From: Lachnospiraceae bacterium
GTDB lineage: Bacteria > Bacillota > Clostridia > Lachnospirales > Lachnospiraceae
DNA length: 64,000 nt
Assembly: GCA_035271185.1 (NCBI GenBank)
Contig: DATERV010000174.1
Location: 7,707-71,706, forward strand
Reading direction: 5' to 3'
A program made the position numbers and the translations under genes. The notes under the pieces are model-generated. The model was given only the letters and a program-made list of their open reading frames with translations, made no database searches and had not been told where the DNA came from. Positions 1 through 64,000 of the stretch are shown here, piece by piece (positions within the stretch are counted from its first letter, which is position 1; each line of letters begins with the position of its first letter).

Positions 1-1935
1 TGAAAGCTCATGATTTTTCTTGTAAAATTGAATGTAGTCAAAATATTCGCTGGTCAGTGAACGGTCAGAAATATCATTCCAGCGCGCTCCCTGAACCCGT
101 TTGCACATCTCCCAACGATATTCACCGGCTAATCTGGCAACTGCTGTATCCAGATTCTCTAAATAGATAATGGGAAGCATCATTCTTGCAGAAGTAGTAC
201 GCTTTCGTCCTTCTATTTCCTGCCACATGACACTACGGGTACCGACACAGGGCGTAAGCAGGATATCAGGCATCACTTCCATATGGAAATACTCTTTTTG
301 AATGCCTACCGGTACATTGGAGTAAACGTATTCTCTATAAAAAACACTGTAGTCCTGGTCAATTACGTTTTTTAGTGCTTCCTGCAAAGCGTTTACAGAA
401 ACCATGGACATATCCAGCTGCTTAAGTACATTATGTTCAGAGAATACCGGACAGAATGTGGAAATGCGTCCATAGGTCATTTTGTTGACAACAGGGAACA
501 TATTTTGTAGCTCATATTCCACCTTTTTCCGCATATCATGGGCAAGAGTCGCCTCTTCCTTACCAGTTATCTTTCCGGTAACTTTCAGCGAATGAATATA
601 TTCCGTATAGTCTACATCAAATTCATTTCTACTGGGCTCTTTTTTCCCCTTATAGATGGCTAAAAGCCAATCATAAATGGTATAAATATGTTCATGAGCT
701 TCGCCGGAAAGAAGCTCGGCCATATGACTCAGATAAATCGCATTGTCTTCTCCAGCAAGCTGTTCATCCACATATCCGAAATACAGAAACATTCGGACAG
801 GAAGAGGAATATCGTTGTCACGAATAGCTTGAAAGAAAACAAGTTTGTATAACTCATAAAACTGTTTCGTGATATGTAGTCGTAAGGAACGGGAGTTATC
901 ATCTATGGCATTCTTATCTGATTCAGCTCTATATTTCGTTATCAGTTTTTTGAACATAGAACAAAAATCTTCGTCTGCAACAGCATAACTGAGTATGGTC
1001 TGGAGAGAACCAGTCAGGAGTGCAAGACCGGTATGTTTTTGTTTACTTGTGTGCTCGTCACCATTATTCTTGGTAGGAAGGAGATTTATACTGTTCTTAA
1101 AATCAGTAAAGCGTTGGGTAAATACCGCCTTATCTATGTAAGGAGAATTTGTTACCAGTTCCATGAAATGGTTAATCGTATGATATATTTTACCGGAATC
1201 AGAGGAATTGGAACCCAGCTTTAAATAAAGAGAGGAATAGATGTCAAAAAGGTCCTCTAAATCTTCGTTGATCAAAACATGAAGAATCTGCTTTTGGTAT
1301 TCACTCAATGCCTTTAGAGAAGCCATTATTTTAGTGATATCCATACATGCACCGGCAATCAGACCTGTGGGAACACTATTATCCTTAGCAATGACAGATA
1401 AGCCGTTATCTGATAAAATCTGATGAAATCCATCATAATAAGAAGGTGCCCAGGGCTCCAAACTACAATCCTCATTGTAAGAAGACAGCTCGGATATTTC
1501 TGAAAGAATACGCGGCCTTAACTGATGACGCAGACAGCAAGACTGATAGAACTCATATTCCTGAATGCAGTTGGTATAAAGATCACTGCAGTAGAATTGT
1601 ACAACCTCCAGCTGCTGTATGAGGTTATTTATCTGACGAAAAGCGGATCTTAAAAAAATCATACTGTAGTCTGGACTTGTTTTGAAGAGAGCATTTAAGG
1701 AATCTATGTCAGAAACGGAACATACAAGTAGTGAGGAATCCTCCAGTGCTTTACAGGATGTACTATGGATATCCATACAGAGATCACAGATACCGCACAC
1801 TTCACCTTTCCCAATGATATATGCCCCACCAGGAAAGGATACTGAAAAGCTACCTTTCAGTATGAGGTAAAGCTGGGAAACAGGATGCTCCGCTTCATAT
1901 AGAGTCTGGTTTTTGGAAATGGTAATAACTGCCAT
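1..1935 (-). CDS. Hypothetical protein with N-terminal cyclic-nucleotide-binding-like (Crp-type) domain; C-terminus runs off the window
   Basis: Absent from the supplied ORF track because it is open to the window edge. My own reverse-strand translation is open for 645 codons, from ATG (complement of 1935-1933) to position 1. It begins MAVITISKNQTLYEAEHPVSQLYLILKGSFSV...GKGEVCGICDL. GGAGG (complement of 1941-1945) lies 5 nt upstream. The first ~100 aa resemble a cNMP-binding beta-barrel; I recognise no motif in the rest. Confidence 0.75.
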   Translation of the reverse strand, partial: MAVITISKNQTLYEAEHPVSQLYLILKGSFSVSFPGGAYIIGKGEVCGICDLCMDIHSTSCKALEDSSLLVCSVSDIDSLNALFKTSPDYSMIFLRSAFRQINNLIQQLEVVQFYCSDLYTNCIQEYEFYQSCCLRHQLRPRILSEISELSSYNEDCSLEPWAPSYYDGFHQILSDNGLSVIAKDNSVPTGLIAGACMDITKIMASLKALSEYQKQILHVLINEDLEDLFDIYSSLYLKLGSNSSDSGKIYHTINHFMELVTNSPYIDKAVFTQRFTDFKNSINLLPTKNNGDEHTSKQKHTGLALLTGSLQTILSYAVADEDFCSMFKKLITKYRAESDKNAIDDNSRSLRLHITKQFYELYKLVFFQAIRDNDIPLPVRMFLYFGYVDEQLAGEDNAIYLSHMAELLSGEAHEHIYTIYDWLLAIYKGKKEPSRNEFDVDYTEYIHSLKVTGKITGKEEATLAHDMRKKVEYELQNMFPVVNKMTYGRISTFCPVFSEHNVLKQLDMSMVSVNALQEALKNVIDQDYSVFYREYVYSNVPVGIQKEYFHMEVMPDILLTPCVGTRSVMWQEIEGRKRTTSARMMLPIIYLENLDTAVARLAGEYRWEMCKRVQGARWNDISDRSLTSEYFDYIQFYKKNHELS

Positions 1936-2057
1936 AGGCCCCTCCTAATAGTTAATATACATTTTACTACATTATAGACTTAGATTTGTATAAAAACAAC
2001 AGATTGACAACGGTTAAGTAACATAATATCGTCATTATATGAACAAAAGTCACAAAA

Positions 2058-2630
2058 ATGAATCTTTTCAAGAAAGAGTTACTGTACATTTTAGGAAATT
2101 ATGGTAAAATGAAAATACATGAGTGTCATTTTTTATGGGGGTACTTGCATATGGAACAGGATTTGGACTATAGACATAAACTGGTTAGGCGCATAAAGCC
2201 TGAAGTGGAACCATTGTTTCGGTATTTACCATGGCTAGAAGCCAAGGAAGGTCAAATGGTTAGTTCTACATATACTGCAAACGATGTATCAACATATTCC
2301 ATTCCGTTTCCCGTATACGATTCTACTCTGTTAAGTTTTATAAAAGAGGTACAAAAGAGCAGTCTGACAGATAAAAATTATGTATATATATATACACGTC
2401 ACCGAATGAAAACCACCGAGGAGGAAAGGGCCCACATTGAAAATGTGACCATTACAAATCTGGAAATTCTCACGGGAGTTTTATCAAAATATATTTTAGG
2501 TGGAATGACCAAGGGATGGGTTTGGTCACAGGCTGTACAGGATGGCATTTTCCTTGCGATTTTGAGAAAGTTTCAAACGTTGTTTGAGTTATGGGATCAG
2601 CCAGAGGTAAAATTGGGAAAACAGGAGTAG
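2058..2630 (+). CDS. Hypothetical protein (190 aa)
   Basis: ORF track. The stop lies 6 nt before the TetR start, suggesting co-transcription. No clear SD and no recognised motif. Confidence 0.55.
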   Translation: MNLFKKELLYILGNYGKMKIHECHFLWGYLHMEQDLDYRHKLVRRIKPEVEPLFRYLPWLEAKEGQMVSSTYTANDVSTYSIPFPVYDSTLLSFIKEVQKSSLTDKNYVYIYTRHRMKTTEEERAHIENVTITNLEILTGVLSKYILGGMTKGWVWSQAVQDGIFLAILRKFQTLFELWDQPEVKLGKQE

Positions 2631-2636
2631 GTACAT

Positions 2637-3221
2637 ATGGGTGAAAAATCGTTGCAAAAGAAAAGATATATATTGGAGACTGCCAGAACCGTTTTCATGG
2701 AAAAGGGTTATAAAAATGTTACCATGAAGGATGTTGTGGAAGCCTGCAATATCAGCCGAGGTGGTCTGTATCTCTATTTTGGAAGTACGGGTGAGATATT
2801 TATGGAAGTTCTGAAAATGGAAACAGAAGAAGCAGATGATGTTTTTTCTGACAGAATTACAGAAGATGCAACCATTGCAGATATACTCACTTTGTTTCTG
2901 AAAGAACAAAAAAAGGAGCTGCTAAGAAAGAAAAACAATCTGACGGTAGCAACTTACGAGTTTTATTTCGGAGAAACGATACCTAAAAAGAATAATATCC
3001 TAAAACAGCAGTTTGACGCAGCAGTTAAGATTTTAGAGAAGTTAATTGAAGCTGGTGTGACTAATGGCGAATTTATCTGTGATGACTGTCTAGTTACCGC
3101 CAGAAATATCATGTTTGTGCTAGAGGGATTAAAGATTGCTGCTCATACCATAGGTGTAACAACGGATATGGTGGATGAAGAATTAATCTTAATTTTAAAA
3201 GGGTTGAATATAGAAGAATAA
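2637..3221 (+). CDS. TetR/AcrR family transcriptional regulator
   Basis: N-terminal TetR HTH signature (KRYILETARTVFMEKGYKNVTMKDVVEACNISRGGLYLYFGS), ~190 aa, helical C-terminal domain. Confidence 0.9.
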   Translation: MGEKSLQKKRYILETARTVFMEKGYKNVTMKDVVEACNISRGGLYLYFGSTGEIFMEVLKMETEEADDVFSDRITEDATIADILTLFLKEQKKELLRKKNNLTVATYEFYFGETIPKKNNILKQQFDAAVKILEKLIEAGVTNGEFICDDCLVTARNIMFVLEGLKIAAHTIGVTTDMVDEELILILKGLNIEE

Positions 3222-3235
3222 TGGAATCAAAAGCG

Positions 3236-3264
3236 CTTCAGGGAGAATACCCTGAAGTTTTTTT
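3236..3264 (+). terminator. Rho-independent terminator after the TetR gene
   Basis: Stem CTTCAGGG (3236-3243), loop AGAATA, stem CCCTGAAG (3250-3257), then a T7 run. Confidence 0.8.
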
Positions 3265-3402
3265 GTAAAAGCAGATTTTTACGATGATTGCAGTGTGCAT
3301 GATAAACGGTGTAAAAACAAAGAAAATTTGTTATAATGTCACATTGCAAGGTGGAAAAAGGTCTTGTATAATAAAGCAAACTGAATTCATTTGGAGGATG
3401 TC

Positions 3403-6400
3403 ATGGAGAGTGTAAAGCGTATCTATGTAGAGAAGAAAGAACCTTTTGCGGTAAAGGCAAAGGAACTTCATGAGGAGTTTAAGAATTACCTGGGTATAAC
3501 CGGCATTGTGCAGGTTCGCGAACTGATTCGGTATGATGTGGAGAATATATCCGATGAAACTTTTGAAAGTGCATGCAAAACTGTGTTTTCCGAACCACCT
3601 TTGGATGATTTATATCTTGAAAAGATAAGCCTTAAGCCAGGTGATAAAGTTTTTAGTGTGCAATTTTTACCGGGGCAGTTTGATCAACGCGCAGATTCAG
3701 CCGTACAATGCGTGAAGTTTCTGAAAGAGGATGAAGATCCTATTATCAGAACAGCAGTTACTTATGTGATTTCAGGTGACATTTCCGAAGAAGAATTCGA
3801 TAAAGTGAAAGCATATTGCATTAATCCTGTTGATTCCAGAGAAACCGGCATGGTAAAGCCATCTACTCTTAAGACTGACTATGAGGAACCAGAGGATGTA
3901 ATTGTTTTTAATGGGTTTATCCAAATGCCTGAAGCAGAACTGAAGAATTTGTATGATTCACTTGGGCTTGCTATGACATTCATGGATTTCAAGCATATAC
4001 AGAACTATTTTACACAGGAAGAACACAGAGATCCTACCATGACCGAAATACGTGTATTGGATACCTATTGGTCAGATCACTGCCGTCATACCACTTTTTC
4101 CACAGAGCTAAAGAATGTGGAATTTGAAGAAGGGTATTATAGAGAACCGATTGAAACAACTTACCAGAGTTACTTAGATACCAGAGAAGAAGTTTTTCAA
4201 GGCAGAAAGGATAAATTTGTATGCCTGATGGACCTTGCCCTGATGGCTATGAGAAAACTGAAAAGAGATGGTAAGCTTGAGGATATGGAGCAATCTGACG
4301 AAATCAATGCCTGCTCCGTAATCGTTCCTATTGAAATGGAGTATGGGAATGAGAAGAGATCTGAAGAGTGGCTGGTATTCTTCAAAAATGAGACACACAA
4401 TCATCCTACAGAGATTGAACCTTTTGGTGGGGCAGCTACCTGTCTGGGTGGTGCTATCAGAGATCCCCTTTCAGGACGGGGATATGTTTACCAAGCCATG
4501 CGTGTAACAGGTGCTGCGGACCCTACAGTACCGGTAGCAGAGACACTGCGTGGTAAGTTGTCTCAGAAAAAGCTGGTAAGAGGCGCAGCTGCTGGTTATT
4601 CCTCTTATGGCAACCAGATTGGTCTGGCAACCGGTTTTGTCAAGGAAATATATCATCCTAATTATGTGGCAAAGAGAATGGAAATTGGTGCAGTCATGGG
4701 TGCGGCACCAAGAGAAAATGTGATTCGAGAGACCTCTGATCCAGGAGATATTATCATATTGTTAGGTGGCCGAACAGGACGTGATGGCTGTGGCGGTGCA
4801 ACCGGCTCCTCCAAGGTGCATACAGATACCTCCATAGAAACCTGTGGTGCTGAAGTACAGAAAGGGAATGCCCCTACTGAAAGAAAGATACAGAGGTTAT
4901 TCAGAAGAGAGGAAGTCAGCCGTCTGATAAAGAAGTGTAATGATTTCGGTGCAGGTGGTGTTTCTGTCGCAATCGGAGAGCTCGCAGACGGGCTTGTTGT
5001 GGATTTGGATAAAGTACCTAAGAAATATGCAGGTCTGGATGGTACAGAACTGGCTATTTCAGAATCTCAAGAACGTATGGCTGTAGTTGTGGACAAGAAG
5101 GATGTGGATGTGTTCCTACAATATACAGCTGAAGAAAATCTAGAAGCAGTACCGGTAGCAGTTGTTACAAGTACACCTCGTCTTGTTCTTAACTGGCGCG
5201 GTAAAGATATTGTAAATATATCCAGAGCATTCCTGGATACCAATGGTGCTCATCAGGAAACCACTGTCAAAGTTGATATTCCTGCAAAAGAGGATAATTA
5301 TTTCAATAAAAAAGCAATACCGCTTGTAGAAGAAAAGCTTAATAATGATGATAAATTGGGTGCCTGGACAGCCTTACTTGCTGATTTGAATGTATGTTCA
5401 CAAAAGGGTCTAGTCGAGATGTTTGATTCATCCATTGGAGCCGGAAGTGTGCTTATGCCTTATGGCGGGAAGTACCAGCTTACAGAGACCCAGACAATGG
5501 TAGCAAAATTACCTGTACTGCATGGCAGTACAGATACAGTCACCATGATGAGCTATGGATTTGATCCCTATTTGTCTTCCTGGAGCCCTTACCATGGTGC
5601 TGTTTATGCAGTCACCGAATCTATGGCAAAAATTGTTGCCACAGGTGGAGATTACAGACATATCAGATTTACTTTCCAAGAATATTTCAGACGAATGACA
5701 ACTGATCCACATAGATGGAGCCAGCCGTTTGCAGCACTGTTGGGTGCTTATGACGCACAGATAGGTTTCGGCCTTCCCTCAATTGGCGGTAAGGATTCCA
5801 TGTCAGGTACCTTTAATGATATCGATGTACCTCCTACACTGGTATCTTTCGCAGTAGATGTAGCAAAGTACAGTGATGTCATTACACCTGAATTAAAGAA
5901 TGCCGGAAATGCAATGGTTCGTTTTGTGGTAGAAAAGGATGATTATGATATACCCATATATAAAAAGGTAATGGAGATGTATGGTCATATCCATGAATTG
6001 ATTCAGAAGAAGGTAATCATATCTGCATATGCCCTGGATAGCAAGGGCCCAGCAGCGGCACTATCCAAGATGGCATTTGGTAATAAGCTTGGTATCAAAA
6101 TGGAGGAGAACCTCTCAGGGGATACCTTGTTTGGCAACGGACTTGGTGATATTGTAGCTGAAATAGAAAAAGACAAACTGGAACTTTTAGAGGATATGGA
6201 TGTAGAATATACCTTACTGGGGCATGTAACTGAAAAGCCTGCGATTGTATGGGGCACCATGGAATTTCCCTTGCCAGAAGCTATCCGTATTTGGAGTGGC
6301 ACTTTGGAAAAAGTATTTCCTACCAAAGCAGTTTTGGACACAACCAAGATAGAGTCCAAACTTTTCTCGGCAGACAAAGTTTATATTTGTAAAAACAAGG

Positions 6401-7203
6401 TTGCGGTACCTACCGTATTCATACCTGTTTTTCCGGGAACAAACTGCGAATACGACAGCAGAAAAGCGTTTGAAAGAGCCGGTGCTAAGGTGATTACCAA
6501 AGTGTTCAGAAATCTGAGTGCTGAGGATATCAGAAATTCTGTTTCAGCCTTCGAGAAAGCTATACAGGATTCACAAATCATTATGTTCCCAGGCGGATTT
6601 TCTGCAGGGGATGAACCGGATGGATCGGCTAAGTTCTTTGCTACAGCATTTCAAAATGAAAAGCTAAAAGAGGCTGTAAACAAATTACTATCAGAAAGAG
6701 ATGGATTGGTTCTTGGTATCTGCAATGGTTTCCAGGCACTGATTAAGCTGGGGCTGGTACCATTTGGTGAAATCACCGGACAAAATGAGGACTCTCCTAC
6801 ATTAACATTCAATACCATTAACCGTCACATATCCAAAATGGTATATACGAAGGTGGTTTCCAATCAATCCCCCTGGCTTAGTGGTGCAGTATTGGGACAA
6901 ACGTATTGTACACCTGCTTCCCATGGTGAAGGTAGATTTGTTGCTAAGAAAGAATGGCTGGATAAGTTGTTTAAAAATGGGCAGGTAGTAACACAGTATG
7001 TAGATATCCATGGAAATATTTCCATGGACGAAGAGTGGAATGTAAATGGTTCTTATTGTGCAATCGAAGGTATTTCTTCTCCTGACGGCAGATGCTTTGG
7101 CAAGATGGCACATGTTGAGAGAAGAGATAAAAAGGTAGCGATCAATATTTATGGAGAACAGGATCTGAAGATATTTGAAAGCGGTGTAGCATATTTTAAA
7201 TAA
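3403..7203 (+). CDS. purL: Phosphoribosylformylglycinamidine (FGAM) synthase, single-chain large form
   Basis: ~1266 aa with AIR-synthase-like repeats (DHCRHTTF, NHPTEIEPFGGAATCLGG, GGRTGRDGCGGATGSS). C-terminal glutamine amidotransferase with GICNGFQAL. The ORF track starts at TTG 3391, but GGAGGA (3393-3398) followed by ATG 3403 is the more plausible start. Confidence 0.95.
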   Translation: MESVKRIYVEKKEPFAVKAKELHEEFKNYLGITGIVQVRELIRYDVENISDETFESACKTVFSEPPLDDLYLEKISLKPGDKVFSVQFLPGQFDQRADSAVQCVKFLKEDEDPIIRTAVTYVISGDISEEEFDKVKAYCINPVDSRETGMVKPSTLKTDYEEPEDVIVFNGFIQMPEAELKNLYDSLGLAMTFMDFKHIQNYFTQEEHRDPTMTEIRVLDTYWSDHCRHTTFSTELKNVEFEEGYYREPIETTYQSYLDTREEVFQGRKDKFVCLMDLALMAMRKLKRDGKLEDMEQSDEINACSVIVPIEMEYGNEKRSEEWLVFFKNETHNHPTEIEPFGGAATCLGGAIRDPLSGRGYVYQAMRVTGAADPTVPVAETLRGKLSQKKLVRGAAAGYSSYGNQIGLATGFVKEIYHPNYVAKRMEIGAVMGAAPRENVIRETSDPGDIIILLGGRTGRDGCGGATGSSKVHTDTSIETCGAEVQKGNAPTERKIQRLFRREEVSRLIKKCNDFGAGGVSVAIGELADGLVVDLDKVPKKYAGLDGTELAISESQERMAVVVDKKDVDVFLQYTAEENLEAVPVAVVTSTPRLVLNWRGKDIVNISRAFLDTNGAHQETTVKVDIPAKEDNYFNKKAIPLVEEKLNNDDKLGAWTALLADLNVCSQKGLVEMFDSSIGAGSVLMPYGGKYQLTETQTMVAKLPVLHGSTDTVTMMSYGFDPYLSSWSPYHGAVYAVTESMAKIVATGGDYRHIRFTFQEYFRRMTTDPHRWSQPFAALLGAYDAQIGFGLPSIGGKDSMSGTFNDIDVPPTLVSFAVDVAKYSDVITPELKNAGNAMVRFVVEKDDYDIPIYKKVMEMYGHIHELIQKKVIISAYALDSKGPAAALSKMAFGNKLGIKMEENLSGDTLFGNGLGDIVAEIEKDKLELLEDMDVEYTLLGHVTEKPAIVWGTMEFPLPEAIRIWSGTLEKVFPTKAVLDTTKIESKLFSADKVYICKNKVAVPTVFIPVFPGTNCEYDSRKAFERAGAKVITKVFRNLSAEDIRNSVSAFEKAIQDSQIIMFPGGFSAGDEPDGSAKFFATAFQNEKLKEAVNKLLSERDGLVLGICNGFQALIKLGLVPFGEITGQNEDSPTLTFNTINRHISKMVYTKVVSNQSPWLSGAVLGQTYCTPASHGEGRFVAKKEWLDKLFKNGQVVTQYVDIHGNISMDEEWNVNGSYCAIEGISSPDGRCFGKMAHVERRDKKVAINIYGEQDLKIFESGVAYFK

Positions 7204-7217
7204 GATTGTCTAAAATA

Positions 7218-7251
7218 AAAAAGGAACAGGCCTTTTAGTCTGTTCCTTTTG
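7218..7251 (+). terminator. Rho-independent terminator after purL
   Basis: AAAAGGAACAG / CTGTTCCTTTT stem around a 10-nt loop, with T-rich 3' side. Confidence 0.8.
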
Positions 7252-7327
7252 TAATTGTTGCCTATTTAAGGCTTGTGCAATATAATGTACATGGATACAG
7301 ATTATTTGGAGGCAAAAACATATAGAT

Positions 7328-8635
7328 ATGAAAGATGAAAAAAAGAAAAACCAGGCAGTCTGGTATAAGCTGGATTTATCAGCCATTGTTTACCCTACTC
7401 TGCAACGGAAGGATTTTTCTTCTGTTTACAGGCTATCTGTACTGCTAAAGGATACGATTCTGCCTGATATACTACAAAAGGCTGTGGATATGACCATGCC
7501 TAGATTTCCTACCTATAAGGCTGCTATCAGAAAAGGTTTGTTCTGGAGATACTTAGAGCCTAATAACAGACCGGGTCCTTTTGTAAAGCCTGATATCAAA
7601 AACCCCTGTATGCCCATGCCATTTAGAGCCAATAACAGATATTTGATTCGAATTTATTATTATGGTAGTCGTATATCCTTAGAAGCCCATCATAGTTTAG
7701 GGGATGGTTCCGGCGGCATGTATGTTTTGCAGACCATAACAGCCGAATACTTAAAGCTGTTAGGCAATCAGATTGAATGTGGCGGATATGTACTCAACAT
7801 CAAGGATAATCCTGACCCGGGTGAGTTAGAGGATGCGTATTTGAAATATGCCAACTCTAAAGTCCGGCCTCCCAGACCGGGAGAGAAGACATATCGGGTG
7901 AGAGGTACCAGAGAACCCTTTTATACCCTAAACATTATTGATGGCATTATGTCGGTGAAGCAGATTCTGGCAGTTTCTAAGAAGTATAATGCAACTATGA
8001 CTGAGTACTTGAATGCAGTTCTACTATATGCACTCATGCAGAAACAGGAGAATAATTTTCTCTTTGGTCTTAAGCCTGTCAAAATTGCAATGCCGGTTAA
8101 CTTAAGAAGATTTTTCCCATCCAAGACACTTAGAAATTTCATTACCATGATTTACCCTGGTATTGATCCCAGGCTGGGAGAATATACTTTTGAAGAAATT
8201 GTGACACATGTACACAACTATATGAGATATTATATCAATGAAAAATTTTTAAGAGGTGATATTACCACCAATGCTACCACCCAGAGGAATCCAGTGATCC
8301 GTGTGATACCATTGTTCTTTAAGGATTTTGTGGTACGTACTTTTTATTCCAAAGTTCAGGATCGGAATTCATCTGCAGGTTTAACCAATATGGGTGCACT
8401 TACTGTTCCTGAAAGTATGAAGCCCTTTATTGAACGGTTTGACATATATATGGGACAACCCTTCTCAAGCAGAACAAATTGCGCCATTATCAGCTTCAAC
8501 GATGTTTTGACTATTAATTTTGCAAGTAGCATCGTGGAGGCTGATGTGGAGAGGTATTTTTTTAAGAAGCTGATTCAGGATGGTATCCACGTAAAAATAG
8601 AAAGCAACCGCGAAACAGCGGCAGAAGAAAGGTAG
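7328..8635 (+). CDS. HHxxxDG-motif acyltransferase (condensation/alcohol-acetyltransferase-like superfamily)
   Basis: 435 aa. Motif EAHHSLGDGSGG matches the HHxxxDG catalytic motif of CAT/condensation/WS-DGAT-type acyltransferases. No signal peptide. Confidence 0.7.
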   Translation: MKDEKKKNQAVWYKLDLSAIVYPTLQRKDFSSVYRLSVLLKDTILPDILQKAVDMTMPRFPTYKAAIRKGLFWRYLEPNNRPGPFVKPDIKNPCMPMPFRANNRYLIRIYYYGSRISLEAHHSLGDGSGGMYVLQTITAEYLKLLGNQIECGGYVLNIKDNPDPGELEDAYLKYANSKVRPPRPGEKTYRVRGTREPFYTLNIIDGIMSVKQILAVSKKYNATMTEYLNAVLLYALMQKQENNFLFGLKPVKIAMPVNLRRFFPSKTLRNFITMIYPGIDPRLGEYTFEEIVTHVHNYMRYYINEKFLRGDITTNATTQRNPVIRVIPLFFKDFVVRTFYSKVQDRNSSAGLTNMGALTVPESMKPFIERFDIYMGQPFSSRTNCAIISFNDVLTINFASSIVEADVERYFFKKLIQDGIHVKIESNRETAAEER

Positions 8636-8650
8636 AAGGGAGAAGCAATC

Positions 8651-9355
8651 ATGTCATATTGTGTTAACTGTGGTGTGGAATTGGAAGATACCATGAAAGC
8701 ATGCCCTTTATGCAATACATTGGTTATCAACCTAAGTGAAGTCATAAAGTGTAGTGAAAAATCCGCCTTTCCTAATGAGAAGGGACAGGTGGAAGTAGTT
8801 AAGAAGCAGGATTTTGCAATTTTAATATCCGTTATATTGATTGCAACCGGAGTAACCTGCGGGCTATTGAACCTTTTGGTGTTCAGACATACACAATGGT
8901 CTTTCCTCATTATTGGAGGATGTCTTTTATTGTGGGTGCTGTTTGTACCTGTCATAATTTATGAGAAGCTGTCGGTTTATTTTTCTCTGCTTTTTGATGG
9001 GTTTGCTATCGGGTTCTATCTGTATCTGATAACGTTTGTGACAAATCAGGACGACTGGTTTCTAGAACTTTCACTTCCTATCACAGCTTTGTTGGTTCTT
9101 ATTGCAGAAATTTTCACTCTTTGTGTCAAAATGCTACCGGTCACATTTCTAACAACGACTCTCTATGTTTTTACTTCCATAGGAGTTTTCTGTATAGGAC
9201 TTGAATTATTGATTGATCGGTTTTTGGGGTTGAAAGTACAGCTAATCTGGTCTGCTGTAGTACTGACAGTGTGTGTAATCATTGATATAACACTGATCAC
9301 CCTGATTTCACGTTCCAGATTGCGGAATGCTGTACGCAGAAGACTGCATTTTTAA
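8651..9355 (+). CDS. Membrane protein with N-terminal zinc ribbon
   Basis: CVNCG...CPLCN zinc ribbon followed by ~5-6 hydrophobic helices. SD GGGAGA upstream. I recall such proteins being annotated as a DUF (DUF6320) next to the acyltransferase family, but I cannot verify that here. Confidence 0.7.
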   Translation: MSYCVNCGVELEDTMKACPLCNTLVINLSEVIKCSEKSAFPNEKGQVEVVKKQDFAILISVILIATGVTCGLLNLLVFRHTQWSFLIIGGCLLLWVLFVPVIIYEKLSVYFSLLFDGFAIGFYLYLITFVTNQDDWFLELSLPITALLVLIAEIFTLCVKMLPVTFLTTTLYVFTSIGVFCIGLELLIDRFLGLKVQLIWSAVVLTVCVIIDITLITLISRSRLRNAVRRRLHF

Positions 9356-9372
9356 CGCAGAGGGGAATGAAT

Positions 9373-10284
9373 ATGGATTTCAAAAATAAGAAAAATCAAA
9401 ATCTCATGCAGCTGATTAAACGGATGCATGGCCTCGTAGAAAATGCAGACCTGGAAAAACACAGACAGTCACAAAACTATATCGGAGCAATTTTGGGGAA
9501 CAACAAGGAAGTCAGCTATATGGAAGTGACTATGGATGGCATTCATGGAGAATGGGCCTGTGTGAGCAGAACTCATATGAAGAAGTATGTGATTCTGTAT
9601 TGTCATGGAGGTGGATATTCCACCGGCAGCTGTATTTATGGACGTACACTGACCTCAAAACTGGCAGTCAGCACATCTATGGATGTTTTGAGCTTTGATT
9701 ACCGGCTTGCACCCGAATATCCATACCCGGCAGCAGTGGATGATGCTGTAAAAGTATGGGACTATCTTATGTTGTTGGGATATGGTGCTAGGGATATTAT
9801 TCTTGCGGGGGATTCTGCAGGTGGAAATCTGGCACTGGTATTGACTTTGAAATTAAAAGAAGAAGGAAGACTTTTACCCAGGGGACTCATTCTCATGTCG
9901 CCTTGGACAGACCTGACTTCCAACGGAAAATCCCATGACACCAAAGCAGAAGTTGACCCGATACTTAACAAAGAGTACATTGACAGAATGATATGTGCCT
10001 ATACAGCGGAACTTTGCCATGTCCCGGAGAACTTGATGAATCCATTTATCTCTCCTTTGTATGGTGATTTTGAGGGGTTCCCTCCCACTTACATTCAGGT
10101 GGGGGATAATGAAATCCTGTTAAGTGATTCCCTAAAACTGCATAAGCGAATGGTGAAAGCAAACGTTTCCGTGAAGCTGGACCACTTTAAGGGGATGTGG
10201 CATGTTTTCCAGATGTCACCAATTAAGACAGCTTATGATGCCATTGACAAGAACGCAGAGTTTATCTACTCAATCTGCCGTTAG
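9373..10284 (+). CDS. Alpha/beta-hydrolase esterase/lipase (HSL-like, Abhydrolase_3 type)
   Basis: HGGGY oxyanion motif and GDSAGGNL nucleophile elbow. The track starts at 9367 (MNM...). ATG 9373 has better spacing to GAGGGG (9360-9365). Confidence 0.85.
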   Translation: MDFKNKKNQNLMQLIKRMHGLVENADLEKHRQSQNYIGAILGNNKEVSYMEVTMDGIHGEWACVSRTHMKKYVILYCHGGGYSTGSCIYGRTLTSKLAVSTSMDVLSFDYRLAPEYPYPAAVDDAVKVWDYLMLLGYGARDIILAGDSAGGNLALVLTLKLKEEGRLLPRGLILMSPWTDLTSNGKSHDTKAEVDPILNKEYIDRMICAYTAELCHVPENLMNPFISPLYGDFEGFPPTYIQVGDNEILLSDSLKLHKRMVKANVSVKLDHFKGMWHVFQMSPIKTAYDAIDKNAEFIYSICR

Positions 10285-10312
10285 GGGGATGGTTTACCCA
10301 TAATAATTCATT

Positions 10313-10433
10313 GGATTACCCCACAGGCGCGCTATCGCTTAACTTCAAACGTAACAGTACTAAGATTCTTGTTGGCTTATAGCCACAAGAATCAAGTACT
10401 GACGTTTTCAGAAAGCCTGTGAGGTAAAGCCAA
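10313..10433. repeat. ~120-bp imperfect-palindrome intergenic repeat, copy 1
   Basis: The halves are reverse-complementary around centre GTTGGCTTATAGCCAC. Inverted termini are TTGGATTAC / GTAAAGCCAA. Aligns along its length with the reverse complement of 19155-19270. Confidence 0.8.
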
Positions 10434-10567
10434 TGAATTTTTATTGAGCAAACATCCGGAAAATAAAAAAAGGAGTTTGAAAGTTTACGCAGAATATTAT
10501 ATATGTGGTACTTGTGAGAAAACAGTTGGTTTTTTGCTGCAGCGCAAAGCGCAGAAAGGTTACGCGT

Positions 10568-11572
10568 ATGACAATCAGAGGACAACTGGAATTATGGGAA
10601 AAAGAATATCTAAGTCCCTATGCAATGCTAAGTTTGAACACCAAAGGGAGAAGTCGCGAGGAAGAACAGTGCGATATTCGTCCCGATTTTCAAAGAGACA
10701 GGGACAGGATACTGCATTGTAAATCATTTCGTAGACTGAAGGATAAAACCCAGGTGTTTCTCACACCGGAAGGAGATCATTATCGAACCAGACTGACCCA
10801 TACTCTGGAAGTATCCCAAAATGCACGTACAATAGCTAAGGCTCTTCAGATGAATGAAGATCTAGTGGAAGCAATTGCATTGGGACATGACCTGGGACAT
10901 ACACCTTTTGGACATGCAGGTGAAAGGGCTTTAGATAAAATTTGCCCCTATGGTTTTAAACATAATCAGCAGAGTGTCAGGACTGTAGAAAAGCTGGAAA
11001 AAAGCGGGCAGGGATTGAATCTGACCTGGGAAGTAAAGGATGGTATTTTAAACCACCAGACAGAAAGTATGCCGCATACACTGGAGGGTAAGATTGTCAG
11101 ACTATCCGATAAGATTGCCTATATTCATCATGATATGGATGATGCAATCAGGGGTGGTATTTTGACAGAAGCAGACGTGCCCAAAGAAATTGATGATGTA
11201 ATTGGGTATACCACGGGGGAACGATTGGATCACTTTATTCATGATATTGTGACCACTAGCTTCGGAACAGATGACATCAGAATGTCTATACCTGTTCATA
11301 AAGCCATGGAGCAGATACGTCAGTTTATGTTTGAACGCGTTTATCAGAATTCGGAAGCAAAAAGTGAAGAAGGCAAGGCAGAGATGCTGGTAGAAACATT
11401 GTACGGGCATTATATGAAGCATATGGAAACGCTTCCTGCGGATCTTCTGCGTATGTTAGGAGAAGGAGAGCCTAAGGAAAAAATTGTATGTGACTATATA
11501 AGTGCAATGACAGATCGATTTGCAATTGCAACCTATGAAGAGTTATACATACCCAAGTCCTGGCACGGCTGA
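10568..11572 (+). CDS. dgt: dGTPase-like HD-domain deoxynucleoside triphosphate triphosphohydrolase
   Basis: HD motifs (RLTHTLEVSQ, GHDLGHTPFGHAGE, HHDMDD) and position upstream of dnaG-rpoD. The track start at 10505 adds 21 aa; the in-frame ATG 10568 (MTIRGQLELWEKEYLSPYA) is preceded by AGAAAGG. Confidence 0.85.
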   Translation: MTIRGQLELWEKEYLSPYAMLSLNTKGRSREEEQCDIRPDFQRDRDRILHCKSFRRLKDKTQVFLTPEGDHYRTRLTHTLEVSQNARTIAKALQMNEDLVEAIALGHDLGHTPFGHAGERALDKICPYGFKHNQQSVRTVEKLEKSGQGLNLTWEVKDGILNHQTESMPHTLEGKIVRLSDKIAYIHHDMDDAIRGGILTEADVPKEIDDVIGYTTGERLDHFIHDIVTTSFGTDDIRMSIPVHKAMEQIRQFMFERVYQNSEAKSEEGKAEMLVETLYGHYMKHMETLPADLLRMLGEGEPKEKIVCDYISAMTDRFAIATYEELYIPKSWHG

Positions 11573-11617
11573 GCCTGCCAGATGAATTGGTGAAAGTAAG
11601 AGAATAGAAGGAGAAAG

Positions 11618-13390
11618 ATGCTATATTCAGAGGAACTTATAGAAGAAGTCAGAATAAGAAATGATATAGTGGATGTGATTTCAGGTTATGTGAAATTACA
11701 GAAAAAAGGTGCTAATTATTTTGGACTCTGTCCATTCCATAATGAAAAATCTGCATCCTTTTCCGTGTCCGGTCAGAAGCAGATGTTCCATTGTTTTGGC
11801 TGCGGTGCAGGAGGAAATGTATTTACTTTCATTATGAATTATGAAAACTATACATTTGGAGAAGCTATTAAAATGCTGGCGGATAAAGCCAGTGTCAGTT
11901 TACCTCAGATAGAATATTCTGAGGAGATGCGGAAAAAAGAAAATTACAGAGAAAGAATGTTGGAAGTCAATAAAGAAGCAGCAAAATACTTCTATGTGAA
12001 ACTTCGCACCCCTCATGGAGAACAGGGTTATCGCTATTTGTCAAATAGGATGCTCAGTGAAGAGACCATGAAAAAATTTGGTCTGGGTTTTGCAGGTAAA
12101 ACTTCCAATGACTTATATCAGTATCTGAAACATAAGGGATTTGAAGACAAACTGATTCAGGATGCCGGATTGGGCAGATTTGATGAACGGTATGGTATGT
12201 ATGATTATTTTCGAAATCGTGTCATGTATCCCATTCAGGATAGTAACCACCGGGTAATCGGTTTTGGTGGACGTGTCATGGGAGAAGGAGAACCCAAATA
12301 CTTAAACTCACAGGAGACCCAGATTTTTGATAAAGGCAGGAATCTCTATGGCTTGAATTTTGCCAGAACAGCAAGAACTGGGAATATTATTCTGTGTGAA
12401 GGGTATATGGATGTCATTTCCATGCATCAGGCCGGATTTACTCAGGCAGTAGCATCATTAGGAACAGCTTTTACAGCAGGACAGGCTAATATACTGAGGA
12501 GATATACAGATAATGTGCTATTGTCTTATGATAGTGATGGTGCAGGCGTAAAAGCGGCACTGAGGGCTATTGGTATACTGAAGGAAGTAGGCCTTACTGG
12601 TAAAATCATCAATATGAAGCCACATAAGGATCCGGATGATTTCATAAAGAATGAGGGAAAAGAAAAGTTCCAGGAACGAATCGATAATGCCGAGAACAGC
12701 TTTCTGTTTGAAATCAGAATGCTGGAAAGAGAATTTGATTTACAGGATCCGGAGAGAAAAACAAAATTTCATAAAGAAATCGCAAGAAAACTTTGCTCTT
12801 TTGAAGTTGAAGTAGAAAGAGAAAATTATTTGGAAGCAATTACAGAACAGTACAATATTGGTTTTGACAATCTGCGGAAGCTGGTAAATACTTACGCTGC
12901 ACAGACCGGTCTGGTTAAGGCTGCAGAACGCCCCAAGTCAGGGCTGGCAAAAAAGAATTCCCCATTGGAAAATGGGAAAAAGGTGCAGAGGATGCTACTC
13001 ACTTGGATTACAGACGAGCCGGGGGTATATAAAAAAATATCCCAATACCTGAGCCCTAAGGATTTTACGGAGGAATTATACAGAAGGGTTGCGGAAAGAC
13101 TATTTGCGGATGTAGAAGCCGGAATGTATAATCCTGCTTCCATAGTCAGTATGTTTGAAGATGAAGGAGAACAAAGGGAAGCAGCAGCTTTATTTAATAC
13201 GAAGGTAGAGGCAATTGAGACCAAACAGGAAAAAGAGAGAGCCTTCCATGATATTTTGTATGCTGTGAAAAAAAATAGTTATGAATACTATTCCGGTAAG
13301 CTTGGAAGTGACATGAATGCCATTAATCAGGTAATCACAGGAAAGAGGGCATTGGAAGAACTTAGTAAAACGCATATTTCTTTAGATTAA
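11618..13390 (+). CDS. dnaG: DNA primase
   Basis: Zinc-binding [13 protein letters not shown]...[29 protein letters not shown] and DSDGAG. AAGGAG SD. Confidence 0.97.
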
Positions 13391-13431
13391 GGCTATACTA
13401 CTATTACGTTTCGAAAGGATGGAACCCCAAA

Positions 13432-14553
13432 ATGGATGAAAACACAAGAGCAAGGTTTGAAGAGAAGATGAAGGATCTTCTTGCCATTGCAAAGAAGAAA
13501 AAGAGCGTATTGGAATATCAGGAGATCAGTGATTTTTTCTCAGATATGACACTGGAGGAAGAACAGTTTGATAAAATTCTGGAAACATTAGAGCAGAATA
13601 GTGTAGATGTCCTGCGAATTATAGAGGATGATGATGATGTAAGTGATGATGAAATCATCCTGATAGATGAAGAAGATGCAGAAGTAGATGTGGAGAAAAT
13701 TGAGCTTTCAGTACCTGACGGCATTAGTATTGAGGATCCTGTCAGAATGTATCTGAAAGAAATTGGTAAGGTTTCACTCTTGTCAGCAGAAGAAGAAATT
13801 GAACTTGCTAAAAAAATGGAATTAGGCGATCTGGAAGCCAAGAAACGTCTGGCTGAAGCGAACCTTCGTCTTGTAGTGAGTATTGCCAAGAGGTATGTGG
13901 GACGTGGTATGCTTTTTCTTGATTTGATTCAGGAAGGAAATTTGGGATTAATTAAAGCAGTTGAAAAGTTTGATTACCGTAAGGGCTATAAATTTTCAAC
14001 CTATGCTACATGGTGGATCAGACAGGCTATTACCCGAGCAATAGCAGATCAGGCAAGAACCATCCGTATTCCTGTGCATATGGTTGAGACCATCAATAAA
14101 TTGATTCGTATCAGCAGACAGCTTTTGCAGGAATTAGGACGTGAACCTTCCCCGGAAGAGATTGCAGTAGAAATGAATTTGCCGGTGGAACGTGTTAGAG
14201 AGATCTTGAAGATCAGTCAGGAACCAGTTTCACTGGAAACCCCTATTGGCGAAGAAGAGGACAGTCATTTGGGTGACTTTATCCAGGATGATAATGTGCC
14301 TGTCCCTGCAGATGCAGCAGCTTTTACTTTATTAAAAGAACAGTTGGTAGAAGTGCTGGGTACACTTACAGAAAGGGAGCAGAAGGTTCTTCGCTTACGT
14401 TTTGGCCTGGATGATGGAAGGGCACGTACATTGGAGGAAGTGGGAAAGGAATTCAGTGTAACCCGTGAACGTATCAGACAGATTGAAGCAAAGGCCTTAA
14501 GAAAATTAAGACACCCAAGTAGAAGTCGCAAATTAAAGGACTATCTGGATTAG
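13432..14553 (+). CDS. rpoD: Primary RNA polymerase sigma factor (sigma-70/SigA)
   Basis: Region 2 [27 protein letters not shown], region 4.2 [30 protein letters not shown], acidic N-terminal region. Confidence 0.97.
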
Positions 14554-14561
14554 GAAAAGCC

Positions 14562-15284
14562 ATGGACTTATCAAAAAGAATGAAGACAGTAGCAGATATG
14601 GTTACACCGGGATCAGTGGTAGCCGATGTTGGCTGTGACCATGGCTTTGTATCCATTTATCTGTATGAAGAAAAAATAGCGCCAAAAGTTTTGGCGATGG
14701 ATGTACGAAAGGGACCTTTAGAGAGAGCAGAAGAACATATTAGGGGTTGTGGTTATACTTCCTACATAGAAACAAGACTTTCAGATGGAGTGAAGGAACT
14801 TTTAAAGGGCGAAGCTGATACCTTGATTTGTGCCGGAATGGGTGGCAGACTGATGGCCAAAATTCTGGATGAAGGATATGAAAAGGTCAAAATAATGAAG
14901 GAACTGATTTTACAACCTCAATCAGACCTTCCATTCTTTCGTAAATTTTTAAGAACGCATCAGTTTAAAATTATAAAGGAAAGTATGTTAAAAGAAGAAG
15001 GGAAGTATTATGTTGTCATCAAGGCCGCATATGCGCAGGGGGAACTAACAAACGCGGATGCAGAATTACAAAAGATTTATGATAGCTTTGGACCTTGTTT
15101 GGTGAGAGAAAAGGACTCAGTATTACAGGAATACCTGGGGTTACTCTTAGAAAGAAACCAGTCCATTCTTGCCAGGATAGAAGAACATCAGGATTCTAGC
15201 AGAAAACGAATCAGAATACAGGAAATCATAAGAGAAAACAAGGATATCGAAACATGCCTGCAGTACTGCAGAGGTCAATTTTAA
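14562..15284 (+). CDS. trmK: tRNA (adenine22-N1)-methyltransferase TrmK (YqfN-like)
   Basis: N-terminus LSKRMKTVADMV..VADVGCDHGFV matches the TrmK family. Conserved position after sigA, as in Bacillus. Confidence 0.85.
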   Translation: MDLSKRMKTVADMVTPGSVVADVGCDHGFVSIYLYEEKIAPKVLAMDVRKGPLERAEEHIRGCGYTSYIETRLSDGVKELLKGEADTLICAGMGGRLMAKILDEGYEKVKIMKELILQPQSDLPFFRKFLRTHQFKIIKESMLKEEGKYYVVIKAAYAQGELTNADAELQKIYDSFGPCLVREKDSVLQEYLGLLLERNQSILARIEEHQDSSRKRIRIQEIIRENKDIETCLQYCRGQF

Positions 15285-15296
15285 AGGAGCATTCCT

Positions 15297-16079
15297 ATGA
15301 AATGTACTGATATTGCTAAAAGACTGGAAATACTGGCACCTGTTAAATATGCTGAAAGTTATGATAATGTGGGGCTTATAGCAGGCAGGAGTACAAAGGA
15401 TATCAAAAAGGTTTATCTAGCCGTGGATGCAACAGATGAAGTCATTGAAGAAGCCATTGATTGGGAAGCGGATCTTCTGCTGACACATCATCCCCTGATT
15501 TTTTCTCCGTTAAAAAGGTTAACAGAAGAGAACTTTATTGGTAGAAGGGTAGTAAGATTATTACAGGCGGATTTATGTTATTATGCCATGCATACAAACT
15601 TTGATATTATGTGCATGGCCGATGCAGCGGCTGATGAACTGATGCTACAAAACAGTCAGGTTTTACAAGTGACTTATGAGGATGAACTATCCAAAGAGGG
15701 AATTGGCAGATATGGCATGCTTCCCAGGACAATGACCCTTTCAGAATGTGCTGAATTCGTAAAGGACATTTTCAGGCTTCCTGCTGTACGTGTCTATGGA
15801 GAATTGAAGGATAAGGTTGAAATAGCAGCTATTTCGCCCGGTTCTGCCAAGTCGGTGATTCCTTATGCGGTACAGACAGGTGTGGATGTATTGATATCAG
15901 GAGATATCGATCACCATATGGGAATTGATCTGGTTTCTCAGGGAGTATCCGTTATTGATGCAGGGCATTATGGTCTGGAAAAACTATTTGTTCCTTTTAT
16001 GAAAGATTATTTTTTGCGAAACTTGCCTGAAGTCAAGGTTGAGACTACAGAAGAAAAAAGCCCATATATAGTAATATAG
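15297..16079 (+). CDS. Nif3-like dinuclear metal-centre protein (YqfO-like)
   Basis: 260 aa. DNVGL, LLLTHHPLIF and GHY motifs typical of the NIF3 family. Synteny with trmK. Confidence 0.85.
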   Translation: MKCTDIAKRLEILAPVKYAESYDNVGLIAGRSTKDIKKVYLAVDATDEVIEEAIDWEADLLLTHHPLIFSPLKRLTEENFIGRRVVRLLQADLCYYAMHTNFDIMCMADAAADELMLQNSQVLQVTYEDELSKEGIGRYGMLPRTMTLSECAEFVKDIFRLPAVRVYGELKDKVEIAAISPGSAKSVIPYAVQTGVDVLISGDIDHHMGIDLVSQGVSVIDAGHYGLEKLFVPFMKDYFLRNLPEVKVETTEEKSPYIVI

Positions 16080-16096
16080 GAGAAAGAGAGTAGAGC

Positions 16097-17749
16097 ATGA
16101 TAACACTTACGATTGAGGGAATGGAAAAACAATATCCAAGCGGAATCTCATTTGAAGATATTGTGAAGGAATACCAGCCAGCCTATGATAACCAAATTGC
16201 GGTGGTGGCATTGAATGGTAAAATCAGAGAGCTTTTTAAAAAAGCTACCAGAGATGGGGTTCTAGATTTTTTCACATTGAAGGATGCAGTAGGCAACAAA
16301 ACTTATGCACGTACAGCAACCATGATGCTGCTAAAATCTGTTTTTGATGTAGCAGGTGCTGAAAGTGCGCAAGGATGTCGTGTGGAATTTACGTTAGGAC
16401 ACGGTTACTTTATCAGTACCGGAAAGATGAAAGTGACGGAAGAACTGATTCAGAAGATCAAGAATCGGATGGCAGAGCTGGTTGAACTTAGAATGCCGAT
16501 GTACAAAAAATCCTATGTTATTCATGATGCTATGGAATTGTTTCGCAATAAAGGCATGAGGGATAAGGAAAAACTCTTTCGATACAGACGTAGCTCTTTT
16601 GTAAATATTTATGAGATGGAGGGCTATTTTGATTATTATTATGGATATATGCTCCCCAATGCCGGATATGTGAAATATTTTGATTTGATTCCATATGAAC
16701 AGGGTATGATGCTTTTATTACCTGAGCGAAAGAATCCCGATATAGTTCTTCCCTTACAGGATAGAAAGCTTTTATTCAAGACACTGGCGGAAGCTGAAAA
16801 GTGGGGCGAAAAAGTGAACATCACAACTGTTTGCGATTTGAATGACCAGATTTGTGCCGGCTATATGAATGATATGATTCTGGTTCAGGAAGCAGAGCAG
16901 GAACGTAAAATTGGTGAGATTGCGAAGGAAATTGTAAATAGAGGAAATGTGAAGTTTGTTATGATTGCAGGACCATCGTCCTCAGGAAAAACAAGCTTTT
17001 CCCATAGGTTATCCATACAGTTAAGAACCCAGGGAATGACTCCCCACCCCATAGGGCTGGATGATTATTTTGTGGACAGGGAATTTACACCCAGAGATGA
17101 AAACGGAGATTACAATTTTGAATGTCTAGAAGCCATTGATTTAGACGGATTCAACCGTGATATGTGTGCTCTTCTTGCAGGAGAAACATTAAAAATGCCC
17201 TCCTTTAATTTTAAAACTGGGAAGCGGGAATATAAAGGGAATACCTTGACTTTAGGAAAAGAAGATATTCTGGTGATTGAAGGAATACATGGACTGAATG
17301 AAAAAACTTCTTATGCGCTTCCGAATGAAAGTAAATATAAGATATATATCAGTGCACTGACCAGTCTGAATATTGATGAGCACAATAGGATTCCGACCAC
17401 AGATGTGAGACTGTTGAGAAGAATGGTTCGTGATGCAAGAACCAGAGGAGCCAGTGCAAAAAGAACGATTCAAATGTGGCCATCAGTCAGACGTGGGGAG
17501 GAAGAAAATATTTTTCCCTTTCAGGAGAGTGCAGATGCCATGTTCAACTCTGCATTGATATATGAATTGGCTGTTTTAAAGCAGTTTGCTGAACCACTCC
17601 TTTTTGGATTAGAGAAGGGGGAGCCTGAATATTATGAAGCAAGGCGGTTGCTAAAATTCTTAGAATATTTTCTGGGTGTAAGCAGTGAGAGTCTTCCCTA
17701 TAATTCTATATTCAGGGAATTTGTTGGAGGAAGTTGCTTTAGTGTTTAA
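16097..17749 (+). CDS. Uridine-kinase/PRK-family nucleoside kinase with N-terminal TGS-like domain
   Basis: P-loop IAGPSSSGKTSF in the C-terminal half. The N-terminal ~60 aa are TGS-like (ITLTIEG...ALNGKIREL). Confidence 0.75.
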   Translation: MITLTIEGMEKQYPSGISFEDIVKEYQPAYDNQIAVVALNGKIRELFKKATRDGVLDFFTLKDAVGNKTYARTATMMLLKSVFDVAGAESAQGCRVEFTLGHGYFISTGKMKVTEELIQKIKNRMAELVELRMPMYKKSYVIHDAMELFRNKGMRDKEKLFRYRRSSFVNIYEMEGYFDYYYGYMLPNAGYVKYFDLIPYEQGMMLLLPERKNPDIVLPLQDRKLLFKTLAEAEKWGEKVNITTVCDLNDQICAGYMNDMILVQEAEQERKIGEIAKEIVNRGNVKFVMIAGPSSSGKTSFSHRLSIQLRTQGMTPHPIGLDDYFVDREFTPRDENGDYNFECLEAIDLDGFNRDMCALLAGETLKMPSFNFKTGKREYKGNTLTLGKEDILVIEGIHGLNEKTSYALPNESKYKIYISALTSLNIDEHNRIPTTDVRLLRRMVRDARTRGASAKRTIQMWPSVRRGEEENIFPFQESADAMFNSALIYELAVLKQFAEPLLFGLEKGEPEYYEARRLLKFLEYFLGVSSESLPYNSIFREFVGGSCFSV

Positions 17750-17797
17750 TGCAATTTAGCAAAATGGCCATAGGAAATGGGTTTTTTATTAAATAGA

Positions 17798-17842
17798 CTG
17801 TCACTAATAACTGATAAAACAGTTACTGGTGGCAGTTTTTTT
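17798..17842 (+). terminator. Rho-independent terminator ending the housekeeping block
   Basis: 16-bp stem CTGTCACTAATAACTG / CAGTTACTGGTGGCAG (1 mismatch, 2 G-U), loop ATAAAA, then T7. Confidence 0.8.
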
Positions 17843-17991
17843 ATGTAATTAGTGAATAAAATTGATCGTATTACCACCTATTTTTTGTGAAAAAGCAATA
17901 AATGGTGATTATTTCACATTCTTTGGTAAGCCTTAAATGCATTTTCTAACTATAATGGAGATAACTATAATAGCATAAGGAGTATTGGCGT

Positions 17992-19122
17992 ATGAAGGAG
18001 AAAAGGTATAGAAATGTGTTTACAGAGCTTGGTATTGCAGAAGGTGATGTAAACAAAAAGATAGAGCAGACTTTTCAGACTTTCTTTTATGGAAGTGAAG
18101 AAGAAAGAATCTATCATCCGGTAGGGGAAGATATGGGATATCTGGAGGATACCGGCAACCATGATGCGCGGACAGAGGGTATGTCCTATGGTATGATGAT
18201 TTGTGTGCAGCTGAATAAAAAAGAGGAATTTGACCGCCTATGGAAGTGGGCTAAAACATATATGTGGATGGATAGCGGCTATAATGAGGGATATTTTGCC
18301 TGGTCCTGCCAGCTGGATGGAAAGAAGAATGCCGATGGATCCGCTCCAGACGGAGAAGTATTCTTTGCCATGTCCTTATTTTTTGCTTCTCACAGGTGGG
18401 GGGAAGGGGAAGGAATCTTTGCTTATGCCGCGGAAGCCAGAAAGATACTGAGTGCTTGTATACATAAGGGGAGGAATGGCAGAATCGGAACTCCTATGTG
18501 GAATCAGGATAATTATCAGATTTTGTTTGTTCCGGGAATTGATTTTACAGACCCCTCTTATCACTTACCGTCTTTTTTTGATTTGTTTGCATTGTGGGCT
18601 GATGAAGAGGATCGCTCTTTCTTTCAAAAAGCAGCAAAGGTAAGTAGAGAGTATCTGGTGAAAGCATGCCATCCTGTAACGGGATTATGTGCTGAGTATG
18701 CAGAATTTGATGGAACACCCTTTACCCGCAAGCTTCCCTGGACCACTGACAGGCATGATTTGTTCTATTCAGATGCATATCGAACAGCTGCCAACATCGG
18801 TCTGGATGCAGCGTGGTCAGGAGAGGATTTAGGACAGTATGCGATAGCTGACAAACTGCTTCATTTCTTTGGGGACGCATATGAAGCAGAGTTTGGTATT
18901 TATGAGATAGATGGCACCAAGATGGAAGGTCAGGCACTGCATCCCATAGGTCTGCTTTCTACCAACGCACAGGCTGCCTTGGCATGTAAAACAGATGTCT
19001 ATATAAGCTGGGTAAAACGCTTCTTTGAGACGCCCTTACGTGAGGGAGATCGCAGATATTATGACAACTGCCTGTATTTCTTTGCACTACTGGCATTAAG
19101 TGGTAATTATAGAATCTGGTAA
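17992..19122 (+). CDS. GH8 reducing-end xylose-releasing exo-oligoxylanase (Rex8-like)
   Basis: Strong by-eye resemblance to Bacillus halodurans Rex (YRNVF..., TEGMSYGMM, GYFAWSC, APDGE.FFA..LFFASHRWG, RRYYDNCLYFFALLALSGNYRIW). No signal peptide. Confidence 0.92.
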   Translation: MKEKRYRNVFTELGIAEGDVNKKIEQTFQTFFYGSEEERIYHPVGEDMGYLEDTGNHDARTEGMSYGMMICVQLNKKEEFDRLWKWAKTYMWMDSGYNEGYFAWSCQLDGKKNADGSAPDGEVFFAMSLFFASHRWGEGEGIFAYAAEARKILSACIHKGRNGRIGTPMWNQDNYQILFVPGIDFTDPSYHLPSFFDLFALWADEEDRSFFQKAAKVSREYLVKACHPVTGLCAEYAEFDGTPFTRKLPWTTDRHDLFYSDAYRTAANIGLDAAWSGEDLGQYAIADKLLHFFGDAYEAEFGIYEIDGTKMEGQALHPIGLLSTNAQAALACKTDVYISWVKRFFETPLREGDRRYYDNCLYFFALLALSGNYRIW

Positions 19123-19154
19123 ATAGATTGTACATAATTCTATTAAGAGTAATT

Positions 19155-19270
19155 TGATTTACACGAAAAGGCACTCGAAAAACGTCAGCACTTGATTCTT
19201 GAGCACTAGCGAAAGAATCTTAGTACTGCTACGTTTTTCGTGTAGCGAGAGCGTGCCTGTCGTGTAATCC
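19155..19270. repeat. ~115-bp imperfect-palindrome intergenic repeat, copy 2 (inverted relative to copy 1)
   Basis: Its reverse complement aligns with 10313-10433. TTGGATTAC is identical, and the blocks ACGTAgCAGTACTAAGATTCTT and AAGAATCAAGTgCTGACGTTTT each differ at one position. Outer stem ACACGAAAAGGCAC / GTGCCTGTCGTGT. Confidence 0.8.
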
Positions 19271-19314
19271 AATTACTGCAACAATAATAAGATGAATACT
19301 AAAAGGAGTGATAC

Positions 19315-22182
19315 ATGATGCATCAGTTTACACTATTTGAGAATGGGAAAAGTGCAAGTTTCTACATAGACCCAGAAGCAGATGCAGGAGTCAGGAAAGT
19401 GGCCGGCACGGTACTGTCTGATTTTACTAAAGTGACAGGAAATAATGTCGGTTTACAGAATACCGACGCACTAAGCGGTGAGTATTGTGTTGTGTTTACC
19501 CAATATGGGAAAAGCAGTCTGCTTACACAGTTAGAACAAGTTGGTAGAATAAATCTTTCTGAAATAAAGGATAAATGGGAAGTTTACGGTTTCTATGTAC
19601 TTGATAATCCGTTTCCTGATGTGAAGAAAATGCTGGTCATCGTGGGCAGTGATAAAAGGGGGACTATTTATGGCATGTTCCATTTATCAGAACTGATTGG
19701 AGTTTCTCCTCTATGCTATTGGGGGGATGCCGTTATTCCATGTAAGGAAAAGCTTACTTTGTCGCTTTCAGATAGTGAGGTTACCAAAGAGCCTTCCGTA
19801 AAATACAGAGGATTCTTCATAAATGATGAATGGCCTTGCTTTGGAAACTGGTCAGCAGAGCATTTTGGCGGTTTTACAGCGGAAGCTTATGAACATGTAT
19901 TTGAACTTCTTTTAAGATTAAGAGGAAATTATCTGTGGCCTGCTATGTGGTCTTCTTCCTTTGCATTAGACGGTCCTGACACAGCCTCAGCTGAACTGGC
20001 AGATCTCTATGGTATTGTGATAGGTAATTCCCATCATGAACCCTGTCTACGTGCAAGTGAAGAATGGGACAAGGTCCGTGGTGAAAATAGTATATATGGA
20101 AATACCTGGAATTTCAGAACGAACAGAGAAGGCTTGCTAAAGTACTGGAAAGATGGCCTTAAGAGGAGTGCTGGATGGGAAAGCCTTGTAACTGTGGGCA
20201 TGCGTGGAGAAAGAGACAGCAAGGTATTGGGTGATAATGCCACTTTAGGCGATAACATTGAGTTATTAAAAGATATTATCCATTGCCAGAGAGAGCTGAT
20301 TCGCTCTGCTGAAAAGCATACAGGTAAAGAACTGCCCATGCTTCTTGCACTCTATAAAGAGGTAGAACCCTATTATTATGGGGATAACAATACAGAAGGA
20401 CTTTGCGACTGGGATGAATTACAGGATGTCATTTTAATGCTCTGTGAAGATAATTATGGCTATACCCGTACGCTTCCTGATGAAAAGATGAGAAAACATC
20501 CCGCAGGCTTTGGTATGTATTATCATTTGGATTATCATGGGAGTCCCATTTCCTATGAATGGATCAATTCAACACCCTTAACAAAGATTTGGGAACAAAT
20601 GTCACAAGCCTATGATTATGGCGTAAGACAGGTCTGGATCGTTAACGTAGGGGATCTTAAGCATAATGAGTTTCCTTTGAGCTATTTCATGAATCTGGCC
20701 TATGATTTTGAACAGTACGGAACAGAAGCACCAAACAATCAGAATGAATATACGCTGAGTTTTCTTACCAATCATTTTGGCGGAAGGTTACAACAGGAAC
20801 AGGTAATAGAGGCAGAATGGCTCTTATCTGAAACAGTACGTTTAAACAGTTTGAGAAGACCAGAAGCTTTGCATGAAGGGGTTTATCACCCTTGCCATTA
20901 TGATGAAACAGAGAGAATGTTAAAGAGAGCAAATGATTTATCTGCAAGAATGAAGCAGTTTCTGAAAGAAATTCCTTCTGATACGCAGGATGCCTGCTAC
21001 AGCTTGTTTGGCTTTCAAGCTTTTGCATCAGCCAATCTACTCAAACTTCATCTTTATGCCGGACTGAATCACTTGAAAGCAGCACAGGGGAGAAAAGAAA
21101 CAAATAAACTGGCTGGTCAGGTCAGAGATTGTATTTCAGAGGATAAGAATTTAGCAAAAGAATGGACAGAATTCAAGACCGGTAAGTGGAAAGGAATGGA
21201 GCTGGCCTCCCATATCGGCTTTACAAAGTGGAATGAGGATGGCTGCAAATATCCTGTCATGATGCAGGTAGAACCGTTTGGACGTCCACGCATGCAGGTA
21301 ACTGCTGTGGATGATGAGAGGGTTTATGATAAAGTATATGGGGCTCCCATGGTGCTTAAAATAAACGATTTTCTGTATGGCAGTAAGGAAGCCTTTATTG
21401 AGGTAGCCAATACTGGTGCGGACGAATTGCATTACCGGATTGAGATGCCGGATTGTAAGTGGCTTAGTATAGACAAGAAGCAGGGTGTAGTTTTAGACTG
21501 TGAAAAGGTGTGTTTTCGATTTGAGGAAAGCATGCTGACAGAAGAAGAGTCCTGCCAGATGGCGAGCATTACAGATGGAGAAACAACGGTTCAGATATTA
21601 CTTCAGGCAGCAAAAACGAAACAGGATCTACCTGCCATGACCTTTGTTACCGGGAAAGGCGGTTTTGTGATAGATGCCGGTCACTATTCCTCGAAAAAGG
21701 AACCGGAAGGATGCAGGATTCAATTGCTTTATGACTATGGTATTGCAGGCAGTGGTATAAAAGCATATCCAGATACACAGGATTTTCCTATGAGGATGGA
21801 ACCTTCTGTGAGTTATAGGCTTTATACAAAAAAGGCTGGCGAGTATACATGTGAAATCTGGTTTGCACCTACAAATCCGCTCAAGAGAAATGGTGAATTG
21901 ATCTATGGCCTTCGTGTAAATGGAGGAAGCGCAGTCTATGAGAATACTGTTCCTTCAGGGTATCAGGCTGGTGAAGCCGTGGACAGAGTTTGGAGTTTTG
22001 GAGCCCTTTCTCATCGAAGAATCTGTAAGGGGAAAATCAAGCTGACAGAAGGAATCAATGAAATAGAGGTGCTGTTAAAGGACGCAGGTCTTGTACTAGA
22101 ACGACTGTTTATTTATGAAGTACAAAAGCCACCCAAGGATTCCTACTTAGGGCCACAGGAAAGCCGGTATCAGAATGAATGA
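19315..22182 (+). CDS. GH115 xylan alpha-1,2-glucuronidase
   Basis: 955 aa. GSDKRGTIYGMFHLSELIGVSPLCYWGD and FINDEWP motifs typical of GH115. No signal peptide. Confidence 0.88.
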   Translation: MMHQFTLFENGKSASFYIDPEADAGVRKVAGTVLSDFTKVTGNNVGLQNTDALSGEYCVVFTQYGKSSLLTQLEQVGRINLSEIKDKWEVYGFYVLDNPFPDVKKMLVIVGSDKRGTIYGMFHLSELIGVSPLCYWGDAVIPCKEKLTLSLSDSEVTKEPSVKYRGFFINDEWPCFGNWSAEHFGGFTAEAYEHVFELLLRLRGNYLWPAMWSSSFALDGPDTASAELADLYGIVIGNSHHEPCLRASEEWDKVRGENSIYGNTWNFRTNREGLLKYWKDGLKRSAGWESLVTVGMRGERDSKVLGDNATLGDNIELLKDIIHCQRELIRSAEKHTGKELPMLLALYKEVEPYYYGDNNTEGLCDWDELQDVILMLCEDNYGYTRTLPDEKMRKHPAGFGMYYHLDYHGSPISYEWINSTPLTKIWEQMSQAYDYGVRQVWIVNVGDLKHNEFPLSYFMNLAYDFEQYGTEAPNNQNEYTLSFLTNHFGGRLQQEQVIEAEWLLSETVRLNSLRRPEALHEGVYHPCHYDETERMLKRANDLSARMKQFLKEIPSDTQDACYSLFGFQAFASANLLKLHLYAGLNHLKAAQGRKETNKLAGQVRDCISEDKNLAKEWTEFKTGKWKGMELASHIGFTKWNEDGCKYPVMMQVEPFGRPRMQVTAVDDERVYDKVYGAPMVLKINDFLYGSKEAFIEVANTGADELHYRIEMPDCKWLSIDKKQGVVLDCEKVCFRFEESMLTEEESCQMASITDGETTVQILLQAAKTKQDLPAMTFVTGKGGFVIDAGHYSSKKEPEGCRIQLLYDYGIAGSGIKAYPDTQDFPMRMEPSVSYRLYTKKAGEYTCEIWFAPTNPLKRNGELIYGLRVNGGSAVYENTVPSGYQAGEAVDRVWSFGALSHRRICKGKIKLTEGINEIEVLLKDAGLVLERLFIYEVQKPPKDSYLGPQESRYQNE

Positions 22183-22281
22183 TAGCAAAATATGAGAAGT
22201 AGTAAGCAAAGAATTATAGGAAGATAGGTAGAATTATTTGTATAGTTAAAATGGGGATAAGATACTATATAGGAGGATTTT

Positions 22282-24450
22282 ATGGATATCGTAGAGAACA
22301 AGAGAATACTGACGGAGTATAGAGAGCGGGCAGAAAAAATAATTTCTCAAATGACTTTAGAAGAGAAGGTTTCACAGACCTTAAACTGGGCACCCGCTAT
22401 TGAGAGATTAAATATTAAAGAATATAACTGGTGGAATGAAGCGCTACACGGCGTGGCAAGAGCGGGAATCGCCACTATTTTCCCACAGTCCATCGGATTA
22501 GCCGCTACTTTTGATGAAGATTTATTAGAAAAAGTAGCAGATGCCATATCCACAGAAGGACGCGCTAAATTCAACATGCAACAGAAGCATGATGATACAG
22601 ATATTTATAAAGGGCTCACTTTCTGGGCTCCCAATGTGAATATTTTCAGAGATCCTCGCTGGGGCAGAGGACATGAGACTTTTGGAGAAGATCCTTATCT
22701 GACATCAAGACTGGGCGTTCGCTTTGTAAAAGGTCTGCAGGGTCATGATGAGAAACATCTAAAATCGGCAGCCTGTGCGAAGCATTTTGCAGTACATAGT
22801 GGTCCTGAAGATGTGCGTCATCATTTTGATGCCATCACTAGCAAGCAGGATCTGTATGAGACTTATTTACCTGCATTTAAAGCATGTGTGCAGGAAGGTC
22901 ATGTAGAAGCTGTCATGGGTGCTTACAACAGAACTAACGGAGAGCCATGCTGCGGAAGTAAAGAGCTGTTACAGGATATTCTTAGAAAAGAATGGGGATT
23001 TGGGGGCCATGTTGTATCAGACTGTTGGGCAATCAAAGATTTTCATGAAGGTCATCATGTAACCAACACCCCGGTTGAGTCAGCTTCTATGGCAATGAAT
23101 AATGGCTGTGATTTAAACTGCGGAAACCTGTTCCACTACCTTCTTTTAGCAGTACAGGATGGAAGAGTGGATATTAACCGGTTGGATGAAGCATTGATTA
23201 ATCTGTTTACTACCCGTATGAAGTTAGGGGTAATGGAAGAAAAAGAAGAGAATGTTTTTGATCAGATTCCATATACAGTAGTAGATTCTAAAGAAATGCA
23301 GGAATTAAATCTTTCAGTGGCAGAAAAATGTGCGGTTCTGCTAAAAAATGAAAACAACCTGCTGCCTCTTGACAAAAAAGCTTATAAGACGATAGGTGTA
23401 ATCGGACCCAATGCCAATAACCGCCGTGCACTGGTGGGTAATTATGAAGGAACTGCTTCCCGTTATGTGACTGTTTTAGAAGGCATTCAGGATTATCTGG
23501 GAGACGATGTTCGTGTCATGACATCCGAAGGCTGTCATATGTGCAAGGACAAGGTTACAGGATTAAGCAGAGGAAATGAGCGTATGTCCGAAGTGGAGGA
23601 GATCTGTGCATACAGTGATGTCATTATCGCCTGTATGGGACTGGATTCCGGCTTAGAAGGTGAAGAAGGTGACGAAGGCAATGAATATGCAAGCGGAGAT
23701 AAGCCTAACTTAAATCTTCCCGGCTTGCAAGAGGAAGTGTTAAAAGCGATATACAACAGTGGGAAACCAGTTATCCTATTACTTTTGTCCGGAAGTGCTT
23801 TGGCAGTGAACTGGGCGCAAGATCATGTTCCAGCCATTATTCAGGGCTGGTATCCGGGAGCACTTGGCGGAAAAGCAATTGCCCGTATCCTGTTTGGAGA
23901 AAAGAATCCGGAAGGAAAGCTGCCTGTTACATTCTACAAATCAACAGAGGAGCTGCCTGAGTTTACGGATTATTCCATGAAGGGTAGAACTTACCGTTAT
24001 ATGAACCAGGAGGCTCTATATCCATTTGGCTATGGACTTTCTTATACAGATTTTACATTTAGTGAAGCAAAGGCTTCTATGGATATAGTTGGTGAAGAAG
24101 GGGTTGACATCAAGGTTAAGGTTACCAATACAGGAAGTATGGAGGGCACTGAGACTGTTCAGGCATATGTGAAAGCAGTTCCCAAACAGGATGTAGCCAA
24201 TGTACCTCATGTACAGCTAAAGGGTATCGTAAAATGTACTTTACAGCCAGGTGAAAAGAAAGAAGTACTGGTTCACCTACCCCAAGAAGCGTTTTCCTTG
24301 TATGATGAAGAAGGGAAACTCATGGTTTATGAAGGAGATTATCATGTTTATATCGGTGGACAGGGACCTGATGCAAGAAGCAGCAGCCTTACCGGAAAAA
24401 AAGTGATTGACATGAAATTTCAGGTGAATCAAACACTGCATTTGAAATAG
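22282..24450 (+). CDS. GH3 beta-xylosidase/beta-glucosidase
   Basis: WWNEALHGVARAG.ATIFPQSIGLAATFD, FRDPRWGRGHETFGEDP, nucleophile region GHVVSDCWA, C-terminal FnIII-like domain. Confidence 0.9.
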   Translation: MDIVENKRILTEYRERAEKIISQMTLEEKVSQTLNWAPAIERLNIKEYNWWNEALHGVARAGIATIFPQSIGLAATFDEDLLEKVADAISTEGRAKFNMQQKHDDTDIYKGLTFWAPNVNIFRDPRWGRGHETFGEDPYLTSRLGVRFVKGLQGHDEKHLKSAACAKHFAVHSGPEDVRHHFDAITSKQDLYETYLPAFKACVQEGHVEAVMGAYNRTNGEPCCGSKELLQDILRKEWGFGGHVVSDCWAIKDFHEGHHVTNTPVESASMAMNNGCDLNCGNLFHYLLLAVQDGRVDINRLDEALINLFTTRMKLGVMEEKEENVFDQIPYTVVDSKEMQELNLSVAEKCAVLLKNENNLLPLDKKAYKTIGVIGPNANNRRALVGNYEGTASRYVTVLEGIQDYLGDDVRVMTSEGCHMCKDKVTGLSRGNERMSEVEEICAYSDVIIACMGLDSGLEGEEGDEGNEYASGDKPNLNLPGLQEEVLKAIYNSGKPVILLLLSGSALAVNWAQDHVPAIIQGWYPGALGGKAIARILFGEKNPEGKLPVTFYKSTEELPEFTDYSMKGRTYRYMNQEALYPFGYGLSYTDFTFSEAKASMDIVGEEGVDIKVKVTNTGSMEGTETVQAYVKAVPKQDVANVPHVQLKGIVKCTLQPGEKKEVLVHLPQEAFSLYDEEGKLMVYEGDYHVYIGGQGPDARSSSLTGKKVIDMKFQVNQTLHLK

Positions 24451-24481
24451 AAAACAAGCAGGCAGTGTCCTGCTTGTTTTT
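24451..24481 (+). terminator. Rho-independent terminator after the GH3 gene
   Basis: Perfect 12-bp stem AAAACAAGCAGG / CCTGCTTGTTTT, loop CAGTGT, T-rich tail. Confidence 0.85.
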
Positions 24482-24509
24482 AATATCTAAAAAAGGGGCG
24501 GGCTTAGTT

Positions 24510-27500
24510 ATGAGGGAGAGTTTGTATATAGACGGCTGGCAGTTTTTGAAAACTGAGCTGGATACAGATATTAATACAATTAATGAATATAGTGAGCGAT
24601 TTGTAGAGGTAAGCCTTCCTCATGACTGGCTGATAGCTGACACAGAAAGTTTTTATGAAAACAGTATAGGATGGTATCGTAAGGAACTGAAAGTATCAGA
24701 CATAGAAGAGAGCTGTTTGTTCTTTCATGTGGGAGAGAGACTATATCTGCGTTTTGATGGTGTTTATATGGATTCCACTCTTTATATCAATGGTAGAAAA
24801 GCTATGGAGTGGAAGTATGGGTATTCAGCATTTGGTCTTGATATTACCGATTTTTTGACAGAAGACACCAATGAAATATTGCTAAAGGTAGTATATCAGA
24901 CACCAAATAGCAGATGGTACTCAGGAGCCGGAATCTATCGAAATGTATTCCTCAGGGTTCTTCCTGTATGCTATCTTCCCTATGATGGCACTTATGTTAA
25001 CATGAAGCAGGACGGAGAGGATTTCCTGCTGACAATCAATACGGAAATAGCTACCACACAGTACGGCATATTACATGGAGATGTCCAGTATTCACTGTAT
25101 AAAGATGATATTGAGATAGAAGATTATGGAGTACAGGATACACAAAGAGAAACCTCAAGCGGACTCATCATTGCAGAAAAAAGGATATGTGTCAAAAAAC
25201 CTGACTTATGGGATATTAACACCCCTAACCTATATCAATTACAGGTTAAGCTTTTACAGGCCGATGGAAGCATGCAGGATGTGGAGCGGATTTCATTAGG
25301 GTTTCGAACATTTGAATTTACAACTGATCATGGGTTCTTTATCAATGGAAAGCATTTAAAGCTTCATGGAGTTTGTGAACATCATGATTTTGGATGTCTG
25401 GGAGCGGCTTTTTCAAAAGCAGCATTAAAAAGAAAGTTTCGTATTTTAAAAGAAATGGGTGTAAATGCTGTCCGTACAGCTCATAATATGCCGGCTAAAG
25501 AATTTATGGATATTGCTGATGAAATGGGCATTTTAGTTATTTCAGAGGCCTTCGATATGTGGGAAAGACAAAAGACAGATTATGATTATAGTAGATTTTT
25601 TACAGAGTGGGCAGAAAAAGATGTTTGCAGTTGGATACGAAGGGACCGAAATCATCCAAGCCTTTTACTTTGGTCTGTAGGCAACGAAATCTATGATACC
25701 CATGCAGATAGTCATGGACAGGAAATTCTGAACAGACTGATTACCTATGTGAGGAAATATGATCCAAAGGAAAATGCATCCATTACCTTAGGGTCCAATT
25801 ATATGCCATGGGAAAATGGGCAGAAGTGTGCAGATATGGTAGAGGTTGCAGGTTACAATTATGGGGAAGAATGCTATGACGAGCATCATAAGCTACACCA
25901 TGATTGGATTATTTATGGAAGCGAGACCGCATCCATTGTCCAAAGCAGAGGAGTATATCATTTCCCCTATGAGCAGTCTATTCTTTCGGACGATGATGAA
26001 CAGTGTTCTGCTTTAGGCAATTCCACGACCAGCTGGGGAGCAAAAAGTGTGGAAAAATGTATTGCGGATGATAGGGATCGGGAATTTTGCCTGGGACAGT
26101 TTTTATGGTCTGGCTTTGACTATATTGGAGAGCCAACCCCATATCACACCAAAAATTCTTATTTTGGTCAGATAGATACAGCTGGATTTCCCAAAGATGC
26201 TTATTACATATATAAAGCAGAATGGACGGATGCCAAAACGGCTCCTATGGTACATCTTTTCCCCTATTGGGATTTTAATGGTGGGCAGCAGATTGATGTT
26301 CGCGTCTGTTCCAATGGGGATATGGTAGAATTATTTGTGAATGGAAGATCCCATGGGAAAAAAATATTGAATCATAAGTATGGAACCCAGTTTACTGCAA
26401 CTTATAAAGTACCATATGTACCCGGTGAGATAAAAGCATACGCTTATGATCAAAAGGGAAATATTATTGCGGAAGAATGTAGGCATTCGTTTACGGATGG
26501 TGTAAAGTTGGTTGCAAAGCCTGATAAACTTGTACTGAAAGGGGACGGCAGTGATTTATGTTTTGTTGAAATAATTGTGATAGATGCCAATGGTTATCCG
26601 GTGGAAAATGCCATGAATTATGTGAAAGTGGAAGTGAATGGAGCAGCTTTCCTGGCAGGATTGGACAACGGAGACAGTACTGATTATGATTCCTATAAGG
26701 GTACTGTAAGGAAGCTGTTTAATGGAAAGCTTTTAGCTGTAGTGCAAGCAAAAAAGGAAACCGGCTTAAGCAAGATACGAATAAGCGGTACAGGTTTAGT
26801 AGAAGCAGAGCTGACAATACCGGTAGAAAAACCGGATACTGAAAGTGGATATATTTTACCACATCTGGAAACCATTCCTTGCGTTCCATGTTTAAACAGC
26901 AGCAATATGGAGGAACAATTGCGTAAGCAGCCTGTGCGTAAGATTGCCCTTAGTAGTACGGAAGGCTGTACATTGACGAAATCAGTGTCTGAAACCATAG
27001 TAGAAGCAAAAATTTATCCAGAGACTGCATCCGATCATAATGTGAGCTTTATGGCTGTGAATGATGCAGGTATAGAAATTGATTATGTGAAAATCACCCC
27101 TATTGCAGATTATCCTAAACGGATTAAGGTAAAAGCTCTTGGAAATGGTACCTTTAGAATCCGATGTATGTCTAAAAGCGGTACAGATAAAGTGAAAATC
27201 ATCTCATCATTGGAATTTTTAGCAGTGGGCTTAGGAGCTGCCTATTTAGACCCATATAGGATGATTGCAGTGGGATTATACACAGAGACCATTGGTGAAA
27301 TCAGCAATGGGAATGAAAAGGGATTTGCAACTGCCAGAGAAGAAGAAAGTTGTGCTATTTTTACAGAAATTGATTTCGGACCAATCGGAACAGATGAGAT
27401 TACATTACCTATTTTTGCGTTGACGGATGCATCGTATACTTTTCAGATATGGGAGGGAAGGCCAAGCAGCAACAAGGAAAGACAGTTACTGGATGGCGTC

Positions 27501-27677
27501 TACCAGAAACCATCTATGTGGAACACCTATCAGCAAGAAACCTATCGCCTAAAAAGAAAAGTAAAAGGCATTACGGACCTTACTTTTGTATTTCATGATA
27601 AAGTCCATGTAAAAGGATTTGTGTGTAAAAAACCGGAACGTGCATGGGAAAATGTACCTACCGGGAAGTTAATTTAA
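24510..27677 (+). CDS. GH2 family glycosidase (beta-galactosidase-like; specificity unknown)
   Basis: Sugar-binding, Ig-like and TIM-barrel order with NHPSLLLWSVGNE (acid/base region). Long C-terminal extension. The track start at 24465 lies inside the upstream terminator; the in-frame ATG 24510 (MRESLYIDGWQF) is preferred. Confidence 0.85.
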   Translation: MRESLYIDGWQFLKTELDTDINTINEYSERFVEVSLPHDWLIADTESFYENSIGWYRKELKVSDIEESCLFFHVGERLYLRFDGVYMDSTLYINGRKAMEWKYGYSAFGLDITDFLTEDTNEILLKVVYQTPNSRWYSGAGIYRNVFLRVLPVCYLPYDGTYVNMKQDGEDFLLTINTEIATTQYGILHGDVQYSLYKDDIEIEDYGVQDTQRETSSGLIIAEKRICVKKPDLWDINTPNLYQLQVKLLQADGSMQDVERISLGFRTFEFTTDHGFFINGKHLKLHGVCEHHDFGCLGAAFSKAALKRKFRILKEMGVNAVRTAHNMPAKEFMDIADEMGILVISEAFDMWERQKTDYDYSRFFTEWAEKDVCSWIRRDRNHPSLLLWSVGNEIYDTHADSHGQEILNRLITYVRKYDPKENASITLGSNYMPWENGQKCADMVEVAGYNYGEECYDEHHKLHHDWIIYGSETASIVQSRGVYHFPYEQSILSDDDEQCSALGNSTTSWGAKSVEKCIADDRDREFCLGQFLWSGFDYIGEPTPYHTKNSYFGQIDTAGFPKDAYYIYKAEWTDAKTAPMVHLFPYWDFNGGQQIDVRVCSNGDMVELFVNGRSHGKKILNHKYGTQFTATYKVPYVPGEIKAYAYDQKGNIIAEECRHSFTDGVKLVAKPDKLVLKGDGSDLCFVEIIVIDANGYPVENAMNYVKVEVNGAAFLAGLDNGDSTDYDSYKGTVRKLFNGKLLAVVQAKKETGLSKIRISGTGLVEAELTIPVEKPDTESGYILPHLETIPCVPCLNSSNMEEQLRKQPVRKIALSSTEGCTLTKSVSETIVEAKIYPETASDHNVSFMAVNDAGIEIDYVKITPIADYPKRIKVKALGNGTFRIRCMSKSGTDKVKIISSLEFLAVGLGAAYLDPYRMIAVGLYTETIGEISNGNEKGFATAREEESCAIFTEIDFGPIGTDEITLPIFALTDASYTFQIWEGRPSSNKERQLLDGVYQKPSMWNTYQQETYRLKRKVKGITDLTFVFHDKVHVKGFVCKKPERAWENVPTGKLI

Positions 27678-27731
27678 TTTTATATAATTTTAATTTATCG
27701 GCTGATGTAGCCGAATATAGAGGAGGATAAT

Positions 27732-29312
27732 ATGAGTGTTATAGCAAAAAATCCAATTATGAGGGGATTTTACCCAGATCCATCAATTTGTGCAGTAGGG
27801 GAAGATTTTTACCTGGTAACTTCATCTTTTGCTTATTTTCCGGGCTTGCCCATTATGCATAGCAGAGATTTGGCCCATTGGGAGCAGATTGGTAATGTAC
27901 TGGATCGTGTATCCCAGCTGCCATTAACGAATGCCGGACTTTCGCAAGGCCTCTACGCACCAACGATTAGATATCATGAGGGAACCTTTTATGTGATCTG
28001 TACCAATGTATCTTTTGGCGGTAATTTTGTGGTGACGGCGACAAATCCAGCAGGACCATGGTCAGAGCCTCATTATATTAAAAATGCTGCTGGAATCGAT
28101 CCCAGTCTGTTTTTTGATGATGATGGCAAAGTTTATTATGTGGGAATGCGCGACAATCCGGAAGGGCTAAGGTTCTACGGAGATACCTGCGTATGGGTTC
28201 AGGAGTTGGATATTGAAAACTGGGTGTTGGTTGGTGAACCAGTTTATGTTTGGGACGGGGTACTGAAAGACATTGCATGGGTAGAAGCGCCTCATTTATA
28301 TAAAAAAGATGGCTGGTATTATCTCATGTATGCAGAAGGTGGAACCGGAGAGCATCATTGTGAGGTAGTCTGTCGCAGTAAAAATGTGTTTGGACCTTAT
28401 GAAAATAATTTCTGTAATCCCATTATTACACACAGGCATTTAGGAAAAGAATATCCAATCCAGTATGTAGGACATGCGGATTTAGTAGAAACAATTAATA
28501 AAGAGTGGTATATGGTGATGCTTGCCGTCAGACCATTTGAAGGATATACCCGTATGGGAAGAGAAACCTTTCTGGCAAAGGTTACCTGGGAAAATGACTG
28601 GCCGGTAGTAAATGCAGGAGTTGGCAGGCTCACTGATGAAGTTGAGATCAATCTAGCGGCTGATATACCCAAACAGATTACCCCAGGCTGTTCCTTATAC
28701 CCGGAAGTTAATGGGAAAGATGCCATTACATATGACTTTATGGATATGGAACAGATTCCGGCAGAATTTCTGTTTTTAAGAAATCCCAGTTCGGATATGT
28801 ACCAGTTAAAGAAGGGCTCTGGACTCGTTTTGAATGCCAATACCGGTACCATGAAGGATACTTCCAATACTGCTTACGTTGCTGTTAGACAGATGCATCA
28901 GAGCTTTTTATTAGAAACTCTCTTGCAGGCAGAGAACCTTACCGAAGGTATGACATGGGGGCTGGTTCTCATGCAGAATAACAACTATCAACTGAGGGCT
29001 GAAGTAAAAGAAGGTATCTTGCATATTGTTTTGTGTGAAAATGGTATAGATACTATTTTAGGCAGTCATAATTTGTTAAGTGCAACAGAAACAGTGGCAC
29101 TATATATCAAAGTGGACGGACTAAAGGCAGAAGCAGGGTTAGTGTCAGAAGGAAACAGAATCCCCATTGTAAAAGAAATTTGTATCAAGAGCTTTTCCAT
29201 AGAAGTGGCACAAGGTTTTGTCGGTTGTACGATGGGAATATATGCATCATTGAAAGATGATAGCAATAAAGGTGCTGTATATGTGAAGTACCTAACATAT
29301 GAAGGCTTATAA
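27732..29312 (+). CDS. GH43 beta-xylosidase/alpha-L-arabinofuranosidase with C-terminal beta-sandwich domain
   Basis: NPIMRGFYPDPSI (catalytic Asp region), EAPHLYK, GHADLVE. GAGGAGG SD. No signal peptide. Confidence 0.9.
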   Translation: MSVIAKNPIMRGFYPDPSICAVGEDFYLVTSSFAYFPGLPIMHSRDLAHWEQIGNVLDRVSQLPLTNAGLSQGLYAPTIRYHEGTFYVICTNVSFGGNFVVTATNPAGPWSEPHYIKNAAGIDPSLFFDDDGKVYYVGMRDNPEGLRFYGDTCVWVQELDIENWVLVGEPVYVWDGVLKDIAWVEAPHLYKKDGWYYLMYAEGGTGEHHCEVVCRSKNVFGPYENNFCNPIITHRHLGKEYPIQYVGHADLVETINKEWYMVMLAVRPFEGYTRMGRETFLAKVTWENDWPVVNAGVGRLTDEVEINLAADIPKQITPGCSLYPEVNGKDAITYDFMDMEQIPAEFLFLRNPSSDMYQLKKGSGLVLNANTGTMKDTSNTAYVAVRQMHQSFLLETLLQAENLTEGMTWGLVLMQNNNYQLRAEVKEGILHIVLCENGIDTILGSHNLLSATETVALYIKVDGLKAEAGLVSEGNRIPIVKEICIKSFSIEVAQGFVGCTMGIYASLKDDSNKGAVYVKYLTYEGL

Positions 29313-29335
29313 GGAATGCCAGAAAGGAAAAATTT

Positions 29336-30286
29336 ATGAAGGCACGTTTTCACTTGCCGGGGCTTAGATATAATTACCCCCTAAATATGATGTTTTTGAA
29401 TATGTTAAATAAAATGCCGGAATATTTCAGGGAGGATATAGAGATTGCATCCTTTTTTGGAGAATTTCCTACCTCTTATTGGAATGGGGGCAGATATACG
29501 AACGGAGATCAGTGTGATGCTAGATTTGTTCAAGAAGTGGTAAAAAATATCAATGCACAAGGAGTTCCCGTCCGATATACGTTTACCAATCCACTGATTA
29601 CAGAGATTGATCTAGATGATCCTTATTGCAATTTCTGCATGAAGACAGCAGATAATGGGATGAATGAAGTATTGGTGTTTTCCCCTATTTTGGAGGAATA
29701 CATCCGAAAAAATTACCCAAGTTATAAAATAAATAGCTCTACCTGTAAAGAAATTAAGGATATGAAGGTATTAGAGGAGGAACTCGAGAAGGATTACAGC
29801 CTTGTGGTTCTAGATTATAATTTAAATAACCAGTTTGATTTATTATCCCAGATAAAACAGAAGGAGAAATGTGAGATTTTGGTTAATGCATGCTGTGTAC
29901 CTAACTGCTCCAGAAGAGCGGAGCATTACCAGATGATTGCAAATCAACAGAGAATTACTTTGAAAAACAGAAAGTGCCCGGCGGATAAACAGATACCTGT
30001 TCCGGGCTGGCATTGTGAATATGGAGAGAAAAATTCCATTTATACCATACAGGAATATTCTACCTTTATTTCTCCTGACGCAATATGGGAAAAATATATT
30101 CCCATGGGTTTCAACAACTTCAAGATTGAAGGCAGAACAGCAAATTTGTTTCAGCTGATTGATACCTACTGCTTCTATTTTATGAAACCGGAACGTAAAG
30201 AGGAAGGAAGGCTTCTATTAATAACAAACTTGGAGAAAAGCAAGGTGATTACAGTTAGTAAACCCAGAAAGGGCCTTTGGCCTTAA
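29336..30286 (+). CDS. Cys-rich hypothetical protein, possibly a distant peptidase-U32-like TIM-barrel/Fe-S protein
   Basis: 316 aa. FKIEGR motif near the C-terminus, resembling the KIEGR of the U32 family. Clustered cysteines (NACCVPNC, KCPADK, WHCEYG). The assignment is weak and by eye only. Confidence 0.6.
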   Translation: MKARFHLPGLRYNYPLNMMFLNMLNKMPEYFREDIEIASFFGEFPTSYWNGGRYTNGDQCDARFVQEVVKNINAQGVPVRYTFTNPLITEIDLDDPYCNFCMKTADNGMNEVLVFSPILEEYIRKNYPSYKINSSTCKEIKDMKVLEEELEKDYSLVVLDYNLNNQFDLLSQIKQKEKCEILVNACCVPNCSRRAEHYQMIANQQRITLKNRKCPADKQIPVPGWHCEYGEKNSIYTIQEYSTFISPDAIWEKYIPMGFNNFKIEGRTANLFQLIDTYCFYFMKPERKEEGRLLLITNLEKSKVITVSKPRKGLWP

Positions 30287-30314
30287 TGGATGCGTAGGAG
30301 AAGGAGGTATTCAT

Positions 30315-32042
30315 ATGAGTGGACCGGTTGCGCCCAAGGATCCCGAAAAGAAACGCAAGGGATTCTACATAATGAGAAGTAAAGAGATAGCAGGTTCTCC
30401 AATACCGGATGGCAGTGGTACACAGTTTATCTATCTCGACTCCGGAAGAATGATCAACAGTGCCAGAATAATCGGAAATATTGAGAATGAGGAAATTCTC
30501 AAGCTGTTAACCACAACAGAGGGGTTTCGGAAGCTAGTATACAGTATTGGTGTTACGATAGAAGCTGATCACACAGAACAAGTTGTGAACTTTGTCATGC
30601 AAATGTACGGCCGAAAGGATGTTTATGGGTCTGGTACGCAGCTGACTATGCCGGTAAAAGCAGACGGTATGGAATATAGAATTAAGCTATGTGAGTGTGA
30701 CTGGTCTGATGATGACCATATACCGGGTCAGATTCGGTTTGAATTTGGTAAAGCAGAGGAATTAGCAAAGGTTTCCGTAAAGTTCTATGTAAATGATGGA
30801 TTTGAGGTACCGGATGAAATAGAAGAAGTACCTGTGGATCTGACTTCTCCTATCTATTCGGAGTTACTAAAGAAATCCCTGGTCCAGTGTGGGAATAATG
30901 CCAGATTAAAGAAAGCTTTTTTAAAAGCAAAAAATGGGGAGGATATGACAATCGCATTTATTGGCGGTTCCATTACCCAAGGCGCAGGAGCCATTCCCAT
31001 CAATACCCAGTGCTATGCTTACAAGACATTTATAGGCTTATGTAAGATGGCAGGAAAGGGTACTGAGGAAAGTATACATTATGTAAAGGCCGGAGTCGGA
31101 GGTACCCCCTCTGAATTAGGAATGCTTCGCTATGACAGAGATGTTCTGTGTGAAGGTACTGTCAAACCAGATATTGTTGTGGTGGAATTTGCAGTCAATG
31201 ACGAAGGAGATGAAACCAAGGGTGAATGTTATGATTCCCTGGTTCGCAGGATCCTGAGTGCAGAGAATAAACCGGCTGTAGTGCTTTTGTTTGCAGTATT
31301 TTCAGACGATTACAATTTACAGGAGAGACTTTCTGTGGTAGGAGAGGCTTATGACCTTCCGATGGTCAGTACCAGAGATACAGTAGTAGAACAGTTCTAT
31401 AAAAAGCCGGGTGAAGGTAGAATCGTATCTAAGAGTCAATTCTTCTATGACTGTTTCCATCCTACCAACATAGGTCATACCATAATGGCTGACGGCATTC
31501 TGCATCTCTTTCAGGTGGCTCTAGAAAAACCGGCTGATGAAGATCATCTTCAAATTGAGAAGATACCCGCACCTAAGGGTGGGGAATTCACCCATGTAAA
31601 AATGTTTGACAAAAAGATACTGAAAGAGCAGTCTGTTGCCTGTGTACATTCCTTACAATGTGGCAGCTTCAAAGCATGTGATACAGAACTGCAGGGAGTG
31701 GAAAGAAATCTGGATTTGAAGCATACCATGCAATTTCCATATAACTGGATGCATCAGGGAGGCGAAGGTAAAGGAAATGAGCCCTTTTGCATGGATATCG
31801 AATGCAGTGCACTTTTGATTATTTACAAAGATTCTGCAGCAAATCAGGTTGGTTGTGCTGAGGTATTGGTGGATGGGGAGAAAGTACTCACAATAGACCC
31901 TCATCTGATTGGTTGGACCCATTGCAATCCGCTTATTTGTTTTAGAGGAAGAGAAAAGAAGAACTATCATGTGGAAGTACGAATGAAGTCAGGTGATGAA
32001 GAAAAGGACTTTACTATATTAGGTTGGGGTTATATAGACTAA
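30315..32042 (+). CDS. SGNH/GDSL-type esterase (probable acetyl-xylo-oligosaccharide esterase) with flanking beta-sandwich-like domains
   Basis: SGNH blocks FIGGSITQG (I), GVGG (II), FAVNDEG (III), DCFHPT (V). GAAGGAGG SD. No signal peptide. Xylan-locus context. Confidence 0.8.
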   Translation: MSGPVAPKDPEKKRKGFYIMRSKEIAGSPIPDGSGTQFIYLDSGRMINSARIIGNIENEEILKLLTTTEGFRKLVYSIGVTIEADHTEQVVNFVMQMYGRKDVYGSGTQLTMPVKADGMEYRIKLCECDWSDDDHIPGQIRFEFGKAEELAKVSVKFYVNDGFEVPDEIEEVPVDLTSPIYSELLKKSLVQCGNNARLKKAFLKAKNGEDMTIAFIGGSITQGAGAIPINTQCYAYKTFIGLCKMAGKGTEESIHYVKAGVGGTPSELGMLRYDRDVLCEGTVKPDIVVVEFAVNDEGDETKGECYDSLVRRILSAENKPAVVLLFAVFSDDYNLQERLSVVGEAYDLPMVSTRDTVVEQFYKKPGEGRIVSKSQFFYDCFHPTNIGHTIMADGILHLFQVALEKPADEDHLQIEKIPAPKGGEFTHVKMFDKKILKEQSVACVHSLQCGSFKACDTELQGVERNLDLKHTMQFPYNWMHQGGEGKGNEPFCMDIECSALLIIYKDSAANQVGCAEVLVDGEKVLTIDPHLIGWTHCNPLICFRGREKKNYHVEVRMKSGDEEKDFTILGWGYID

Positions 32043-32064
32043 TCCGCAAAGATAGGAGAAAGGT

Positions 32065-33285
32065 ATGAAAATGAATCAGTTATTTGGTGGATGGCTCTTT
32101 TTGATTGGTACTGCAGCTCTGTTAGCCGGCTGTTCAAATGACAAAGTAGAGCAGACAGAAGAGAAGCAAACGGCGAGTAAAGTGACCACTGAATCGAGTA
32201 CTGAAATGGTGGAAGATTCCACTGCCGAAACAGAGATTAGTATGACGGTTGATCAAGGCCTATATGAATTGTATCAGAGTAATTATCCTATCGGGATAGC
32301 TCTTCCGAATACGGTATTTCAAAATATTGTTATGTTCGAAGATGTAATAGTTAAAAATTTTAACAGTATTACCTGTGAAAATGAAATGAAGCCTGACTTT
32401 GTGCTAGACCAGACTGTCAGCATGAATAATCTGGAAAAGACTTATCTGCGTGCAGCAGTAAGCTTTCAGAATTGTCAGCCAGCCATAGATTTTGCCTTAG
32501 AACATAATATGAAAATCAGGCTTCATACTCTGGTATGGCATAGCCAGACACCTGCCTGGTTCTTCACAGAAGACTATACAAAGGATGGAACATTGGTCAG
32601 CCGTGATGTGATGCTTGCCCGAATGGAGAATTACATAGCAGATGTACTGGGGTATTTTAATGAAAATTATCCAGGCCTTATCTATGCGGTGGATGTGGTA
32701 AATGAAGCATTTGATATAGGCAACGGAGACGAAAATGGAGTTCGTAATGTAAATAACCGCTGGTATGAAACAGTAGGAGATGATTATTATTATCAGGCTT
32801 TTGTTTTTGCCAGAAAATATGCATCAGAGGATATGAAACTCTTTTATAATGACTATGGATGTGTGGATAAGGTGAATCTTATCTTGGGGCATCTTCAAAA
32901 AGCAAAGGATGAAGGCCTCATCGATGGAATCGGGATGCAATCACATCTAAGTGTGAATGATAATATTTACATTAAGTTTGTAAATGCTGCCAAGGCTTTT
33001 TGTGATGCAGGTTATGAGGTACAGTCAACAGAATTGGATATTGGTGTGACGGAGAATACAGATTCCGCTTTTATGACACAGGGAAGAAAATATCGTTCTT
33101 TCTTCAAAAGTATGAAAAACCTGCAGGAAGAGGGATATGCCATCACCGGAATAACTGTGTGGGGGCTAAACGATACATTATCCTGGCGAACAGGTGAATA
33201 TGCCTTACTGTTTGATCAGGAGATGAATCCCAAGAAGGCGTATTTAGGTGCTATGATGGATCCTTCCATACCAGATGTGGAATAA
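32065..33285 (+). CDS. GH10 endo-1,4-beta-xylanase, lipoprotein
   Basis: Lipobox LLAGC. GH10 motifs ITCENEMKP, HTLVWH, VVNEAF (acid/base), TELDI (nucleophile). Confidence 0.93.
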   Translation: MKMNQLFGGWLFLIGTAALLAGCSNDKVEQTEEKQTASKVTTESSTEMVEDSTAETEISMTVDQGLYELYQSNYPIGIALPNTVFQNIVMFEDVIVKNFNSITCENEMKPDFVLDQTVSMNNLEKTYLRAAVSFQNCQPAIDFALEHNMKIRLHTLVWHSQTPAWFFTEDYTKDGTLVSRDVMLARMENYIADVLGYFNENYPGLIYAVDVVNEAFDIGNGDENGVRNVNNRWYETVGDDYYYQAFVFARKYASEDMKLFYNDYGCVDKVNLILGHLQKAKDEGLIDGIGMQSHLSVNDNIYIKFVNAAKAFCDAGYEVQSTELDIGVTENTDSAFMTQGRKYRSFFKSMKNLQEEGYAITGITVWGLNDTLSWRTGEYALLFDQEMNPKKAYLGAMMDPSIPDVE

Positions 33286-33305
33286 CTTAAAAACAGGAGC
33301 AGAAT

Positions 33306-34412
33306 ATGTGGATGAAATGTAAAGGGAAAAAATGGATGGCTTTACTATTGTGTATCATAACTGCAACCGGCTTGACCGGTTGTGGCAGTGAAGCACAGGA
33401 GGAAGATTATCTGATTGTGGAACAGCAAGAAGAACCAATTACCTACACCCTTGGTACAGTTACAATGGGAGATGTAGAAAAGACATTGCGAATAAGTTGT
33501 GTATATCAGCAATTACATGATGAGGAGGTCTGTTTTCAAGTAAGTGGGAAAAAGATATCCAAGGTATATGTGAAAGAAGGGGATATTGTAAAGAAAGGGC
33601 AGCTACTGGCTGAGCTTTCCGGTGGGAGCCTTCAGGATGAAATCAACAGACTGGAATACCAGATTACTCGAAACAACATTCTGCTGGAACAGACTCTGGC
33701 AGATAAAAAAAATGAGATTGATTTACAGAATCAGTATTTTGAGTTATGGACAAAACAGAGCTGGGATGATGTAGTAAATCTGCGTGATGCCCTGTCACAG
33801 ATTGAGAAGAATTATGCTTACGCCATTGAAGATTACCAGGATGCTATAGCATTGGACCAGAAGCAGATTCAAAGCTTGAAATCTGAAGCTGCGCAAAGTA
33901 ATTTGTATGCAGGTATGTCAGGTACAATATCCTATATCATGGATAATCTGGAAGGCAGTACCTGTGCCAAGGATAAAGTGGTGATGAAGATCATAGACAG
34001 TACAGAATGTCTGTTTGCAGTAGATGAGCCGGAATATACCTCCTATTTCACTGAGGGAACAGGTGTCGATCTTAATATCAATACCGGAACAGCTTCCGGC
34101 AACTATATTGTATATCCGTATCAGATTAAAAACTGGACAGATACCTTATTATTTAGTCTTTCTGATGAAGGTGATATCCCTACCATTGAGGTAGGAACCA
34201 CGGGTATGTTGCGTATGGTCTTAGAACAGAAAACCCAGGTACTTACGGTACCGATTTCTGCTGTACATAATGCTGACGGGAAAGCTTATGTGTATGTTCT
34301 GGGAGAGAATAATCTCAGGGAAGTACAGTGGATTACTGCTGGACTTTATGGAGATGATACGGTGGAAGTAATAGATGGACTTTCAGAAGGGGATACGGTA
34401 ATAACGCGATGA
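33306..34412 (+). CDS. Membrane-fusion-protein (HlyD/MacA-like periplasmic adaptor) lipoprotein, single unit
   Basis: Lipobox LTGC. Lipoyl-like half motifs (VKEGDIVKKGQLLAEL / AGMSGTISYI) around a coiled-coil. C-terminal LTVPISAVHNADGKAYVYVL...VEVIDGLSEGDTVI. Confidence 0.8.
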   Translation: MWMKCKGKKWMALLLCIITATGLTGCGSEAQEEDYLIVEQQEEPITYTLGTVTMGDVEKTLRISCVYQQLHDEEVCFQVSGKKISKVYVKEGDIVKKGQLLAELSGGSLQDEINRLEYQITRNNILLEQTLADKKNEIDLQNQYFELWTKQSWDDVVNLRDALSQIEKNYAYAIEDYQDAIALDQKQIQSLKSEAAQSNLYAGMSGTISYIMDNLEGSTCAKDKVVMKIIDSTECLFAVDEPEYTSYFTEGTGVDLNINTGTASGNYIVYPYQIKNWTDTLLFSLSDEGDIPTIEVGTTGMLRMVLEQKTQVLTVPISAVHNADGKAYVYVLGENNLREVQWITAGLYGDDTVEVIDGLSEGDTVITR

Positions 34413-36472
34413 ATAAATGTTTAAGAATATGTGTGATCGGTCTTCTTTGTGGCAGTCTTGCCTTTAGTGGTTGTGGCAAAAGTCAGACCGACGAAGAAAC
34501 GGTTACATTAATTGATCCGATCAGTGCAGTTACCAATGCAGAAGCTGCAGAATATCGAAATATATATAATGCCAAGACATACTCTACCAGTGTATATCCT
34601 CAAACAAAAGAATATACATTTGAAGAGGCATCCATGTTTACAGGTTTTGGTGCGTATCCAGGTGGTAAAGTGAATACAGGAGATGTTCTTGCTTATACAG
34701 ATACCGGTAATATTGAAGACCAGATAGAGGATATGGAAGAAAAACTGGTGAAATTGCAAAAACAATTTCAGGAATATACCCATGATATGGATAAAAAACT
34801 GAAAACCATTGATGCCAAACTGAAAGAGTGTAATAGACTTGGGGGAACCTATCTGCTAAATTTTGAAAGAGAGACCCTACAGCGGAAAGGTCTTAAGGCC
34901 GACCTGGATTATCAAACCCAGATTTATCAACTGGATTATACTTATTATGAAAACCTGCTTAAGGAATTAAGTGAGAAGAAGAATAAATATGAGGTGATAG
35001 CAACTGCGCAGGGAGAAGTTGTGGCTATCCAGAACTACTCGTACGGAGATCAGGTGAATGATGAAACCATGATCATGGCTGTTGGTGACTTGAGCCAGAA
35101 GGAACTGAAGTGTAATTACATAAACAAGGGTACCATTTCCAAAGCAGTGGATGTATATGCCATATTTGATGGAGTACGGTATGAAATTGATTACCAGCCA
35201 ATGGATACGGAAGAGTATACAAAATTGTCCAAGCAGGGTGCCACAATATATTCCACCTTTCTTCTGAATGAGGATGCTGCGGATATTAGTGTAGGAGATT
35301 TTGGAATAATTGTTGTGGTCACAGACGAGAGGGAGCATGCACTGTCTGTTTCTAGCTCAGCTGTTCATAGAGATGCCACAGGTACCTTCGTATATGTGTT
35401 AAAAGATGGAGCCAGTGTAAACACACCCGTAACGACGGGATTATCAGACGGACAGTTTACCGAAATAATTTCTGGTATCACCAAAGAAGACAAAGTTCTT
35501 GTGGATGAGATTAGAACCTATGGAAAAAACACGACCACTATAGCTTACGGAACCTTCAGCAATAGTTTTGAAGGAGTGGGATATATGTATTACCCTGACA
35601 ACACCGCCGTACTGAATACGTCAGAGTATGGTACCATGTATCTGCAGGATATGAAGGTAGCTATGTATCAGCATGTGGAAAAAGGAGATGTCATTTGTAC
35701 TGTTCGTGTTATTCCAGACAGCATTGCCTTTGAGAGAGCCAAAACTGAGTTAATGAGGTTGAATGAACGAATACAGGATTTACAGGAAGATGTGGAAGAA
35801 GAGGAAACTGCGGATCAGAGAGAATCAAGGGAAAAGGCAATTGCAATAAAACAGGAAGAAATTCAAAAAGTACAGGAAAAGATTGCTGACATAGAGAAGG
35901 ATGCGTCAACGAAAGCTCTATATGCAGATAAGACCGGCATTGTGCTCTGGATAGATGATCTGGAGAAAGAATCCATTTTATCCAAGAATCAGATGGTTGT
36001 ACAGATTGCTAATGAAGATACCTGTTACGTGATTGTTGAGGATAAAAATCAGCTGCTTAACTATGGGAATGAAGTAACCATTACTTATTCAGACTTATCA
36101 GGTGAGGAAAGCACGACCCAGGGAATGGTTGCTAAAATGAATAACGCAGGTGTCAGTCAGAAGCTGCAAATGGACTGGACACTGATTCTGCTACCCAATG
36201 AAGTGATAGGAGATATGTCTGTAACAGTACAGGGAGGAGACGGATGGTGGAACAGAAGCATGTTTGATGTTGATGCTTCCATCCGTGAAATGCAGAATGT
36301 GTTGATTGTTCCTAAAAAAGCAGTTACGGAGATTGGTGGGCTAACCTATGTTGATGTCATAGATGAGGATGGAAATGTGGTAACCACCAGCTTTATAGCA
36401 GGTGGCTTTGATTCAGAAAACTATTGGGTAGTAGAAGGACTCACGGAAGGAATGAAAATATGCTTAAAGTAA
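34409..36472 (+). CDS. Tandem-duplicated membrane-fusion-protein-like lipoprotein (two MFP units in one chain)
   Basis: Lipobox FSGC. Unit 1 (~aa 45-366): GGKVNTGDVLAYTD, coiled-coil, ATAQGEVVAIQ, LSVSSSAVHRDATGTFVYVL...KEDKVLVD. Unit 2 (~aa 375-687): VEKGDVICTVR, acidic coiled-coil, ADKTGIVLWID, LIVPKKAVTEIGGLTYVDVI...LTEGMKICL. ATGA overlap with the upstream gene. Confidence 0.75.
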   Translation: MNKCLRICVIGLLCGSLAFSGCGKSQTDEETVTLIDPISAVTNAEAAEYRNIYNAKTYSTSVYPQTKEYTFEEASMFTGFGAYPGGKVNTGDVLAYTDTGNIEDQIEDMEEKLVKLQKQFQEYTHDMDKKLKTIDAKLKECNRLGGTYLLNFERETLQRKGLKADLDYQTQIYQLDYTYYENLLKELSEKKNKYEVIATAQGEVVAIQNYSYGDQVNDETMIMAVGDLSQKELKCNYINKGTISKAVDVYAIFDGVRYEIDYQPMDTEEYTKLSKQGATIYSTFLLNEDAADISVGDFGIIVVVTDEREHALSVSSSAVHRDATGTFVYVLKDGASVNTPVTTGLSDGQFTEIISGITKEDKVLVDEIRTYGKNTTTIAYGTFSNSFEGVGYMYYPDNTAVLNTSEYGTMYLQDMKVAMYQHVEKGDVICTVRVIPDSIAFERAKTELMRLNERIQDLQEDVEEEETADQRESREKAIAIKQEEIQKVQEKIADIEKDASTKALYADKTGIVLWIDDLEKESILSKNQMVVQIANEDTCYVIVEDKNQLLNYGNEVTITYSDLSGEESTTQGMVAKMNNAGVSQKLQMDWTLILLPNEVIGDMSVTVQGGDGWWNRSMFDVDASIREMQNVLIVPKKAVTEIGGLTYVDVIDEDGNVVTTSFIAGGFDSENYWVVEGLTEGMKICLK

Positions 36473-39270
36473 TGTTGCAAAAGCTGTGGCATAAAAAATG
36501 GATGGTGATGTGTCTATTACTGGGAAGTATATTGCTGATTGCTACAGTGGTCAGCTTTCCTATGTACAGAAATGCTGCCTTTGACAGGATGCTACAGGAT
36601 GAATTTCAGGAATATTTAGCAGAAAAAGGGGAATGGCCTGGTAGAAATGAATTTATTATGGTTTCCAAAAAGGATGCCGGCGGAAAAGCCATGAACAAGA
36701 TGGAAACTTTGATGCAGAGTATATACCAGGATTTGGGTGTGACAGAGAAACAGACAACTTATTTGTATGGTCTTGGTAAAGCGGAAGCCCATTCTCTGAT
36801 GAACAGGGAAGATGTGAATGCGATTTCCTTAAAGATTGGATTTCTATCTGATTTAGAGAACCATGCCAAATTGCTTTCAGGAGAAATGTATTCCAGTAAA
36901 GGATTGACAGATGATGGCTGCTATGAAGCAGTAATCAGCCAGGCATGTATGGTAAGTGCCAATCTTCTGGTGGGAGAAACATTAGAGATGGATGCGCTGA
37001 AGGATGGAGACGGAAATCCGATTCGTATCAAGATTGTGGGTGTATTTGCTGAGGATAGTAACAGTGATTTTTATTGGCAGACATCTGCTGACGAAATGGA
37101 CGGTTTTTGCCTGATTAGTGAAGAACTGTTCCGTTCCAAGTTTACCAAGGAGAATGCAGGTAAGTTTACGATTACCTGTAAATATAGTACATTATTTGAA
37201 TATGAGGATATAAAAGCCATTGATGTAAAGCATCTAAAGGAGCAGACAACCTATCTGACAGAGGAAAGTCCATTTCGTAGTACCCTGTCAAAGCCGGATT
37301 ATGCGGGAATACTGGAGCAGTTTGAAAGTAAAAAGGGCAGAATTGAAGCAACCTTGTTTATTTTACAGATTCCGGTATTAGTCTTGTTATGTGCGTTCCT
37401 CCTTATGATATCGGGACAGATGTATGATATGGAAAGAAATGAGATTTCTGTTATTAAGAGCCGTGGTAGTTCTGGCGGGCAGATTTTCCGATTGTATTTG
37501 TATCAGAGTATTTTTCTGACATTATTTGGTGCACTGGCCGGCTTACCATTGGGAAGTTTATTTTGCAGACTTTTGGGAGCAGCCAGAAATTTCCTTGAAT
37601 TTTCTATTCGAGGAGAATTACATATTTCATACACAAGGGATGTGCTTTTATATTTGCTGGTGTCAATAGTGGCATCCATTCTGATTATGACTTTACCAGC
37701 AATCAAGCACAGTAAGTTGTCCATCGTGAAGTTAAAACAGCAGAAAGCTTTAAAAAAGAGATCATGGTGGGAAAAATGCTTTTTGGATGTTATCTGCCTG
37801 GGTGTATCCCTATATGGATTTTATTCCTTCCGTGGCAACGAAGAAGCACTGGAAATTAACGTATTAAGGGGAGAAGCACTGGATCCTCTTTTATATATCA
37901 GTTCATCCTTGTTCATCGTGGGCATGGGACTTTTATTCCTTCGTTTACGGCCACTGTTAGTCAGATTTATCTATTTTCTGGGGAAACGTTATTGGCAGCC
38001 GGCAAGTTATGCCTCGTTTACAGAAAATATTAAGAATGGCAGAAAACAACAATCTATTATGCTTTTTATGATACTGACCATATCATTGGGTATGTTCCAT
38101 GCCATAGTAGCCAGAACCATTCTGCAAAATGCCACAGATAATTCGGAGTATATTTGCGGAACTGATTTGATGGTCAAGGAAATCTGGACCAATAATGGTG
38201 GTCTTTCTGCAGATGGTTCTCCTACAGAGTTACAGTATTCCGAACCTGATTATGTAAAATATGCACGACTTGATTGCGTATCAGCATATACAAGAGTCAT
38301 GTATGATGAAAAGGCATATATACCGAGTACCGGTAACAAACGTCAGAATATCATACTAATGGGCATCCATACCAAGGAGTTTGGCGAAATCACCAATGTG
38401 TCCAGAGATCTTTTAGAGAAGCCTTACAATACTTATTTAAATGAATTGGCGGCTGTTCCAAATGGTGTTTTGGTTTCCCGCAATTTTGAGGGCCAGCTTG
38501 GCTACAAAGTCGGAGACATCATTACCTACAACAATAATGATAAGTTTAGCGCAACTGGCAAAATTGTAGATTTTGTGGACTACTGGCCAGGGTATATATC
38601 AAATGAAAAACAACTGCTGCCTGACGGAAGTGTTGAAAACAAAGATAACTTTCTGGTAGTGGCTAACTATGGACCTTTGAAGCAGAGCTGGGGTGCGGTA
38701 CCCTATGAAGTATGGATGACTCTAAAAGAAGGAGCCAGCACAGATAATTTTTATGACTGGGTATCAGCTGAAAATATAAAGGTTACCAAGTATGTGGATA
38801 AGGGAGCTACACTCACCGGTGTGGTAGAAGATCCTTTATTACAGGGTACCAACGGTGTGCTTACCATGGGCTTTATTGTCACAATGATTCTTTGTATCAT
38901 GGGCTATCTGATTTATTGGATCATGTCCATCCGTTCAAGAGAGATGTTGTTTGGTGTATTACGTGCGTGTGGTATGCATAAAGGAGAAGTGTTCCATATG
39001 CTTATCAATGAACAGATTTTTTCAGGTGTATTGTCCATTTTAGCAGGCCTTGGAATCGGAAAACTCACGTCAGAATTGTTTGTACCAATGCTTCAGACTG
39101 CGTATGCAGCAGCAAATCAGGTTTTGCCCATGCAATTGATTACGAATACACAAGATATGGTCAGGCTGTATGGTGTGGTGATTCTGGGCATGTTGGTATG
39201 TCTGCTTGTGCTGATTTTACTGGTATTTAAACTAAATGTGACCAAAGCATTGAAGTTAGGGGAAGAATAA
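36460..39270 (+). CDS. Fused double-FtsX (MacB-type) ABC permease, ~10 TM with two large extracytoplasmic domains
   Basis: Two halves, each TM - ~230-260 aa extracytoplasmic domain - 3 TM, with FtsX-type loops (ERNEISVIKSRGSSGGQIF; SREMLFGVLRACGMHKGEVF) and 2 linking TMs. The track TTG start at 36424 overlaps the upstream gene by 49 nt. ATG 36460 (MLKVMLQKLW) has GGAAGGA upstream. Confidence 0.85.
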   Translation: MLKVMLQKLWHKKWMVMCLLLGSILLIATVVSFPMYRNAAFDRMLQDEFQEYLAEKGEWPGRNEFIMVSKKDAGGKAMNKMETLMQSIYQDLGVTEKQTTYLYGLGKAEAHSLMNREDVNAISLKIGFLSDLENHAKLLSGEMYSSKGLTDDGCYEAVISQACMVSANLLVGETLEMDALKDGDGNPIRIKIVGVFAEDSNSDFYWQTSADEMDGFCLISEELFRSKFTKENAGKFTITCKYSTLFEYEDIKAIDVKHLKEQTTYLTEESPFRSTLSKPDYAGILEQFESKKGRIEATLFILQIPVLVLLCAFLLMISGQMYDMERNEISVIKSRGSSGGQIFRLYLYQSIFLTLFGALAGLPLGSLFCRLLGAARNFLEFSIRGELHISYTRDVLLYLLVSIVASILIMTLPAIKHSKLSIVKLKQQKALKKRSWWEKCFLDVICLGVSLYGFYSFRGNEEALEINVLRGEALDPLLYISSSLFIVGMGLLFLRLRPLLVRFIYFLGKRYWQPASYASFTENIKNGRKQQSIMLFMILTISLGMFHAIVARTILQNATDNSEYICGTDLMVKEIWTNNGGLSADGSPTELQYSEPDYVKYARLDCVSAYTRVMYDEKAYIPSTGNKRQNIILMGIHTKEFGEITNVSRDLLEKPYNTYLNELAAVPNGVLVSRNFEGQLGYKVGDIITYNNNDKFSATGKIVDFVDYWPGYISNEKQLLPDGSVENKDNFLVVANYGPLKQSWGAVPYEVWMTLKEGASTDNFYDWVSAENIKVTKYVDKGATLTGVVEDPLLQGTNGVLTMGFIVTMILCIMGYLIYWIMSIRSREMLFGVLRACGMHKGEVFHMLINEQIFSGVLSILAGLGIGKLTSELFVPMLQTAYAAANQVLPMQLITNTQDMVRLYGVVILGMLVCLLVLILLVFKLNVTKALKLGEE

Positions 39271-39965
39271 TGAATAACGAAGATAAAAAAATGATTGAAC
39301 AAAACAGTATTGTTGTACAGCATGTAAACCGGATATTTCCGGTAGCTGGTGGTGAATTTCAGGCACTGAAGGATATAAATGCTGAGATTCCACAGGGTGT
39401 ATTGGCAATTTTAAGAGGAAGGTCCGGTTCAGGTAAAACCACCTTGCTGAATATACTGGGAGCGTTAGATCAGCCTACATCCGGAAAAGTATATATTGGT
39501 GGCAGGGATATCGGAAAGTTATCCGATACAGAAAGAGAAAACTTAAGACGTACGAAAATAGGATTTGTATTTCAGTCAGTTTCGCTGATTCCTACTATGA
39601 ATGCCTTTCAGAATGTAGAATTTTCCCTACGGCTGGCAGGTGTGAAGATTGGTCGGGAACAACGAGTGGAGGAATGCCTGAAAATGGTGGGACTAGGAAA
39701 CAGAATGCACCATATGCCGGCTGAAATGTCCGGCGGTGAGCAGCAGAGAGTCGCTATTGCCAGAGCAATTGCTCACAAACCGGAGATTCTATTTGCAGAT
39801 GAGCCTACTGCCGAACTGGATAGTGCTATGGCGGCAGAAGTAACCAAGCTATTTCAGGATATGACCAGAAAAGAACATGTTACCATCATCATGACAACCC
39901 ATGATACAGGCCTGATGGATGCAGGTGATATGATTATGGAGCTTGAAAATGGGGAAAGAAGGTAA
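39270..39965 (+). CDS. ABC transporter ATP-binding protein (MacB/LolD-type), ATPase A
   Basis: Walker A GRSGSGKTT, signature MSGGEQQRVAIARA, Walker B ILFADEPTAELD, H-loop TTHD. Start overlaps the permease stop. Confidence 0.93.
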   Translation: MNNEDKKMIEQNSIVVQHVNRIFPVAGGEFQALKDINAEIPQGVLAILRGRSGSGKTTLLNILGALDQPTSGKVYIGGRDIGKLSDTERENLRRTKIGFVFQSVSLIPTMNAFQNVEFSLRLAGVKIGREQRVEECLKMVGLGNRMHHMPAEMSGGEQQRVAIARAIAHKPEILFADEPTAELDSAMAAEVTKLFQDMTRKEHVTIIMTTHDTGLMDAGDMIMELENGERR

Positions 39966-39967
39966 AT

Positions 39968-40855
39968 ATGCCGGAAATGATGATACAGGCAGATGGCCTG
40001 GTAAAGATTTATAAAACAAAGCAAACTGAAGTCTTAGCATTGCAGGGTCTTGATTTGCAGGTTGAGGAAGGAGAACTCACAGCCCTAATTGGGAACAGTG
40101 GTAGCGGTAAATCTACTTTCCTGAATATGATTGGCGGTTTGGACAGACCCAGTGCAGGTTCCTTAATTGTGGGTGGAAAGAATCTGTTTACCATGACAGA
40201 AAGAGACTTGGTAGTCTATAAACGAGATACGGTAGGGTTTGTATGGCAAAACAATGCCAGAAACCTGTTACCGTACCTGACAACACTTGAAAATATAATG
40301 CTGCCCATGTATCTATCTGATGCTCATAAAAAGAAGGAGAAAGCATTAGAGTTATTGGATAAAGTAGGAATGTCATCCAAGAAGCATAGCAGACTGAATA
40401 CACTTTCAGGTGGAGAACAACAGCGTATCGCGATTGCGATTGCACTTGCTAATTCACCAAAATTATTATTGGCTGATGAACCTACCGGTAGTGTTGATTT
40501 TAAAACAGCAGATTATATTTATGATATTTTTACAGAACTGTACAGGAATGGCCAGACCATTTTGATTGTTACCCATGATATAGCTTTGTCTAAGAAGGTA
40601 AAACGTGTTGTTGCAATCAGAGATGGTAAAATAAGCAGTGAGCGCATCTTAAAGGAAAAATATGCAGACAGACTAAAGGAAGTATCCATTGACTGGCGAG
40701 CAGAGGACACCCAGGATGAGTATGCAATTGTGGATAAAGCCGGGCGTGTGCAGATTCCAAGAGAGGTACTTACTGCCATGCAACTAAATGGAAATAAGGT
40801 GAAACTGGAGTTACAGGGTGAAAAGGTAATCATCAGTGGGCCTGAGGTGCAGTAG
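39968..40855 (+). CDS. ABC transporter ATP-binding protein, ATPase B, with C-terminal AbrB/SpoVT-like tail
   Basis: Walker A GNSGSGKST, LSGGEQQRIAIAIA, LLLADEPTGSVD, VTHD. An extra ~65 aa tail contains VDKAGRVQIPREVLTAMQLNGNKVKLELQGEKVII. Confidence 0.9.
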   Translation: MPEMMIQADGLVKIYKTKQTEVLALQGLDLQVEEGELTALIGNSGSGKSTFLNMIGGLDRPSAGSLIVGGKNLFTMTERDLVVYKRDTVGFVWQNNARNLLPYLTTLENIMLPMYLSDAHKKKEKALELLDKVGMSSKKHSRLNTLSGGEQQRIAIAIALANSPKLLLADEPTGSVDFKTADYIYDIFTELYRNGQTILIVTHDIALSKKVKRVVAIRDGKISSERILKEKYADRLKEVSIDWRAEDTQDEYAIVDKAGRVQIPREVLTAMQLNGNKVKLELQGEKVIISGPEVQ

Positions 40856-40873
40856 TCAAAGGAAGCATACTAA

Positions 40874-43198
40874 ATGAAGAAAAAGCAAAAGAGTTTTATG
40901 GAGGTGCCGGAGGATATACTCCGGCACCTCTCCACATGGAGCATCGATAAAAGTAATATTTTGTTTACATCCATAACAGATCTTGATTGTAATGGTGAAT
41001 ATGCAGATGGTTTTGTGATTTTAACTGCAAAACAGGTCTGCCTTTTTCATAATACTATAAAAAACGAAAATGTACATATTTACAGAGGGTATTTTGGACA
41101 ACCCGATGGTGTACCTGCAAAACAGGACTTTAAGGGATGTGTATATGACATTACCCAAATAGAACGCATTTATATAGAGATGGGAGTTGGATGTAATTTA
41201 TTAATTGCAATCATACAGGGGCAGGAATACTGCCTTACCATGTTTACCAATTTACATAAGAAGACAATGAGCCAGCTGGTTAGGGGTATAGAGGAAATAC
41301 GGGGTGGCGGCACCTTCAGTACACCTGTAAAGGAAGAAGAGTGTTGTCCAAAATGTGGAAGAATGTATCCTGATAGTGTCAGGAAAATCTGCCCTGACTG
41401 CATGGACAGAAGAAACATTTTTGTAAGAGTTTTAGAGTACTTTAAACCTTATGTATTGCAGTTTACCTTAATGGTGGTAATCATTGTAGCAGGGTCATTG
41501 ATCAATCTTTTATGGCCTTATTTAAGCGGCACTGTCCTTTTTGATAAAATTCTGAATCAGAACGAAGCATTTTTAGAGCAGGTAGGAATTCCTGCCGGAG
41601 GGTTCGTAACAGCACTTTTCGTTCTGGTACTGACTATGCTAGTAACCAGAATGCTTCAAGTAGTATTCCAGATTCTGCAGGGAGTTCTGACTGCACAGAT
41701 GGTGGTAAATGTAGTTCGTGATATAAAAAAGAAAGTATTTCGTTCCATGGGACGATTATCCATCAGTTTTTACAGAAGCAGACAGACGGGCGCCCTGATG
41801 ACCAGGGTAATGGGAGACGCCGAGAGAATAACAGATTTCTTTGTGGATGGAGCGCCTTATATCCTGATCCATGGTTTCACCATACTTGCGACCTTGATTG
41901 TTATGTTTGGAATAAATCCGTTGATGGCGTTCCTGACAATAGCCCTTTATCCCTTTATGGTGGTAGTGAATGTTTATTTTAGGCCTAAGATCTGGATCAT
42001 GTTTGGCAGAAGACACAGAGCAGAACGTTCTCTGAACAGTGGAGTAAATGATAATCTCACAGGCGCCAGAGTGGTGAAGAGCTTTGGTCAAGAGAATAGG
42101 GAAATTCAAAGGTTTTCAACGAATAACAAGAAGTTGAAGGAAGCAGAGATCCTCATTAGTTACAGACAGAATTATCTTACTTTAGTATATAGCGGTGTAC
42201 AGAGTCTAGCCCGTATGTTGATCATGGGAGTAGGTGTATACTTTATTATGACAGGCATGGGCAGGAAAATGGAGCTTGGTACCCTGATAACCATGCTTGC
42301 TTATGCGGATCAGCTACAGAACCCAATGAATTTCTTTTCCAGATTACCTATGCGCTTTGCAGAAAGCATGAATAGTGCACAGCGTATTTTTGAGATTATC
42401 GATGCGGTACCGCAGGTACAGGAGAGTAAAAGTCCCATTGCGCTGACAAATCCCTGTGGGGATATTAGCATGGATAAGGTGAGCTTTGGATATGAGACTA
42501 GTAAACCGGTACTAAAGAATGTTTCTCTGCATATTCCTGCAGGAAGTATGCTGGGAATTGTAGGGCGTTCTGGTGCAGGGAAAACAACCTTGGTAAATCT
42601 GATTTCCAGAATGTATGACACGGATGAAGGAAGTATTTCCATTGATGGGATAAATGTAAAAGAATTATCCTTTAGGGAGTTAAGGAAGAATGTAGCTATG
42701 GTATCCCAGGAAACCTATATTTTCATGGGTACTGTTGCTGAAAACATAGCATATGCAGACAAAACAGCAGATCTTTTTCATATCATGCAGGCTGCTAAAT
42801 TGGCCGGTGCTCATGAATTTATCATGGAGATGCCGGATGGGTACGATACAAAAATCGGAGCATCGGGAAGAGAATTGTCCGGTGGTGAAAGGCAACGTAT
42901 TTCCATAGCAAGAGCGATATTAGCCAATCCTAAAATATTGATTTTGGATGAAGCAACTGCTTCTGTTGACACAGAAACAGAACAGATTATCCAAAAATCC
43001 ATTAACTATTTGGTGGCTGGCCGAACGACTATTTCTATTGCACACAGACTTTCAACACTTCGTGATGCAGATTACCTTGTGGTGATTGATCATGGAGAGA
43101 TAACGGAACAGGGAACTCATGAGGAACTGGAAGCGCTGAAAGGCACCTACTATAAACTGATGGAATTGCAGACTAAGGCTCTTGCCATGAAGAATTAG
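40874..43198 (+). CDS. Type-I ABC exporter (TMD-NBD half transporter) with ~190-aa N-terminal cytoplasmic PH-like + zinc-ribbon extension
   Basis: CCPKCGRMYPDSVRKICPDC at aa 157-176, six TMs. NBD with GRSGAGKTT, LSGGERQRISIARA, ILILDEATASVD, IAHRL. Confidence 0.9.
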   Translation: MKKKQKSFMEVPEDILRHLSTWSIDKSNILFTSITDLDCNGEYADGFVILTAKQVCLFHNTIKNENVHIYRGYFGQPDGVPAKQDFKGCVYDITQIERIYIEMGVGCNLLIAIIQGQEYCLTMFTNLHKKTMSQLVRGIEEIRGGGTFSTPVKEEECCPKCGRMYPDSVRKICPDCMDRRNIFVRVLEYFKPYVLQFTLMVVIIVAGSLINLLWPYLSGTVLFDKILNQNEAFLEQVGIPAGGFVTALFVLVLTMLVTRMLQVVFQILQGVLTAQMVVNVVRDIKKKVFRSMGRLSISFYRSRQTGALMTRVMGDAERITDFFVDGAPYILIHGFTILATLIVMFGINPLMAFLTIALYPFMVVVNVYFRPKIWIMFGRRHRAERSLNSGVNDNLTGARVVKSFGQENREIQRFSTNNKKLKEAEILISYRQNYLTLVYSGVQSLARMLIMGVGVYFIMTGMGRKMELGTLITMLAYADQLQNPMNFFSRLPMRFAESMNSAQRIFEIIDAVPQVQESKSPIALTNPCGDISMDKVSFGYETSKPVLKNVSLHIPAGSMLGIVGRSGAGKTTLVNLISRMYDTDEGSISIDGINVKELSFRELRKNVAMVSQETYIFMGTVAENIAYADKTADLFHIMQAAKLAGAHEFIMEMPDGYDTKIGASGRELSGGERQRISIARAILANPKILILDEATASVDTETEQIIQKSINYLVAGRTTISIAHRLSTLRDADYLVVIDHGEITEQGTHEELEALKGTYYKLMELQTKALAMKN

Positions 43199-43207
43199 GA
43201 GAGTGAA

Positions 43208-43750
43208 ATGGAACAGAAATTTGAATTATCACAAATGGAGCAGGAAACGGAAGAAATGCTTCGAATCCGGTATTTGAAGAAAGAGAACGCTCTTTTTTCC
43301 AGAACGGGCACGGGTTTTTTAAGCCTTCAGTTGGGGGAAGAATTTTATCCCCGAGTAAAAGTAGTGAGAATGTATCCGTTTACACAAAAGGACGAGTTTA
43401 TTTCAATTCGTACATCGGATGAGCATTCCAGGGAAATCGGGATTATTGAAAAACTAAGCGATATGGAGCCTGATACATTGGTAATGCTGAAAGAGCAGCT
43501 GGCTTTAAGGTACTTCACGCCGATCATTCATAAAATTAATAACATTAAAGATGAATATGGTTATGCATACTTTGATGTAGAAACAGATCATGGCAACTGT
43601 CGTTTTACAATTCAGATGGGAAGCAATGCAGTGGTTCATTTATCCGAATACCGGATACTGATACTGGACATTGACGAAAACAGATTTGAGATTTCTGATC
43701 TGACTAAACTGACGGCTAGGGAGAGGAAGAAGCTTGATTTATTTCTCTAG
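43208..43750 (+). CDS. Small cytoplasmic protein, DUF1854-like (recalled family name, unverified)
   Basis: 180 aa with no TM or signal peptide, wedged between two ABC exporter genes (9- and 17-nt gaps). I recall the DUF1854 family having this gene context. GGAGAG SD. Confidence 0.7.
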   Translation: MEQKFELSQMEQETEEMLRIRYLKKENALFSRTGTGFLSLQLGEEFYPRVKVVRMYPFTQKDEFISIRTSDEHSREIGIIEKLSDMEPDTLVMLKEQLALRYFTPIIHKINNIKDEYGYAYFDVETDHGNCRFTIQMGSNAVVHLSEYRILILDIDENRFEISDLTKLTARERKKLDLFL

Positions 43751-43767
43751 GAAATAAGGAGAACAAA

Positions 43768-45963
43768 GTGATACTAAACTATATATTATCGAAGGAAAAT
43801 ATTGAAATCTGTAAGCTTTTGGATGAAGAAAAGATATTTTACTGCCTGCCATCAGATATTGATTTAGCAGGTAATTTTCGCGGCAATTCCTATGTAGTAA
43901 TGACAAACAGGAGAGTATTTTTGTTAGAAGAGGGTTGTCTTTCCAAGGAGTTTTTCATTAGTGATTGTGAGAGTATACAGTGTGAGCCTCGGATTGCCTG
44001 TGGTATTGTTTATATAATCAGGGAAGGAACACAGATACTAATAGCAAGATACTCGGCCAAACACCTTGTACGGTATTCCTATTTATTCCGGGGAATGCAA
44101 ATACTAAAACAGGGGAGAACTGACAGAGTAATCAGCAGTGAATATGAGAAATCCTGTCCCAAATGTGGTCGTGCACTGCCAGGAACCAAGGATTGTCCGA
44201 AATGCAGTGGAAAGAAACAAGGTATTCTCTACGTATTTGGTGCCATGTTGAAGCCCCATATAAAGGAACTGATTGTCATATTGATCTTTATGCTGGCAGC
44301 AACATTTGTAACACTGGCCAATCCGGCCATACAAAAGGTACTTATTGATGATGTGCTGGTAGCTGATCGGAAAAATGTGAAAGAAGCTGTAATATGTCTG
44401 CTTCTTATGCTGGTCATGTCAGTAGGAATCGTCATTATCAATGTGGTAAAAAGTTATTTGTGTACGAGACTGGGTTCCAATATCAGTGAAGAACAGAGAA
44501 GAAAGCTGTTTGTGAAGATTCAACAGTTATCTCTTTCTTTTATTAATGAAAGAAGTCCGGGAGAACTGATGAACCGTATTGTACAGGACACCAACCGAAT
44601 CAGTCACTTTGTGGGGGATGTTTTCTGTAATATGTTTACCGTATCGGTACTGTTTGTGTGTGTATGTGGATACATGCTGATACTGAACTGGAAACTGGCT
44701 TTGTTATCCTATGTATTCATTCCGGTTTCCGTTGTAGTTTCCGTTGCATACAGAAAAAGAGTACGAAAGAGATTCAGAATGCAGGGAGCAAAAAGTGATA
44801 AGGTCAACAGTAATTTGCAGGATGTGATTTCCGGTATGACAGTTGTCAAGTCTTATGGCCAGGAACAGAGAGAATCCGAGTATTTTAATGCTACAGCTGA
44901 TGATTTTGCTAAAGTACAGCGTGGCAATGAAGTGTTCTTTGCTGTTTTTTATCCGTTTTTGTCTTTTACACTAGGAGCGGGCATTTATCTTGTCACTTTT
45001 TTTGGAGGGATGAAAGCCATACAGGGGAGCATGACTCCGGGAGAGCTGTTACAGTTTATCAGTTATGCCAATTTGATGTATACTTACGTAAACTGGCTGA
45101 GTAATATGCCACGTGCCCTGATGAACTTTGTTACCAGTGTAGAAAGAATCGGTGATGTAGAGAATCAGGAACCCTCTATTTTTGACATTCCGGGAGCAGT
45201 GAAGCATATTATTGAAGGAGAGATTACTTTCCGGAATGCTTCCTTTGGATATAAATCCTATAAACCAGTTTTGGAAGGAATCAATCTTACTGTACATAAG
45301 GGAGAAATGATAGGACTGGTAGGAGCTTCCGGTACAGGAAAATCTACACTTATTAATCTTATCATGCACCTTTATGAAGTAGACGACGGAGAGATTCTGG
45401 TAGATGGCATCGATATTCGTCAGATCAAGCTGGATTATTACCACAGTCAGATTGGTGTGGTCTTACAGGAAAATTTCCTGTTTGCCGGTTCTATATTAAA
45501 CAATATCCGTTTTGCCAATCCAGATGCAACCATAGAGGAAGTCATTCGTGCCGCTAAAATGGCCAATGCACATGATTTTATTTTGAAAACTCCGGATGGA
45601 TATAATACCTACGTAGGGGAACACGGTTATAATTTATCAGGGGGAGAGAGACAGAGAATTGCCATTGCCAGAGCCATTTTGCATAATCCTAGATTATTAA
45701 TACTGGATGAAGCAACTGCAAGTCTGGATACGGAAAGCGAGTACCTGATTCAGACGGCACTGAACAGATTGACCGAAGGAAGGACTACATTTGCTATTGC
45801 ACATCGTCTGTCCACACTGAAGGACGCAGACAGACTGGTGGTAATCGATGGGCATAGCATTGCTGAAGTGGGGACACATGATGAACTCATGGAGAAAAAG
45901 GGAATCTACTATAACCTTGTGCAGGCCCAGTTTCAGATGCAGAAAAGCAGAAATGTACAATAG
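43768..45963 (+). CDS. Type-I ABC exporter (TMD-NBD half transporter) with ~150-aa N-terminal PH-like + zinc-ribbon extension
   Basis: GTG start after AAGGAG. CPKCGRALPGTKDCPKC at aa 130-146. NBD with GASGTGKST, LSGGERQRIAIARA, LLILDEATASLD, IAHRL. Confidence 0.9.
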   Translation: MILNYILSKENIEICKLLDEEKIFYCLPSDIDLAGNFRGNSYVVMTNRRVFLLEEGCLSKEFFISDCESIQCEPRIACGIVYIIREGTQILIARYSAKHLVRYSYLFRGMQILKQGRTDRVISSEYEKSCPKCGRALPGTKDCPKCSGKKQGILYVFGAMLKPHIKELIVILIFMLAATFVTLANPAIQKVLIDDVLVADRKNVKEAVICLLLMLVMSVGIVIINVVKSYLCTRLGSNISEEQRRKLFVKIQQLSLSFINERSPGELMNRIVQDTNRISHFVGDVFCNMFTVSVLFVCVCGYMLILNWKLALLSYVFIPVSVVVSVAYRKRVRKRFRMQGAKSDKVNSNLQDVISGMTVVKSYGQEQRESEYFNATADDFAKVQRGNEVFFAVFYPFLSFTLGAGIYLVTFFGGMKAIQGSMTPGELLQFISYANLMYTYVNWLSNMPRALMNFVTSVERIGDVENQEPSIFDIPGAVKHIIEGEITFRNASFGYKSYKPVLEGINLTVHKGEMIGLVGASGTGKSTLINLIMHLYEVDDGEILVDGIDIRQIKLDYYHSQIGVVLQENFLFAGSILNNIRFANPDATIEEVIRAAKMANAHDFILKTPDGYNTYVGEHGYNLSGGERQRIAIARAILHNPRLLILDEATASLDTESEYLIQTALNRLTEGRTTFAIAHRLSTLKDADRLVVIDGHSIAEVGTHDELMEKKGIYYNLVQAQFQMQKSRNVQ

Positions 45964-45981
45964 AAAAATTCTCACGACCAT

Positions 45982-46908
45982 TCATAGTCTTGCGTTTTTA
46001 GCCCGATACTCACTGGGCGTACAGTTCTTTTGCTGCTTAAATAGACGGTTAAAGGTGGAGATGCTTGGAAAACCTGCCCGAAGTGCTACTTCAGTGATAG
46101 ACAAATCCGGTTCTGCCAAAAGCTCTTCAGCTGCCTTAATCCGTCTGTAGCAAATGTAATCGCAAAAAGTAAAGTTGGTGTATTGCTTGAACAGTCTGGA
46201 AAAATGAAACTTACTAAATCCAATCATGTCAGCAACATTTTCCAGATTCAAGTCTTCCATATAATGGGTGTCGATATAATCCATTAGTTCATTGAATTTA
46301 TGCATATATTCTTTCTGCTTATAAAGACGAACATTAGGAAACATATCTGATTCATCCAAACGGTTGTACCCCAGCTTAATAAAGAATTTTAGCAGGTTGG
46401 AATAGATGGACAATTCAGCATATTCATGTTTATTAAAATATTCATCTGTCATTGTCATCAGAGACTGGTGAAGATCGTCATAAATTTTGGGGTATGTATC
46501 CTTTTTAATATGAAAAGGAGCTACCAATAAGGACTGGATACCTGCAAACCCTTTCAATCTGGTCAATGGTGTAATATCAAACAGGAAGATAAAGCGGCTT
46601 CCGTTTTCCGGAGCAATTAACTTATGTATTTCTCCGGGGGGGATGATAAATATATCACCGGGCATGATGTGAAAATACTCATCCCCAACCTTAATGTCAT
46701 AATAATTATTGTGGGGCATGATAATCTCTAACGCATTGTGCCAGTGAGTATCATAGACAATGCTCTGCTCATTGTACCAGATTCTGACAGTGGTACTGTT
46801 GTGATATTCCACTATTTCATGTATGTTATCAACTAGTCTGGAACCAGCATAATCAGCATTTGCTGAGTAAAGATCCATATCCTTACTTTGGGAATAAATG
46901 TCAATCAT
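45982..46908 (-). CDS. AraC family transcriptional regulator (cupin sensor + HTH)
   Basis: C-terminal AraC HTH (IGFSKFHFSRLFKQYTNFTFCDYICYRRIKAAEELL...ITEVALRAGFPSISTFNRLFKQ), N-terminal cupin-like region. GGGAGG SD. Confidence 0.92.
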   Translation of the reverse strand: MIDIYSQSKDMDLYSANADYAGSRLVDNIHEIVEYHNSTTVRIWYNEQSIVYDTHWHNALEIIMPHNNYYDIKVGDEYFHIMPGDIFIIPPGEIHKLIAPENGSRFIFLFDITPLTRLKGFAGIQSLLVAPFHIKKDTYPKIYDDLHQSLMTMTDEYFNKHEYAELSIYSNLLKFFIKLGYNRLDESDMFPNVRLYKQKEYMHKFNELMDYIDTHYMEDLNLENVADMIGFSKFHFSRLFKQYTNFTFCDYICYRRIKAAEELLAEPDLSITEVALRAGFPSISTFNRLFKQQKNCTPSEYRAKNARL

Positions 46909-47063
46909 ATTTTGCTACCTCCCATGTATGGCAAATATCAGTTTTTGTTAGCACATGTTACAAAGGATATTTTAACATTTTAATCATAAAATGTAAATAT
47001 TACTTTTTTTAAACAGATAGATAGTAAGAAGGGTATAAATGTTGCACAATAGAATTCTATTCT

Positions 47064-47090
47064 TTCACAAATATGTAAGCAATTTGTGAA
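47064..47090. promoter_or_regulatory. Perfect 9-bp inverted repeat TTCACAAAT-N9-ATTTGTGAA in the AraC / SBP divergent intergenic region (candidate operator)
   Basis: Read directly. It lies ~45 bp upstream of an extended -10-like TGTATAAT (47134-47141) and ~110 bp upstream of the SBP start codon. Confidence 0.4.
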
Positions 47091-47197
47091 TATTAAATAG
47101 CAAAATATAAGGAGACGGCGGTAAAAAAGAAAATGTATAATATAAATGTGATGCAGAGACATGAGAAATTCGTAAATTGTAAGATTGGAGTGGGTTT

Positions 47198-50155
47198 ATG
47201 AAAGAATCTACTAAAAGAGTAATTATTATTTTAGGTGCGCTGTTGGCGATTGTTGTATGTTGTTTATTATTGAATCTTCGCCAGACAGTAAATTTTTCGA
47301 AAAAGTATGAAGGTGTGGATTTGACTACAGATGCAGAAGGTGTAGGCAGAGAGGGTACTTATATGAAGTATCAGACTGCGCATAAAGAAGCTGCACGTCC
47401 TCAGAATGATGTAGATGTGGATATTTTTTCTTATTTAAACGGAGAAGAGGTTGAGACATATACAAATTATGCAGGGGTGGATCAGGCGCTTTACACAGGA
47501 GCCAGTTCCAGCGTAACATGGGAAGTGAATATTCCACAAGCCGGATTGTATAACATCCTTTTGGAATATATACCTGTGGAGTCCAGAGGAGTAGCCATCG
47601 AACGTTCTTTCTATATTAATGATGCACTTCCTTTTGATGATGCAGCTAATATTGCTTTTTACAGAACGTGGATGGACGGCGGAGAAAAGCGCGTAGATAA
47701 CCAGGGAAATGAATTCCGTCCTGTTCAGGTTGAAAACTATGACTGGGATAGTACATATTGCAGAGATGATATGGGCTATGTGGTGGAACCCTTTCAATTC
47801 TATTTTGAAAAAGGGTTGAACACCATTACTATGGTTGGCGTAAATGAGCCCATGGTCTTAAAGAAAGTTTCAATCACTGCTGTGAAAGAGAAGGTGACTT
47901 ACCAGGAATACATACAAAACCAGCCTACCGTGACACAGACAGCAGATGGATTAAATTATCTGCGCACAGTGCAGGGAGAAGAATCTTCATTACGTTCTGA
48001 ATCCTCACTATATGCAAAATATGATCGTTCTTCACCGACCACTTACCCTAACAGTGTCACCAAGACTCTACTTAACTATGTGGGTGGGGATTCATGGAAG
48101 ACTTCAGGACAATGGATTGAGTGGAACATTGAAGTCCCAGAAGATGGTTATTACAACATTATGATTAAGGGACGTCAGAATTATACCAGAGGTAGTGTAT
48201 CAAGCCGTACCGTACATATTGATGGGGAAATCCTGTTTGATGAGTTAAAAGAGATTTCATTTGCTTATGCAAACGATTGGGAGTGTAAAACACTTTCTGA
48301 TGAGAATGAAGATCCATTTAAATTCTATCTGACCAAGGGAACTCATACCTTACGCTTGGAAGCCACTCTTGGAGACATGGGACAGATTTTAGAGGAATTG
48401 GAAGATTCCACATTCAGATTAAATCAGATGTACCGTGAGCTTTTGGTTTATATCGGATCAACACCTGATAAATACAGAGATTACCATATTGATCAAATGT
48501 ATCCGCAGATGATTGATGCTATGTCATTGGAATCAAAGAGACTGTTCAAATTGGTAGATGATGTTGTTTCAGTTACCGGACAGAAAGCTGATAAAATCGC
48601 TTCCGCACAGACACTTGCGCAGCAGCTGGAAAGATTTACAAAAAAACCAGAGAAAATTACAATTGAATTTACTACATTTAAAGATAATATCACTGCACTG
48701 GGTACTGCTATCCTCAATATGAGTGAAACCAAGATGGATGTTGATTATCTGGTAGTAAGCGGAACTGATGCAAAAGTAGAGAAGGATAAAGCGAATGGCT
48801 TTGCCAAAGCATGGCATGAAATCAAATCATTTTTTGCTTCTTTCGTAGTAGATTATAATTCCGTAGGTGATGTTTATGATGATAAGAACGGTGATGGAAC
48901 AATTAAAGTATGGGTCCTTACCGGACGTGATCAAGGAACAATATTGAAATCCATGGTTGATGATACCTTTATTCCAAACTCAGGAATAGGAGTTAATGTA
49001 GAGATTGTTACGGGAGATGCTCTATTGACTGCAGTACTTGCAGGAAGAGGGCCCGATGTGGTTCTTTCTGTAGGCGCAGACCAGCCAATCAACTATGCAC
49101 TTCGTGGTGCAGCAGAGGACTTAACACAATTTACTGATCTAGATCAGGTACTAAAATCATATAATGCAAGTTCCTACGCACAATATGAACTGGAAGGTGG
49201 TCTTTATGCATTACCTGAGACACAGACCTTTAATGTCATGTTTTATAGAAAAGATGTTTTGAACGAGCTAGAGTTGGAAGTACCGAATACATGGCAGGAT
49301 GTGATTGAAATCCTTCCTACCATACAGGGAAATAATATGTCAATAGGTATTCCTACTGCTGCTGGTAGCAATAGTATTGCGACTCCTTCTACTGCCGTTG
49401 CTTCCACACAGCCTGACTTGTCCATGTATTTCAGCTTACTGTTCCAGAATGGCGGGGACTTATACAACGAAGCCGGTACGGCAACTACAGTAGATAAAGA
49501 AGCAGGAATTGAAGCGTTTTCAGATTATACTAAGTATTTTACTGATTATGGAATCCCTATGATTTATGACTTTGTCAGCAGATTCCGTTCAGGCGAAATG
49601 CCAATAGGTATTGTTTCCTATGCTACATATAATACACTGATGGTATCTGCACCGGAAATCAAAGGACTATGGGACTTTACATTAATTCCTGGTACAGAAC
49701 AAGTAGATGAGAGTGGAAAAACCTATATTGATCGTTCCGATTTTGTGACCGGATCAGCAACTATGATGATTAAGCAGAATAACGATAAGAAGAAACAAAA
49801 TGCTTGGGAGTTTATGAAATGGTGGGCTTCCGCAGACTCACAGGTTCGTTTCGGACGTGAGATTGAGGCATTACTTGGCTCTTCTGCAAGATATGCTACA
49901 GCAAATTATGACGCATTTACCAGACTCGCCTGGAGTGCGAGAGATATTGAGATTTTGTCAGAACAGTGGCAATGGACCAAAGGTATTCGTGAAGTGCCAG
50001 GTGGATATTATACCGGTAGACATATTACGAATGCAATTCGTAAAGTTCTTAATGAACAAACAGATCCAAGAGAGACAATCTTAGACTATAGGATTAAGAT
50101 TGATGATGAGATTATCAAAAAACGTGAGGAATTTGGTCTGCCAATAGATAGATAA
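47198..50155 (+). CDS. Giant membrane-anchored extracellular solute-binding protein with two N-terminal CBM-like modules
   Basis: 985 aa. N-terminal TM (VIIILGALLAIVVCCLLLNL), no lipobox. Two internally repeated beta-sandwich-like modules (VTWEVNIPQAGLYNILLEY...FYFEKGLNTITM and IEWNIEVPEDGYYNIMIKG...FYLTKGTHTLRLEA). Helical linker, then a C-terminal type-I sugar SBP-like region. Confidence 0.8.
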   Translation: MKESTKRVIIILGALLAIVVCCLLLNLRQTVNFSKKYEGVDLTTDAEGVGREGTYMKYQTAHKEAARPQNDVDVDIFSYLNGEEVETYTNYAGVDQALYTGASSSVTWEVNIPQAGLYNILLEYIPVESRGVAIERSFYINDALPFDDAANIAFYRTWMDGGEKRVDNQGNEFRPVQVENYDWDSTYCRDDMGYVVEPFQFYFEKGLNTITMVGVNEPMVLKKVSITAVKEKVTYQEYIQNQPTVTQTADGLNYLRTVQGEESSLRSESSLYAKYDRSSPTTYPNSVTKTLLNYVGGDSWKTSGQWIEWNIEVPEDGYYNIMIKGRQNYTRGSVSSRTVHIDGEILFDELKEISFAYANDWECKTLSDENEDPFKFYLTKGTHTLRLEATLGDMGQILEELEDSTFRLNQMYRELLVYIGSTPDKYRDYHIDQMYPQMIDAMSLESKRLFKLVDDVVSVTGQKADKIASAQTLAQQLERFTKKPEKITIEFTTFKDNITALGTAILNMSETKMDVDYLVVSGTDAKVEKDKANGFAKAWHEIKSFFASFVVDYNSVGDVYDDKNGDGTIKVWVLTGRDQGTILKSMVDDTFIPNSGIGVNVEIVTGDALLTAVLAGRGPDVVLSVGADQPINYALRGAAEDLTQFTDLDQVLKSYNASSYAQYELEGGLYALPETQTFNVMFYRKDVLNELELEVPNTWQDVIEILPTIQGNNMSIGIPTAAGSNSIATPSTAVASTQPDLSMYFSLLFQNGGDLYNEAGTATTVDKEAGIEAFSDYTKYFTDYGIPMIYDFVSRFRSGEMPIGIVSYATYNTLMVSAPEIKGLWDFTLIPGTEQVDESGKTYIDRSDFVTGSATMMIKQNNDKKKQNAWEFMKWWASADSQVRFGREIEALLGSSARYATANYDAFTRLAWSARDIEILSEQWQWTKGIREVPGGYYTGRHITNAIRKVLNEQTDPRETILDYRIKIDDEIIKKREEFGLPIDR

Positions 50156-50181
50156 TTATTTGTAGCAGTTGGAGGAGAGCA

Positions 50182-51120
50182 ATGAAGGAATACTTACAAA
50201 AATATTTCATTTTGCGCAAACACAATTTTCAAGTGGGAGTTAAAAAAGCAAAAAGAAGTAAAATGTGCTATTTATTCTTAGCACCATTTGCAATATTGTT
50301 TACTATGTTTAGCGTTTTACCAGTAATTACATCTATATTCTTAAGCTTTACATATTATAATATCTTGGAAGCTCCAAGATTTCTAGGTGTGACAAACTAC
50401 GTCAACCTAATCTTACAGGATGATGTCTTCTTGATAGGTGTTAAAAATACATTTATGATAGCATTCATCACCGGACCAATAGGGTATTTGATGTCCTTCC
50501 TGTTTGCGTGGCTGATTAATGAATTGCCCAGATGGATTAGAACCATTGCAGTTATTGTGTTTTATGCACCTTCCATAGCAGGTAACGTATTCGTTATTTT
50601 CTCCATTTTCTTTAGAGGTGATGCTTATGGATATGTAAATGCATTTTTAATGAATTTGGGACTTATTGACGCTCCTATTCTCTGGCTTATTAATCCTACA
50701 TACATGCTACCTATTTGTATGGTTGTTATTTTGTGGATGAGTCTTGGTACCGGATTCCTTTCCTTTGTTGCTGGATTACAGGGTGTAGACCGATCTCAAT
50801 ACGAAGCTGGATATATGGATGGCGTGAAAAACCGTTGGCAGGAGCTATGGTATATTACTCTTCCCAATATGAAACCTATGCTAATGTTCGGTGCAGTTAT
50901 GTCAATAACATCTTCTTTCGGTGTTGCGGATGTTACCATGGCACTATGTGGATATCCCAGTACAGATTATGCAGCCCGTACTGTTGTAACTCATTTGTTT
51001 GACTATGGTTATTCCCGATTTGAAATGGGATATGCATCTGCAATTGCTACCTTATTATTCGTTATTATGATTTTATGTAATAAAGCAATACAAGGCATGC
51101 TTAGAAGATTGGGAACCTGA
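50182..51120 (+). CDS. Sugar ABC transporter permease (MalF/LplB-like)
   Basis: 312 aa, 6 TM, EAA-loop region (SQYEAGYMDGVKNRWQELWYITLP). Confidence 0.9.
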   Translation: MKEYLQKYFILRKHNFQVGVKKAKRSKMCYLFLAPFAILFTMFSVLPVITSIFLSFTYYNILEAPRFLGVTNYVNLILQDDVFLIGVKNTFMIAFITGPIGYLMSFLFAWLINELPRWIRTIAVIVFYAPSIAGNVFVIFSIFFRGDAYGYVNAFLMNLGLIDAPILWLINPTYMLPICMVVILWMSLGTGFLSFVAGLQGVDRSQYEAGYMDGVKNRWQELWYITLPNMKPMLMFGAVMSITSSFGVADVTMALCGYPSTDYAARTVVTHLFDYGYSRFEMGYASAIATLLFVIMILCNKAIQGMLRRLGT

Positions 51121-51166
51121 CGGGAATGAAAATAAATACCCGCAGTAGCGGAGATAGGGAAGCAAT

Positions 51167-52066
51167 ATGAGTAGAAAGAATAAAGAAGTTAACGTAAAAA
51201 GACATAAGCTCAAAATATTTAAGAAAAGAAAACCAAATCGGTCCAGAGCGGGAGATTTTTCCCTTTATTTATTCTTATTGTTGGTAGCAGTAGCTATGGT
51301 ATTTCCACTAGTATTTGCAGTCAGCAGTGCATTGAAGCCATTGGATGAGTTATTTATGTTCCCACCTAAGGTTTTTGCACAGAATCCTACCTTGGATAAC
51401 TTTTCTGATTTGTTTGTTACCATGGGTAAATCATGGGTATCCTTTTCTAGATACATGTTTAACACAGTATTTATTACTGCAGCCGGTACGGCAGGACATC
51501 TGATTATTGCTTCCATGGGTGCATTTGTACTAGCGAAATATGATTTTCCCGGAGGAAAAGCATTCTTTAATATCGTTGTGGTTGCCTTGATGTTTAGTGG
51601 TTATGTTACAACCATACCAAATTACATTATTTTAAATAAATTAGGTTGGATTGATACTTATTGGGCAATCATAATTCCTGCTTTTGCATCTCCTATGGGA
51701 TTGTTCCTGATGAAGCAATTCATGGAAGGTCTTCCCATGTCACTGATAGAAGCAGCTAAGATTGATGGTGCTAATGAATGGAAAGTATTTTTCAATATAG
51801 TAATGCCTAATGTTAAACCAGCTTGGCTGACCTTGATTATCTTCTCCGTACAGGGGCTTTGGAATAACAGAGCAGCCACTCTGATTTATTCAGAACAGAA
51901 CAAAACTTTAGTTTATGCATTGCAGCAGATACAGAGCGGTGGTATTGCAAGAACCGGGCAGGCTGCAGCGGTTACTGTAATTATCATGATAGTTCCCATT
52001 GCAATTTTCATTTTGTCTGAAAGTCAGATACTGGAAACAATGGCAAGCTCCGGCTTGAAGGACTAA
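51167..52066 (+). CDS. Carbohydrate ABC transporter permease (MalG/LplC-like)
   Basis: 299 aa, 6 TM, EAA loop (LIEAAKIDGANEWKVFFNIVMP). Confidence 0.9.
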   Translation: MSRKNKEVNVKRHKLKIFKKRKPNRSRAGDFSLYLFLLLVAVAMVFPLVFAVSSALKPLDELFMFPPKVFAQNPTLDNFSDLFVTMGKSWVSFSRYMFNTVFITAAGTAGHLIIASMGAFVLAKYDFPGGKAFFNIVVVALMFSGYVTTIPNYIILNKLGWIDTYWAIIIPAFASPMGLFLMKQFMEGLPMSLIEAAKIDGANEWKVFFNIVMPNVKPAWLTLIIFSVQGLWNNRAATLIYSEQNKTLVYALQQIQSGGIARTGQAAAVTVIIMIVPIAIFILSESQILETMASSGLKD

Positions 52067-52080
52067 GATGGAGGCTTGAT

Positions 52081-53580
52081 ATGAAAAAAACAGCGTTAAG
52101 GCTAGTAGCACTTTTATTTGGTGCTGTATTATTAATCAGTACTCCAATGACAGCTAGTGCTGATGAAGGTTATACCTATATTTACGACTGGTGGGGAGAT
52201 ATCCAGTATTCACCTGATGCTTATGAGGTTGCAGGTGTGTTTACAAAAGATGATTTGGGATTGGATACCAATCTAAATAATCCTAGTAGTATGTTTGTAT
52301 ACAAAGATGAAATCTATGTGTGCGACAGTGGAAACAATCGTATTTTAGTATTAAAACGGGATAACGCCGATAAGATTGAGTGTGTTAAGGTAATTGATCA
52401 GTTTTACGGAGATACAGATGTTAAAACTTTTCTAAACCCAACGGATATAGCTGTTGACGATGATGGAAATCTGTATATTGCAGATAACGGAAATCACAGA
52501 ATTGTTAAGTTTGATAAGAACCTTCAATATTTATTGGATTTTACAAGACCCGTAGATGCAACCTTTGATCAGAATACTGAATATCTTCCCAATAAAATTG
52601 TGATTGATTCAGCCGGGAGAGTATTCTGCATTGCAACCAATGTAAATAAAGGGTTGATCAAGTATGAAGCAGATGGAACGTTTTCCGGATTTGTCGGAGC
52701 AACTCCTGTTACATATGACTTTATGGACTATATTTGGAAACGCTTAGCGACAAAAGCGCAGAGAGAGCAGATGGTAGCTTTTGTACCGACTGAATACGCT
52801 AATGTTTATATGGATCGGGATGGCTTCGTTTATGCAACTACCACAAATGTAACAGAAGAAGAGGTAGACGATGGAAAAGCCGATCCCATTCGTAAAATCA
52901 ATATGATGGGAAAAGACATTCTGATTCGTAATGGTGAGTGGTGGCCTATTGGAGATATCTACTGGGGCAACGGCGGTGGTTATGAGGGTCCGTCCAAGCT
53001 TGTAGATATTACTGTTATGGATAATGATGTATATGTAGCACTTGATCGTGTCAGAGGTAAGATATTTGCATATAACAGTCAGGGTGTCATGTTATTTGCT
53101 TTTGGTGGAAATGGTAATCAGGACGGTTACTTCAGAATGCCAGCTTCCATTGAACATATGGGATATGATTTGCTGGTACTAGATTCTGTTGATAACAGTA
53201 TCACTTTGTTCACACCTACAGTATTCGGAAAAATGGTTTATCAGGCTATGGATGAATTCAAGCGTGGTGAATATGAAGCATCTGGTGAAACGTGGAAAAA
53301 AGTAAAATCTTTTGACGGTAATTATGACCTTGCTTATATCGGGATTGGAAGATCTCTGTTAAGACAGGAGAATTACAAAGATGCACTTACCTATTTTGAA
53401 TTGAAATGGGATGATGAAAATTATTCCAGAGCCTTTCAGCAATATCGTAAGGTATGGGTAGAGGAGAATATTGGTTGGATATTTGCAGCAGTCTTTTTGT
53501 TGTTGATAGTTCCTCTTTGTATTGGAAAAGTTAAGAAAATAAAGCATGAAATAGATATAGCAGATATTTTCAGGCTATAG
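52081..53580 (+). CDS. Secreted NHL-repeat beta-propeller protein with TPR-like segment and C-terminal TM anchor
   Basis: Signal peptide (LLISTPMTASA/DEG). NHL-type repeats (VCDSGNNRILVL, IADNGNHRIVKF, VLDSVDNSITLF). C-terminal helix IGWIFAAVFLLLIVPLCIG. Confidence 0.75.
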   Translation: MKKTALRLVALLFGAVLLISTPMTASADEGYTYIYDWWGDIQYSPDAYEVAGVFTKDDLGLDTNLNNPSSMFVYKDEIYVCDSGNNRILVLKRDNADKIECVKVIDQFYGDTDVKTFLNPTDIAVDDDGNLYIADNGNHRIVKFDKNLQYLLDFTRPVDATFDQNTEYLPNKIVIDSAGRVFCIATNVNKGLIKYEADGTFSGFVGATPVTYDFMDYIWKRLATKAQREQMVAFVPTEYANVYMDRDGFVYATTTNVTEEEVDDGKADPIRKINMMGKDILIRNGEWWPIGDIYWGNGGGYEGPSKLVDITVMDNDVYVALDRVRGKIFAYNSQGVMLFAFGGNGNQDGYFRMPASIEHMGYDLLVLDSVDNSITLFTPTVFGKMVYQAMDEFKRGEYEASGETWKKVKSFDGNYDLAYIGIGRSLLRQENYKDALTYFELKWDDENYSRAFQQYRKVWVEENIGWIFAAVFLLLIVPLCIGKVKKIKHEIDIADIFRL

Positions 53581-53597
53581 ATGGAATGGAGGCAAAA

Positions 53598-54254
53598 ATG
53601 ACAGCTTCTTTGACACTCAAAGAGAAGTTTAAGCATTATTTATCTACACTACGATATGCGTTTTATATTTTATCACATCCATTGGATGGATTTTGGGATC
53701 TGACACATGAAAAGAGAGGATCCGTAGCAGCAGCTACTACGATATTAGTCCTTACAATTCTTGCTAGAATAATGAGCATGCAGTATACAAACTTTATGTT
53801 CATGCATGTTTATTGGGACGATATTAACATATTTTTGTATATCGCCAGTATTGTATTTCCTTTATTATTATGGTGTGTGGGTAACTGGGGACTTACGACA
53901 TTGTTTGATGGTAAAGGAAGACTGAAGCAGGTTTATATGTCTACCTGCTATGCACTTCTTCCATATCCCCTGTTACAATTTCCGCTCATTATTGCAAGCA
54001 ATATAGTTACTATAGAAGAAGGCGATTTTTATACTGTAGTAGGAGCATTCTCAATCGTCTGGGCAGCCTTTTTGATTATTGCTGCCATGTTGGAAATACA
54101 TGAATATTCATTAGCAAAAACAATATTTTTTACTGTAGCATCTATATTTGCAATGCTTGTTGAATTGTTTATTTTATTATTATTCTTTAGTATGATAAGC
54201 CAGGGAATTGCATATTTTGTTTCCCTATTTAGGGAGATTATGTTCCGAATGTAG
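53598..54254 (+). CDS. Yip1-domain polytopic membrane protein
   Basis: About five TM helices. N-terminal YAFYILSHPLDGFWDL...KRGS resembles the Yip1 family. The track start is 53586; GGAGG (53588-53592) favours ATG 53598. Confidence 0.7.
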   Translation: MTASLTLKEKFKHYLSTLRYAFYILSHPLDGFWDLTHEKRGSVAAATTILVLTILARIMSMQYTNFMFMHVYWDDINIFLYIASIVFPLLLWCVGNWGLTTLFDGKGRLKQVYMSTCYALLPYPLLQFPLIIASNIVTIEEGDFYTVVGAFSIVWAAFLIIAAMLEIHEYSLAKTIFFTVASIFAMLVELFILLLFFSMISQGIAYFVSLFREIMFRM

Positions 54255-54273
54255 CTGGGAGGAAAGGTTAGAT

Positions 54274-56841
54274 ATGAAAAAAAATTCAACATTAAGTAAA
54301 AAAGTGAAAAGCCTTATTGGCCCAGTATTAATTCTGCTTATCATTGTAGCAGTTGCATGTGTGGTATTATTAGTCAAAGACAAAGAAGAACCAGTTGAAA
54401 TCATTAAAGTAAATGCTTATGAAGGCTCAGAAGAAGATATCATACTAGAGAACGATAAGCTAAAGCTGGTCATGGATGCAACAACAACACAGTTCAATCT
54501 TACAGTAAAGGATACCGGAGCCGTATGGCTATCAAACCCTGAAGATGCAGCAAATGATAGTCTTGCACAAGCTAGTGAAAAGAACAGACTGAGGTCCACA
54601 TTATTACTTACATATAGTACAATTAATGGTGTTGATACATTGTATGATAATTATGCTTTCAGCATGGAAAGAAAAATTTTCCAGATAGAAAAAGGCGATG
54701 ACTATATCAAAATTTTCTATTCGATTGGTGATATCCAAAAAGAATACTATGCTCCTCCAGTGTGTGTTGAAGCTGATTTCGAAGCATTATTATCAAAAAT
54801 GAGTAAATCTGATGCTTCTATGGTTAAAGAATACTATAAAAAATATGATATTAATAAGTTAGGCAAAAAGGACGATAAAGAACAACTTTTAGTAGATTAT
54901 CCAATTATGGAAACAGAAGTTATATTTGTACTACGTAATGCGACCAAGGATAACATCAAGAAGAAATTCGAACAGCTTTTTACAGAAGCTGGATATACAG
55001 ATCAGGATTATGCAAGGGATAAGGAATTAGATTTTTCAGAAAAAAGCTCTGATAAGCCGGTTTTCAATTTAAGCATGATATTTCGTTTAGATGGAGATGA
55101 TCTTGTAGTAGAGGTTCCTTTGGATGAGATTGAATACAAGGATGATTATCCATTATTGTACTTAAGTATTCTTCCTTATTTCGGTGCAGGAACCATGGAT
55201 GAGAGTGGATATTTATTTGTTCCAGAAGGCGGTGGATCCATTATTAACTTTAATAATGGCAAGCTATCACAAAGTAGTTATTTTGCAAATATGTATGGTT
55301 GGGATATGGCCACAGATCGTTCTGCAATCGTACATGAAACAAGAGCTATATTTAATGCTTTCGGTATTTCCAAGAATAACAATTCCTTTATCTGTATCTT
55401 AGAGGATGGGGCACCATATGCAGGCATTCAAGCAGATATTAGTGGAAAAACCAACAGTTACAATTATGTAAATGCATTACATAGTATTTCTCATAGAGAA
55501 CAATATCAATTGGGTGATAAGTATACAGGTGAAATGTTTGTATATGAAGATAGTTTGCCTAAAGAAAAGATCGTGAATAGATATTGCTTTGTAAACTCTG
55601 ATAGTTATGTGGATATGGCTAAGACCTATCAGAATTATCTGCTTAATAAGTACAGTGGTTATATGACAATGAGTGAAGATACAGAAGCACCTGTTGCAGT
55701 TGAAGTTTTAGGTGCTATAGATAAAATAAAGCAGATTGTTGGTATTCCCGTTTCATCACCATTACCATTGACCACCTATAAAGAAGCCGCTGATATGATA
55801 AAGGAGTTGAATGAACAGGGATTCCATAACATGTCCGTAAAGATGGTAGGATGGGCAAATGGTGGAGTCAAGCAAAAGATTCTGAATAAGGTTAAAACGA
55901 TTTCCGAACTGGGTAATAAAAAGAGTTTCAATAATGTGATAAGTACAGCAGCTTCCTTGGATGTACCTGTTTACTTAAATGGCATAACCAATTATGCATA
56001 TGACTCTAGTTTATTGAATGGTTTCGTTGTATTCACTGATAGTGCAAGATTTGTGAGTAGGGAAAAGGCTGAAATATTCCAGTACAATACAGTTTCTTAT
56101 GGCAAGCGTGACTCAATGGAAACGCATTATTTATTAAAAGCCAATTTGATTTTGAAAATGGCTAACAATCTTACTACATATGCACAAAAGAATGCTACAA
56201 ATGTTTCTTTTGAAGATATTGGATATGAATTATCTTCCGATTTCAATCGTAATGGAAGAGTGACCAGACAGGAAGCAATGCTTTCACAGCAGGAGGAATT
56301 AAAAAAGATTTCGGATGCTGGTACCGGTATCATCATTAATGGTGGAAATGATTACGCAATCCCCTATAGTGATCTGATTACTCGTATGGATTTAGTAGGC
56401 TCCCAATATACCATTATTGATCAGACCGTTCCTTTTTATCAATTAGCAATTCACGGATATGTAGACTATACCGGCGAACCGCTTAATATGACACAGAATT
56501 GGGAAGAAGAAGTATTGAATTCCGCTCAGTATGGTGCAGGTTTGGCATTTATCTTTATGGATGAGGATTCTTTTACATTCCAGAAAACCTTATATACACA
56601 ATATTTTGCTACAGAATATGCAGCATGGAAAGACAGAGCTGTAGAGATTTATAATCGATATAATCAAGAATTGGGTCATGTTTTCAATCAGGAAATGACG
56701 GATCATAAGCAATTGACTGATAAAGTTAGCTTAACGACATATCAGGATGGTTCAAAGGTATATGTAAATTATTCCTTCGAAGATTATAAAACATCTGATG
56801 GCGTAACGGTTCCTGCAAGGGATTATAAGGTGCTTCAGTAG
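54274..56841 (+). CDS. N-terminally membrane-anchored ~855-aa extracytoplasmic protein of unknown function (DUF5696-like; recalled name, unverified)
   Basis: TM IGPVLILLIIVAVACVVLL, then a large soluble region with no motif I can assign. The track start at 54208 overlaps the Yip1 gene. ATG 54274 follows GGGAGGAAAGG. Confidence 0.75.
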   Translation: MKKNSTLSKKVKSLIGPVLILLIIVAVACVVLLVKDKEEPVEIIKVNAYEGSEEDIILENDKLKLVMDATTTQFNLTVKDTGAVWLSNPEDAANDSLAQASEKNRLRSTLLLTYSTINGVDTLYDNYAFSMERKIFQIEKGDDYIKIFYSIGDIQKEYYAPPVCVEADFEALLSKMSKSDASMVKEYYKKYDINKLGKKDDKEQLLVDYPIMETEVIFVLRNATKDNIKKKFEQLFTEAGYTDQDYARDKELDFSEKSSDKPVFNLSMIFRLDGDDLVVEVPLDEIEYKDDYPLLYLSILPYFGAGTMDESGYLFVPEGGGSIINFNNGKLSQSSYFANMYGWDMATDRSAIVHETRAIFNAFGISKNNNSFICILEDGAPYAGIQADISGKTNSYNYVNALHSISHREQYQLGDKYTGEMFVYEDSLPKEKIVNRYCFVNSDSYVDMAKTYQNYLLNKYSGYMTMSEDTEAPVAVEVLGAIDKIKQIVGIPVSSPLPLTTYKEAADMIKELNEQGFHNMSVKMVGWANGGVKQKILNKVKTISELGNKKSFNNVISTAASLDVPVYLNGITNYAYDSSLLNGFVVFTDSARFVSREKAEIFQYNTVSYGKRDSMETHYLLKANLILKMANNLTTYAQKNATNVSFEDIGYELSSDFNRNGRVTRQEAMLSQQEELKKISDAGTGIIINGGNDYAIPYSDLITRMDLVGSQYTIIDQTVPFYQLAIHGYVDYTGEPLNMTQNWEEEVLNSAQYGAGLAFIFMDEDSFTFQKTLYTQYFATEYAAWKDRAVEIYNRYNQELGHVFNQEMTDHKQLTDKVSLTTYQDGSKVYVNYSFEDYKTSDGVTVPARDYKVLQ

Positions 56842-56882
56842 GATTTGAAGTAGAAGCGGTAAGCATGGAAAGGGTTTTCAAT

Positions 56883-57788
56883 ATGAAGAATCAGAACAAA
56901 TTAGCAGGTCTACAAAAAAGGAAGGCAATATCAGGATATCTATTCATACTCCCATTTATTCTGGGCTTTCTGGTATTTATGGTCAAACCGTTAATACAGT
57001 CATTGTATATGAGCTTATGTACTGTGGAAGTTAGTTCCAATGGATTTGGTTATATTTATACAAAAATTGATAATTACATAAAGGCATTTACAGTTGATCC
57101 TGATTTTAACAGACTGTTAACAACAGAGATTGGCAGAATGTTTATCAATGCCATTGCAATAATGGTATTCAGTTTCTTTGTAGCATTGATACTGAACCAG
57201 AAATTTAAGGGAAGAGCATTTGTAAGAGCCATTTTCTTCCTGCCGGTAATTTTATCCTCAGGTGTCATTCTAGGGATTGAGTATGATAACACATTATTAT
57301 CCAGTCTACAGGATACAATTCAGGAAAACACAAATGCAACAAGTATAACAGGAGCAATCCAAGACATATTGATTGCAAGCGGAATCGGAACAAGAGCATA
57401 TGATATGGTGTTCCAAATTGTAGATGGCATTTATGATGTAGCCATTTCATCAGGTATTCAAATCGTTATTTTTCTGTCAGGTTTACAGACCATACCGGAT
57501 AGTATGTATGAAGCAGCTTCCATCGAAGGTTGTACCTCATGGGAAAGCTTGTGGAAAATAACATTTCCCATGATTAGTTCCTTATTCCTGGTTAACTGGA
57601 TATATACAATTGTTGATTTCTGTATGCGTACAGATAATGAGGTTATGGAAAAGATTAATACCGTCATGGTATCTCAATTGAACTATGGGTTTGCTTCTGC
57701 AATGGCGTGGATTTACTTTGTTGTTGTAATAGCCATCATAGGAGTCTCCTCATTTATTATCTCAAAGGGGGTTTATTACTATGAGTAG
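56883..57788 (+). CDS. Sugar ABC transporter permease (second importer)
   Basis: 6 TM, EAA loop (MYEAASIEGCTSWESLWKITFP). Start ambiguous: 56865 in the track, or 56883 with GAAAGGG upstream. Confidence 0.88.
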   Translation: MKNQNKLAGLQKRKAISGYLFILPFILGFLVFMVKPLIQSLYMSLCTVEVSSNGFGYIYTKIDNYIKAFTVDPDFNRLLTTEIGRMFINAIAIMVFSFFVALILNQKFKGRAFVRAIFFLPVILSSGVILGIEYDNTLLSSLQDTIQENTNATSITGAIQDILIASGIGTRAYDMVFQIVDGIYDVAISSGIQIVIFLSGLQTIPDSMYEAASIEGCTSWESLWKITFPMISSLFLVNWIYTIVDFCMRTDNEVMEKINTVMVSQLNYGFASAMAWIYFVVVIAIIGVSSFIISKGVYYYE

Positions 57789-58791
57789 AGCGATTACATT
57801 AAGTGAAAAGGAGTATAGAGGGAACTTTTGGGAAAGAAATAGAAAATCCCAGGGATATTTACTCAAGAAGACAATTACCAATATAGCAGTGACGATTTGC
57901 CGCTTTTTATTATTGTTTGGTATGTGCTTCATGATCTTGCAGCCTATACTCAATAAGATTTCTATAAGTTTTAAAGCAGAAGAAGATTTATACAATCCGA
58001 TGGTTATTGCTATTCCGGAGAATTTCTCTACAAGCAATTATCAAGTAGCAGCAAACATCATGGATTATGGAAAAACATTAGGTAATACAATTATAATCGC
58101 ATTGACAATCGCTGTTTTACAGATTGCAGTTTGTACATTAGTTGGTTATGGATTTGCAAGATTCCAATTTCCGTTAAAAAAGTTTTGGTTCGCTTGTGTT
58201 ATCCTAATGATTGTAGTACCTCCGCAGACGATTTCCACCTCTCTGTTTTTGCATTTCAGATTTTTTGATATACTTGGCATTGCCAAATTACTTACAAATA
58301 ATAGTATTAACTTAAGAGGTTCCATTCTACCATATTACATGATGAGTTTAGGATGTATGGGATTAAAGAATGGTCTATATATCTTTATGATTAGACAGTT
58401 CTTTAGAAATATTCCCAAAGAATTGGAAGAGGCAGCTTATGTGGATGGTTGTGGTACCTTAATGACTTTCGTTAGAATCATGCTACCGGATGCAAAACCT
58501 ATATTAACTTCCTGTTTCCTGTTTTCTTTTGTATGGCAGTGGACGGATGGTTTCTATTCATCCATGTTTTTAGGCAACATCAGCCTTTTATCCAGACAGT
58601 TATCGATGATTGGAGACAAGGTTGGATCCTATATGAGAAATATAATGCATACCGCAGGAGCTTCCGTAGGGTATACCAACTGTATAGTAGCAACTGCAAC
58701 ATTGATGGTTATCATGCCCCTTATTATCCTATATCTGTTTGCACAAAAGGGATTTGTGGAGAGTATTAGTAGCTCCGGTATTAAAATGTAA
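57781..58791 (+). CDS. Carbohydrate ABC transporter permease (second importer)
   Basis: 6 TM, EAA loop (LEEAAYVDGCGTLMTFVRIMLP). 8-nt overlap with the upstream permease. Confidence 0.88.
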   Translation: MSRAITLSEKEYRGNFWERNRKSQGYLLKKTITNIAVTICRFLLLFGMCFMILQPILNKISISFKAEEDLYNPMVIAIPENFSTSNYQVAANIMDYGKTLGNTIIIALTIAVLQIAVCTLVGYGFARFQFPLKKFWFACVILMIVVPPQTISTSLFLHFRFFDILGIAKLLTNNSINLRGSILPYYMMSLGCMGLKNGLYIFMIRQFFRNIPKELEEAAYVDGCGTLMTFVRIMLPDAKPILTSCFLFSFVWQWTDGFYSSMFLGNISLLSRQLSMIGDKVGSYMRNIMHTAGASVGYTNCIVATATLMVIMPLIILYLFAQKGFVESISSSGIKM

Positions 58792-58880
58792 CTATGGTAT
58801 AAATTTCCTAGCTGTGTTATACTTAATATGTATTAGTTAGAGTAATACAACAGGAAATGTATATAAAAAAGGAGGAAAAA

Positions 58881-60323
58881 ATGAAAAGTAAAAGTGTTAA
58901 GAAATTCTTAGCTGCAGTACTCACAACAGTGATGGCAGCTAGCGTAGTTGGATGCGGCGACAGCAAACCTGTAACCACACCTTCTACAGATGCAGTACCT
59001 TCATCAACTACAGAAGAGTCAACTGCAGCAACAACAGTAGATGAAGTAGGACAGTACACAGTACTGACCGACGCTGATGGTAATGTTTATGACCTTGGCG
59101 GAATGGAAATTATCATTCGTGACTGGTTTGCAACTGATCCTGCGGAACCTACCAATGATTATGAAGAAGCTCGTGATGCATATCGCGAATGGATTCAGGA
59201 GACCTACAACTTTACAATCAAAGAGCAGGCTATCAGCTCTTGGTCAGATGTTCCTGGTGACTTCGTTAACTATGCAACAGCAGGTGGTGAAGAGAACTAT
59301 GTATTTACCCTTTATCCCAGTGGTGATGTAGTTTCAGCTATGAAGAGTGGTCTTGCATACGACTTATCTACTCTTGACTGCTTAGATTACTCAGAAGCTA
59401 AGTGGGGAAGCAAAGTTCATGATCTGTACAATTTTGATGGTAAGATATATGCTATGCGTGGTATCGAACCAGAACCTCGTTGTGGTGTATTCTTCAACAA
59501 GAGATTGTTAACAGAAGCTGGAATCAATCCTGAAGATATTTATGCATGGCAGGAAGATGGTTCATGGACTTGGGAAAAGTTTGAAGAAGTTTTGAAGAGT
59601 GTTCAGGATGATACAGATAATGATGGTATTATTGATCGTTATGCAATGTGTGAGCAGGACGTTGTATTGTATGATGCTGCTGTATATTCTAATGGCGGTG
59701 AATACGTAGGTAAAGAAGATGGTAAGTACGTTCTGAAAGTAGAAAACGATGAAACCATGGAAGCTATCAACTGGGCAGTTAATTTACGTAAGAACTATGA
59801 AATGAAATACCCAGAAGATGCATCTTGGGATTACTTCATTACCGCTTTCAAAAACGGTGAAGCAGCTTTCAACGTAGCTCAGGCTTACAATGCTAACCCA
59901 GGCCAGCCTTACAACGATATGGAAGATGACTTTGGTTATGTATGTTTCCCTAAAGGACCCAACATGACCGACTATACAAACTGCTATAGTGATAATATGT
60001 ACATGATTCCTGCTTGCTATGATGCAGACAAAGCTTGGAAAATCGCTTTTGCTTATAATCTTTATACCGATCCTATTCCTGGATACGAAGATTATGCTGC
60101 ATGGAAATCACAGTACTACAAGGGATTCAGAGATACCGAAGCTGTTGACTTAACTCTTCAGAGAATGGTTACCAATGGTTCTATTACATTTCAGTCATTT
60201 ATTCCTGCTATGAATCTCGGTAATGATTTCTACTGGACTTTATCAGATGATATAACACCTGCTAAGGCACTTGAGACAATCAAACCTACATGGCAAGCAT
60301 ATATTGACGAAGCAAACAAATAA
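58881..60323 (+). CDS. Sugar ABC transporter substrate-binding lipoprotein
   Basis: Lipobox VVGC, Ser/Thr-rich linker, ~450-aa type-I SBP. The track start is 58857; AGGAGG then ATG 58881 (MKSKSVKKFLAAV) is preferred. Confidence 0.88.
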   Translation: MKSKSVKKFLAAVLTTVMAASVVGCGDSKPVTTPSTDAVPSSTTEESTAATTVDEVGQYTVLTDADGNVYDLGGMEIIIRDWFATDPAEPTNDYEEARDAYREWIQETYNFTIKEQAISSWSDVPGDFVNYATAGGEENYVFTLYPSGDVVSAMKSGLAYDLSTLDCLDYSEAKWGSKVHDLYNFDGKIYAMRGIEPEPRCGVFFNKRLLTEAGINPEDIYAWQEDGSWTWEKFEEVLKSVQDDTDNDGIIDRYAMCEQDVVLYDAAVYSNGGEYVGKEDGKYVLKVENDETMEAINWAVNLRKNYEMKYPEDASWDYFITAFKNGEAAFNVAQAYNANPGQPYNDMEDDFGYVCFPKGPNMTDYTNCYSDNMYMIPACYDADKAWKIAFAYNLYTDPIPGYEDYAAWKSQYYKGFRDTEAVDLTLQRMVTNGSITFQSFIPAMNLGNDFYWTLSDDITPAKALETIKPTWQAYIDEANK

Positions 60324-60356
60324 TTTGTTTAGTTGATAGTGTAAGAAACTAATAAG

Positions 60357-60397
60357 AAGAGAGTGTATTGCATTTTATATGCAGCACTCTCTTTTTT
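60357..60397 (+). terminator. Rho-independent terminator after the SBP gene
   Basis: AAGAGAGTG...CACTCTCTT stem with inner TGCAT/ATGCA pairing, followed by T6. Confidence 0.8.
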
Positions 60398-60412
60398 ATG
60401 TTTTGATATTTA

Positions 60413-60566
60413 GAATGATATTAAATATGCACGGAAGGCGTAAGTGGCGTTGGGAAATGATATGCACGCAAGGCGTCAGCGCTGGAACACCTTTAGGGGT
60501 AGATTGAAATGATAAACACAAAAGGCGTCAGCGCTAGTGAGTCTTTCGTGTTTATCATTTCAATCT
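60413..60566. repeat. Three degenerate direct repeats, the third embedded in a perfect 19-bp-stem hairpin
   Basis: Units (G)AATGATA..GCAC.(.)AAGGCGT(A/C)AG(T/C)G(G)C(G)T start near 60413, 60454 and 60506. Hairpin arms are AGATTGAAATGATAAACAC (60501-60519) and GTGTTTATCATTTCAATCT (60548-60566). Confidence 0.75.
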
Positions 60567-60783
60567 TAGCAATATATGCGTAAATTTTGACAAATGATAG
60601 ATAGACTATTACTTCTTTATTTTCTATAATTTTATTAGGAATATATCAGAATGGGGGATGTATATCAAAAAGGGTAGTACATCATGTGAACAAACAGATA
60701 CCATAAGGGAAATCCAACAAACAGAAGAAGCAGAATCAATAGCAGATGGAAAACAAGATGAGGAAGAAAAAAGGAGTGACCAA

Positions 60784-62253
60784 ATGAACGCAAATTATAC
60801 AAAATTATTTGAAAAGTTAGAAATGACAGAAAGTTTTAAAGGACTGGATCATACAAATCCTTGTATGACACAACGTTTTGGAGCTGATCCCTATGCTTTA
60901 GTATATGGTGATAGAGTATATTTTTACATGACTGGAGATTCTTTTGAATATGATGCAACAGGCAATGTCACGGAGAATACATATAGCAAGATCAATACCA
61001 TACAGGTGATTTCAACCAATGATATGGTTAACTTCACCGATCATGGTTCTATAAAAGCTGCTTCTGGCTTAGGGTGTGCAAAGTGGGCAAGTAATTCCTG
61101 GGCACCTGCAGCTGCATGGAAAGAAATTGATGGAAAGCCTCAGTTCTTTCTCTATTTTGCTGATTCTGCAAGAGGAATTGGAGTACTTACTGCAGATAGT
61201 CCGACAGGTCCTTTCAAGGATCCATTGGATCATGCATTAATCACGAAAAAGGTACCAAACTGTGAAACGATAGAGTGGTTATTTGATCCGGCTGTTCTTG
61301 TTGATGATGATGGAAGAAGTTATCTTTATTTTGGTGGTGGAGTACCAAAGGATAAAATTGAAAGACCTGGAACAGCCAGAGTGGTTGAGCTGGGTGCAGA
61401 TATGATCAGTATTGTGGGTGAACCACAGGTGATTGATGCGCCATATCTATTTGAAGATTCCGGTATCCATAAAGCCGGTAATAAATATTATTACACCTAT
61501 TGTTCCCACTGGCAGGTTGACCAGAAGGGTACTAAGGAATATGGATTCCACAATGGGGAAATAGTGTGTATGGAAAGTAATAGTCCAATGGGGCCTTTTA
61601 CTTTTAAGGAGACGATACTAAAAAACCCAGGTGAGTATTCCGGACTATTTGGTAATAATCATCACTGTGTTTTTTCGTTTCAGGGAAACTGGTATATGAC
61701 TTATCATACCAGAGTATTGGAAAAAGCTATGGGAATTCAAAAAGGTTACCGCTGTACCCATATAGATGGTTTTGAGATGCAGGAAGATGGAACCATTGGG
61801 TTTATCAAGCAGACCTTAGAGGGCAGAGAACAATTGCGTTATGTGAATCCATATGAAGAAAACAGTGCAGTTAATTTTGCTGTCATGGGGGGCGTAAGCA
61901 GTATAGGAGCTGATAGCATCAGCAGCTATTATGGTTGTGGGGATATGGCATTAAGCGATATTCATACCGGTGATTTTATTAAGGTTCAAGGGGTGGATTT
62001 TGGATCAGAGACCCCAAAATCATTTGCAGCCAGTGTGAGAAGATCAACAGAGGATGAGAGCGTAATTCAGATTAGAATAGATGGCTTGGATGGACAGGTT
62101 CTGGGTTATCTTCCTGTTACCGGGGATTTAGAAAAAGAGTTTTCTTTAGAAGCAAGTGTGCTACTTTCTGATACACCTGTGACAGGAGTCCATGATTTGT
62201 TTTTCCTGTTCTATGGGGAAGGATACGAAATAAAGAACTGGAAATTCAATTAA
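60784..62253 (+). CDS. GH43 arabinoxylan arabinofuranohydrolase-like enzyme with C-terminal CBM6-like module
   Basis: RFGADPYALVYGDRVYFYMTGD, WAPAA and FEDSGIHK GH43 motifs. C-terminal ~130 aa are CBM6-like, ending YEIKNWKF. The track start at 60658 adds a low-complexity 42 aa; AAGGAG then ATG 60784 is preferred. No signal peptide. Confidence 0.88.
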   Translation: MNANYTKLFEKLEMTESFKGLDHTNPCMTQRFGADPYALVYGDRVYFYMTGDSFEYDATGNVTENTYSKINTIQVISTNDMVNFTDHGSIKAASGLGCAKWASNSWAPAAAWKEIDGKPQFFLYFADSARGIGVLTADSPTGPFKDPLDHALITKKVPNCETIEWLFDPAVLVDDDGRSYLYFGGGVPKDKIERPGTARVVELGADMISIVGEPQVIDAPYLFEDSGIHKAGNKYYYTYCSHWQVDQKGTKEYGFHNGEIVCMESNSPMGPFTFKETILKNPGEYSGLFGNNHHCVFSFQGNWYMTYHTRVLEKAMGIQKGYRCTHIDGFEMQEDGTIGFIKQTLEGREQLRYVNPYEENSAVNFAVMGGVSSIGADSISSYYGCGDMALSDIHTGDFIKVQGVDFGSETPKSFAASVRRSTEDESVIQIRIDGLDGQVLGYLPVTGDLEKEFSLEASVLLSDTPVTGVHDLFFLFYGEGYEIKNWKFN

Positions 62254-62284
62254 TAAGTGAATGTGAAATAACACAGGGTAATTT

Positions 62285-62333
62285 GGGGTTTACATGAAAG
62301 GCAGACTACCTGCAAGCTTTTCGTTGTAAACCC
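62285..62333 (+). other. Stem-loop downstream of GH43-CBM6 (possible terminator, or a short relative of the palindromic repeat family)
   Basis: GGGTTTACA (62286-62294) pairs with TGTAAACCC (62325-62333). Inner GCAG-ACTAC-CTGC hairpin. The T-tract is weak (CTATTTAC). Confidence 0.4.
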
Positions 62334-62526
62334 TATTTACTATCTTGGGGATTGGAAATATCGAGTGGATCAAAAGTGGAAGCTAATATGAATATGATAA
62401 TAAATCAATTTTAAGTTACTATAAGTCATTGAATTTCTATATAAAAAGAGCATAGTATAGATGTGAATATGTTACTTAACTTAAGGGAAATGGCAGTAAA
62501 CAATATAAATAATTGGGAGGTATAAG

Positions 62527-64000
62527 ATGGAAACAAAAAAGGTAATATTGAGCAAGGAAAATAGTGTACCTTTTCATAACCAGGTTGATTATTGTGTTGG
62601 TACCGGTAGAATGGGACTTGCTTTGCAAAAGGAATATCAGAACCAATTAGCTTTAGTCCAACAGATGATTGGTTTTAAACACATCAGAGGACATGGATTA
62701 TTCTGTGATGACATGGCAATCTATCAGGAAAGAGAAATAGACGGAAAACGTATTGTTGAGTACAACTATACATATCTGGATATTGTAATGGATAGCTATC
62801 AGGAGCTGGGACTAAAGCCTTTTCTGGAATTGGGATTTATGCCAAGCAAGATGGCAAGTGGTACCCAGACTATTTTTTATTGGAAGGGAAATACTACGCC
62901 GCCTAAGTCTTATGATTCCTGGAAGGAATTGATTCAGACACTTCTTTACCATCTAATAGATCGTTATGGGAAAGAGGAAGTACTAACATGGCCTATCGAG
63001 GTTTGGAATGAGCCGAATCTTCCCGGTTTCTGGGAACATGCAGATATGAAAGAGTATTTTAAACTGTTTGAAAACTCATTTACAGCCATTAAAGAAGTGG
63101 ATCAAAGTTTTAGAGTAGGTGGTCCAGCTGTATGTGGTGGTAGTGATGAAGTTTGGATCAAAGCATTTATGGAGTTCTGTCATGAAAAGAAACTAGCGAT
63201 TGACTTTGTTACCAGACACCATTACACTACAGAATTTCCTAAGCCACAGGGCCATTATGGTTATGCAGAGTTGTCTCAGCCTGAAGATGGGTTTACAAAT
63301 CTGCATACTACCAGAGAAATTATTGACAGCTTCCCTGAGTATAAGGGACTCCAGATACATATTACAGAGTATAATACTTCCTATATTCCCAATTGTCCTT
63401 TGCATGATACCAACCAGAACGCTGCATACATCGCAAATCAGCTGTCTAGATTAGGAGAGGATAATGAATCTTATTCTTATTGGACATTTGGTGATATTTT
63501 TGAAGAGCATGGTGTACCATTTACTCCTTTTCATGGGGGATTTGGTCTGGTAGCCAATGGCTGTATTCCTAAACCAACTTTCTGGTCATTTGTATTTTTT
63601 AAATGGCTAAAGAATACTGGAGGCAAGTGTATTTATAGGGATAATCATACAGTTGTCATACTGAATGAAGATGGAAGCTATAAGGGTATCGCATGGAATC
63701 ATACCACTGAGCGAAAAGGAAATACATTTACAATGGAATATTCCTTTAACCTGGAGGAGAAGGAGTATTGTTTCCTACAGCAAAGAGTGGATGAGGATAC
63801 CTGTAATCCATTGAAGGTATGGCATGATTTAGGAGAGCCAGCAAATCCATCGAAGGCTCAAACAGAACTGTTGAAACAGGTAGCAAAACCTTTTGTTACA
63901 ACTGAGCATATAAACGGCAAATCGGAGACTATGCTTAGTATTCATTTGCCTGAGAATGCTGTTGTATACTTTGATTTATTACCTGCAAAAGTGAAATCTG
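62527..64000 (+). CDS. GH39 beta-xylosidase (XynB-like), C-terminus beyond the window
   Basis: Absent from the ORF track because it is open to the edge. My translation from ATG 62527 (GGGAGG SD) reads METKKVILS...DYCVGTGRMGLALQKEY...IEVWNEPNL (acid/base)...HITEYNTSY (nucleophile)...FHGGFGLV. It closely resembles Thermoanaerobacterium XynB. Confidence 0.92.
   Translation, partial: METKKVILSKENSVPFHNQVDYCVGTGRMGLALQKEYQNQLALVQQMIGFKHIRGHGLFCDDMAIYQEREIDGKRIVEYNYTYLDIVMDSYQELGLKPFLELGFMPSKMASGTQTIFYWKGNTTPPKSYDSWKELIQTLLYHLIDRYGKEEVLTWPIEVWNEPNLPGFWEHADMKEYFKLFENSFTAIKEVDQSFRVGGPAVCGGSDEVWIKAFMEFCHEKKLAIDFVTRHHYTTEFPKPQGHYGYAELSQPEDGFTNLHTTREIIDSFPEYKGLQIHITEYNTSYIPNCPLHDTNQNAAYIANQLSRLGEDNESYSYWTFGDIFEEHGVPFTPFHGGFGLVANGCIPKPTFWSFVFFKWLKNTGGKCIYRDNHTVVILNEDGSYKGIAWNHTTERKGNTFTMEYSFNLEEKEYCFLQQRVDEDTCNPLKVWHDLGEPANPSKAQTELLKQVAKPFVTTEHINGKSETMLSIHLPENAVVYFDLLPAKVKS

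Follow-up and report, generated by a model that had tools for sequence, protein, structure and literature searches.

A predicted multi-adaptor type VII ABC system encoded in a xylan-utilisation operon of the Lachnospiraceae

Gene content and genomic context of the cassette

The window analysed comprises 64,000 nucleotides of the genome of a gut Lachnospiraceae bacterium (GCA_035271185.1, contig DATERV010000174.1, positions 7,707 to 71,706). ORF analysis distinguished five genes on the forward strand at 33306-40855, each abutting or overlapping the next, which code for two adaptor lipoproteins (MFP1 and MFP2), a permease and two ATPases (ATP1 and ATP2; Table 1). MFP1 and MFP2 overlap by 4 nt, and MFP2 and the permease by 13 nt when the permease is taken to start at the ATG at 36460, which has GGAAGGA upstream (the alternative ATG at 36472 would leave an overlap of only 1 nt). 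The permease and ATP1 genes overlap by 1 nt, and a 2-nt gap separates ATP1 from ATP2. The 4-nt and 13-nt overlaps are retained in forty-nine and forty-two related loci, respectively. The ORF coordinates and domain searches bear out the initial annotation of five translationally coupled genes encoding four kinds of component. With over 1100 close permease homologues on record, the genes can be considered real and conserved, rather than chance ORFs. At 50 % identity the permease homologues form 3325 clusters with E < 1e-3 and 748 with E < 1e-30, all of which are full length (approximately 930-980 aa).

Table 1 Features of the cassette and its surroundings, in window coordinates
Feature	Position	Strand	Description
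Upstream xylan-degradation genes	17992-33285	+	GH8, GH115, GH3, GH2, GH43, unknown 316-aa protein, 575-aa GDSL esterase, GH10 lipoprotein
GH10 lipoprotein	32065-33285	+	Lipobox LAGC; ends 20 nt ahead of MFP1
MFP1	33306-34412	+	368-aa lipoprotein, lipobox LTGC; single MacA/RND-type adaptor unit (adaptor a)
MFP2	34409-36472	+	687-aa lipoprotein, FSGC; two complete adaptor units (b, c)
Permease	36460-39270	+	936 aa, 10 TM (4+2+4), two FtsX domains; fused type VII ABC permease
Ectodomain 1	36628-37296	+	Permease residues ~57-279, between TM1 and TM2 (AlphaFold2 secondary structure, hydropathy)
Linking helices TM5 and TM6	37765-37983	+	Permease residues ~436-508, connecting the two FtsX halves (hydropathy, AlphaFold2)
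Ectodomain 2	38155-38832	+	Permease residues ~566-791, between TM7 and TM8 (hydropathy, AlphaFold2)
ATP1	39270-39965	+	231-aa LolD/MacB/FtsE-type ABC ATPase, without extension
ATP2	39968-40855	+	295-aa LolD/MacB-type ABC ATPase, ~70-aa C-terminal extension
SpoVT/AbrB-like (swapped-hairpin) domain	40727-40834	+	ATP2 C-terminus (profile searches)
Two type IV ABC exporters	40874-45963	+	Both full length, DUF1854 gene between them; start 18 nt past ATP2
AraC-family regulator	45982-46908	-	Part of companion block 45982-52066
Sugar ABC importer	within 45982-52066		985-aa binding protein and two permeases

No terminator-like site was found in the 20-nt gap between the GH10 gene and MFP1, and the 18-nt gap from ATP2 to the exporter genes is likewise without a terminator. 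The exporter pair accompanies the cassette in about ten of sixty-eight related loci. Of the thirty-eight loci, counted at species level, whose flanks extend for 9 kb or more on each side, thirty-five carry genes for xylan-type glycoside hydrolases or esterases no further than 10 kb from the cassette. The commonest companions of the cassette are importer genes (33/38 loci) and AraC-family regulators (23/38). The binding protein of the importer in the window shows a weak, sub-threshold match to CBM35. The immediate neighbours in related loci are co-directional GH115, GH43, GDSL or GH10 genes, separated by short gaps and arranged in several gene orders, with GH95 found in twelve loci, and xylan genes also flank the cassette in the distant relatives L094/L149 and L140. 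The location beside a xylanase, previously described as unexplained, is thus not accidental but an instance of a conserved association with xylan loci, and the cassette forms part of a xylan-utilisation operon in this lineage. As the sixty-eight xylan-linked loci are mutually related (Acetatifactor and allied Lachnospiraceae), the synteny count partly reflects shared descent. Furthermore, most of the distant family members occur in unrelated surroundings (sporulation genes, a polysaccharide deacetylase and housekeeping genes), which argues that the core biochemical activity is not xylan-specific.

Adaptor units

Profile searches matched MFP1 to RND_mfp (9e-24), MacA and the Pfam families HlyD_2 and Biotin_lipoyl_2, and solved MacA structures (4dk0/5nik) could be aligned to its residues 46-366. 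MFP2 gave no match to Pfam. Two RND_mfp stretches were distinguished in it by profile search, and its AlphaFold2 model (pLDDT 85) resolves into two adaptor units, both complete and both bearing an alpha-hairpin. Unit b spans residues ~40-375 (hairpin helices 102-143 and 149-192) and unit c residues ~376-687 (a shorter hairpin, 438-460 and 468-499). Foldseek comparison of the model returned MexC-like, MacA, AcrA and MexA structures over approximately 340-350 columns, corresponding to a single unit each time. The lipobox cysteine of MFP2 is invariant across fourteen homologues. Both adaptor genes were found in 60/60 loci, with an MFP1 orthologue in every one of the sixty related loci with enough upstream DNA.

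In relatives at 33-47 % identity, three adaptor genes collinear with MFP1, MFP2-N and MFP2-C are followed by permease, ATP1-like and ATP2-like genes, and the split b and c genes correspond to positions 1-402 and 403-715 of the MFP2 HMM. Because these distant members have three separate adaptor genes, the 687-aa MFP2 is a gene fusion, and the b-c fusion occurs in several locus groups widely separated by permease identity. On comparative sequence grounds it offers a hint, of the Rosetta-stone kind, that b and c may be neighbours in the assembly. The earlier proposal that the adaptors fill three positions which are not equivalent (2 x 3 = 6) draws comparative support from the three separate collinear genes, together with the fusion in several groups. 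In the AlphaFold2 model, the hairpin helices are approximately 42-44 residues long in unit b and 23-32 in unit c, and such unequal lengths would fit a uniform six-hairpin tube less well.

Permease

Domain searches identified two FtsX stretches in the permease, and hydropathy and the AlphaFold2 model (pLDDT 80, pTM 0.70) indicate ten helices in a 4+2+4 arrangement. BLASTP comparison of the N-terminal and C-terminal halves yielded no significant match between the ectodomain regions. The best Foldseek matches of the model were E. coli YbbP (9ge6_A and 9ge7_A; E 3e-17, full length), followed by BceB and then LolE/C and MacB. Domain-sized matches to the periplasmic domains of LolE, YknZ and MacB were obtained at ranks 35-44, the output not distinguishing ectodomain 1 from ectodomain 2. 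As here, two linking helices lie between the halves of YbbP and BceB (PMC5985334). The permease topology is of the known YbbP type; the two FtsX halves and two ectodomains first noted for this fused 10-TM protein are confirmed, but they are not without precedent, since the protein falls in the YbbP topology class (PMC5985334).

ATPases and the composition of the motor

As initially annotated, ATP1 and ATP2 are distinct ATPases (32 % identity) with intact motifs, each containing Walker A, Q-loop, signature, Walker B (DE), D-loop and H-loop sequences. Their HMMs separate the paralogs clearly in distant relatives, and the best NCBIfam and PDB matches of ATP2 are to LolD. Among related loci, identity is approximately 70-87 % for the ATPases, 60 % for the permease and 30-50 % for the adaptors, with ATP2 the most conserved protein of the cassette (~74-87 %).

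The C-terminal domain of ATP2, absent from the initial annotation, carries an approximate motif (...EEYAVLDRAGRVQIPRELLEELGL.GNKVKLE..DGKIVI...) which is conserved family-wide. The tail matches PF04014 at E 0.0018 (18.6 bits, under the gathering score), while among family ATP2 tails 22/28 match PF04014 (best 4.5e-7) and twelve match MraZ; comparison of the tail profile with AbrB structures gave E 0.018. None of the solved ABC ATPases among the matches listed (E <= 1e-30) aligns to ATP2 past residue ~236. The AbrB/MazE-type fold is normally built from two chains, and self-pairing of ATP2 would therefore fit better than a single ATP2 per complex.

ATP1 is kept in all fifty-eight related loci with enough downstream DNA, whereas ATP2 is present in forty-eight and absent from ten, comprising a clade of nine species and one independent case. 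In the ATP2-less loci MFP1, MFP2, the permease and ATP1 are intact, and neither permease half shows any change in its coupling-helix region. A fixed ATP1-ATP2 heterodimer is therefore not universal, and the earlier description of the motor as obligately asymmetric is too strong. A possible, though rather unlikely, reading is that an ATP1 homodimer can power the permease alone, with ATP2, which would dimerise through its tail, serving as an alternative or regulatory subunit, for example in trans-inhibition or some other kind of control, as known for the C-terminal domains of MalK or MetN. The loss of ATP2 in two independent lineages with the remainder of the cassette and its coupling regions preserved, and the family-wide conservation of a tail whose fold takes two chains, are consistent with this. 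The fused permeases YbbP and BceB also use homodimeric ATPases (PMC5985334, PMC11466899). However, both paralogs are ancient, neighbours in 48/58 loci and conserved above the level of the permease, and the two coupling-helix regions are unlike each other and each nearly invariant, as specific pairing with two distinct ATPases would predict. Furthermore, the ATP1-only genomes are metagenome bins, in which an unlinked copy of ATP2 could still occur.

Proposed function

On the basis of sequence and structural models, the five genes are predicted to encode one hetero-oligomeric type VII (MacB-superfamily) ABC system. The explanation that best accommodates the evidence as a whole, tentative and somewhat short of an even chance, is a multi-adaptor type VII system of the xylan operon which would perform mechanotransmission-type extrusion via an adaptor conduit. 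Binding and hydrolysis of ATP by an ATPase dimer on the two coupling helices would move the long stalk helices and both ectodomains. By analogy with MacAB, Spr0693-0695 and YbbAP, the substrate would not cross the bilayer, but would be taken up in the outer leaflet or between membrane and wall, squeezed into a conduit built by the lipid-anchored adaptors and released past the cell wall. The conduit would most simply be a 2:2:2 hexamer, in which each paralog occupies one of three non-equivalent positions per permease half. Precedents include MacB and YbbAP for mechanotransmission (PMC5985334, PMC12646458), the hexameric Gram-positive adaptors YknX and Spr0693 (PMC8277102, PMC5768738), and TriAB for a pump which requires two different adaptors (PMC8277102). 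Speculatively, an amphipathic or hydrophobic compound that the cell encounters or makes during growth on complex decorated xylan is the probable substrate.

The cassette may instead encode a partner-handling mechanotransducer, in which ectodomain motion acts on a protein partner, as in FtsEX-EnvC/PcsB, LolCDE and YbbAP-TesA, and the adaptor-like lipoproteins form trans-wall scaffolds rather than a channel. It could, for example, activate, position or extract the GH10 xylanase, which is anchored in the membrane, or the giant sugar-binding lipoproteins that the locus encodes. This appears unlikely, although YbbP, the closest structural relative, has a hydrolase partner (PMC12646458), type VII systems often work mechanically on partners (PMC11466899, PMC5985334), the asymmetric halves are reminiscent of LolC/LolE, and the unequal hairpins would suit a scaffold equally with a tube. 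The GH10 lipoprotein gene adjoins the cassette here and in L002, and in about ten other loci a less similar GH10 homologue follows it, either immediately or within a few genes. However, GH10 occurs within 10 kb in only 8/38 long-flank loci, and distant family members are without any glycoside hydrolase neighbour. No TesA-, EnvC- or LolA-like partner gene is evident among the annotated neighbours, the translated 575-aa GDSL protein starts without a hydrophobic signal sequence, and the characterised adaptor-dependent MacB systems are all pumps.

Similarly improbable is a generic defensive pump against antimicrobial peptides, bile salts or detergents, comparable to Spr0693-0695/YknWXYZ, which would have no xylan-specific role and would simply have been captured in the xylan locus and passed on with it within a single radiation of the Lachnospiraceae. 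Characterised Gram-positive adaptor-dependent MacB systems do give peptide protection (PMC8277102, PMC5768738), most family members at 33-45 % identity lie in non-carbohydrate settings, and kinship of the sixty-eight loci explains part of the synteny count. However, the cassette is kept within xylan clusters despite several rearrangements and varying flanking glycoside hydrolase genes, lies only tens of nt from xylan genes on the same strand, adjoins such genes also in L094/L149 and L140, and has no Bce-type two-component sensor adjacent to it within the window.

Comparison with known systems

The cassette belongs to a large, uncharacterised and unnamed Lachnospiraceae family, and no paper or database name covering it was found. 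Its signature combines three paralogous membrane-fusion units with a YbbP-type fused 10-TM permease, whose two ectodomains differ, and a pair of ancient ATPase paralogs, of which the second ends in a SpoVT/AbrB-like tail. Domain and structure matches agree with the initial assignment to adaptor-bearing MacB-superfamily systems in a monoderm lineage, and the composition is, as then proposed, unlike every characterised Gram-positive example when compared with YknXYZ, Spr0693-0695 and BceAB (PMC8277102, PMC5768738, PMC11466899, PMC5985334).

In E. coli YbbAP (PDB 9ge6/9ge7; PMC12646458), too, a single permease chain of 10 TM comprises two FtsX halves joined by two linking helices and carries two ectodomains, and a LolD-like ATPase is encoded separately. 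The sequences are nevertheless distant, with approximately 12 % identity and a score of 17.7 bits to the NCBIfam YbbP model, the cut-off of which is 999. YbbAP has a single ATPase gene, lacks membrane-fusion proteins and works with a soluble SGNH hydrolase, whereas the present cassette, found in a monoderm host, combines two ATPase paralogs with three adaptor units. BceAB, the second-best structural match, similarly has a 10-TM single-chain FtsX-type permease, but it has only one ectodomain (TM7-TM8), is driven by a BceA homodimer, lacks an adaptor and is partnered by a two-component system (PMC11466899), and none of these features applies to the cassette. LolCDE, likewise of type VII, has two permease halves that are not identical, and works on lipid-anchored substrates at the outer leaflet. 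It differs in that the halves are separate 4-TM proteins, that LolD forms a homodimer and that adaptors are absent, and it passes lipoproteins to LolA, a homologue of which is not among the annotated neighbours here.

Spr0693-0694-0695 of S. pneumoniae and YknWXYZ of Bacillus resemble the cassette as adaptor-dependent members of the MacB superfamily in hosts that lack an outer membrane, and share its four-domain adaptor fold and ATPases of the LolD/MacB clade (5xu1_A, E 1e-47). They comprise a single adaptor that forms a homohexamer, a homodimeric 4-TM permease and one ATPase, and confer peptide or toxin resistance from outside carbohydrate operons (PMC5768738, PMC8277102). All eight type VII systems of B. 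subtilis have homodimeric ATPases (PMC8277102 section 5.7.2, PMC5768738, PMC11466899, PMC5985334). As in the cassette, different adaptor paralogs are combined in TriABC-OpmH of P. aeruginosa, whose adaptor set is hetero-oligomeric because two different paralogs are required, and from which the structure of a TriA-TriB chain fused by engineering is available (6vej). TriABC-OpmH is, however, an RND transporter of a diderm with an outer-membrane channel, and employs two adaptor paralogs as against the three encoded here.

Organisation of the cassette

The cassette consists of five genes with overlapping or abutting ends, which encode adaptor a (MFP1; an adaptor being a membrane-fusion protein unit), the fused adaptor units b and c (MFP2), a two-half FtsX-type permease and two ABC ATPase paralogs (ATP1 and ATP2), and the gene lengths and junctions given in the initial annotation were found to be correct. 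The permease start codon (ATG at 36460) is preceded by GGAAGGA. The 4-nt overlap recurs in 49 related loci and the 13-nt overlap in 42, which supports the chosen start codons. Nearly every gene in the 64-kb window is located on the plus strand, and the GC skew is strongly positive throughout. Antisense "shadow" ORFs of up to 960-1053 aa, located opposite the permease or adaptor genes of the related loci L007, L015 and L022, are a product of the GC-skewed composition, and would be called as genes in naive ORF lists.

Features of the cassette and of its flanking regions in the window
Feature	Position	Strand	Length	Remarks
Conserved protein	29336-30286		316 aa	
GDSL/SGNH esterase	30315-32042		575 aa	SGNH domain central (residues ~213-390)
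MFP1	33306-34412	+	368 aa	
MFP2	34409-36472	+	687 aa	overlaps MFP1 by 4 nt
Permease	36460-39270	+	936 aa	overlaps MFP2 by 13 nt
ATP1	39270-39965	+	231 aa	overlaps permease by 1 nt
ATP2	39968-40855	+	295 aa	2-nt gap from ATP1
Type IV ABC exporters with DUF1854 gene between	40874-45963		774 and 731 aa	exporters full-length
Importer cluster	47198-56841			
NHL-repeat/TPR protein	52081-53580			importer cluster
Yip1-domain membrane protein	53586-54254			importer cluster
DUF5696 protein	54208-56841			importer cluster

Adaptor proteins

MFP1 carries the lipobox LTGC, matches the RND_mfp (9e-24), MacA, HlyD_2 and Biotin_lipoyl_2 profiles of Pfam and NCBIfam, and can be aligned from residue 46 to residue 366 with the structures of MacA. 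The lipobox cysteine of MFP2 is invariant and RND_mfp is matched in two stretches of this protein, while no Pfam match was obtained and a sequence search against the PDB chains returned nothing relevant, so that it was identified by fold search alone. The AlphaFold2 model of MFP2 (pLDDT 85, pTM 0.68) includes two complete adaptor units, the first with a long hairpin (helices 102-143 and 149-192) and the second with a shorter one (helices 438-460 and 468-499). Foldseek matched this model to a MexC-like adaptor, MacA, AcrA and MexA (E ~1e-15) over ~340-350 columns, and thus to one adaptor unit at a time. Both adaptor genes are present in all sixty related loci with sufficient upstream DNA. Three conserved adaptor paralogs and a recurrent b-c fusion are what would be expected if each paralog occupied one of three non-equivalent ring positions per transporter half, which lends support to the earlier proposal that two sets of three adaptors may form the six-membered ring. 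The unequal hairpin lengths in the MFP2 model call for mild caution as to a six-fold ring.

Permease

Pfam FtsX is matched in two stretches of the permease, for which hydropathy analysis predicts ten hydrophobic helices in a 4+2+4 arrangement. A four-helix FtsX bundle with a large ectodomain between its first two helices occurs twice, both by hydropathy and in the AlphaFold2 model (pLDDT 80, pTM 0.70; ectodomains at ~57-279 and ~566-791), and beyond the FtsX core the two halves gave no significant BLASTP match to each other. The best Foldseek match of the model is Escherichia coli YbbP (9ge6_A and 9ge7_A; E 3e-17, full length), followed by BceB, LolC/E and MacB, with HrtB and FtsX also matched. 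Precomputed matches to MacB_PCD exist for many permease homologues. Since this Pfam domain was undetected in the window permease at E <= 0.01, a Porter/Sabre fold is not claimed for the two ectodomains past the domain-level Foldseek matches. The two coupling-helix regions, approximately QMYDMERNEISVIKSRG and IRSREMxFGVLRACGMHKGE, differ from one another and each is nearly invariant.

ATPases and the C-terminal tail of ATP2

ATP1 and ATP2 share 32% identity and belong to the LolD/MacB/FtsE clade, with FtsE, DevA, LolD and MacB as best NCBIfam matches and LolD, Spr0694 and MacB included among the best PDB matches. Both possess the Walker A motif, the Q-loop, the signature, a Walker B that includes the catalytic Glu, the D-loop and the H-loop; the Walker A/B, signature and H-loop motifs had been noted previously. 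Searches with ATP2 retrieved near-orthologues only, under generic names. The initial feature list had overlooked the C-terminal tail of ATP2, which comprises ~70 residues with a motif (approximately ...EEYAVLDRAGRVQIPRELLEELGL.GNKVKLE..DGKIVI...) conserved across the family. Among the matches listed, no solved ABC ATPase aligned past ATP2 residue ~236. The window tail matches PF04014 (MazE/SpoVT-AbrB) below the gathering score (E 0.0018; 18.6 bits against 24.7). Among twenty-eight diverse family tails, twenty-two match PF04014 at E <= 0.1 (best 4.5e-7) and twelve match MraZ, and a profile built from ATP2 tails matches AbrB and MazE structures (E 0.018-0.2, with AbrB at 0.018). The tail is thus likely, although not proven, to be an AbrB-like swapped-hairpin domain, a fold normally formed by two chains.

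ATP1 is encoded in 58/58 related loci and ATP2 in 48/58, and both paralogs are better conserved than the permease. Nine of the ten loci lacking ATP2 belong to one clade and one is independent; no ATP2 remnant was found in them by tblastn, and the remaining cassette genes are intact. The strong conservation of the ATPases and the two distinct, near-invariant coupling regions would argue for specific pairing, while the absence of ATP2 from ten loci and the two-chain AbrB fold would speak against an obligate heterodimer and leave room for a motor of alternative ATPase homodimers in place of a fixed ATP1-ATP2 heterodimer. The permease coupling helices do not differ between loci with ATP1 only and those with both ATPases, and hence this comparison cannot separate the heterodimer and homodimer models. 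The assembly had been described as obligately asymmetric; the paralog pattern would be in keeping with this for the adaptors, but an obligate ATPase heterodimer is not established, because ATP2 is missing from ten loci in which the cassette is otherwise intact, and the AbrB fold is two-chained.

Size and architecture of the family

The cassette belongs to a large uncharacterised family. More than 1100 close permease homologues of equal length, mostly labelled Lachnospiraceae, could be distinguished, and an exhaustive search of representatives at 50% identity yielded 3325 clusters at E < 1e-3 and 748 at E < 1e-30, all of them full length (~930-980 aa) down to 30% identity. The family includes very abundant human-gut Lachnospiraceae, with one cluster incorporating 1563 members and one member sequence found on 888 contigs. 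A scan of close relatives, with one genome per species, provided sixty-eight loci (permease identity 50-66%) in Acetatifactor, Roseburia, Lachnobacterium and unclassified Lachnospiraceae, and eighty further loci (32-60% identity) were obtained when metagenomes were scanned with a profile made from distant family members.

Most loci at 33-47% identity encode three separate adaptors (~350, 370 and 385 aa), the second and third of which correspond to positions 1-402 and 403-715 of an MFP2 HMM. Lipoboxes are present in the first two; the third has either a lipobox or a standard signal peptide. Downstream of the adaptor genes come, in this order, the permease gene and the genes for two ATPases, one ATP1-like (~226 aa) and one ATP2-like (295-440 aa). 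The b-c fusion observed in the window occurs in several locus groups that are widely separated in terms of permease identity. As judged from these comparisons, the signature of the family is a fused permease combined with three paralogous adaptors and two paralogous ATPases, and all of the duplications are older than the divergence of the sampled members.

Simpler relatives, with one adaptor and a permease, are represented by the related loci L071 and L072. In L130 (8415-11282) a second fused permease gene follows the ATPases, and others among the variant loci L138, L141, L145 and L150 have three adaptor genes and a permease, with no ATPase gene found in the 0-8 kb of downstream DNA that could be read. 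Several of the variant loci are located on metagenome contigs with JGI Ga or JGI numbers. The L130-type and ATPase-less distant loci suggest additional architectural variants.

Genomic context and association with xylan loci

In the window, the cassette is located within a long run of plus-strand genes. It is preceded by GH8, GH115, GH3, GH2 and GH43 genes, one gene without a family, a GDSL esterase and a GH10 lipoprotein, and is followed by two ABC exporters with a DUF1854 gene and then by a divergent AraC regulator, beyond which a sugar importer is encoded whose binding protein measures 985 aa. The gaps at the cassette borders measure 20 and 18 nt and contain no terminator-like sites. When 27500-47400 was scanned for promoters and terminators, the counts did not exceed those expected from shuffled sequence, and they neither support nor oppose an internal promoter.

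Of the 38 related loci in which both flanks extend over 9 kb or more, 35 have homologues of the xylan-type enzymes of the window within 10 kb and 33 have the importer genes. The nearest neighbours are mostly co-directional GH115, GH43-like, GDSL or GH10 genes, separated by short gaps and arranged in several orders. A GH95 gene was found in twelve related loci. The distant relatives L094/L149 and L140 are likewise flanked by GH10, GH115, GH43 or GDSL genes; most of the remaining distant relatives have no such flanks. In an abundant human-gut Eubacterium/Clostridium sp. the genes on either side of the cassette are those for SpoVA proteins, for an AI-2E transporter and for a deacetylase of polysaccharides. 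At L153/L154 (14569-15639) the deacetylase directly follows a six-gene cassette, with SpoVAD, SpoVAC and the AI-2E transporter before it, and this gene content hints at a role tied to the cell wall or sporulation in that branch. A carbohydrate link for the whole family was rejected, because no dominant context emerged when 119 genes neighbouring the cassette in distant relatives were surveyed with Pfam. The association of the cassette with the xylan locus in this lineage is thus real and conserved, while the core activity of the family is not xylan-specific.

Several neighbouring genes also recur. The 316-aa protein, without a significant Pfam or NCBIfam match, is conserved across the related xylan loci, where a tandem pair of paralogs often immediately precedes MFP1 (e.g. 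L029, L037 and L049), and the 575-aa esterase is conserved at 55-68% identity in most related loci. Both type IV exporters have an N-terminal extension of ~170 aa with CxxC...CxxC zinc-ribbon-like motifs; they score below the cut-off of two NCBIfam models, 'cyanophycin metabolism-associated ABC transporter' and 'CphA_assoc_prot', and the trio with the DUF1854 gene lies behind the cassette in approximately ten of the sixty-eight related loci. The unusual importer cluster, in which the binding protein has a weak CBM35 match and two permeases are encoded, is kept as a set beside the cassette in many related loci.

Proposed function

The data demonstrate the composition, folds, conservation and operon embedding of the cassette, while its mechanism can be proposed from characterised relatives (PMC5985334, PMC12646458, PMC5768738, PMC8277102). 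By this analogy, an ATPase dimer seated on the two coupling helices would drive the stalk helices and ectodomains, pushing a substrate at the membrane's outer face into an assembly of lipid-anchored adaptors extending through the wall. In this mechanotransmission scheme, no substrate would pass through the membrane itself. Speculatively, this substrate could be an amphipathic compound tied to growth on decorated xylan. Two-stage export is also conceivable, with the type IV exporters carrying a substrate from the cytoplasm to the outer face and the MacB-type pump acting thereafter.

Two rival explanations must be weighed against export of such a compound. A partner-handling mechanotransducer would work on the GH10 or binding lipoproteins, and the gene for the GH10 lipoprotein lies directly upstream of MFP1 in the window; the distant loci without xylan-gene flanks offer no such partners. 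A generic defensive pump, merely carried along with the xylan locus, would agree with a core activity that is not xylan-specific and sits less easily with the conserved association in this lineage. It seems improbable that the cassette forms an integral, ATP-powered part of extracytoplasmic xylan acquisition, in which the assembly of three adaptor paralogs spans the wall and mechanical strokes of the permease feed or thread xylan chains, or bring the GH10 and binding proteins, held by lipid anchors, into place, with no detoxification, and which would be the first type VII system with heterodimeric ATPases and a hetero-hexameric ring. If true, its function would parallel that of the energised capture which TonB/SusCD supplies in Bacteroidota. 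Far less is understood of polysaccharide loci in Gram-positive gut bacteria than in Bacteroidota, and the cassette represents a conserved tie of an envelope machine to hemicellulose utilisation in the former.

Comparison with known systems

Both the permease fold and the complete-motif LolD/MacB/FtsE-clade ATPases place the cassette in the type VII ABC (MacB/FtsX) superfamily. As in YbbP, two FtsX units and two ectodomains are combined with a pair of linking helices in one permease chain, and this fused topology is that of the known YbbP class (PMC5985334). However, the permease scores 17.7 bits on the NCBIfam ABC_perm_YbbP equivalog (cut-off 999) and 33.8 on the ADOP duplicated-permease model (cut-off 622). 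Furthermore, YbbAP lacks an adaptor, relies on one ATPase gene, whose product YbbA forms a homodimer, and is partnered by an SGNH hydrolase of the periplasm, whereas the cassette encodes two ATPases and three adaptor units. The GDSL protein of the window was ruled out as a TesA-like partner, as direct reading revealed no signal sequence. In BceAB-type transporters the only ectodomain lies between TM7 and TM8, and a BceRS-like two-component system is encoded alongside. The two ectodomains of the cassette permease and the lack of a neighbouring two-component system ruled out a Bce-like role in sensing; no histidine kinase or response regulator was found among the scanned window neighbours.

The description of YknXYZ, Spr0693-0695 and BceAB in the initial annotation agrees with the literature (PMC8277102 section 5.7.2, PMC5768738, PMC11466899). 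As in MacAB-TolC, Spr0693-0695 and YknXYZ, a cognate membrane-fusion protein is encoded with the transporter, but the MacAB-like pumps have a homodimeric 4-TM permease, a single ATPase species and a single adaptor species as homohexamer, while the permease of the cassette is fused, with 10 TM helices, and is accompanied by ATPases of two kinds and adaptors of three. TriABC provides a precedent for one pump with two different adaptors (PMC8277102). Of the eight type VII systems of Bacillus subtilis, every one is listed with an ATPase homodimer, and the YbbP type is not represented (PMC11466899). The literature searched contained no type VII system with three paralogous adaptors, with a pair of ATPase paralogs or with an ATPase that has an AbrB-like tail, and no MacB-type system in a Gram-positive xylan or other polysaccharide locus, and the database names of the homologues are generic. 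All parts of the cassette are members of known superfamilies, while their combination is undescribed in the literature searched. The cassette may include the first heterodimeric motor among the type VII ABC systems, and would be useful to dissect how a six-fold adaptor ring is seated on a two-fold transporter, as it represents a natural system with a distinct polypeptide at every position that is normally symmetric in a MacB-type pump.

Follow-up and report, generated by a model that had tools for sequence, protein, structure and literature searches.

A Lachnospiraceae bacterium encodes, on the plus strand at 47198-60323 of a 64-kb window (the window being the whole stretch of DNA that was analysed), a nine-gene operon which combines two CUT1-type ABC sugar importers with a three-protein surface accessory set consisting of an NHL beta-propeller, a Yip1-domain protein and a member of the DUF5696 family. 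With moderate confidence we infer that the DUF5696 protein is a surface-tethered hydrolase held at the two importers by a scaffold of the NHL and Yip1 proteins, an inference that extends to the activity, the substrate and the complex alike. The module is spread over hundreds of gut and rumen Firmicutes, across the Clostridia and into the Bacilli, with at least 584 species genomes encoding a relative of it. Carriers include Roseburia, Butyrivibrio, Acetatifactor, Eisenbergiella and Lacrimispora, which are common fibre degraders of gut and rumen.

Two sugar importers in one operon

According to the ORF calls, the nine genes share one strand with gaps of no more than 65 nt and a single overlap of 8 nt, after which a gap of 334 nt follows, and no convincing internal terminator was found within the array. 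A sequence-only reading of the region had described six consecutive plus-strand genes with gaps of 14-46 nt and an array that ends at 56841. The six genes and their coordinates hold and make up the front two-thirds of the unit, but the gaps are actually 5-46 nt, the NHL and Yip1 genes being only 5 nt apart. Nor does the array end at 56841, since two more CUT1 permeases and a lipoprotein solute-binding protein (SBP) lie 3' of the DUF5696 gene with gaps of at most 65 nt, so that the unit consists of nine genes rather than six. Pfam searches of each protein, as that reading had proposed, left all of its domain calls standing.

The first gene (47198-50155, plus strand) encodes a giant SBP of 985 amino acids with Pfam matches to SBP_bac_1 and CBM_35. 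Hydropathy places its sole TM helix, an N-terminal anchor, at residues 8-26; the N-terminal half then carries two CBM35/CBM6-like modules (about 81-230 and 285-406), which are followed by a helical region (about 407-560) and the SBP_bac_1 domain at residues 581-882 (E 8e-24). The N-terminal profile matches the CBM35 of 5x7g (E 4e-7) and the SBP domain matches the oligosaccharide-binding proteins 5ysb and 5f7v. Pfam and hydropathy thus confirm the TM-anchored, CBM-bearing SBP recognised earlier, to which a count of two modules can now be added. The permeases PermA (50182-51120, plus strand; six TM helices) and PermB (51167-52066, plus strand) follow, their EAA-type loops reading YEAGYMDGV and IEAAKIDGA, and their nearest NCBIfam models are UgpA and GlcT for PermA and UgpE, GlcU and MalG for PermB. 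The three genes are conserved together as a block, with median identities among orthologues of 74% for the SBP domain of the giant SBP, 82% for PermA and 81% for PermB.

The second importer is encoded at the 3' end of the operon. Perm2A (56865-57788, plus strand) is MalF/UgpA-like (NCBIfam UgpA, MalF) with the EAA loop YEAASIEGC, and Perm2B (57781-58791, plus strand), the gene of which overlaps that of Perm2A by 8 nt, is MalG/UgpE-like (NCBIfam MalG, UgpE) with the loop EEAAYVDGC. The four permeases of the operon therefore form two pairs; all match BPD_transp_1 in Pfam and EAA-type loops can be read from all four translations. SBP2 (58857-60323, plus strand) is a 488-aa lipoprotein with the lipobox VVGC and a match to SBP_bac_1 (E 4e-13). 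It is the most divergent component of the operon, with 33-58% identity among orthologues, and its sole relative in the PDB is the arabino-oligosaccharide-binding protein 6rjy (E 8e-6). An MsmX/MalK-type ATPase is absent from the operon and from the rest of the 64-kb window. Firmicute CUT1 systems usually share one ATPase, and in Paenibacillus the first gene of the operon is UgpC.

The AraC-family regulator that had been noted upstream is confirmed at 45982-46908 on the minus strand (Pfam HTH_18, HTH_AraC, AraC_binding). It consists of a cupin-type sensor domain and two HTH motifs and probably regulates the operon from which it diverges; of the 56 testable Lachnospiraceae loci, 34 have an orthologue in the same divergent upstream position, and the regulators of distant loci are of the LacI, AraC or HK/RR type. 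Upstream of the operon lie genes for GH8, GH115, GH3, GH2, GH43, a GDSL esterase and GH10, and downstream it is adjoined by a GH43-CBM6 gene. Related Lachnospiraceae loci are flanked by the same families, with GH10, GH43, GDSL esterase, GH39 and GH51 genes as neighbours, and in Butyrivibrio fibrisolvens there is an overlap between a GH43 gene and the start of the giant SBP gene, which points to co-transcription with enzymes for arabinoxylan or arabinan. Distant copies adjoin genes of GH26, GH130, GH5, GH18 or GH78 (mannan, chitin, rhamnose) or no CAZymes at all, and the Paenibacillus copy adjoins flavin monooxygenases. The (arabino)xylan context proposed from the sequence is thus found here and across the Lachnospiraceae clade, to which the xylan link is specific, but not in distant copies. 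A HlyD/FtsX/ATPase cluster is also present in the window at 33306-40855, 13 kb upstream and outside the conserved module.

Of 50 testable Lachnospiraceae loci, 49 have all nine genes in collinear order, and a rearranged form of the gene set recurs around DUF5696 homologues that are only 25-45% identical; an arrangement kept in this way in related loci and found again around very distant homologues is not due to chance. The distant sample consisted of 80 metagenome loci built around distant DUF5696 homologues, across which NHL-Yip1-DUF5696-Perm2A-Perm2B is the tightest, contiguous block. Perm2A is located immediately 3' of DUF5696 in 75 of the 80 and in all related loci. Of the 25 distant loci whose flanks are long enough, 22 contain the giant SBP block, in permuted positions, and 24 contain SBP2, in varying positions. 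Relatives of DUF5696 form about 5,500 clusters at 50% identity, and plasmids of Butyrivibrio fibrisolvens and Paenibacillus cellulosilyticus carry complete modules. This gene-neighbourhood analysis, which the sequence-only reading had called for, upholds its view that sugar ABC import and the accessory genes belong together, as the latter co-occur over a wide evolutionary distance. The trio is indeed linked to its flanking permeases, although its tightest partner is the downstream pair Perm2A/Perm2B, which had been omitted.

The NHL, Yip1 and DUF5696 proteins

The NHL protein (52081-53580, plus strand) is a secreted beta-propeller protein of 499 amino acids that matches Pfam NHL with 54 bits against a cut-off of 20. 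Hydropathy gives a signal peptide, after which the AlphaFold (AF2) model (pLDDT 78.5) shows a six-bladed propeller at about residues 30-380, and residues 381-441 form a TPR-like helical stalk. The C-terminus consists of a TM helix (464-482), on which model and hydropathy agree, and a short basic tail that hydropathy assigns to the cytoplasm. The best Foldseek matches of the model are the NHL domains of TRIM71 and Brat and the designed Pizza propeller (E 1e-15 to 1e-9), with target TM-scores of 0.72-0.79 against TRIM71, Brat and Pizza6. The matches to six-bladed propellers are generic and none is specific to an enzyme. Structure prediction accordingly upholds the NHL propeller with a C-terminal TM anchor. 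The Yip1-domain protein (53586-54254, plus strand; 222 aa) matches Pfam Yip1 (PF04893) with 51.3 bits against a cut-off of 28.6, and its five hydrophobic segments correspond to five TM helices, in line with the topology expected from the sequence. In every locus examined Yip1 is either located between NHL and DUF5696 or fused to NHL, and its neighbours are NHL, DUF5696 and CUT1 permeases in all of the more than 160 loci. All 28 of the long NHL homologues, each from a distant locus, are fusions of NHL and Yip1 in a single protein, which in Paenibacillus measures 719 aa. Such a fusion is topologically consistent, as the tail of NHL and the start of Yip1 are both basic and cytoplasmic by hydropathy. 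Given the generic propeller matches, the default reading is that NHL and Yip1 probably form a scaffold.

The DUF5696 protein (54274-56841, plus strand; 855 aa from ATG) had been described as DUF5696-like with an N-terminal TM anchor. Size and anchor are borne out, a single N-terminal TM helix being located at residues 14-32 by hydropathy, but the protein is a true full-length member of the family (PF18952, E 6.5e-192) which scores 639.7 bits against a cut-off of 25.6 and covers profile positions 2-612 of 612. In its AF2 model (pLDDT 80.8) a (beta/alpha)8 barrel (about 470-805) is flanked by two beta-sandwiches, one N-terminal (about 56-440) and one C-terminal. Topology from hydropathy agrees with the AlphaFold models of both the NHL and DUF5696 proteins, and the earlier prediction that these two and the giant SBP are extracellular and tethered to the membrane stands. 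Distant DUF5696 members have lipoprotein or TM N-termini as well, so the family is always extracytoplasmic.

The order of domains is that of the GH129 enzymes DagB, an alpha-1,3-(3,6-anhydro)-D-galactosidase (5opq, 8rzk), and NagBb, an alpha-N-acetylgalactosaminidase (5wzn), with GH101 being more distant. Foldseek, which had been suggested together with structure prediction, retrieves ZgGH129 DagB (5opq) with E 4e-33 and a target TM-score of 0.67, NagBb with E 1e-21 and GH101 with E 1e-14, at identities of about 11-14%, and thus assigns a GH129/GH101 glycosidase fold. DUF5696 sequence profiles against the PDB match DagB (E 6e-11 and 5e-13) and NagBb (E 1e-7), a similarity that covers only the N-terminal domain and barrel strands 1-3, and the single sequence gives E 6e-5. 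Sequence searches with the barrel region alone returned no glycosidase, and the Pfam models of GH101 and GH129 do not match the protein at E <= 0.01. DUF5696 differs from GH129 in its membrane anchor, a helical insert (166-250) and a conserved loop of 47 residues (575-621) seen in the model, and in its context, which is plant hemicellulose in Firmicutes and not carrageenan or mucin. The similarity thus indicates homology to GH129 and GH101 at the superfamily level rather than membership of the GH129 family, and fold and profile-level homology make DUF5696 a predicted enzyme.

Conservation was assessed over 139 representatives at 24-51% identity, in which D656 (96%), D716 (91%), R665 (98%), D344 (95%) and D/E318 (98%) stand out. 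From the sequence pattern, the nucleophile is likely to be D656, and the acid/base may be D716 or another acid; D656 is found at the spacing expected for the nucleophile Asp (D486 in DagB, D435 in NagBb), an equivalence drawn from spacing and conservation. Only 41% of the family retain D648, the Asp right after barrel strand beta-4, the equivalents of DagB E517 and E531 (N689 and about T703) are not conserved, and position 752 is Q in this protein and E in 94% of the family. DagB and NagBb share only the nucleophile Asp (PMC5698469), and a moved acid/base is for this reason not unusual in the GH129/GH101 superfamily.

A proposed mechanism and its alternatives

It is proposed that the two CBM35-like modules of the TM-anchored giant SBP would keep large oligosaccharides or glycan chains at the cell surface, the captured glycan in this Lachnospiraceae bacterium probably being derived from arabinoxylan. 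The membrane-anchored DUF5696 protein, acting as a glycoside hydrolase, would then cleave or trim the captured glycan beside the transporters. The propeller, the TPR-like stalk with its TM helix and the five-TM Yip1 protein would constitute one membrane scaffold that, by analogy with YknW, may position the enzyme and/or the binding proteins at Perm2A/Perm2B. Products could enter through both importers, PermA/B being served by the giant SBP and Perm2A/B by the variable SBP2, which may set lineage-specific specificity, and an MsmX/UgpC-type ATPase encoded elsewhere would power the two once the divergent AraC regulator turns the operon on. Of the earlier view of a glycan capture and processing machine which feeds the importer, the link to import is thus upheld, and capture and processing stay at the level of prediction. 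A bolder and tentative version, for which we see a rather limited chance, is that NHL-Yip1, the GH129-like DUF5696, the giant SBP and both permease pairs form one stable surface complex, a monoderm counterpart of the 'utilisome' that couples hydrolysis to ABC import, with DUF5696 founding a new GH family and bacterial Yip1 proteins acting as general organisers of ABC complexes.

A different and rather unlikely reading of the same genes is that DUF5696 is a catalytically dead, glycosidase-derived binder and that the trio serves as a non-enzymatic platform for capture or gating, cleavage being left to the neighbouring GHs. The lack of family-wide conservation at D648 and at the position equivalent to DagB E517 would fit a dead enzyme, but DagB and NagBb themselves have only the nucleophile in common, and the retention of D656, D716, D344 and D/E318 in 91-98% of the family together with R665 is typical of an active site. 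Similarly, the replacement of the conserved E by Q752 in this protein is less telling in the light of the AF2 model, in which residue 752 is part of a helix (743-753) just before barrel strand 756-762 and hence lies at the N-terminal end of the strand, on the non-catalytic face of the barrel. That no GH Pfam model matches also speaks for a dead enzyme, as do the very different CAZyme neighbours of the module, which would not be expected of an enzyme specific for one linkage and could mean a generic, non-catalytic role. The same variation in the flanks of distant loci would follow if the module had a single, constant substrate with no relation to xylan, DUF5696 being the hydrolase dedicated to it and the xylan neighbours due only to the usual clustering of sugar loci. 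This is clearly unlikely, as GH10, GH43 and GDSL genes directly adjoin the module in many Lachnospiraceae genomes and the GH43 gene of B. fibrisolvens overlaps its first gene. The high conservation of the SBP domain of the giant SBP (74%) and of PermA/B (81-82%) suggests a constant ligand, but the identity of SBP2 ranges from 33% to 58%. Candidate substrates would be an alpha-linked glycoside, since the nearest structural relatives of DUF5696 are all retaining alpha-glycosidases, or an arabinofuranosyl or other furanose-like oligosaccharide, because the nearest relative, DagB, acts on 3,6-anhydro-D-galactose. The activity of DagB is common to enzymes of GH127, which is otherwise a family of beta-L-arabinofuranosidases, and arabino-oligosaccharides are also what the only PDB relative of SBP2 binds.

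The role of the NHL propeller could also be questioned, as some NHL/SGL-type propellers are lyases, lactonases or esterases, but that it is an enzyme here and not a scaffold appears very improbable. There are weak Pfam matches to the SGL (gluconolactonase-like) and Phytase-like families, and Foldseek also retrieves PAL and virginiamycin B lyase (E about 1e-10), but the best matches are the non-enzymatic NHL domains of TRIM71, Brat and Thin and designed propellers. Orthologues share many invariant D, N, R and H residues; the invariant D-x-x-N-x-R motifs, however, are attributable to the repeat structure, this motif being the structural signature of NHL repeats, and both the fusion to the five-TM Yip1 and the TPR-like stalk resemble the architecture of a scaffold.

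Relation to known systems

The hydrolase-scaffold-importer model places the operon closest to the CUT1-based Gram-positive PULs such as the xylan and mannan loci of Roseburia and Butyrivibrio, whose accepted logic is extracellular processing followed by oligosaccharide import (PMC6344614). The hallmarks of Gram-positive PULs are present in the form of an AraC regulator, two ABC importers, a predicted GH (DUF5696) and the adjoining GH43-CBM6, and the likeness to the CUT1-based loci extends to SBP-dependent CUT1 permeases, the lack of an ATPase in the locus and GH10, GH43, GH115 and GH8 genes nearby. Unlike these PULs, the operon combines two importers, one SBP is a TM-anchored protein of 985 aa with two CBM35-like modules, the conserved NHL-Yip1-DUF5696 trio is found in no described locus, and the module recurs beside different CAZyme neighbours. 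The Sus-like utilisome of Bacteroidota consists of SusCD, surface glycan-binding proteins and a surface hydrolase, and the logic shared with it, as proposed, is a CBM-bearing surface binder and a tethered hydrolase beside a transporter. Parts and membrane differ entirely, the transporter here being a cytoplasmic-membrane ABC importer of a monoderm and not a TonB-dependent outer-membrane transporter, and the complex is proposed from genes.

The Bacillus YknW precedent, named in the sequence-only reading for a Yip1 protein working with a bacterial ABC system, holds up: YknW belongs to the Yip1 family and modulates how the YknXYZ ABC complex is assembled (PMC4887032). Both cases have a polytopic Yip1-family membrane protein encoded with an ABC transporter, but YknWXYZ is an exporter of the MacB type, its parts including an FtsX permease and a HlyD adaptor. 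Here the partners are CUT1 importer permeases, and Yip1 has an extracellular NHL propeller as its pair or fusion partner. Identity with a YknWXYZ-type exporter was rejected, as no HlyD, FtsX or ATPase gene is found next to Yip1 in the more than 160 loci examined. The earlier statement that the last three genes have no assigned function must be amended for DUF5696, which has GH129/GH101 relatives, and holds in that the literature searched yielded no experimental work on the module or any of its components and no mention of its signature family, DUF5696. The module is directly testable, given cultured carriers (Butyrivibrio fibrisolvens D1, Butyrivibrio sp. AC2005 and Paenibacillus cellulosilyticus) and ectodomains of a soluble type. 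The coupling of surface glycan processing to import is well worked out only for Bacteroidota; if the proposed reading is true, DUF5696 would become a candidate for a new family of glycoside hydrolases, a function would be assigned to the Yip1 and NHL proteins of bacteria, and the module would provide a concrete model of surface glycan processing coupled to ABC import in Gram-positives.

A nine-gene transport array and its conservation

The giant solute-binding protein (SBP), two permeases (PermA and PermB), an NHL propeller protein, a Yip1 protein and a DUF5696 protein are encoded by six plus-strand genes at 47198-56841, where the sequence-only reading had placed them, and the ORF map likewise agrees on a divergent AraC regulator upstream of the giant SBP gene (45982-46908). 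The six genes are thus real, but they do not make up the whole operon, and the array runs on past 56841 with the plus-strand genes of two CUT1 permeases, Perm2A (56865-57788) and Perm2B (57781-58791), and of a lipoprotein SBP, SBP2 (58857-60323). These three join the array at gaps of at most 65 nt and are followed by a gap of 334 nt, so that the unit comprises nine genes (47198-60323). Gaps of 14-46 nt had been claimed, but the smallest is 5 nt and separates the NHL and Yip1 genes. Scanning for promoters and terminators within the operon gave nothing that exceeds shuffled controls, no internal terminator stands out, and an Rfam scan of the whole window matched no RNA family. Housekeeping genes at 1-17749 on the plus strand (a purL-like FGAM synthase, dnaG primase, rpoD sigma-70, trmK, a NIF3 protein and uridine kinase) identify the locus as chromosomal and not part of a mobile element.

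Pfam runs on each protein bore out every domain assignment that had been made: SBP_bac_1 (residues 581-882) together with CBM_35 in the giant SBP of 985 aa, BPD_transp_1 in both PermA and PermB, NHL and Yip1 in the proteins of 499 and 222 aa respectively, and DUF5696 from end to end of the 855-aa protein (E 6.5e-192). The topology put forward earlier agrees with simple hydropathy, which gives one N-terminal transmembrane (TM) helix each in the giant SBP and the DUF5696 protein, a signal peptide and C-terminal TM helix in the NHL protein and five TM helices in Yip1, and also with AlphaFold models of the DUF5696 and NHL proteins. The N-terminal half of the giant SBP combines a helical region with two modules resembling CBM35/CBM6, its binding domain resembles oligosaccharide binders, and the sole PDB relative of SBP2 is an arabino-oligosaccharide binder. 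EAA loops are present in all four permeases, and no MsmX-type ATPase is encoded within the window.

With each species represented by one genome, a scan found a DUF5696 relative encoded in at least 584 genomes. The best 80 loci all belong to Lachnospiraceae or unclassified relatives, among them Acetatifactor, Butyrivibrio, Roseburia, Eisenbergiella and Lacrimispora, and tblastn with the window proteins showed that they share the order giant SBP-PermA-PermB-NHL-Yip1-DUF5696-Perm2A-Perm2B-SBP2. Where enough flank was available on both sides the nine-gene set is complete and collinear in 49 of 50 loci, the lone exception having a truncated PermB match. More distant loci were sought on metagenome contigs with a profile built from DUF5696 representatives 24-30% identical to the window protein, and component HMMs were applied to 80 of them. 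NHL, Yip1, DUF5696, Perm2A and Perm2B are contiguous in almost all of these; the giant SBP-PermA-PermB block lies either upstream or downstream of this core, and the position of SBP2 varies. Both binding proteins persist in most of the 25 distant loci with enough flank (giant SBP in 22, SBP2 in 24). The complete module is likewise encoded on annotated plasmids, in Butyrivibrio fibrisolvens D1 and in Paenibacillus cellulosilyticus, a member of the class Bacilli. The gene set therefore recurs well beyond this genome, a check that the sequence-only reading had itself proposed, and its survival of rearrangement over a large evolutionary distance is strong evidence for a single functional unit; the co-occurrence counts rule out chance adjacency. 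The NHL, Yip1 and DUF5696 trio is most tightly linked to the second permease pair, Perm2A/Perm2B, which the sequence-only reading had missed. Median identity among Lachnospiraceae orthologues falls from PermA/B (81-82%) through the giant SBP binding domain (74%), Perm2A/B (71%), Yip1 (66%), the CBM region (62%), NHL (59%) and DUF5696 (55%) to SBP2, the most variable component (52%, range 33-58%).

DUF5696 as a predicted surface hydrolase

As a single sequence the DUF5696 protein gives weak but collinear matches to the GH129 glycosidase ZgGH129/DagB (5opq, E 6e-5), and a profile of close orthologues strengthens the match to E 6e-11. A further sequence profile gives DagB at E 5e-13 and NagBb at E 1e-7, with an alignment that covers the N-terminal domain and barrel strands 1-3. 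A PDB search with the barrel region alone returned only chance matches such as BamD, so that sequence did not fix the equivalence of the catalytic residues, and a 60-aa DagB fragment used as query retrieved no GH129-like sequences. The AlphaFold model (pLDDT 80.8) starts with a TM helix and continues with a beta-sandwich that carries a helical insert, then a TIM barrel and a second beta-sandwich at the C-terminus, a three-domain layout that it has in common with DagB. Foldseek ranks DagB first (E 4e-33), ahead of the GH129 enzyme NagBb (E 1e-21) and GH101 endo-alpha-GalNAc-ases (E 1e-14), with GH97, GH31 and GH13 further down. DUF5696 is a superfamily relative of GH129/GH101 and not a demonstrated member. 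The family numbers 5,544 representatives of 50%-identity clusters, and a cluster look-up for ten diverse ones gave neither names nor taxa; its distant members begin with lipoprotein or TM signals, which makes it always extracellular, and Pfam found no appended CBM or other substrate-hinting domain in its very long proteins (up to 2431 aa).

The catalytic residues of DagB are D486, E517, E531 and D202, of which the nucleophile Asp is the sole one common to DagB and NagBb (PMC5698469). Conservation of charged residues among 139 full-length DUF5696 representatives (24-51% identity) is highest for R665 (98%), D/E318 (98%), D656 (96%), D344 (95%) and D716 (91%). D656 is located after barrel strand 4, where the spacing would place the counterpart of DagB D486. 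From spacing and conservation we infer that D656 is a candidate nucleophile and that D716, with GH31-like spacing, is a possible acid/base. The positions equivalent to E517 and E531 are not conserved, and DUF5696 might instead be a non-catalytic binding protein; alongside the well-kept D656 and D716 this appears unlikely. Residue 752, in the helix preceding barrel strand 8, is Gln in the window and Glu in 94% of the 139 representatives and most close orthologues, and its role is probably structural. Residues 575-621, a stretch of 47 that joins barrel strand 3 to helix 3, are modelled at pLDDT <50 and yet well kept among orthologues (S578, G583, F584, D589, A591, E597, E600, Y604, Y609), and may serve as a lid or as an interface that becomes ordered only within a complex.

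The NHL and Yip1 proteins

Both proteins are true members of their families, and the literature searched describes no role for them in such a module. In 28 distant loci they are fused into a single protein of 680-835 aa (for example L103:4494-6644 and L130:7663-9888), a full NHL region preceding a full Yip1 domain in all 28 long NHL ORFs, and a further such fusion, of 719 aa, is found in Paenibacillus under the annotation 'YIP1 family'. Since the C-terminus of the NHL protein is a TM helix with a basic tail and the first segment of Yip1 is basic too, fusion is topologically natural, and propeller and Yip1 should be regarded as one membrane protein. In the NHL model a propeller of six blades is joined by a TPR-like helical stalk to a long TM helix. 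Foldseek matches it to generic NHL domains (TRIM71, Brat and designed Pizza proteins), from which the propeller is read as a putative binding or scaffold domain; lyase-type propellers appear lower in the same list, and that the propeller is itself an enzyme is highly improbable. An exporter role for Yip1 like that in B. subtilis YknWXYZ is ruled out, as the conserved neighbours are importer permeases and the YknWXYZ architecture is absent from the module.

Glycan context and proposed mechanism

Upstream of the module lies a complete xylan-degradation gene set encoding GH8, GH115, GH3, GH2, GH43 (with GH43_C2), a 316-aa protein, a GDSL esterase and GH10 (17992-33285, plus strand), and a GH43-CBM6 gene follows the operon (60658-62253, plus strand). 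The 316-aa protein (29336-30286, plus strand) is cytoplasmic and Cys-rich with the motif NACCVPNC and has no match in Pfam, NCBIfam or PDB; a 72%-identical homologue is found in one other locus (L009), and 36 of 62 related Lachnospiraceae loci have homologues of it on the downstream side of the module, mostly in two copies. Between GH10 and the module are a MacB-like exporter cluster and then two ABC exporters. The former (33306-40855, plus strand) is a MacB/YknXYZ-like set in which two HlyD-type adaptors (368 and 687 aa) accompany a 948-aa FtsX permease and two ABC ATPases, and 19 related loci have HlyD-like genes 2-3 kb beyond the module on its downstream side. Its presence is curious as YknW, the one bacterial Yip1 protein known to have been studied, acts together with an exporter of this kind; a link to the module was considered, and the cluster is taken as probably incidental. 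The two ABC exporters (774 and 731 aa, TMD and NBD; 40874-45963, plus strand) flank a DUF1854 gene and both carry N-terminal extensions of about 170 aa with CxxC...CxxC zinc-ribbon motifs.

The (arabino)xylan context proposed by the sequence-only reading stands within the Lachnospiraceae clade but does not extend to distant loci. GH43, GH10 and GDSL esterase genes recur in the flanks of related Lachnospiraceae loci and a GH43 gene overlaps the start of the giant SBP gene in B. fibrisolvens, by which the arabinoxylan link holds within this clade; in a 74%-identical relative GH43-CBM6, GH39, GH43 and GH51 come after the module. Distant loci adjoin GH26, GH130, GH5, GH18, GH78 and GH43 with LacI or AraC regulators, and the Paenibacillus module adjoins flavin monooxygenases and reductases. 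The module may be a platform with drifting specificity, or else it has a single substrate that does not depend on its neighbours; a constant substrate other than xylan would accommodate the varied distant flanks, and set against the Lachnospiraceae flanks we regard it as quite improbable. The Paenibacillus module (plasmid NZ_CP054609, 79381-105033) opens with the gene of a UgpC ATPase, and after the module come four LLM-class flavin monooxygenases, an NADPH-dependent reductase, aldo/keto reductases and further SBPs, a set reminiscent of oxidative desulfonation pathways for sulfosugars, to which it may be linked.

The analysis establishes the parts of the module, their folds and topology, their co-occurrence and the fusion; for its activity, substrate, complex formation and regulation, we infer the following best reading of the whole, with moderate confidence. 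The CBMs of the giant SBP would capture the glycan, which the predicted membrane-tethered hydrolase DUF5696 would cut or trim at the cell surface, while the NHL-Yip1 scaffold would keep this hydrolase and the binding proteins at Perm2A/B. YknW has a somewhat comparable role for YknXYZ (PMC4887032). Products would enter via two importers powered by one shared ATPase, and the AraC regulator would govern the operon. The module would work like a Gram-positive polysaccharide utilisation locus, whose loose definition it fits, and its overall logic is as a specialist would expect. The literature searched yielded no paper about the module or about DUF5696 (PF18952), and the main text of a paper on the Butyrivibrio xylan and pectin transcriptome (PMC6344614) does not mention the module. 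The module is widespread among fibre degraders of gut and rumen, and provides a candidate for a new GH family as well as a model of enzyme-coupled ABC import in monoderms that can be tested.
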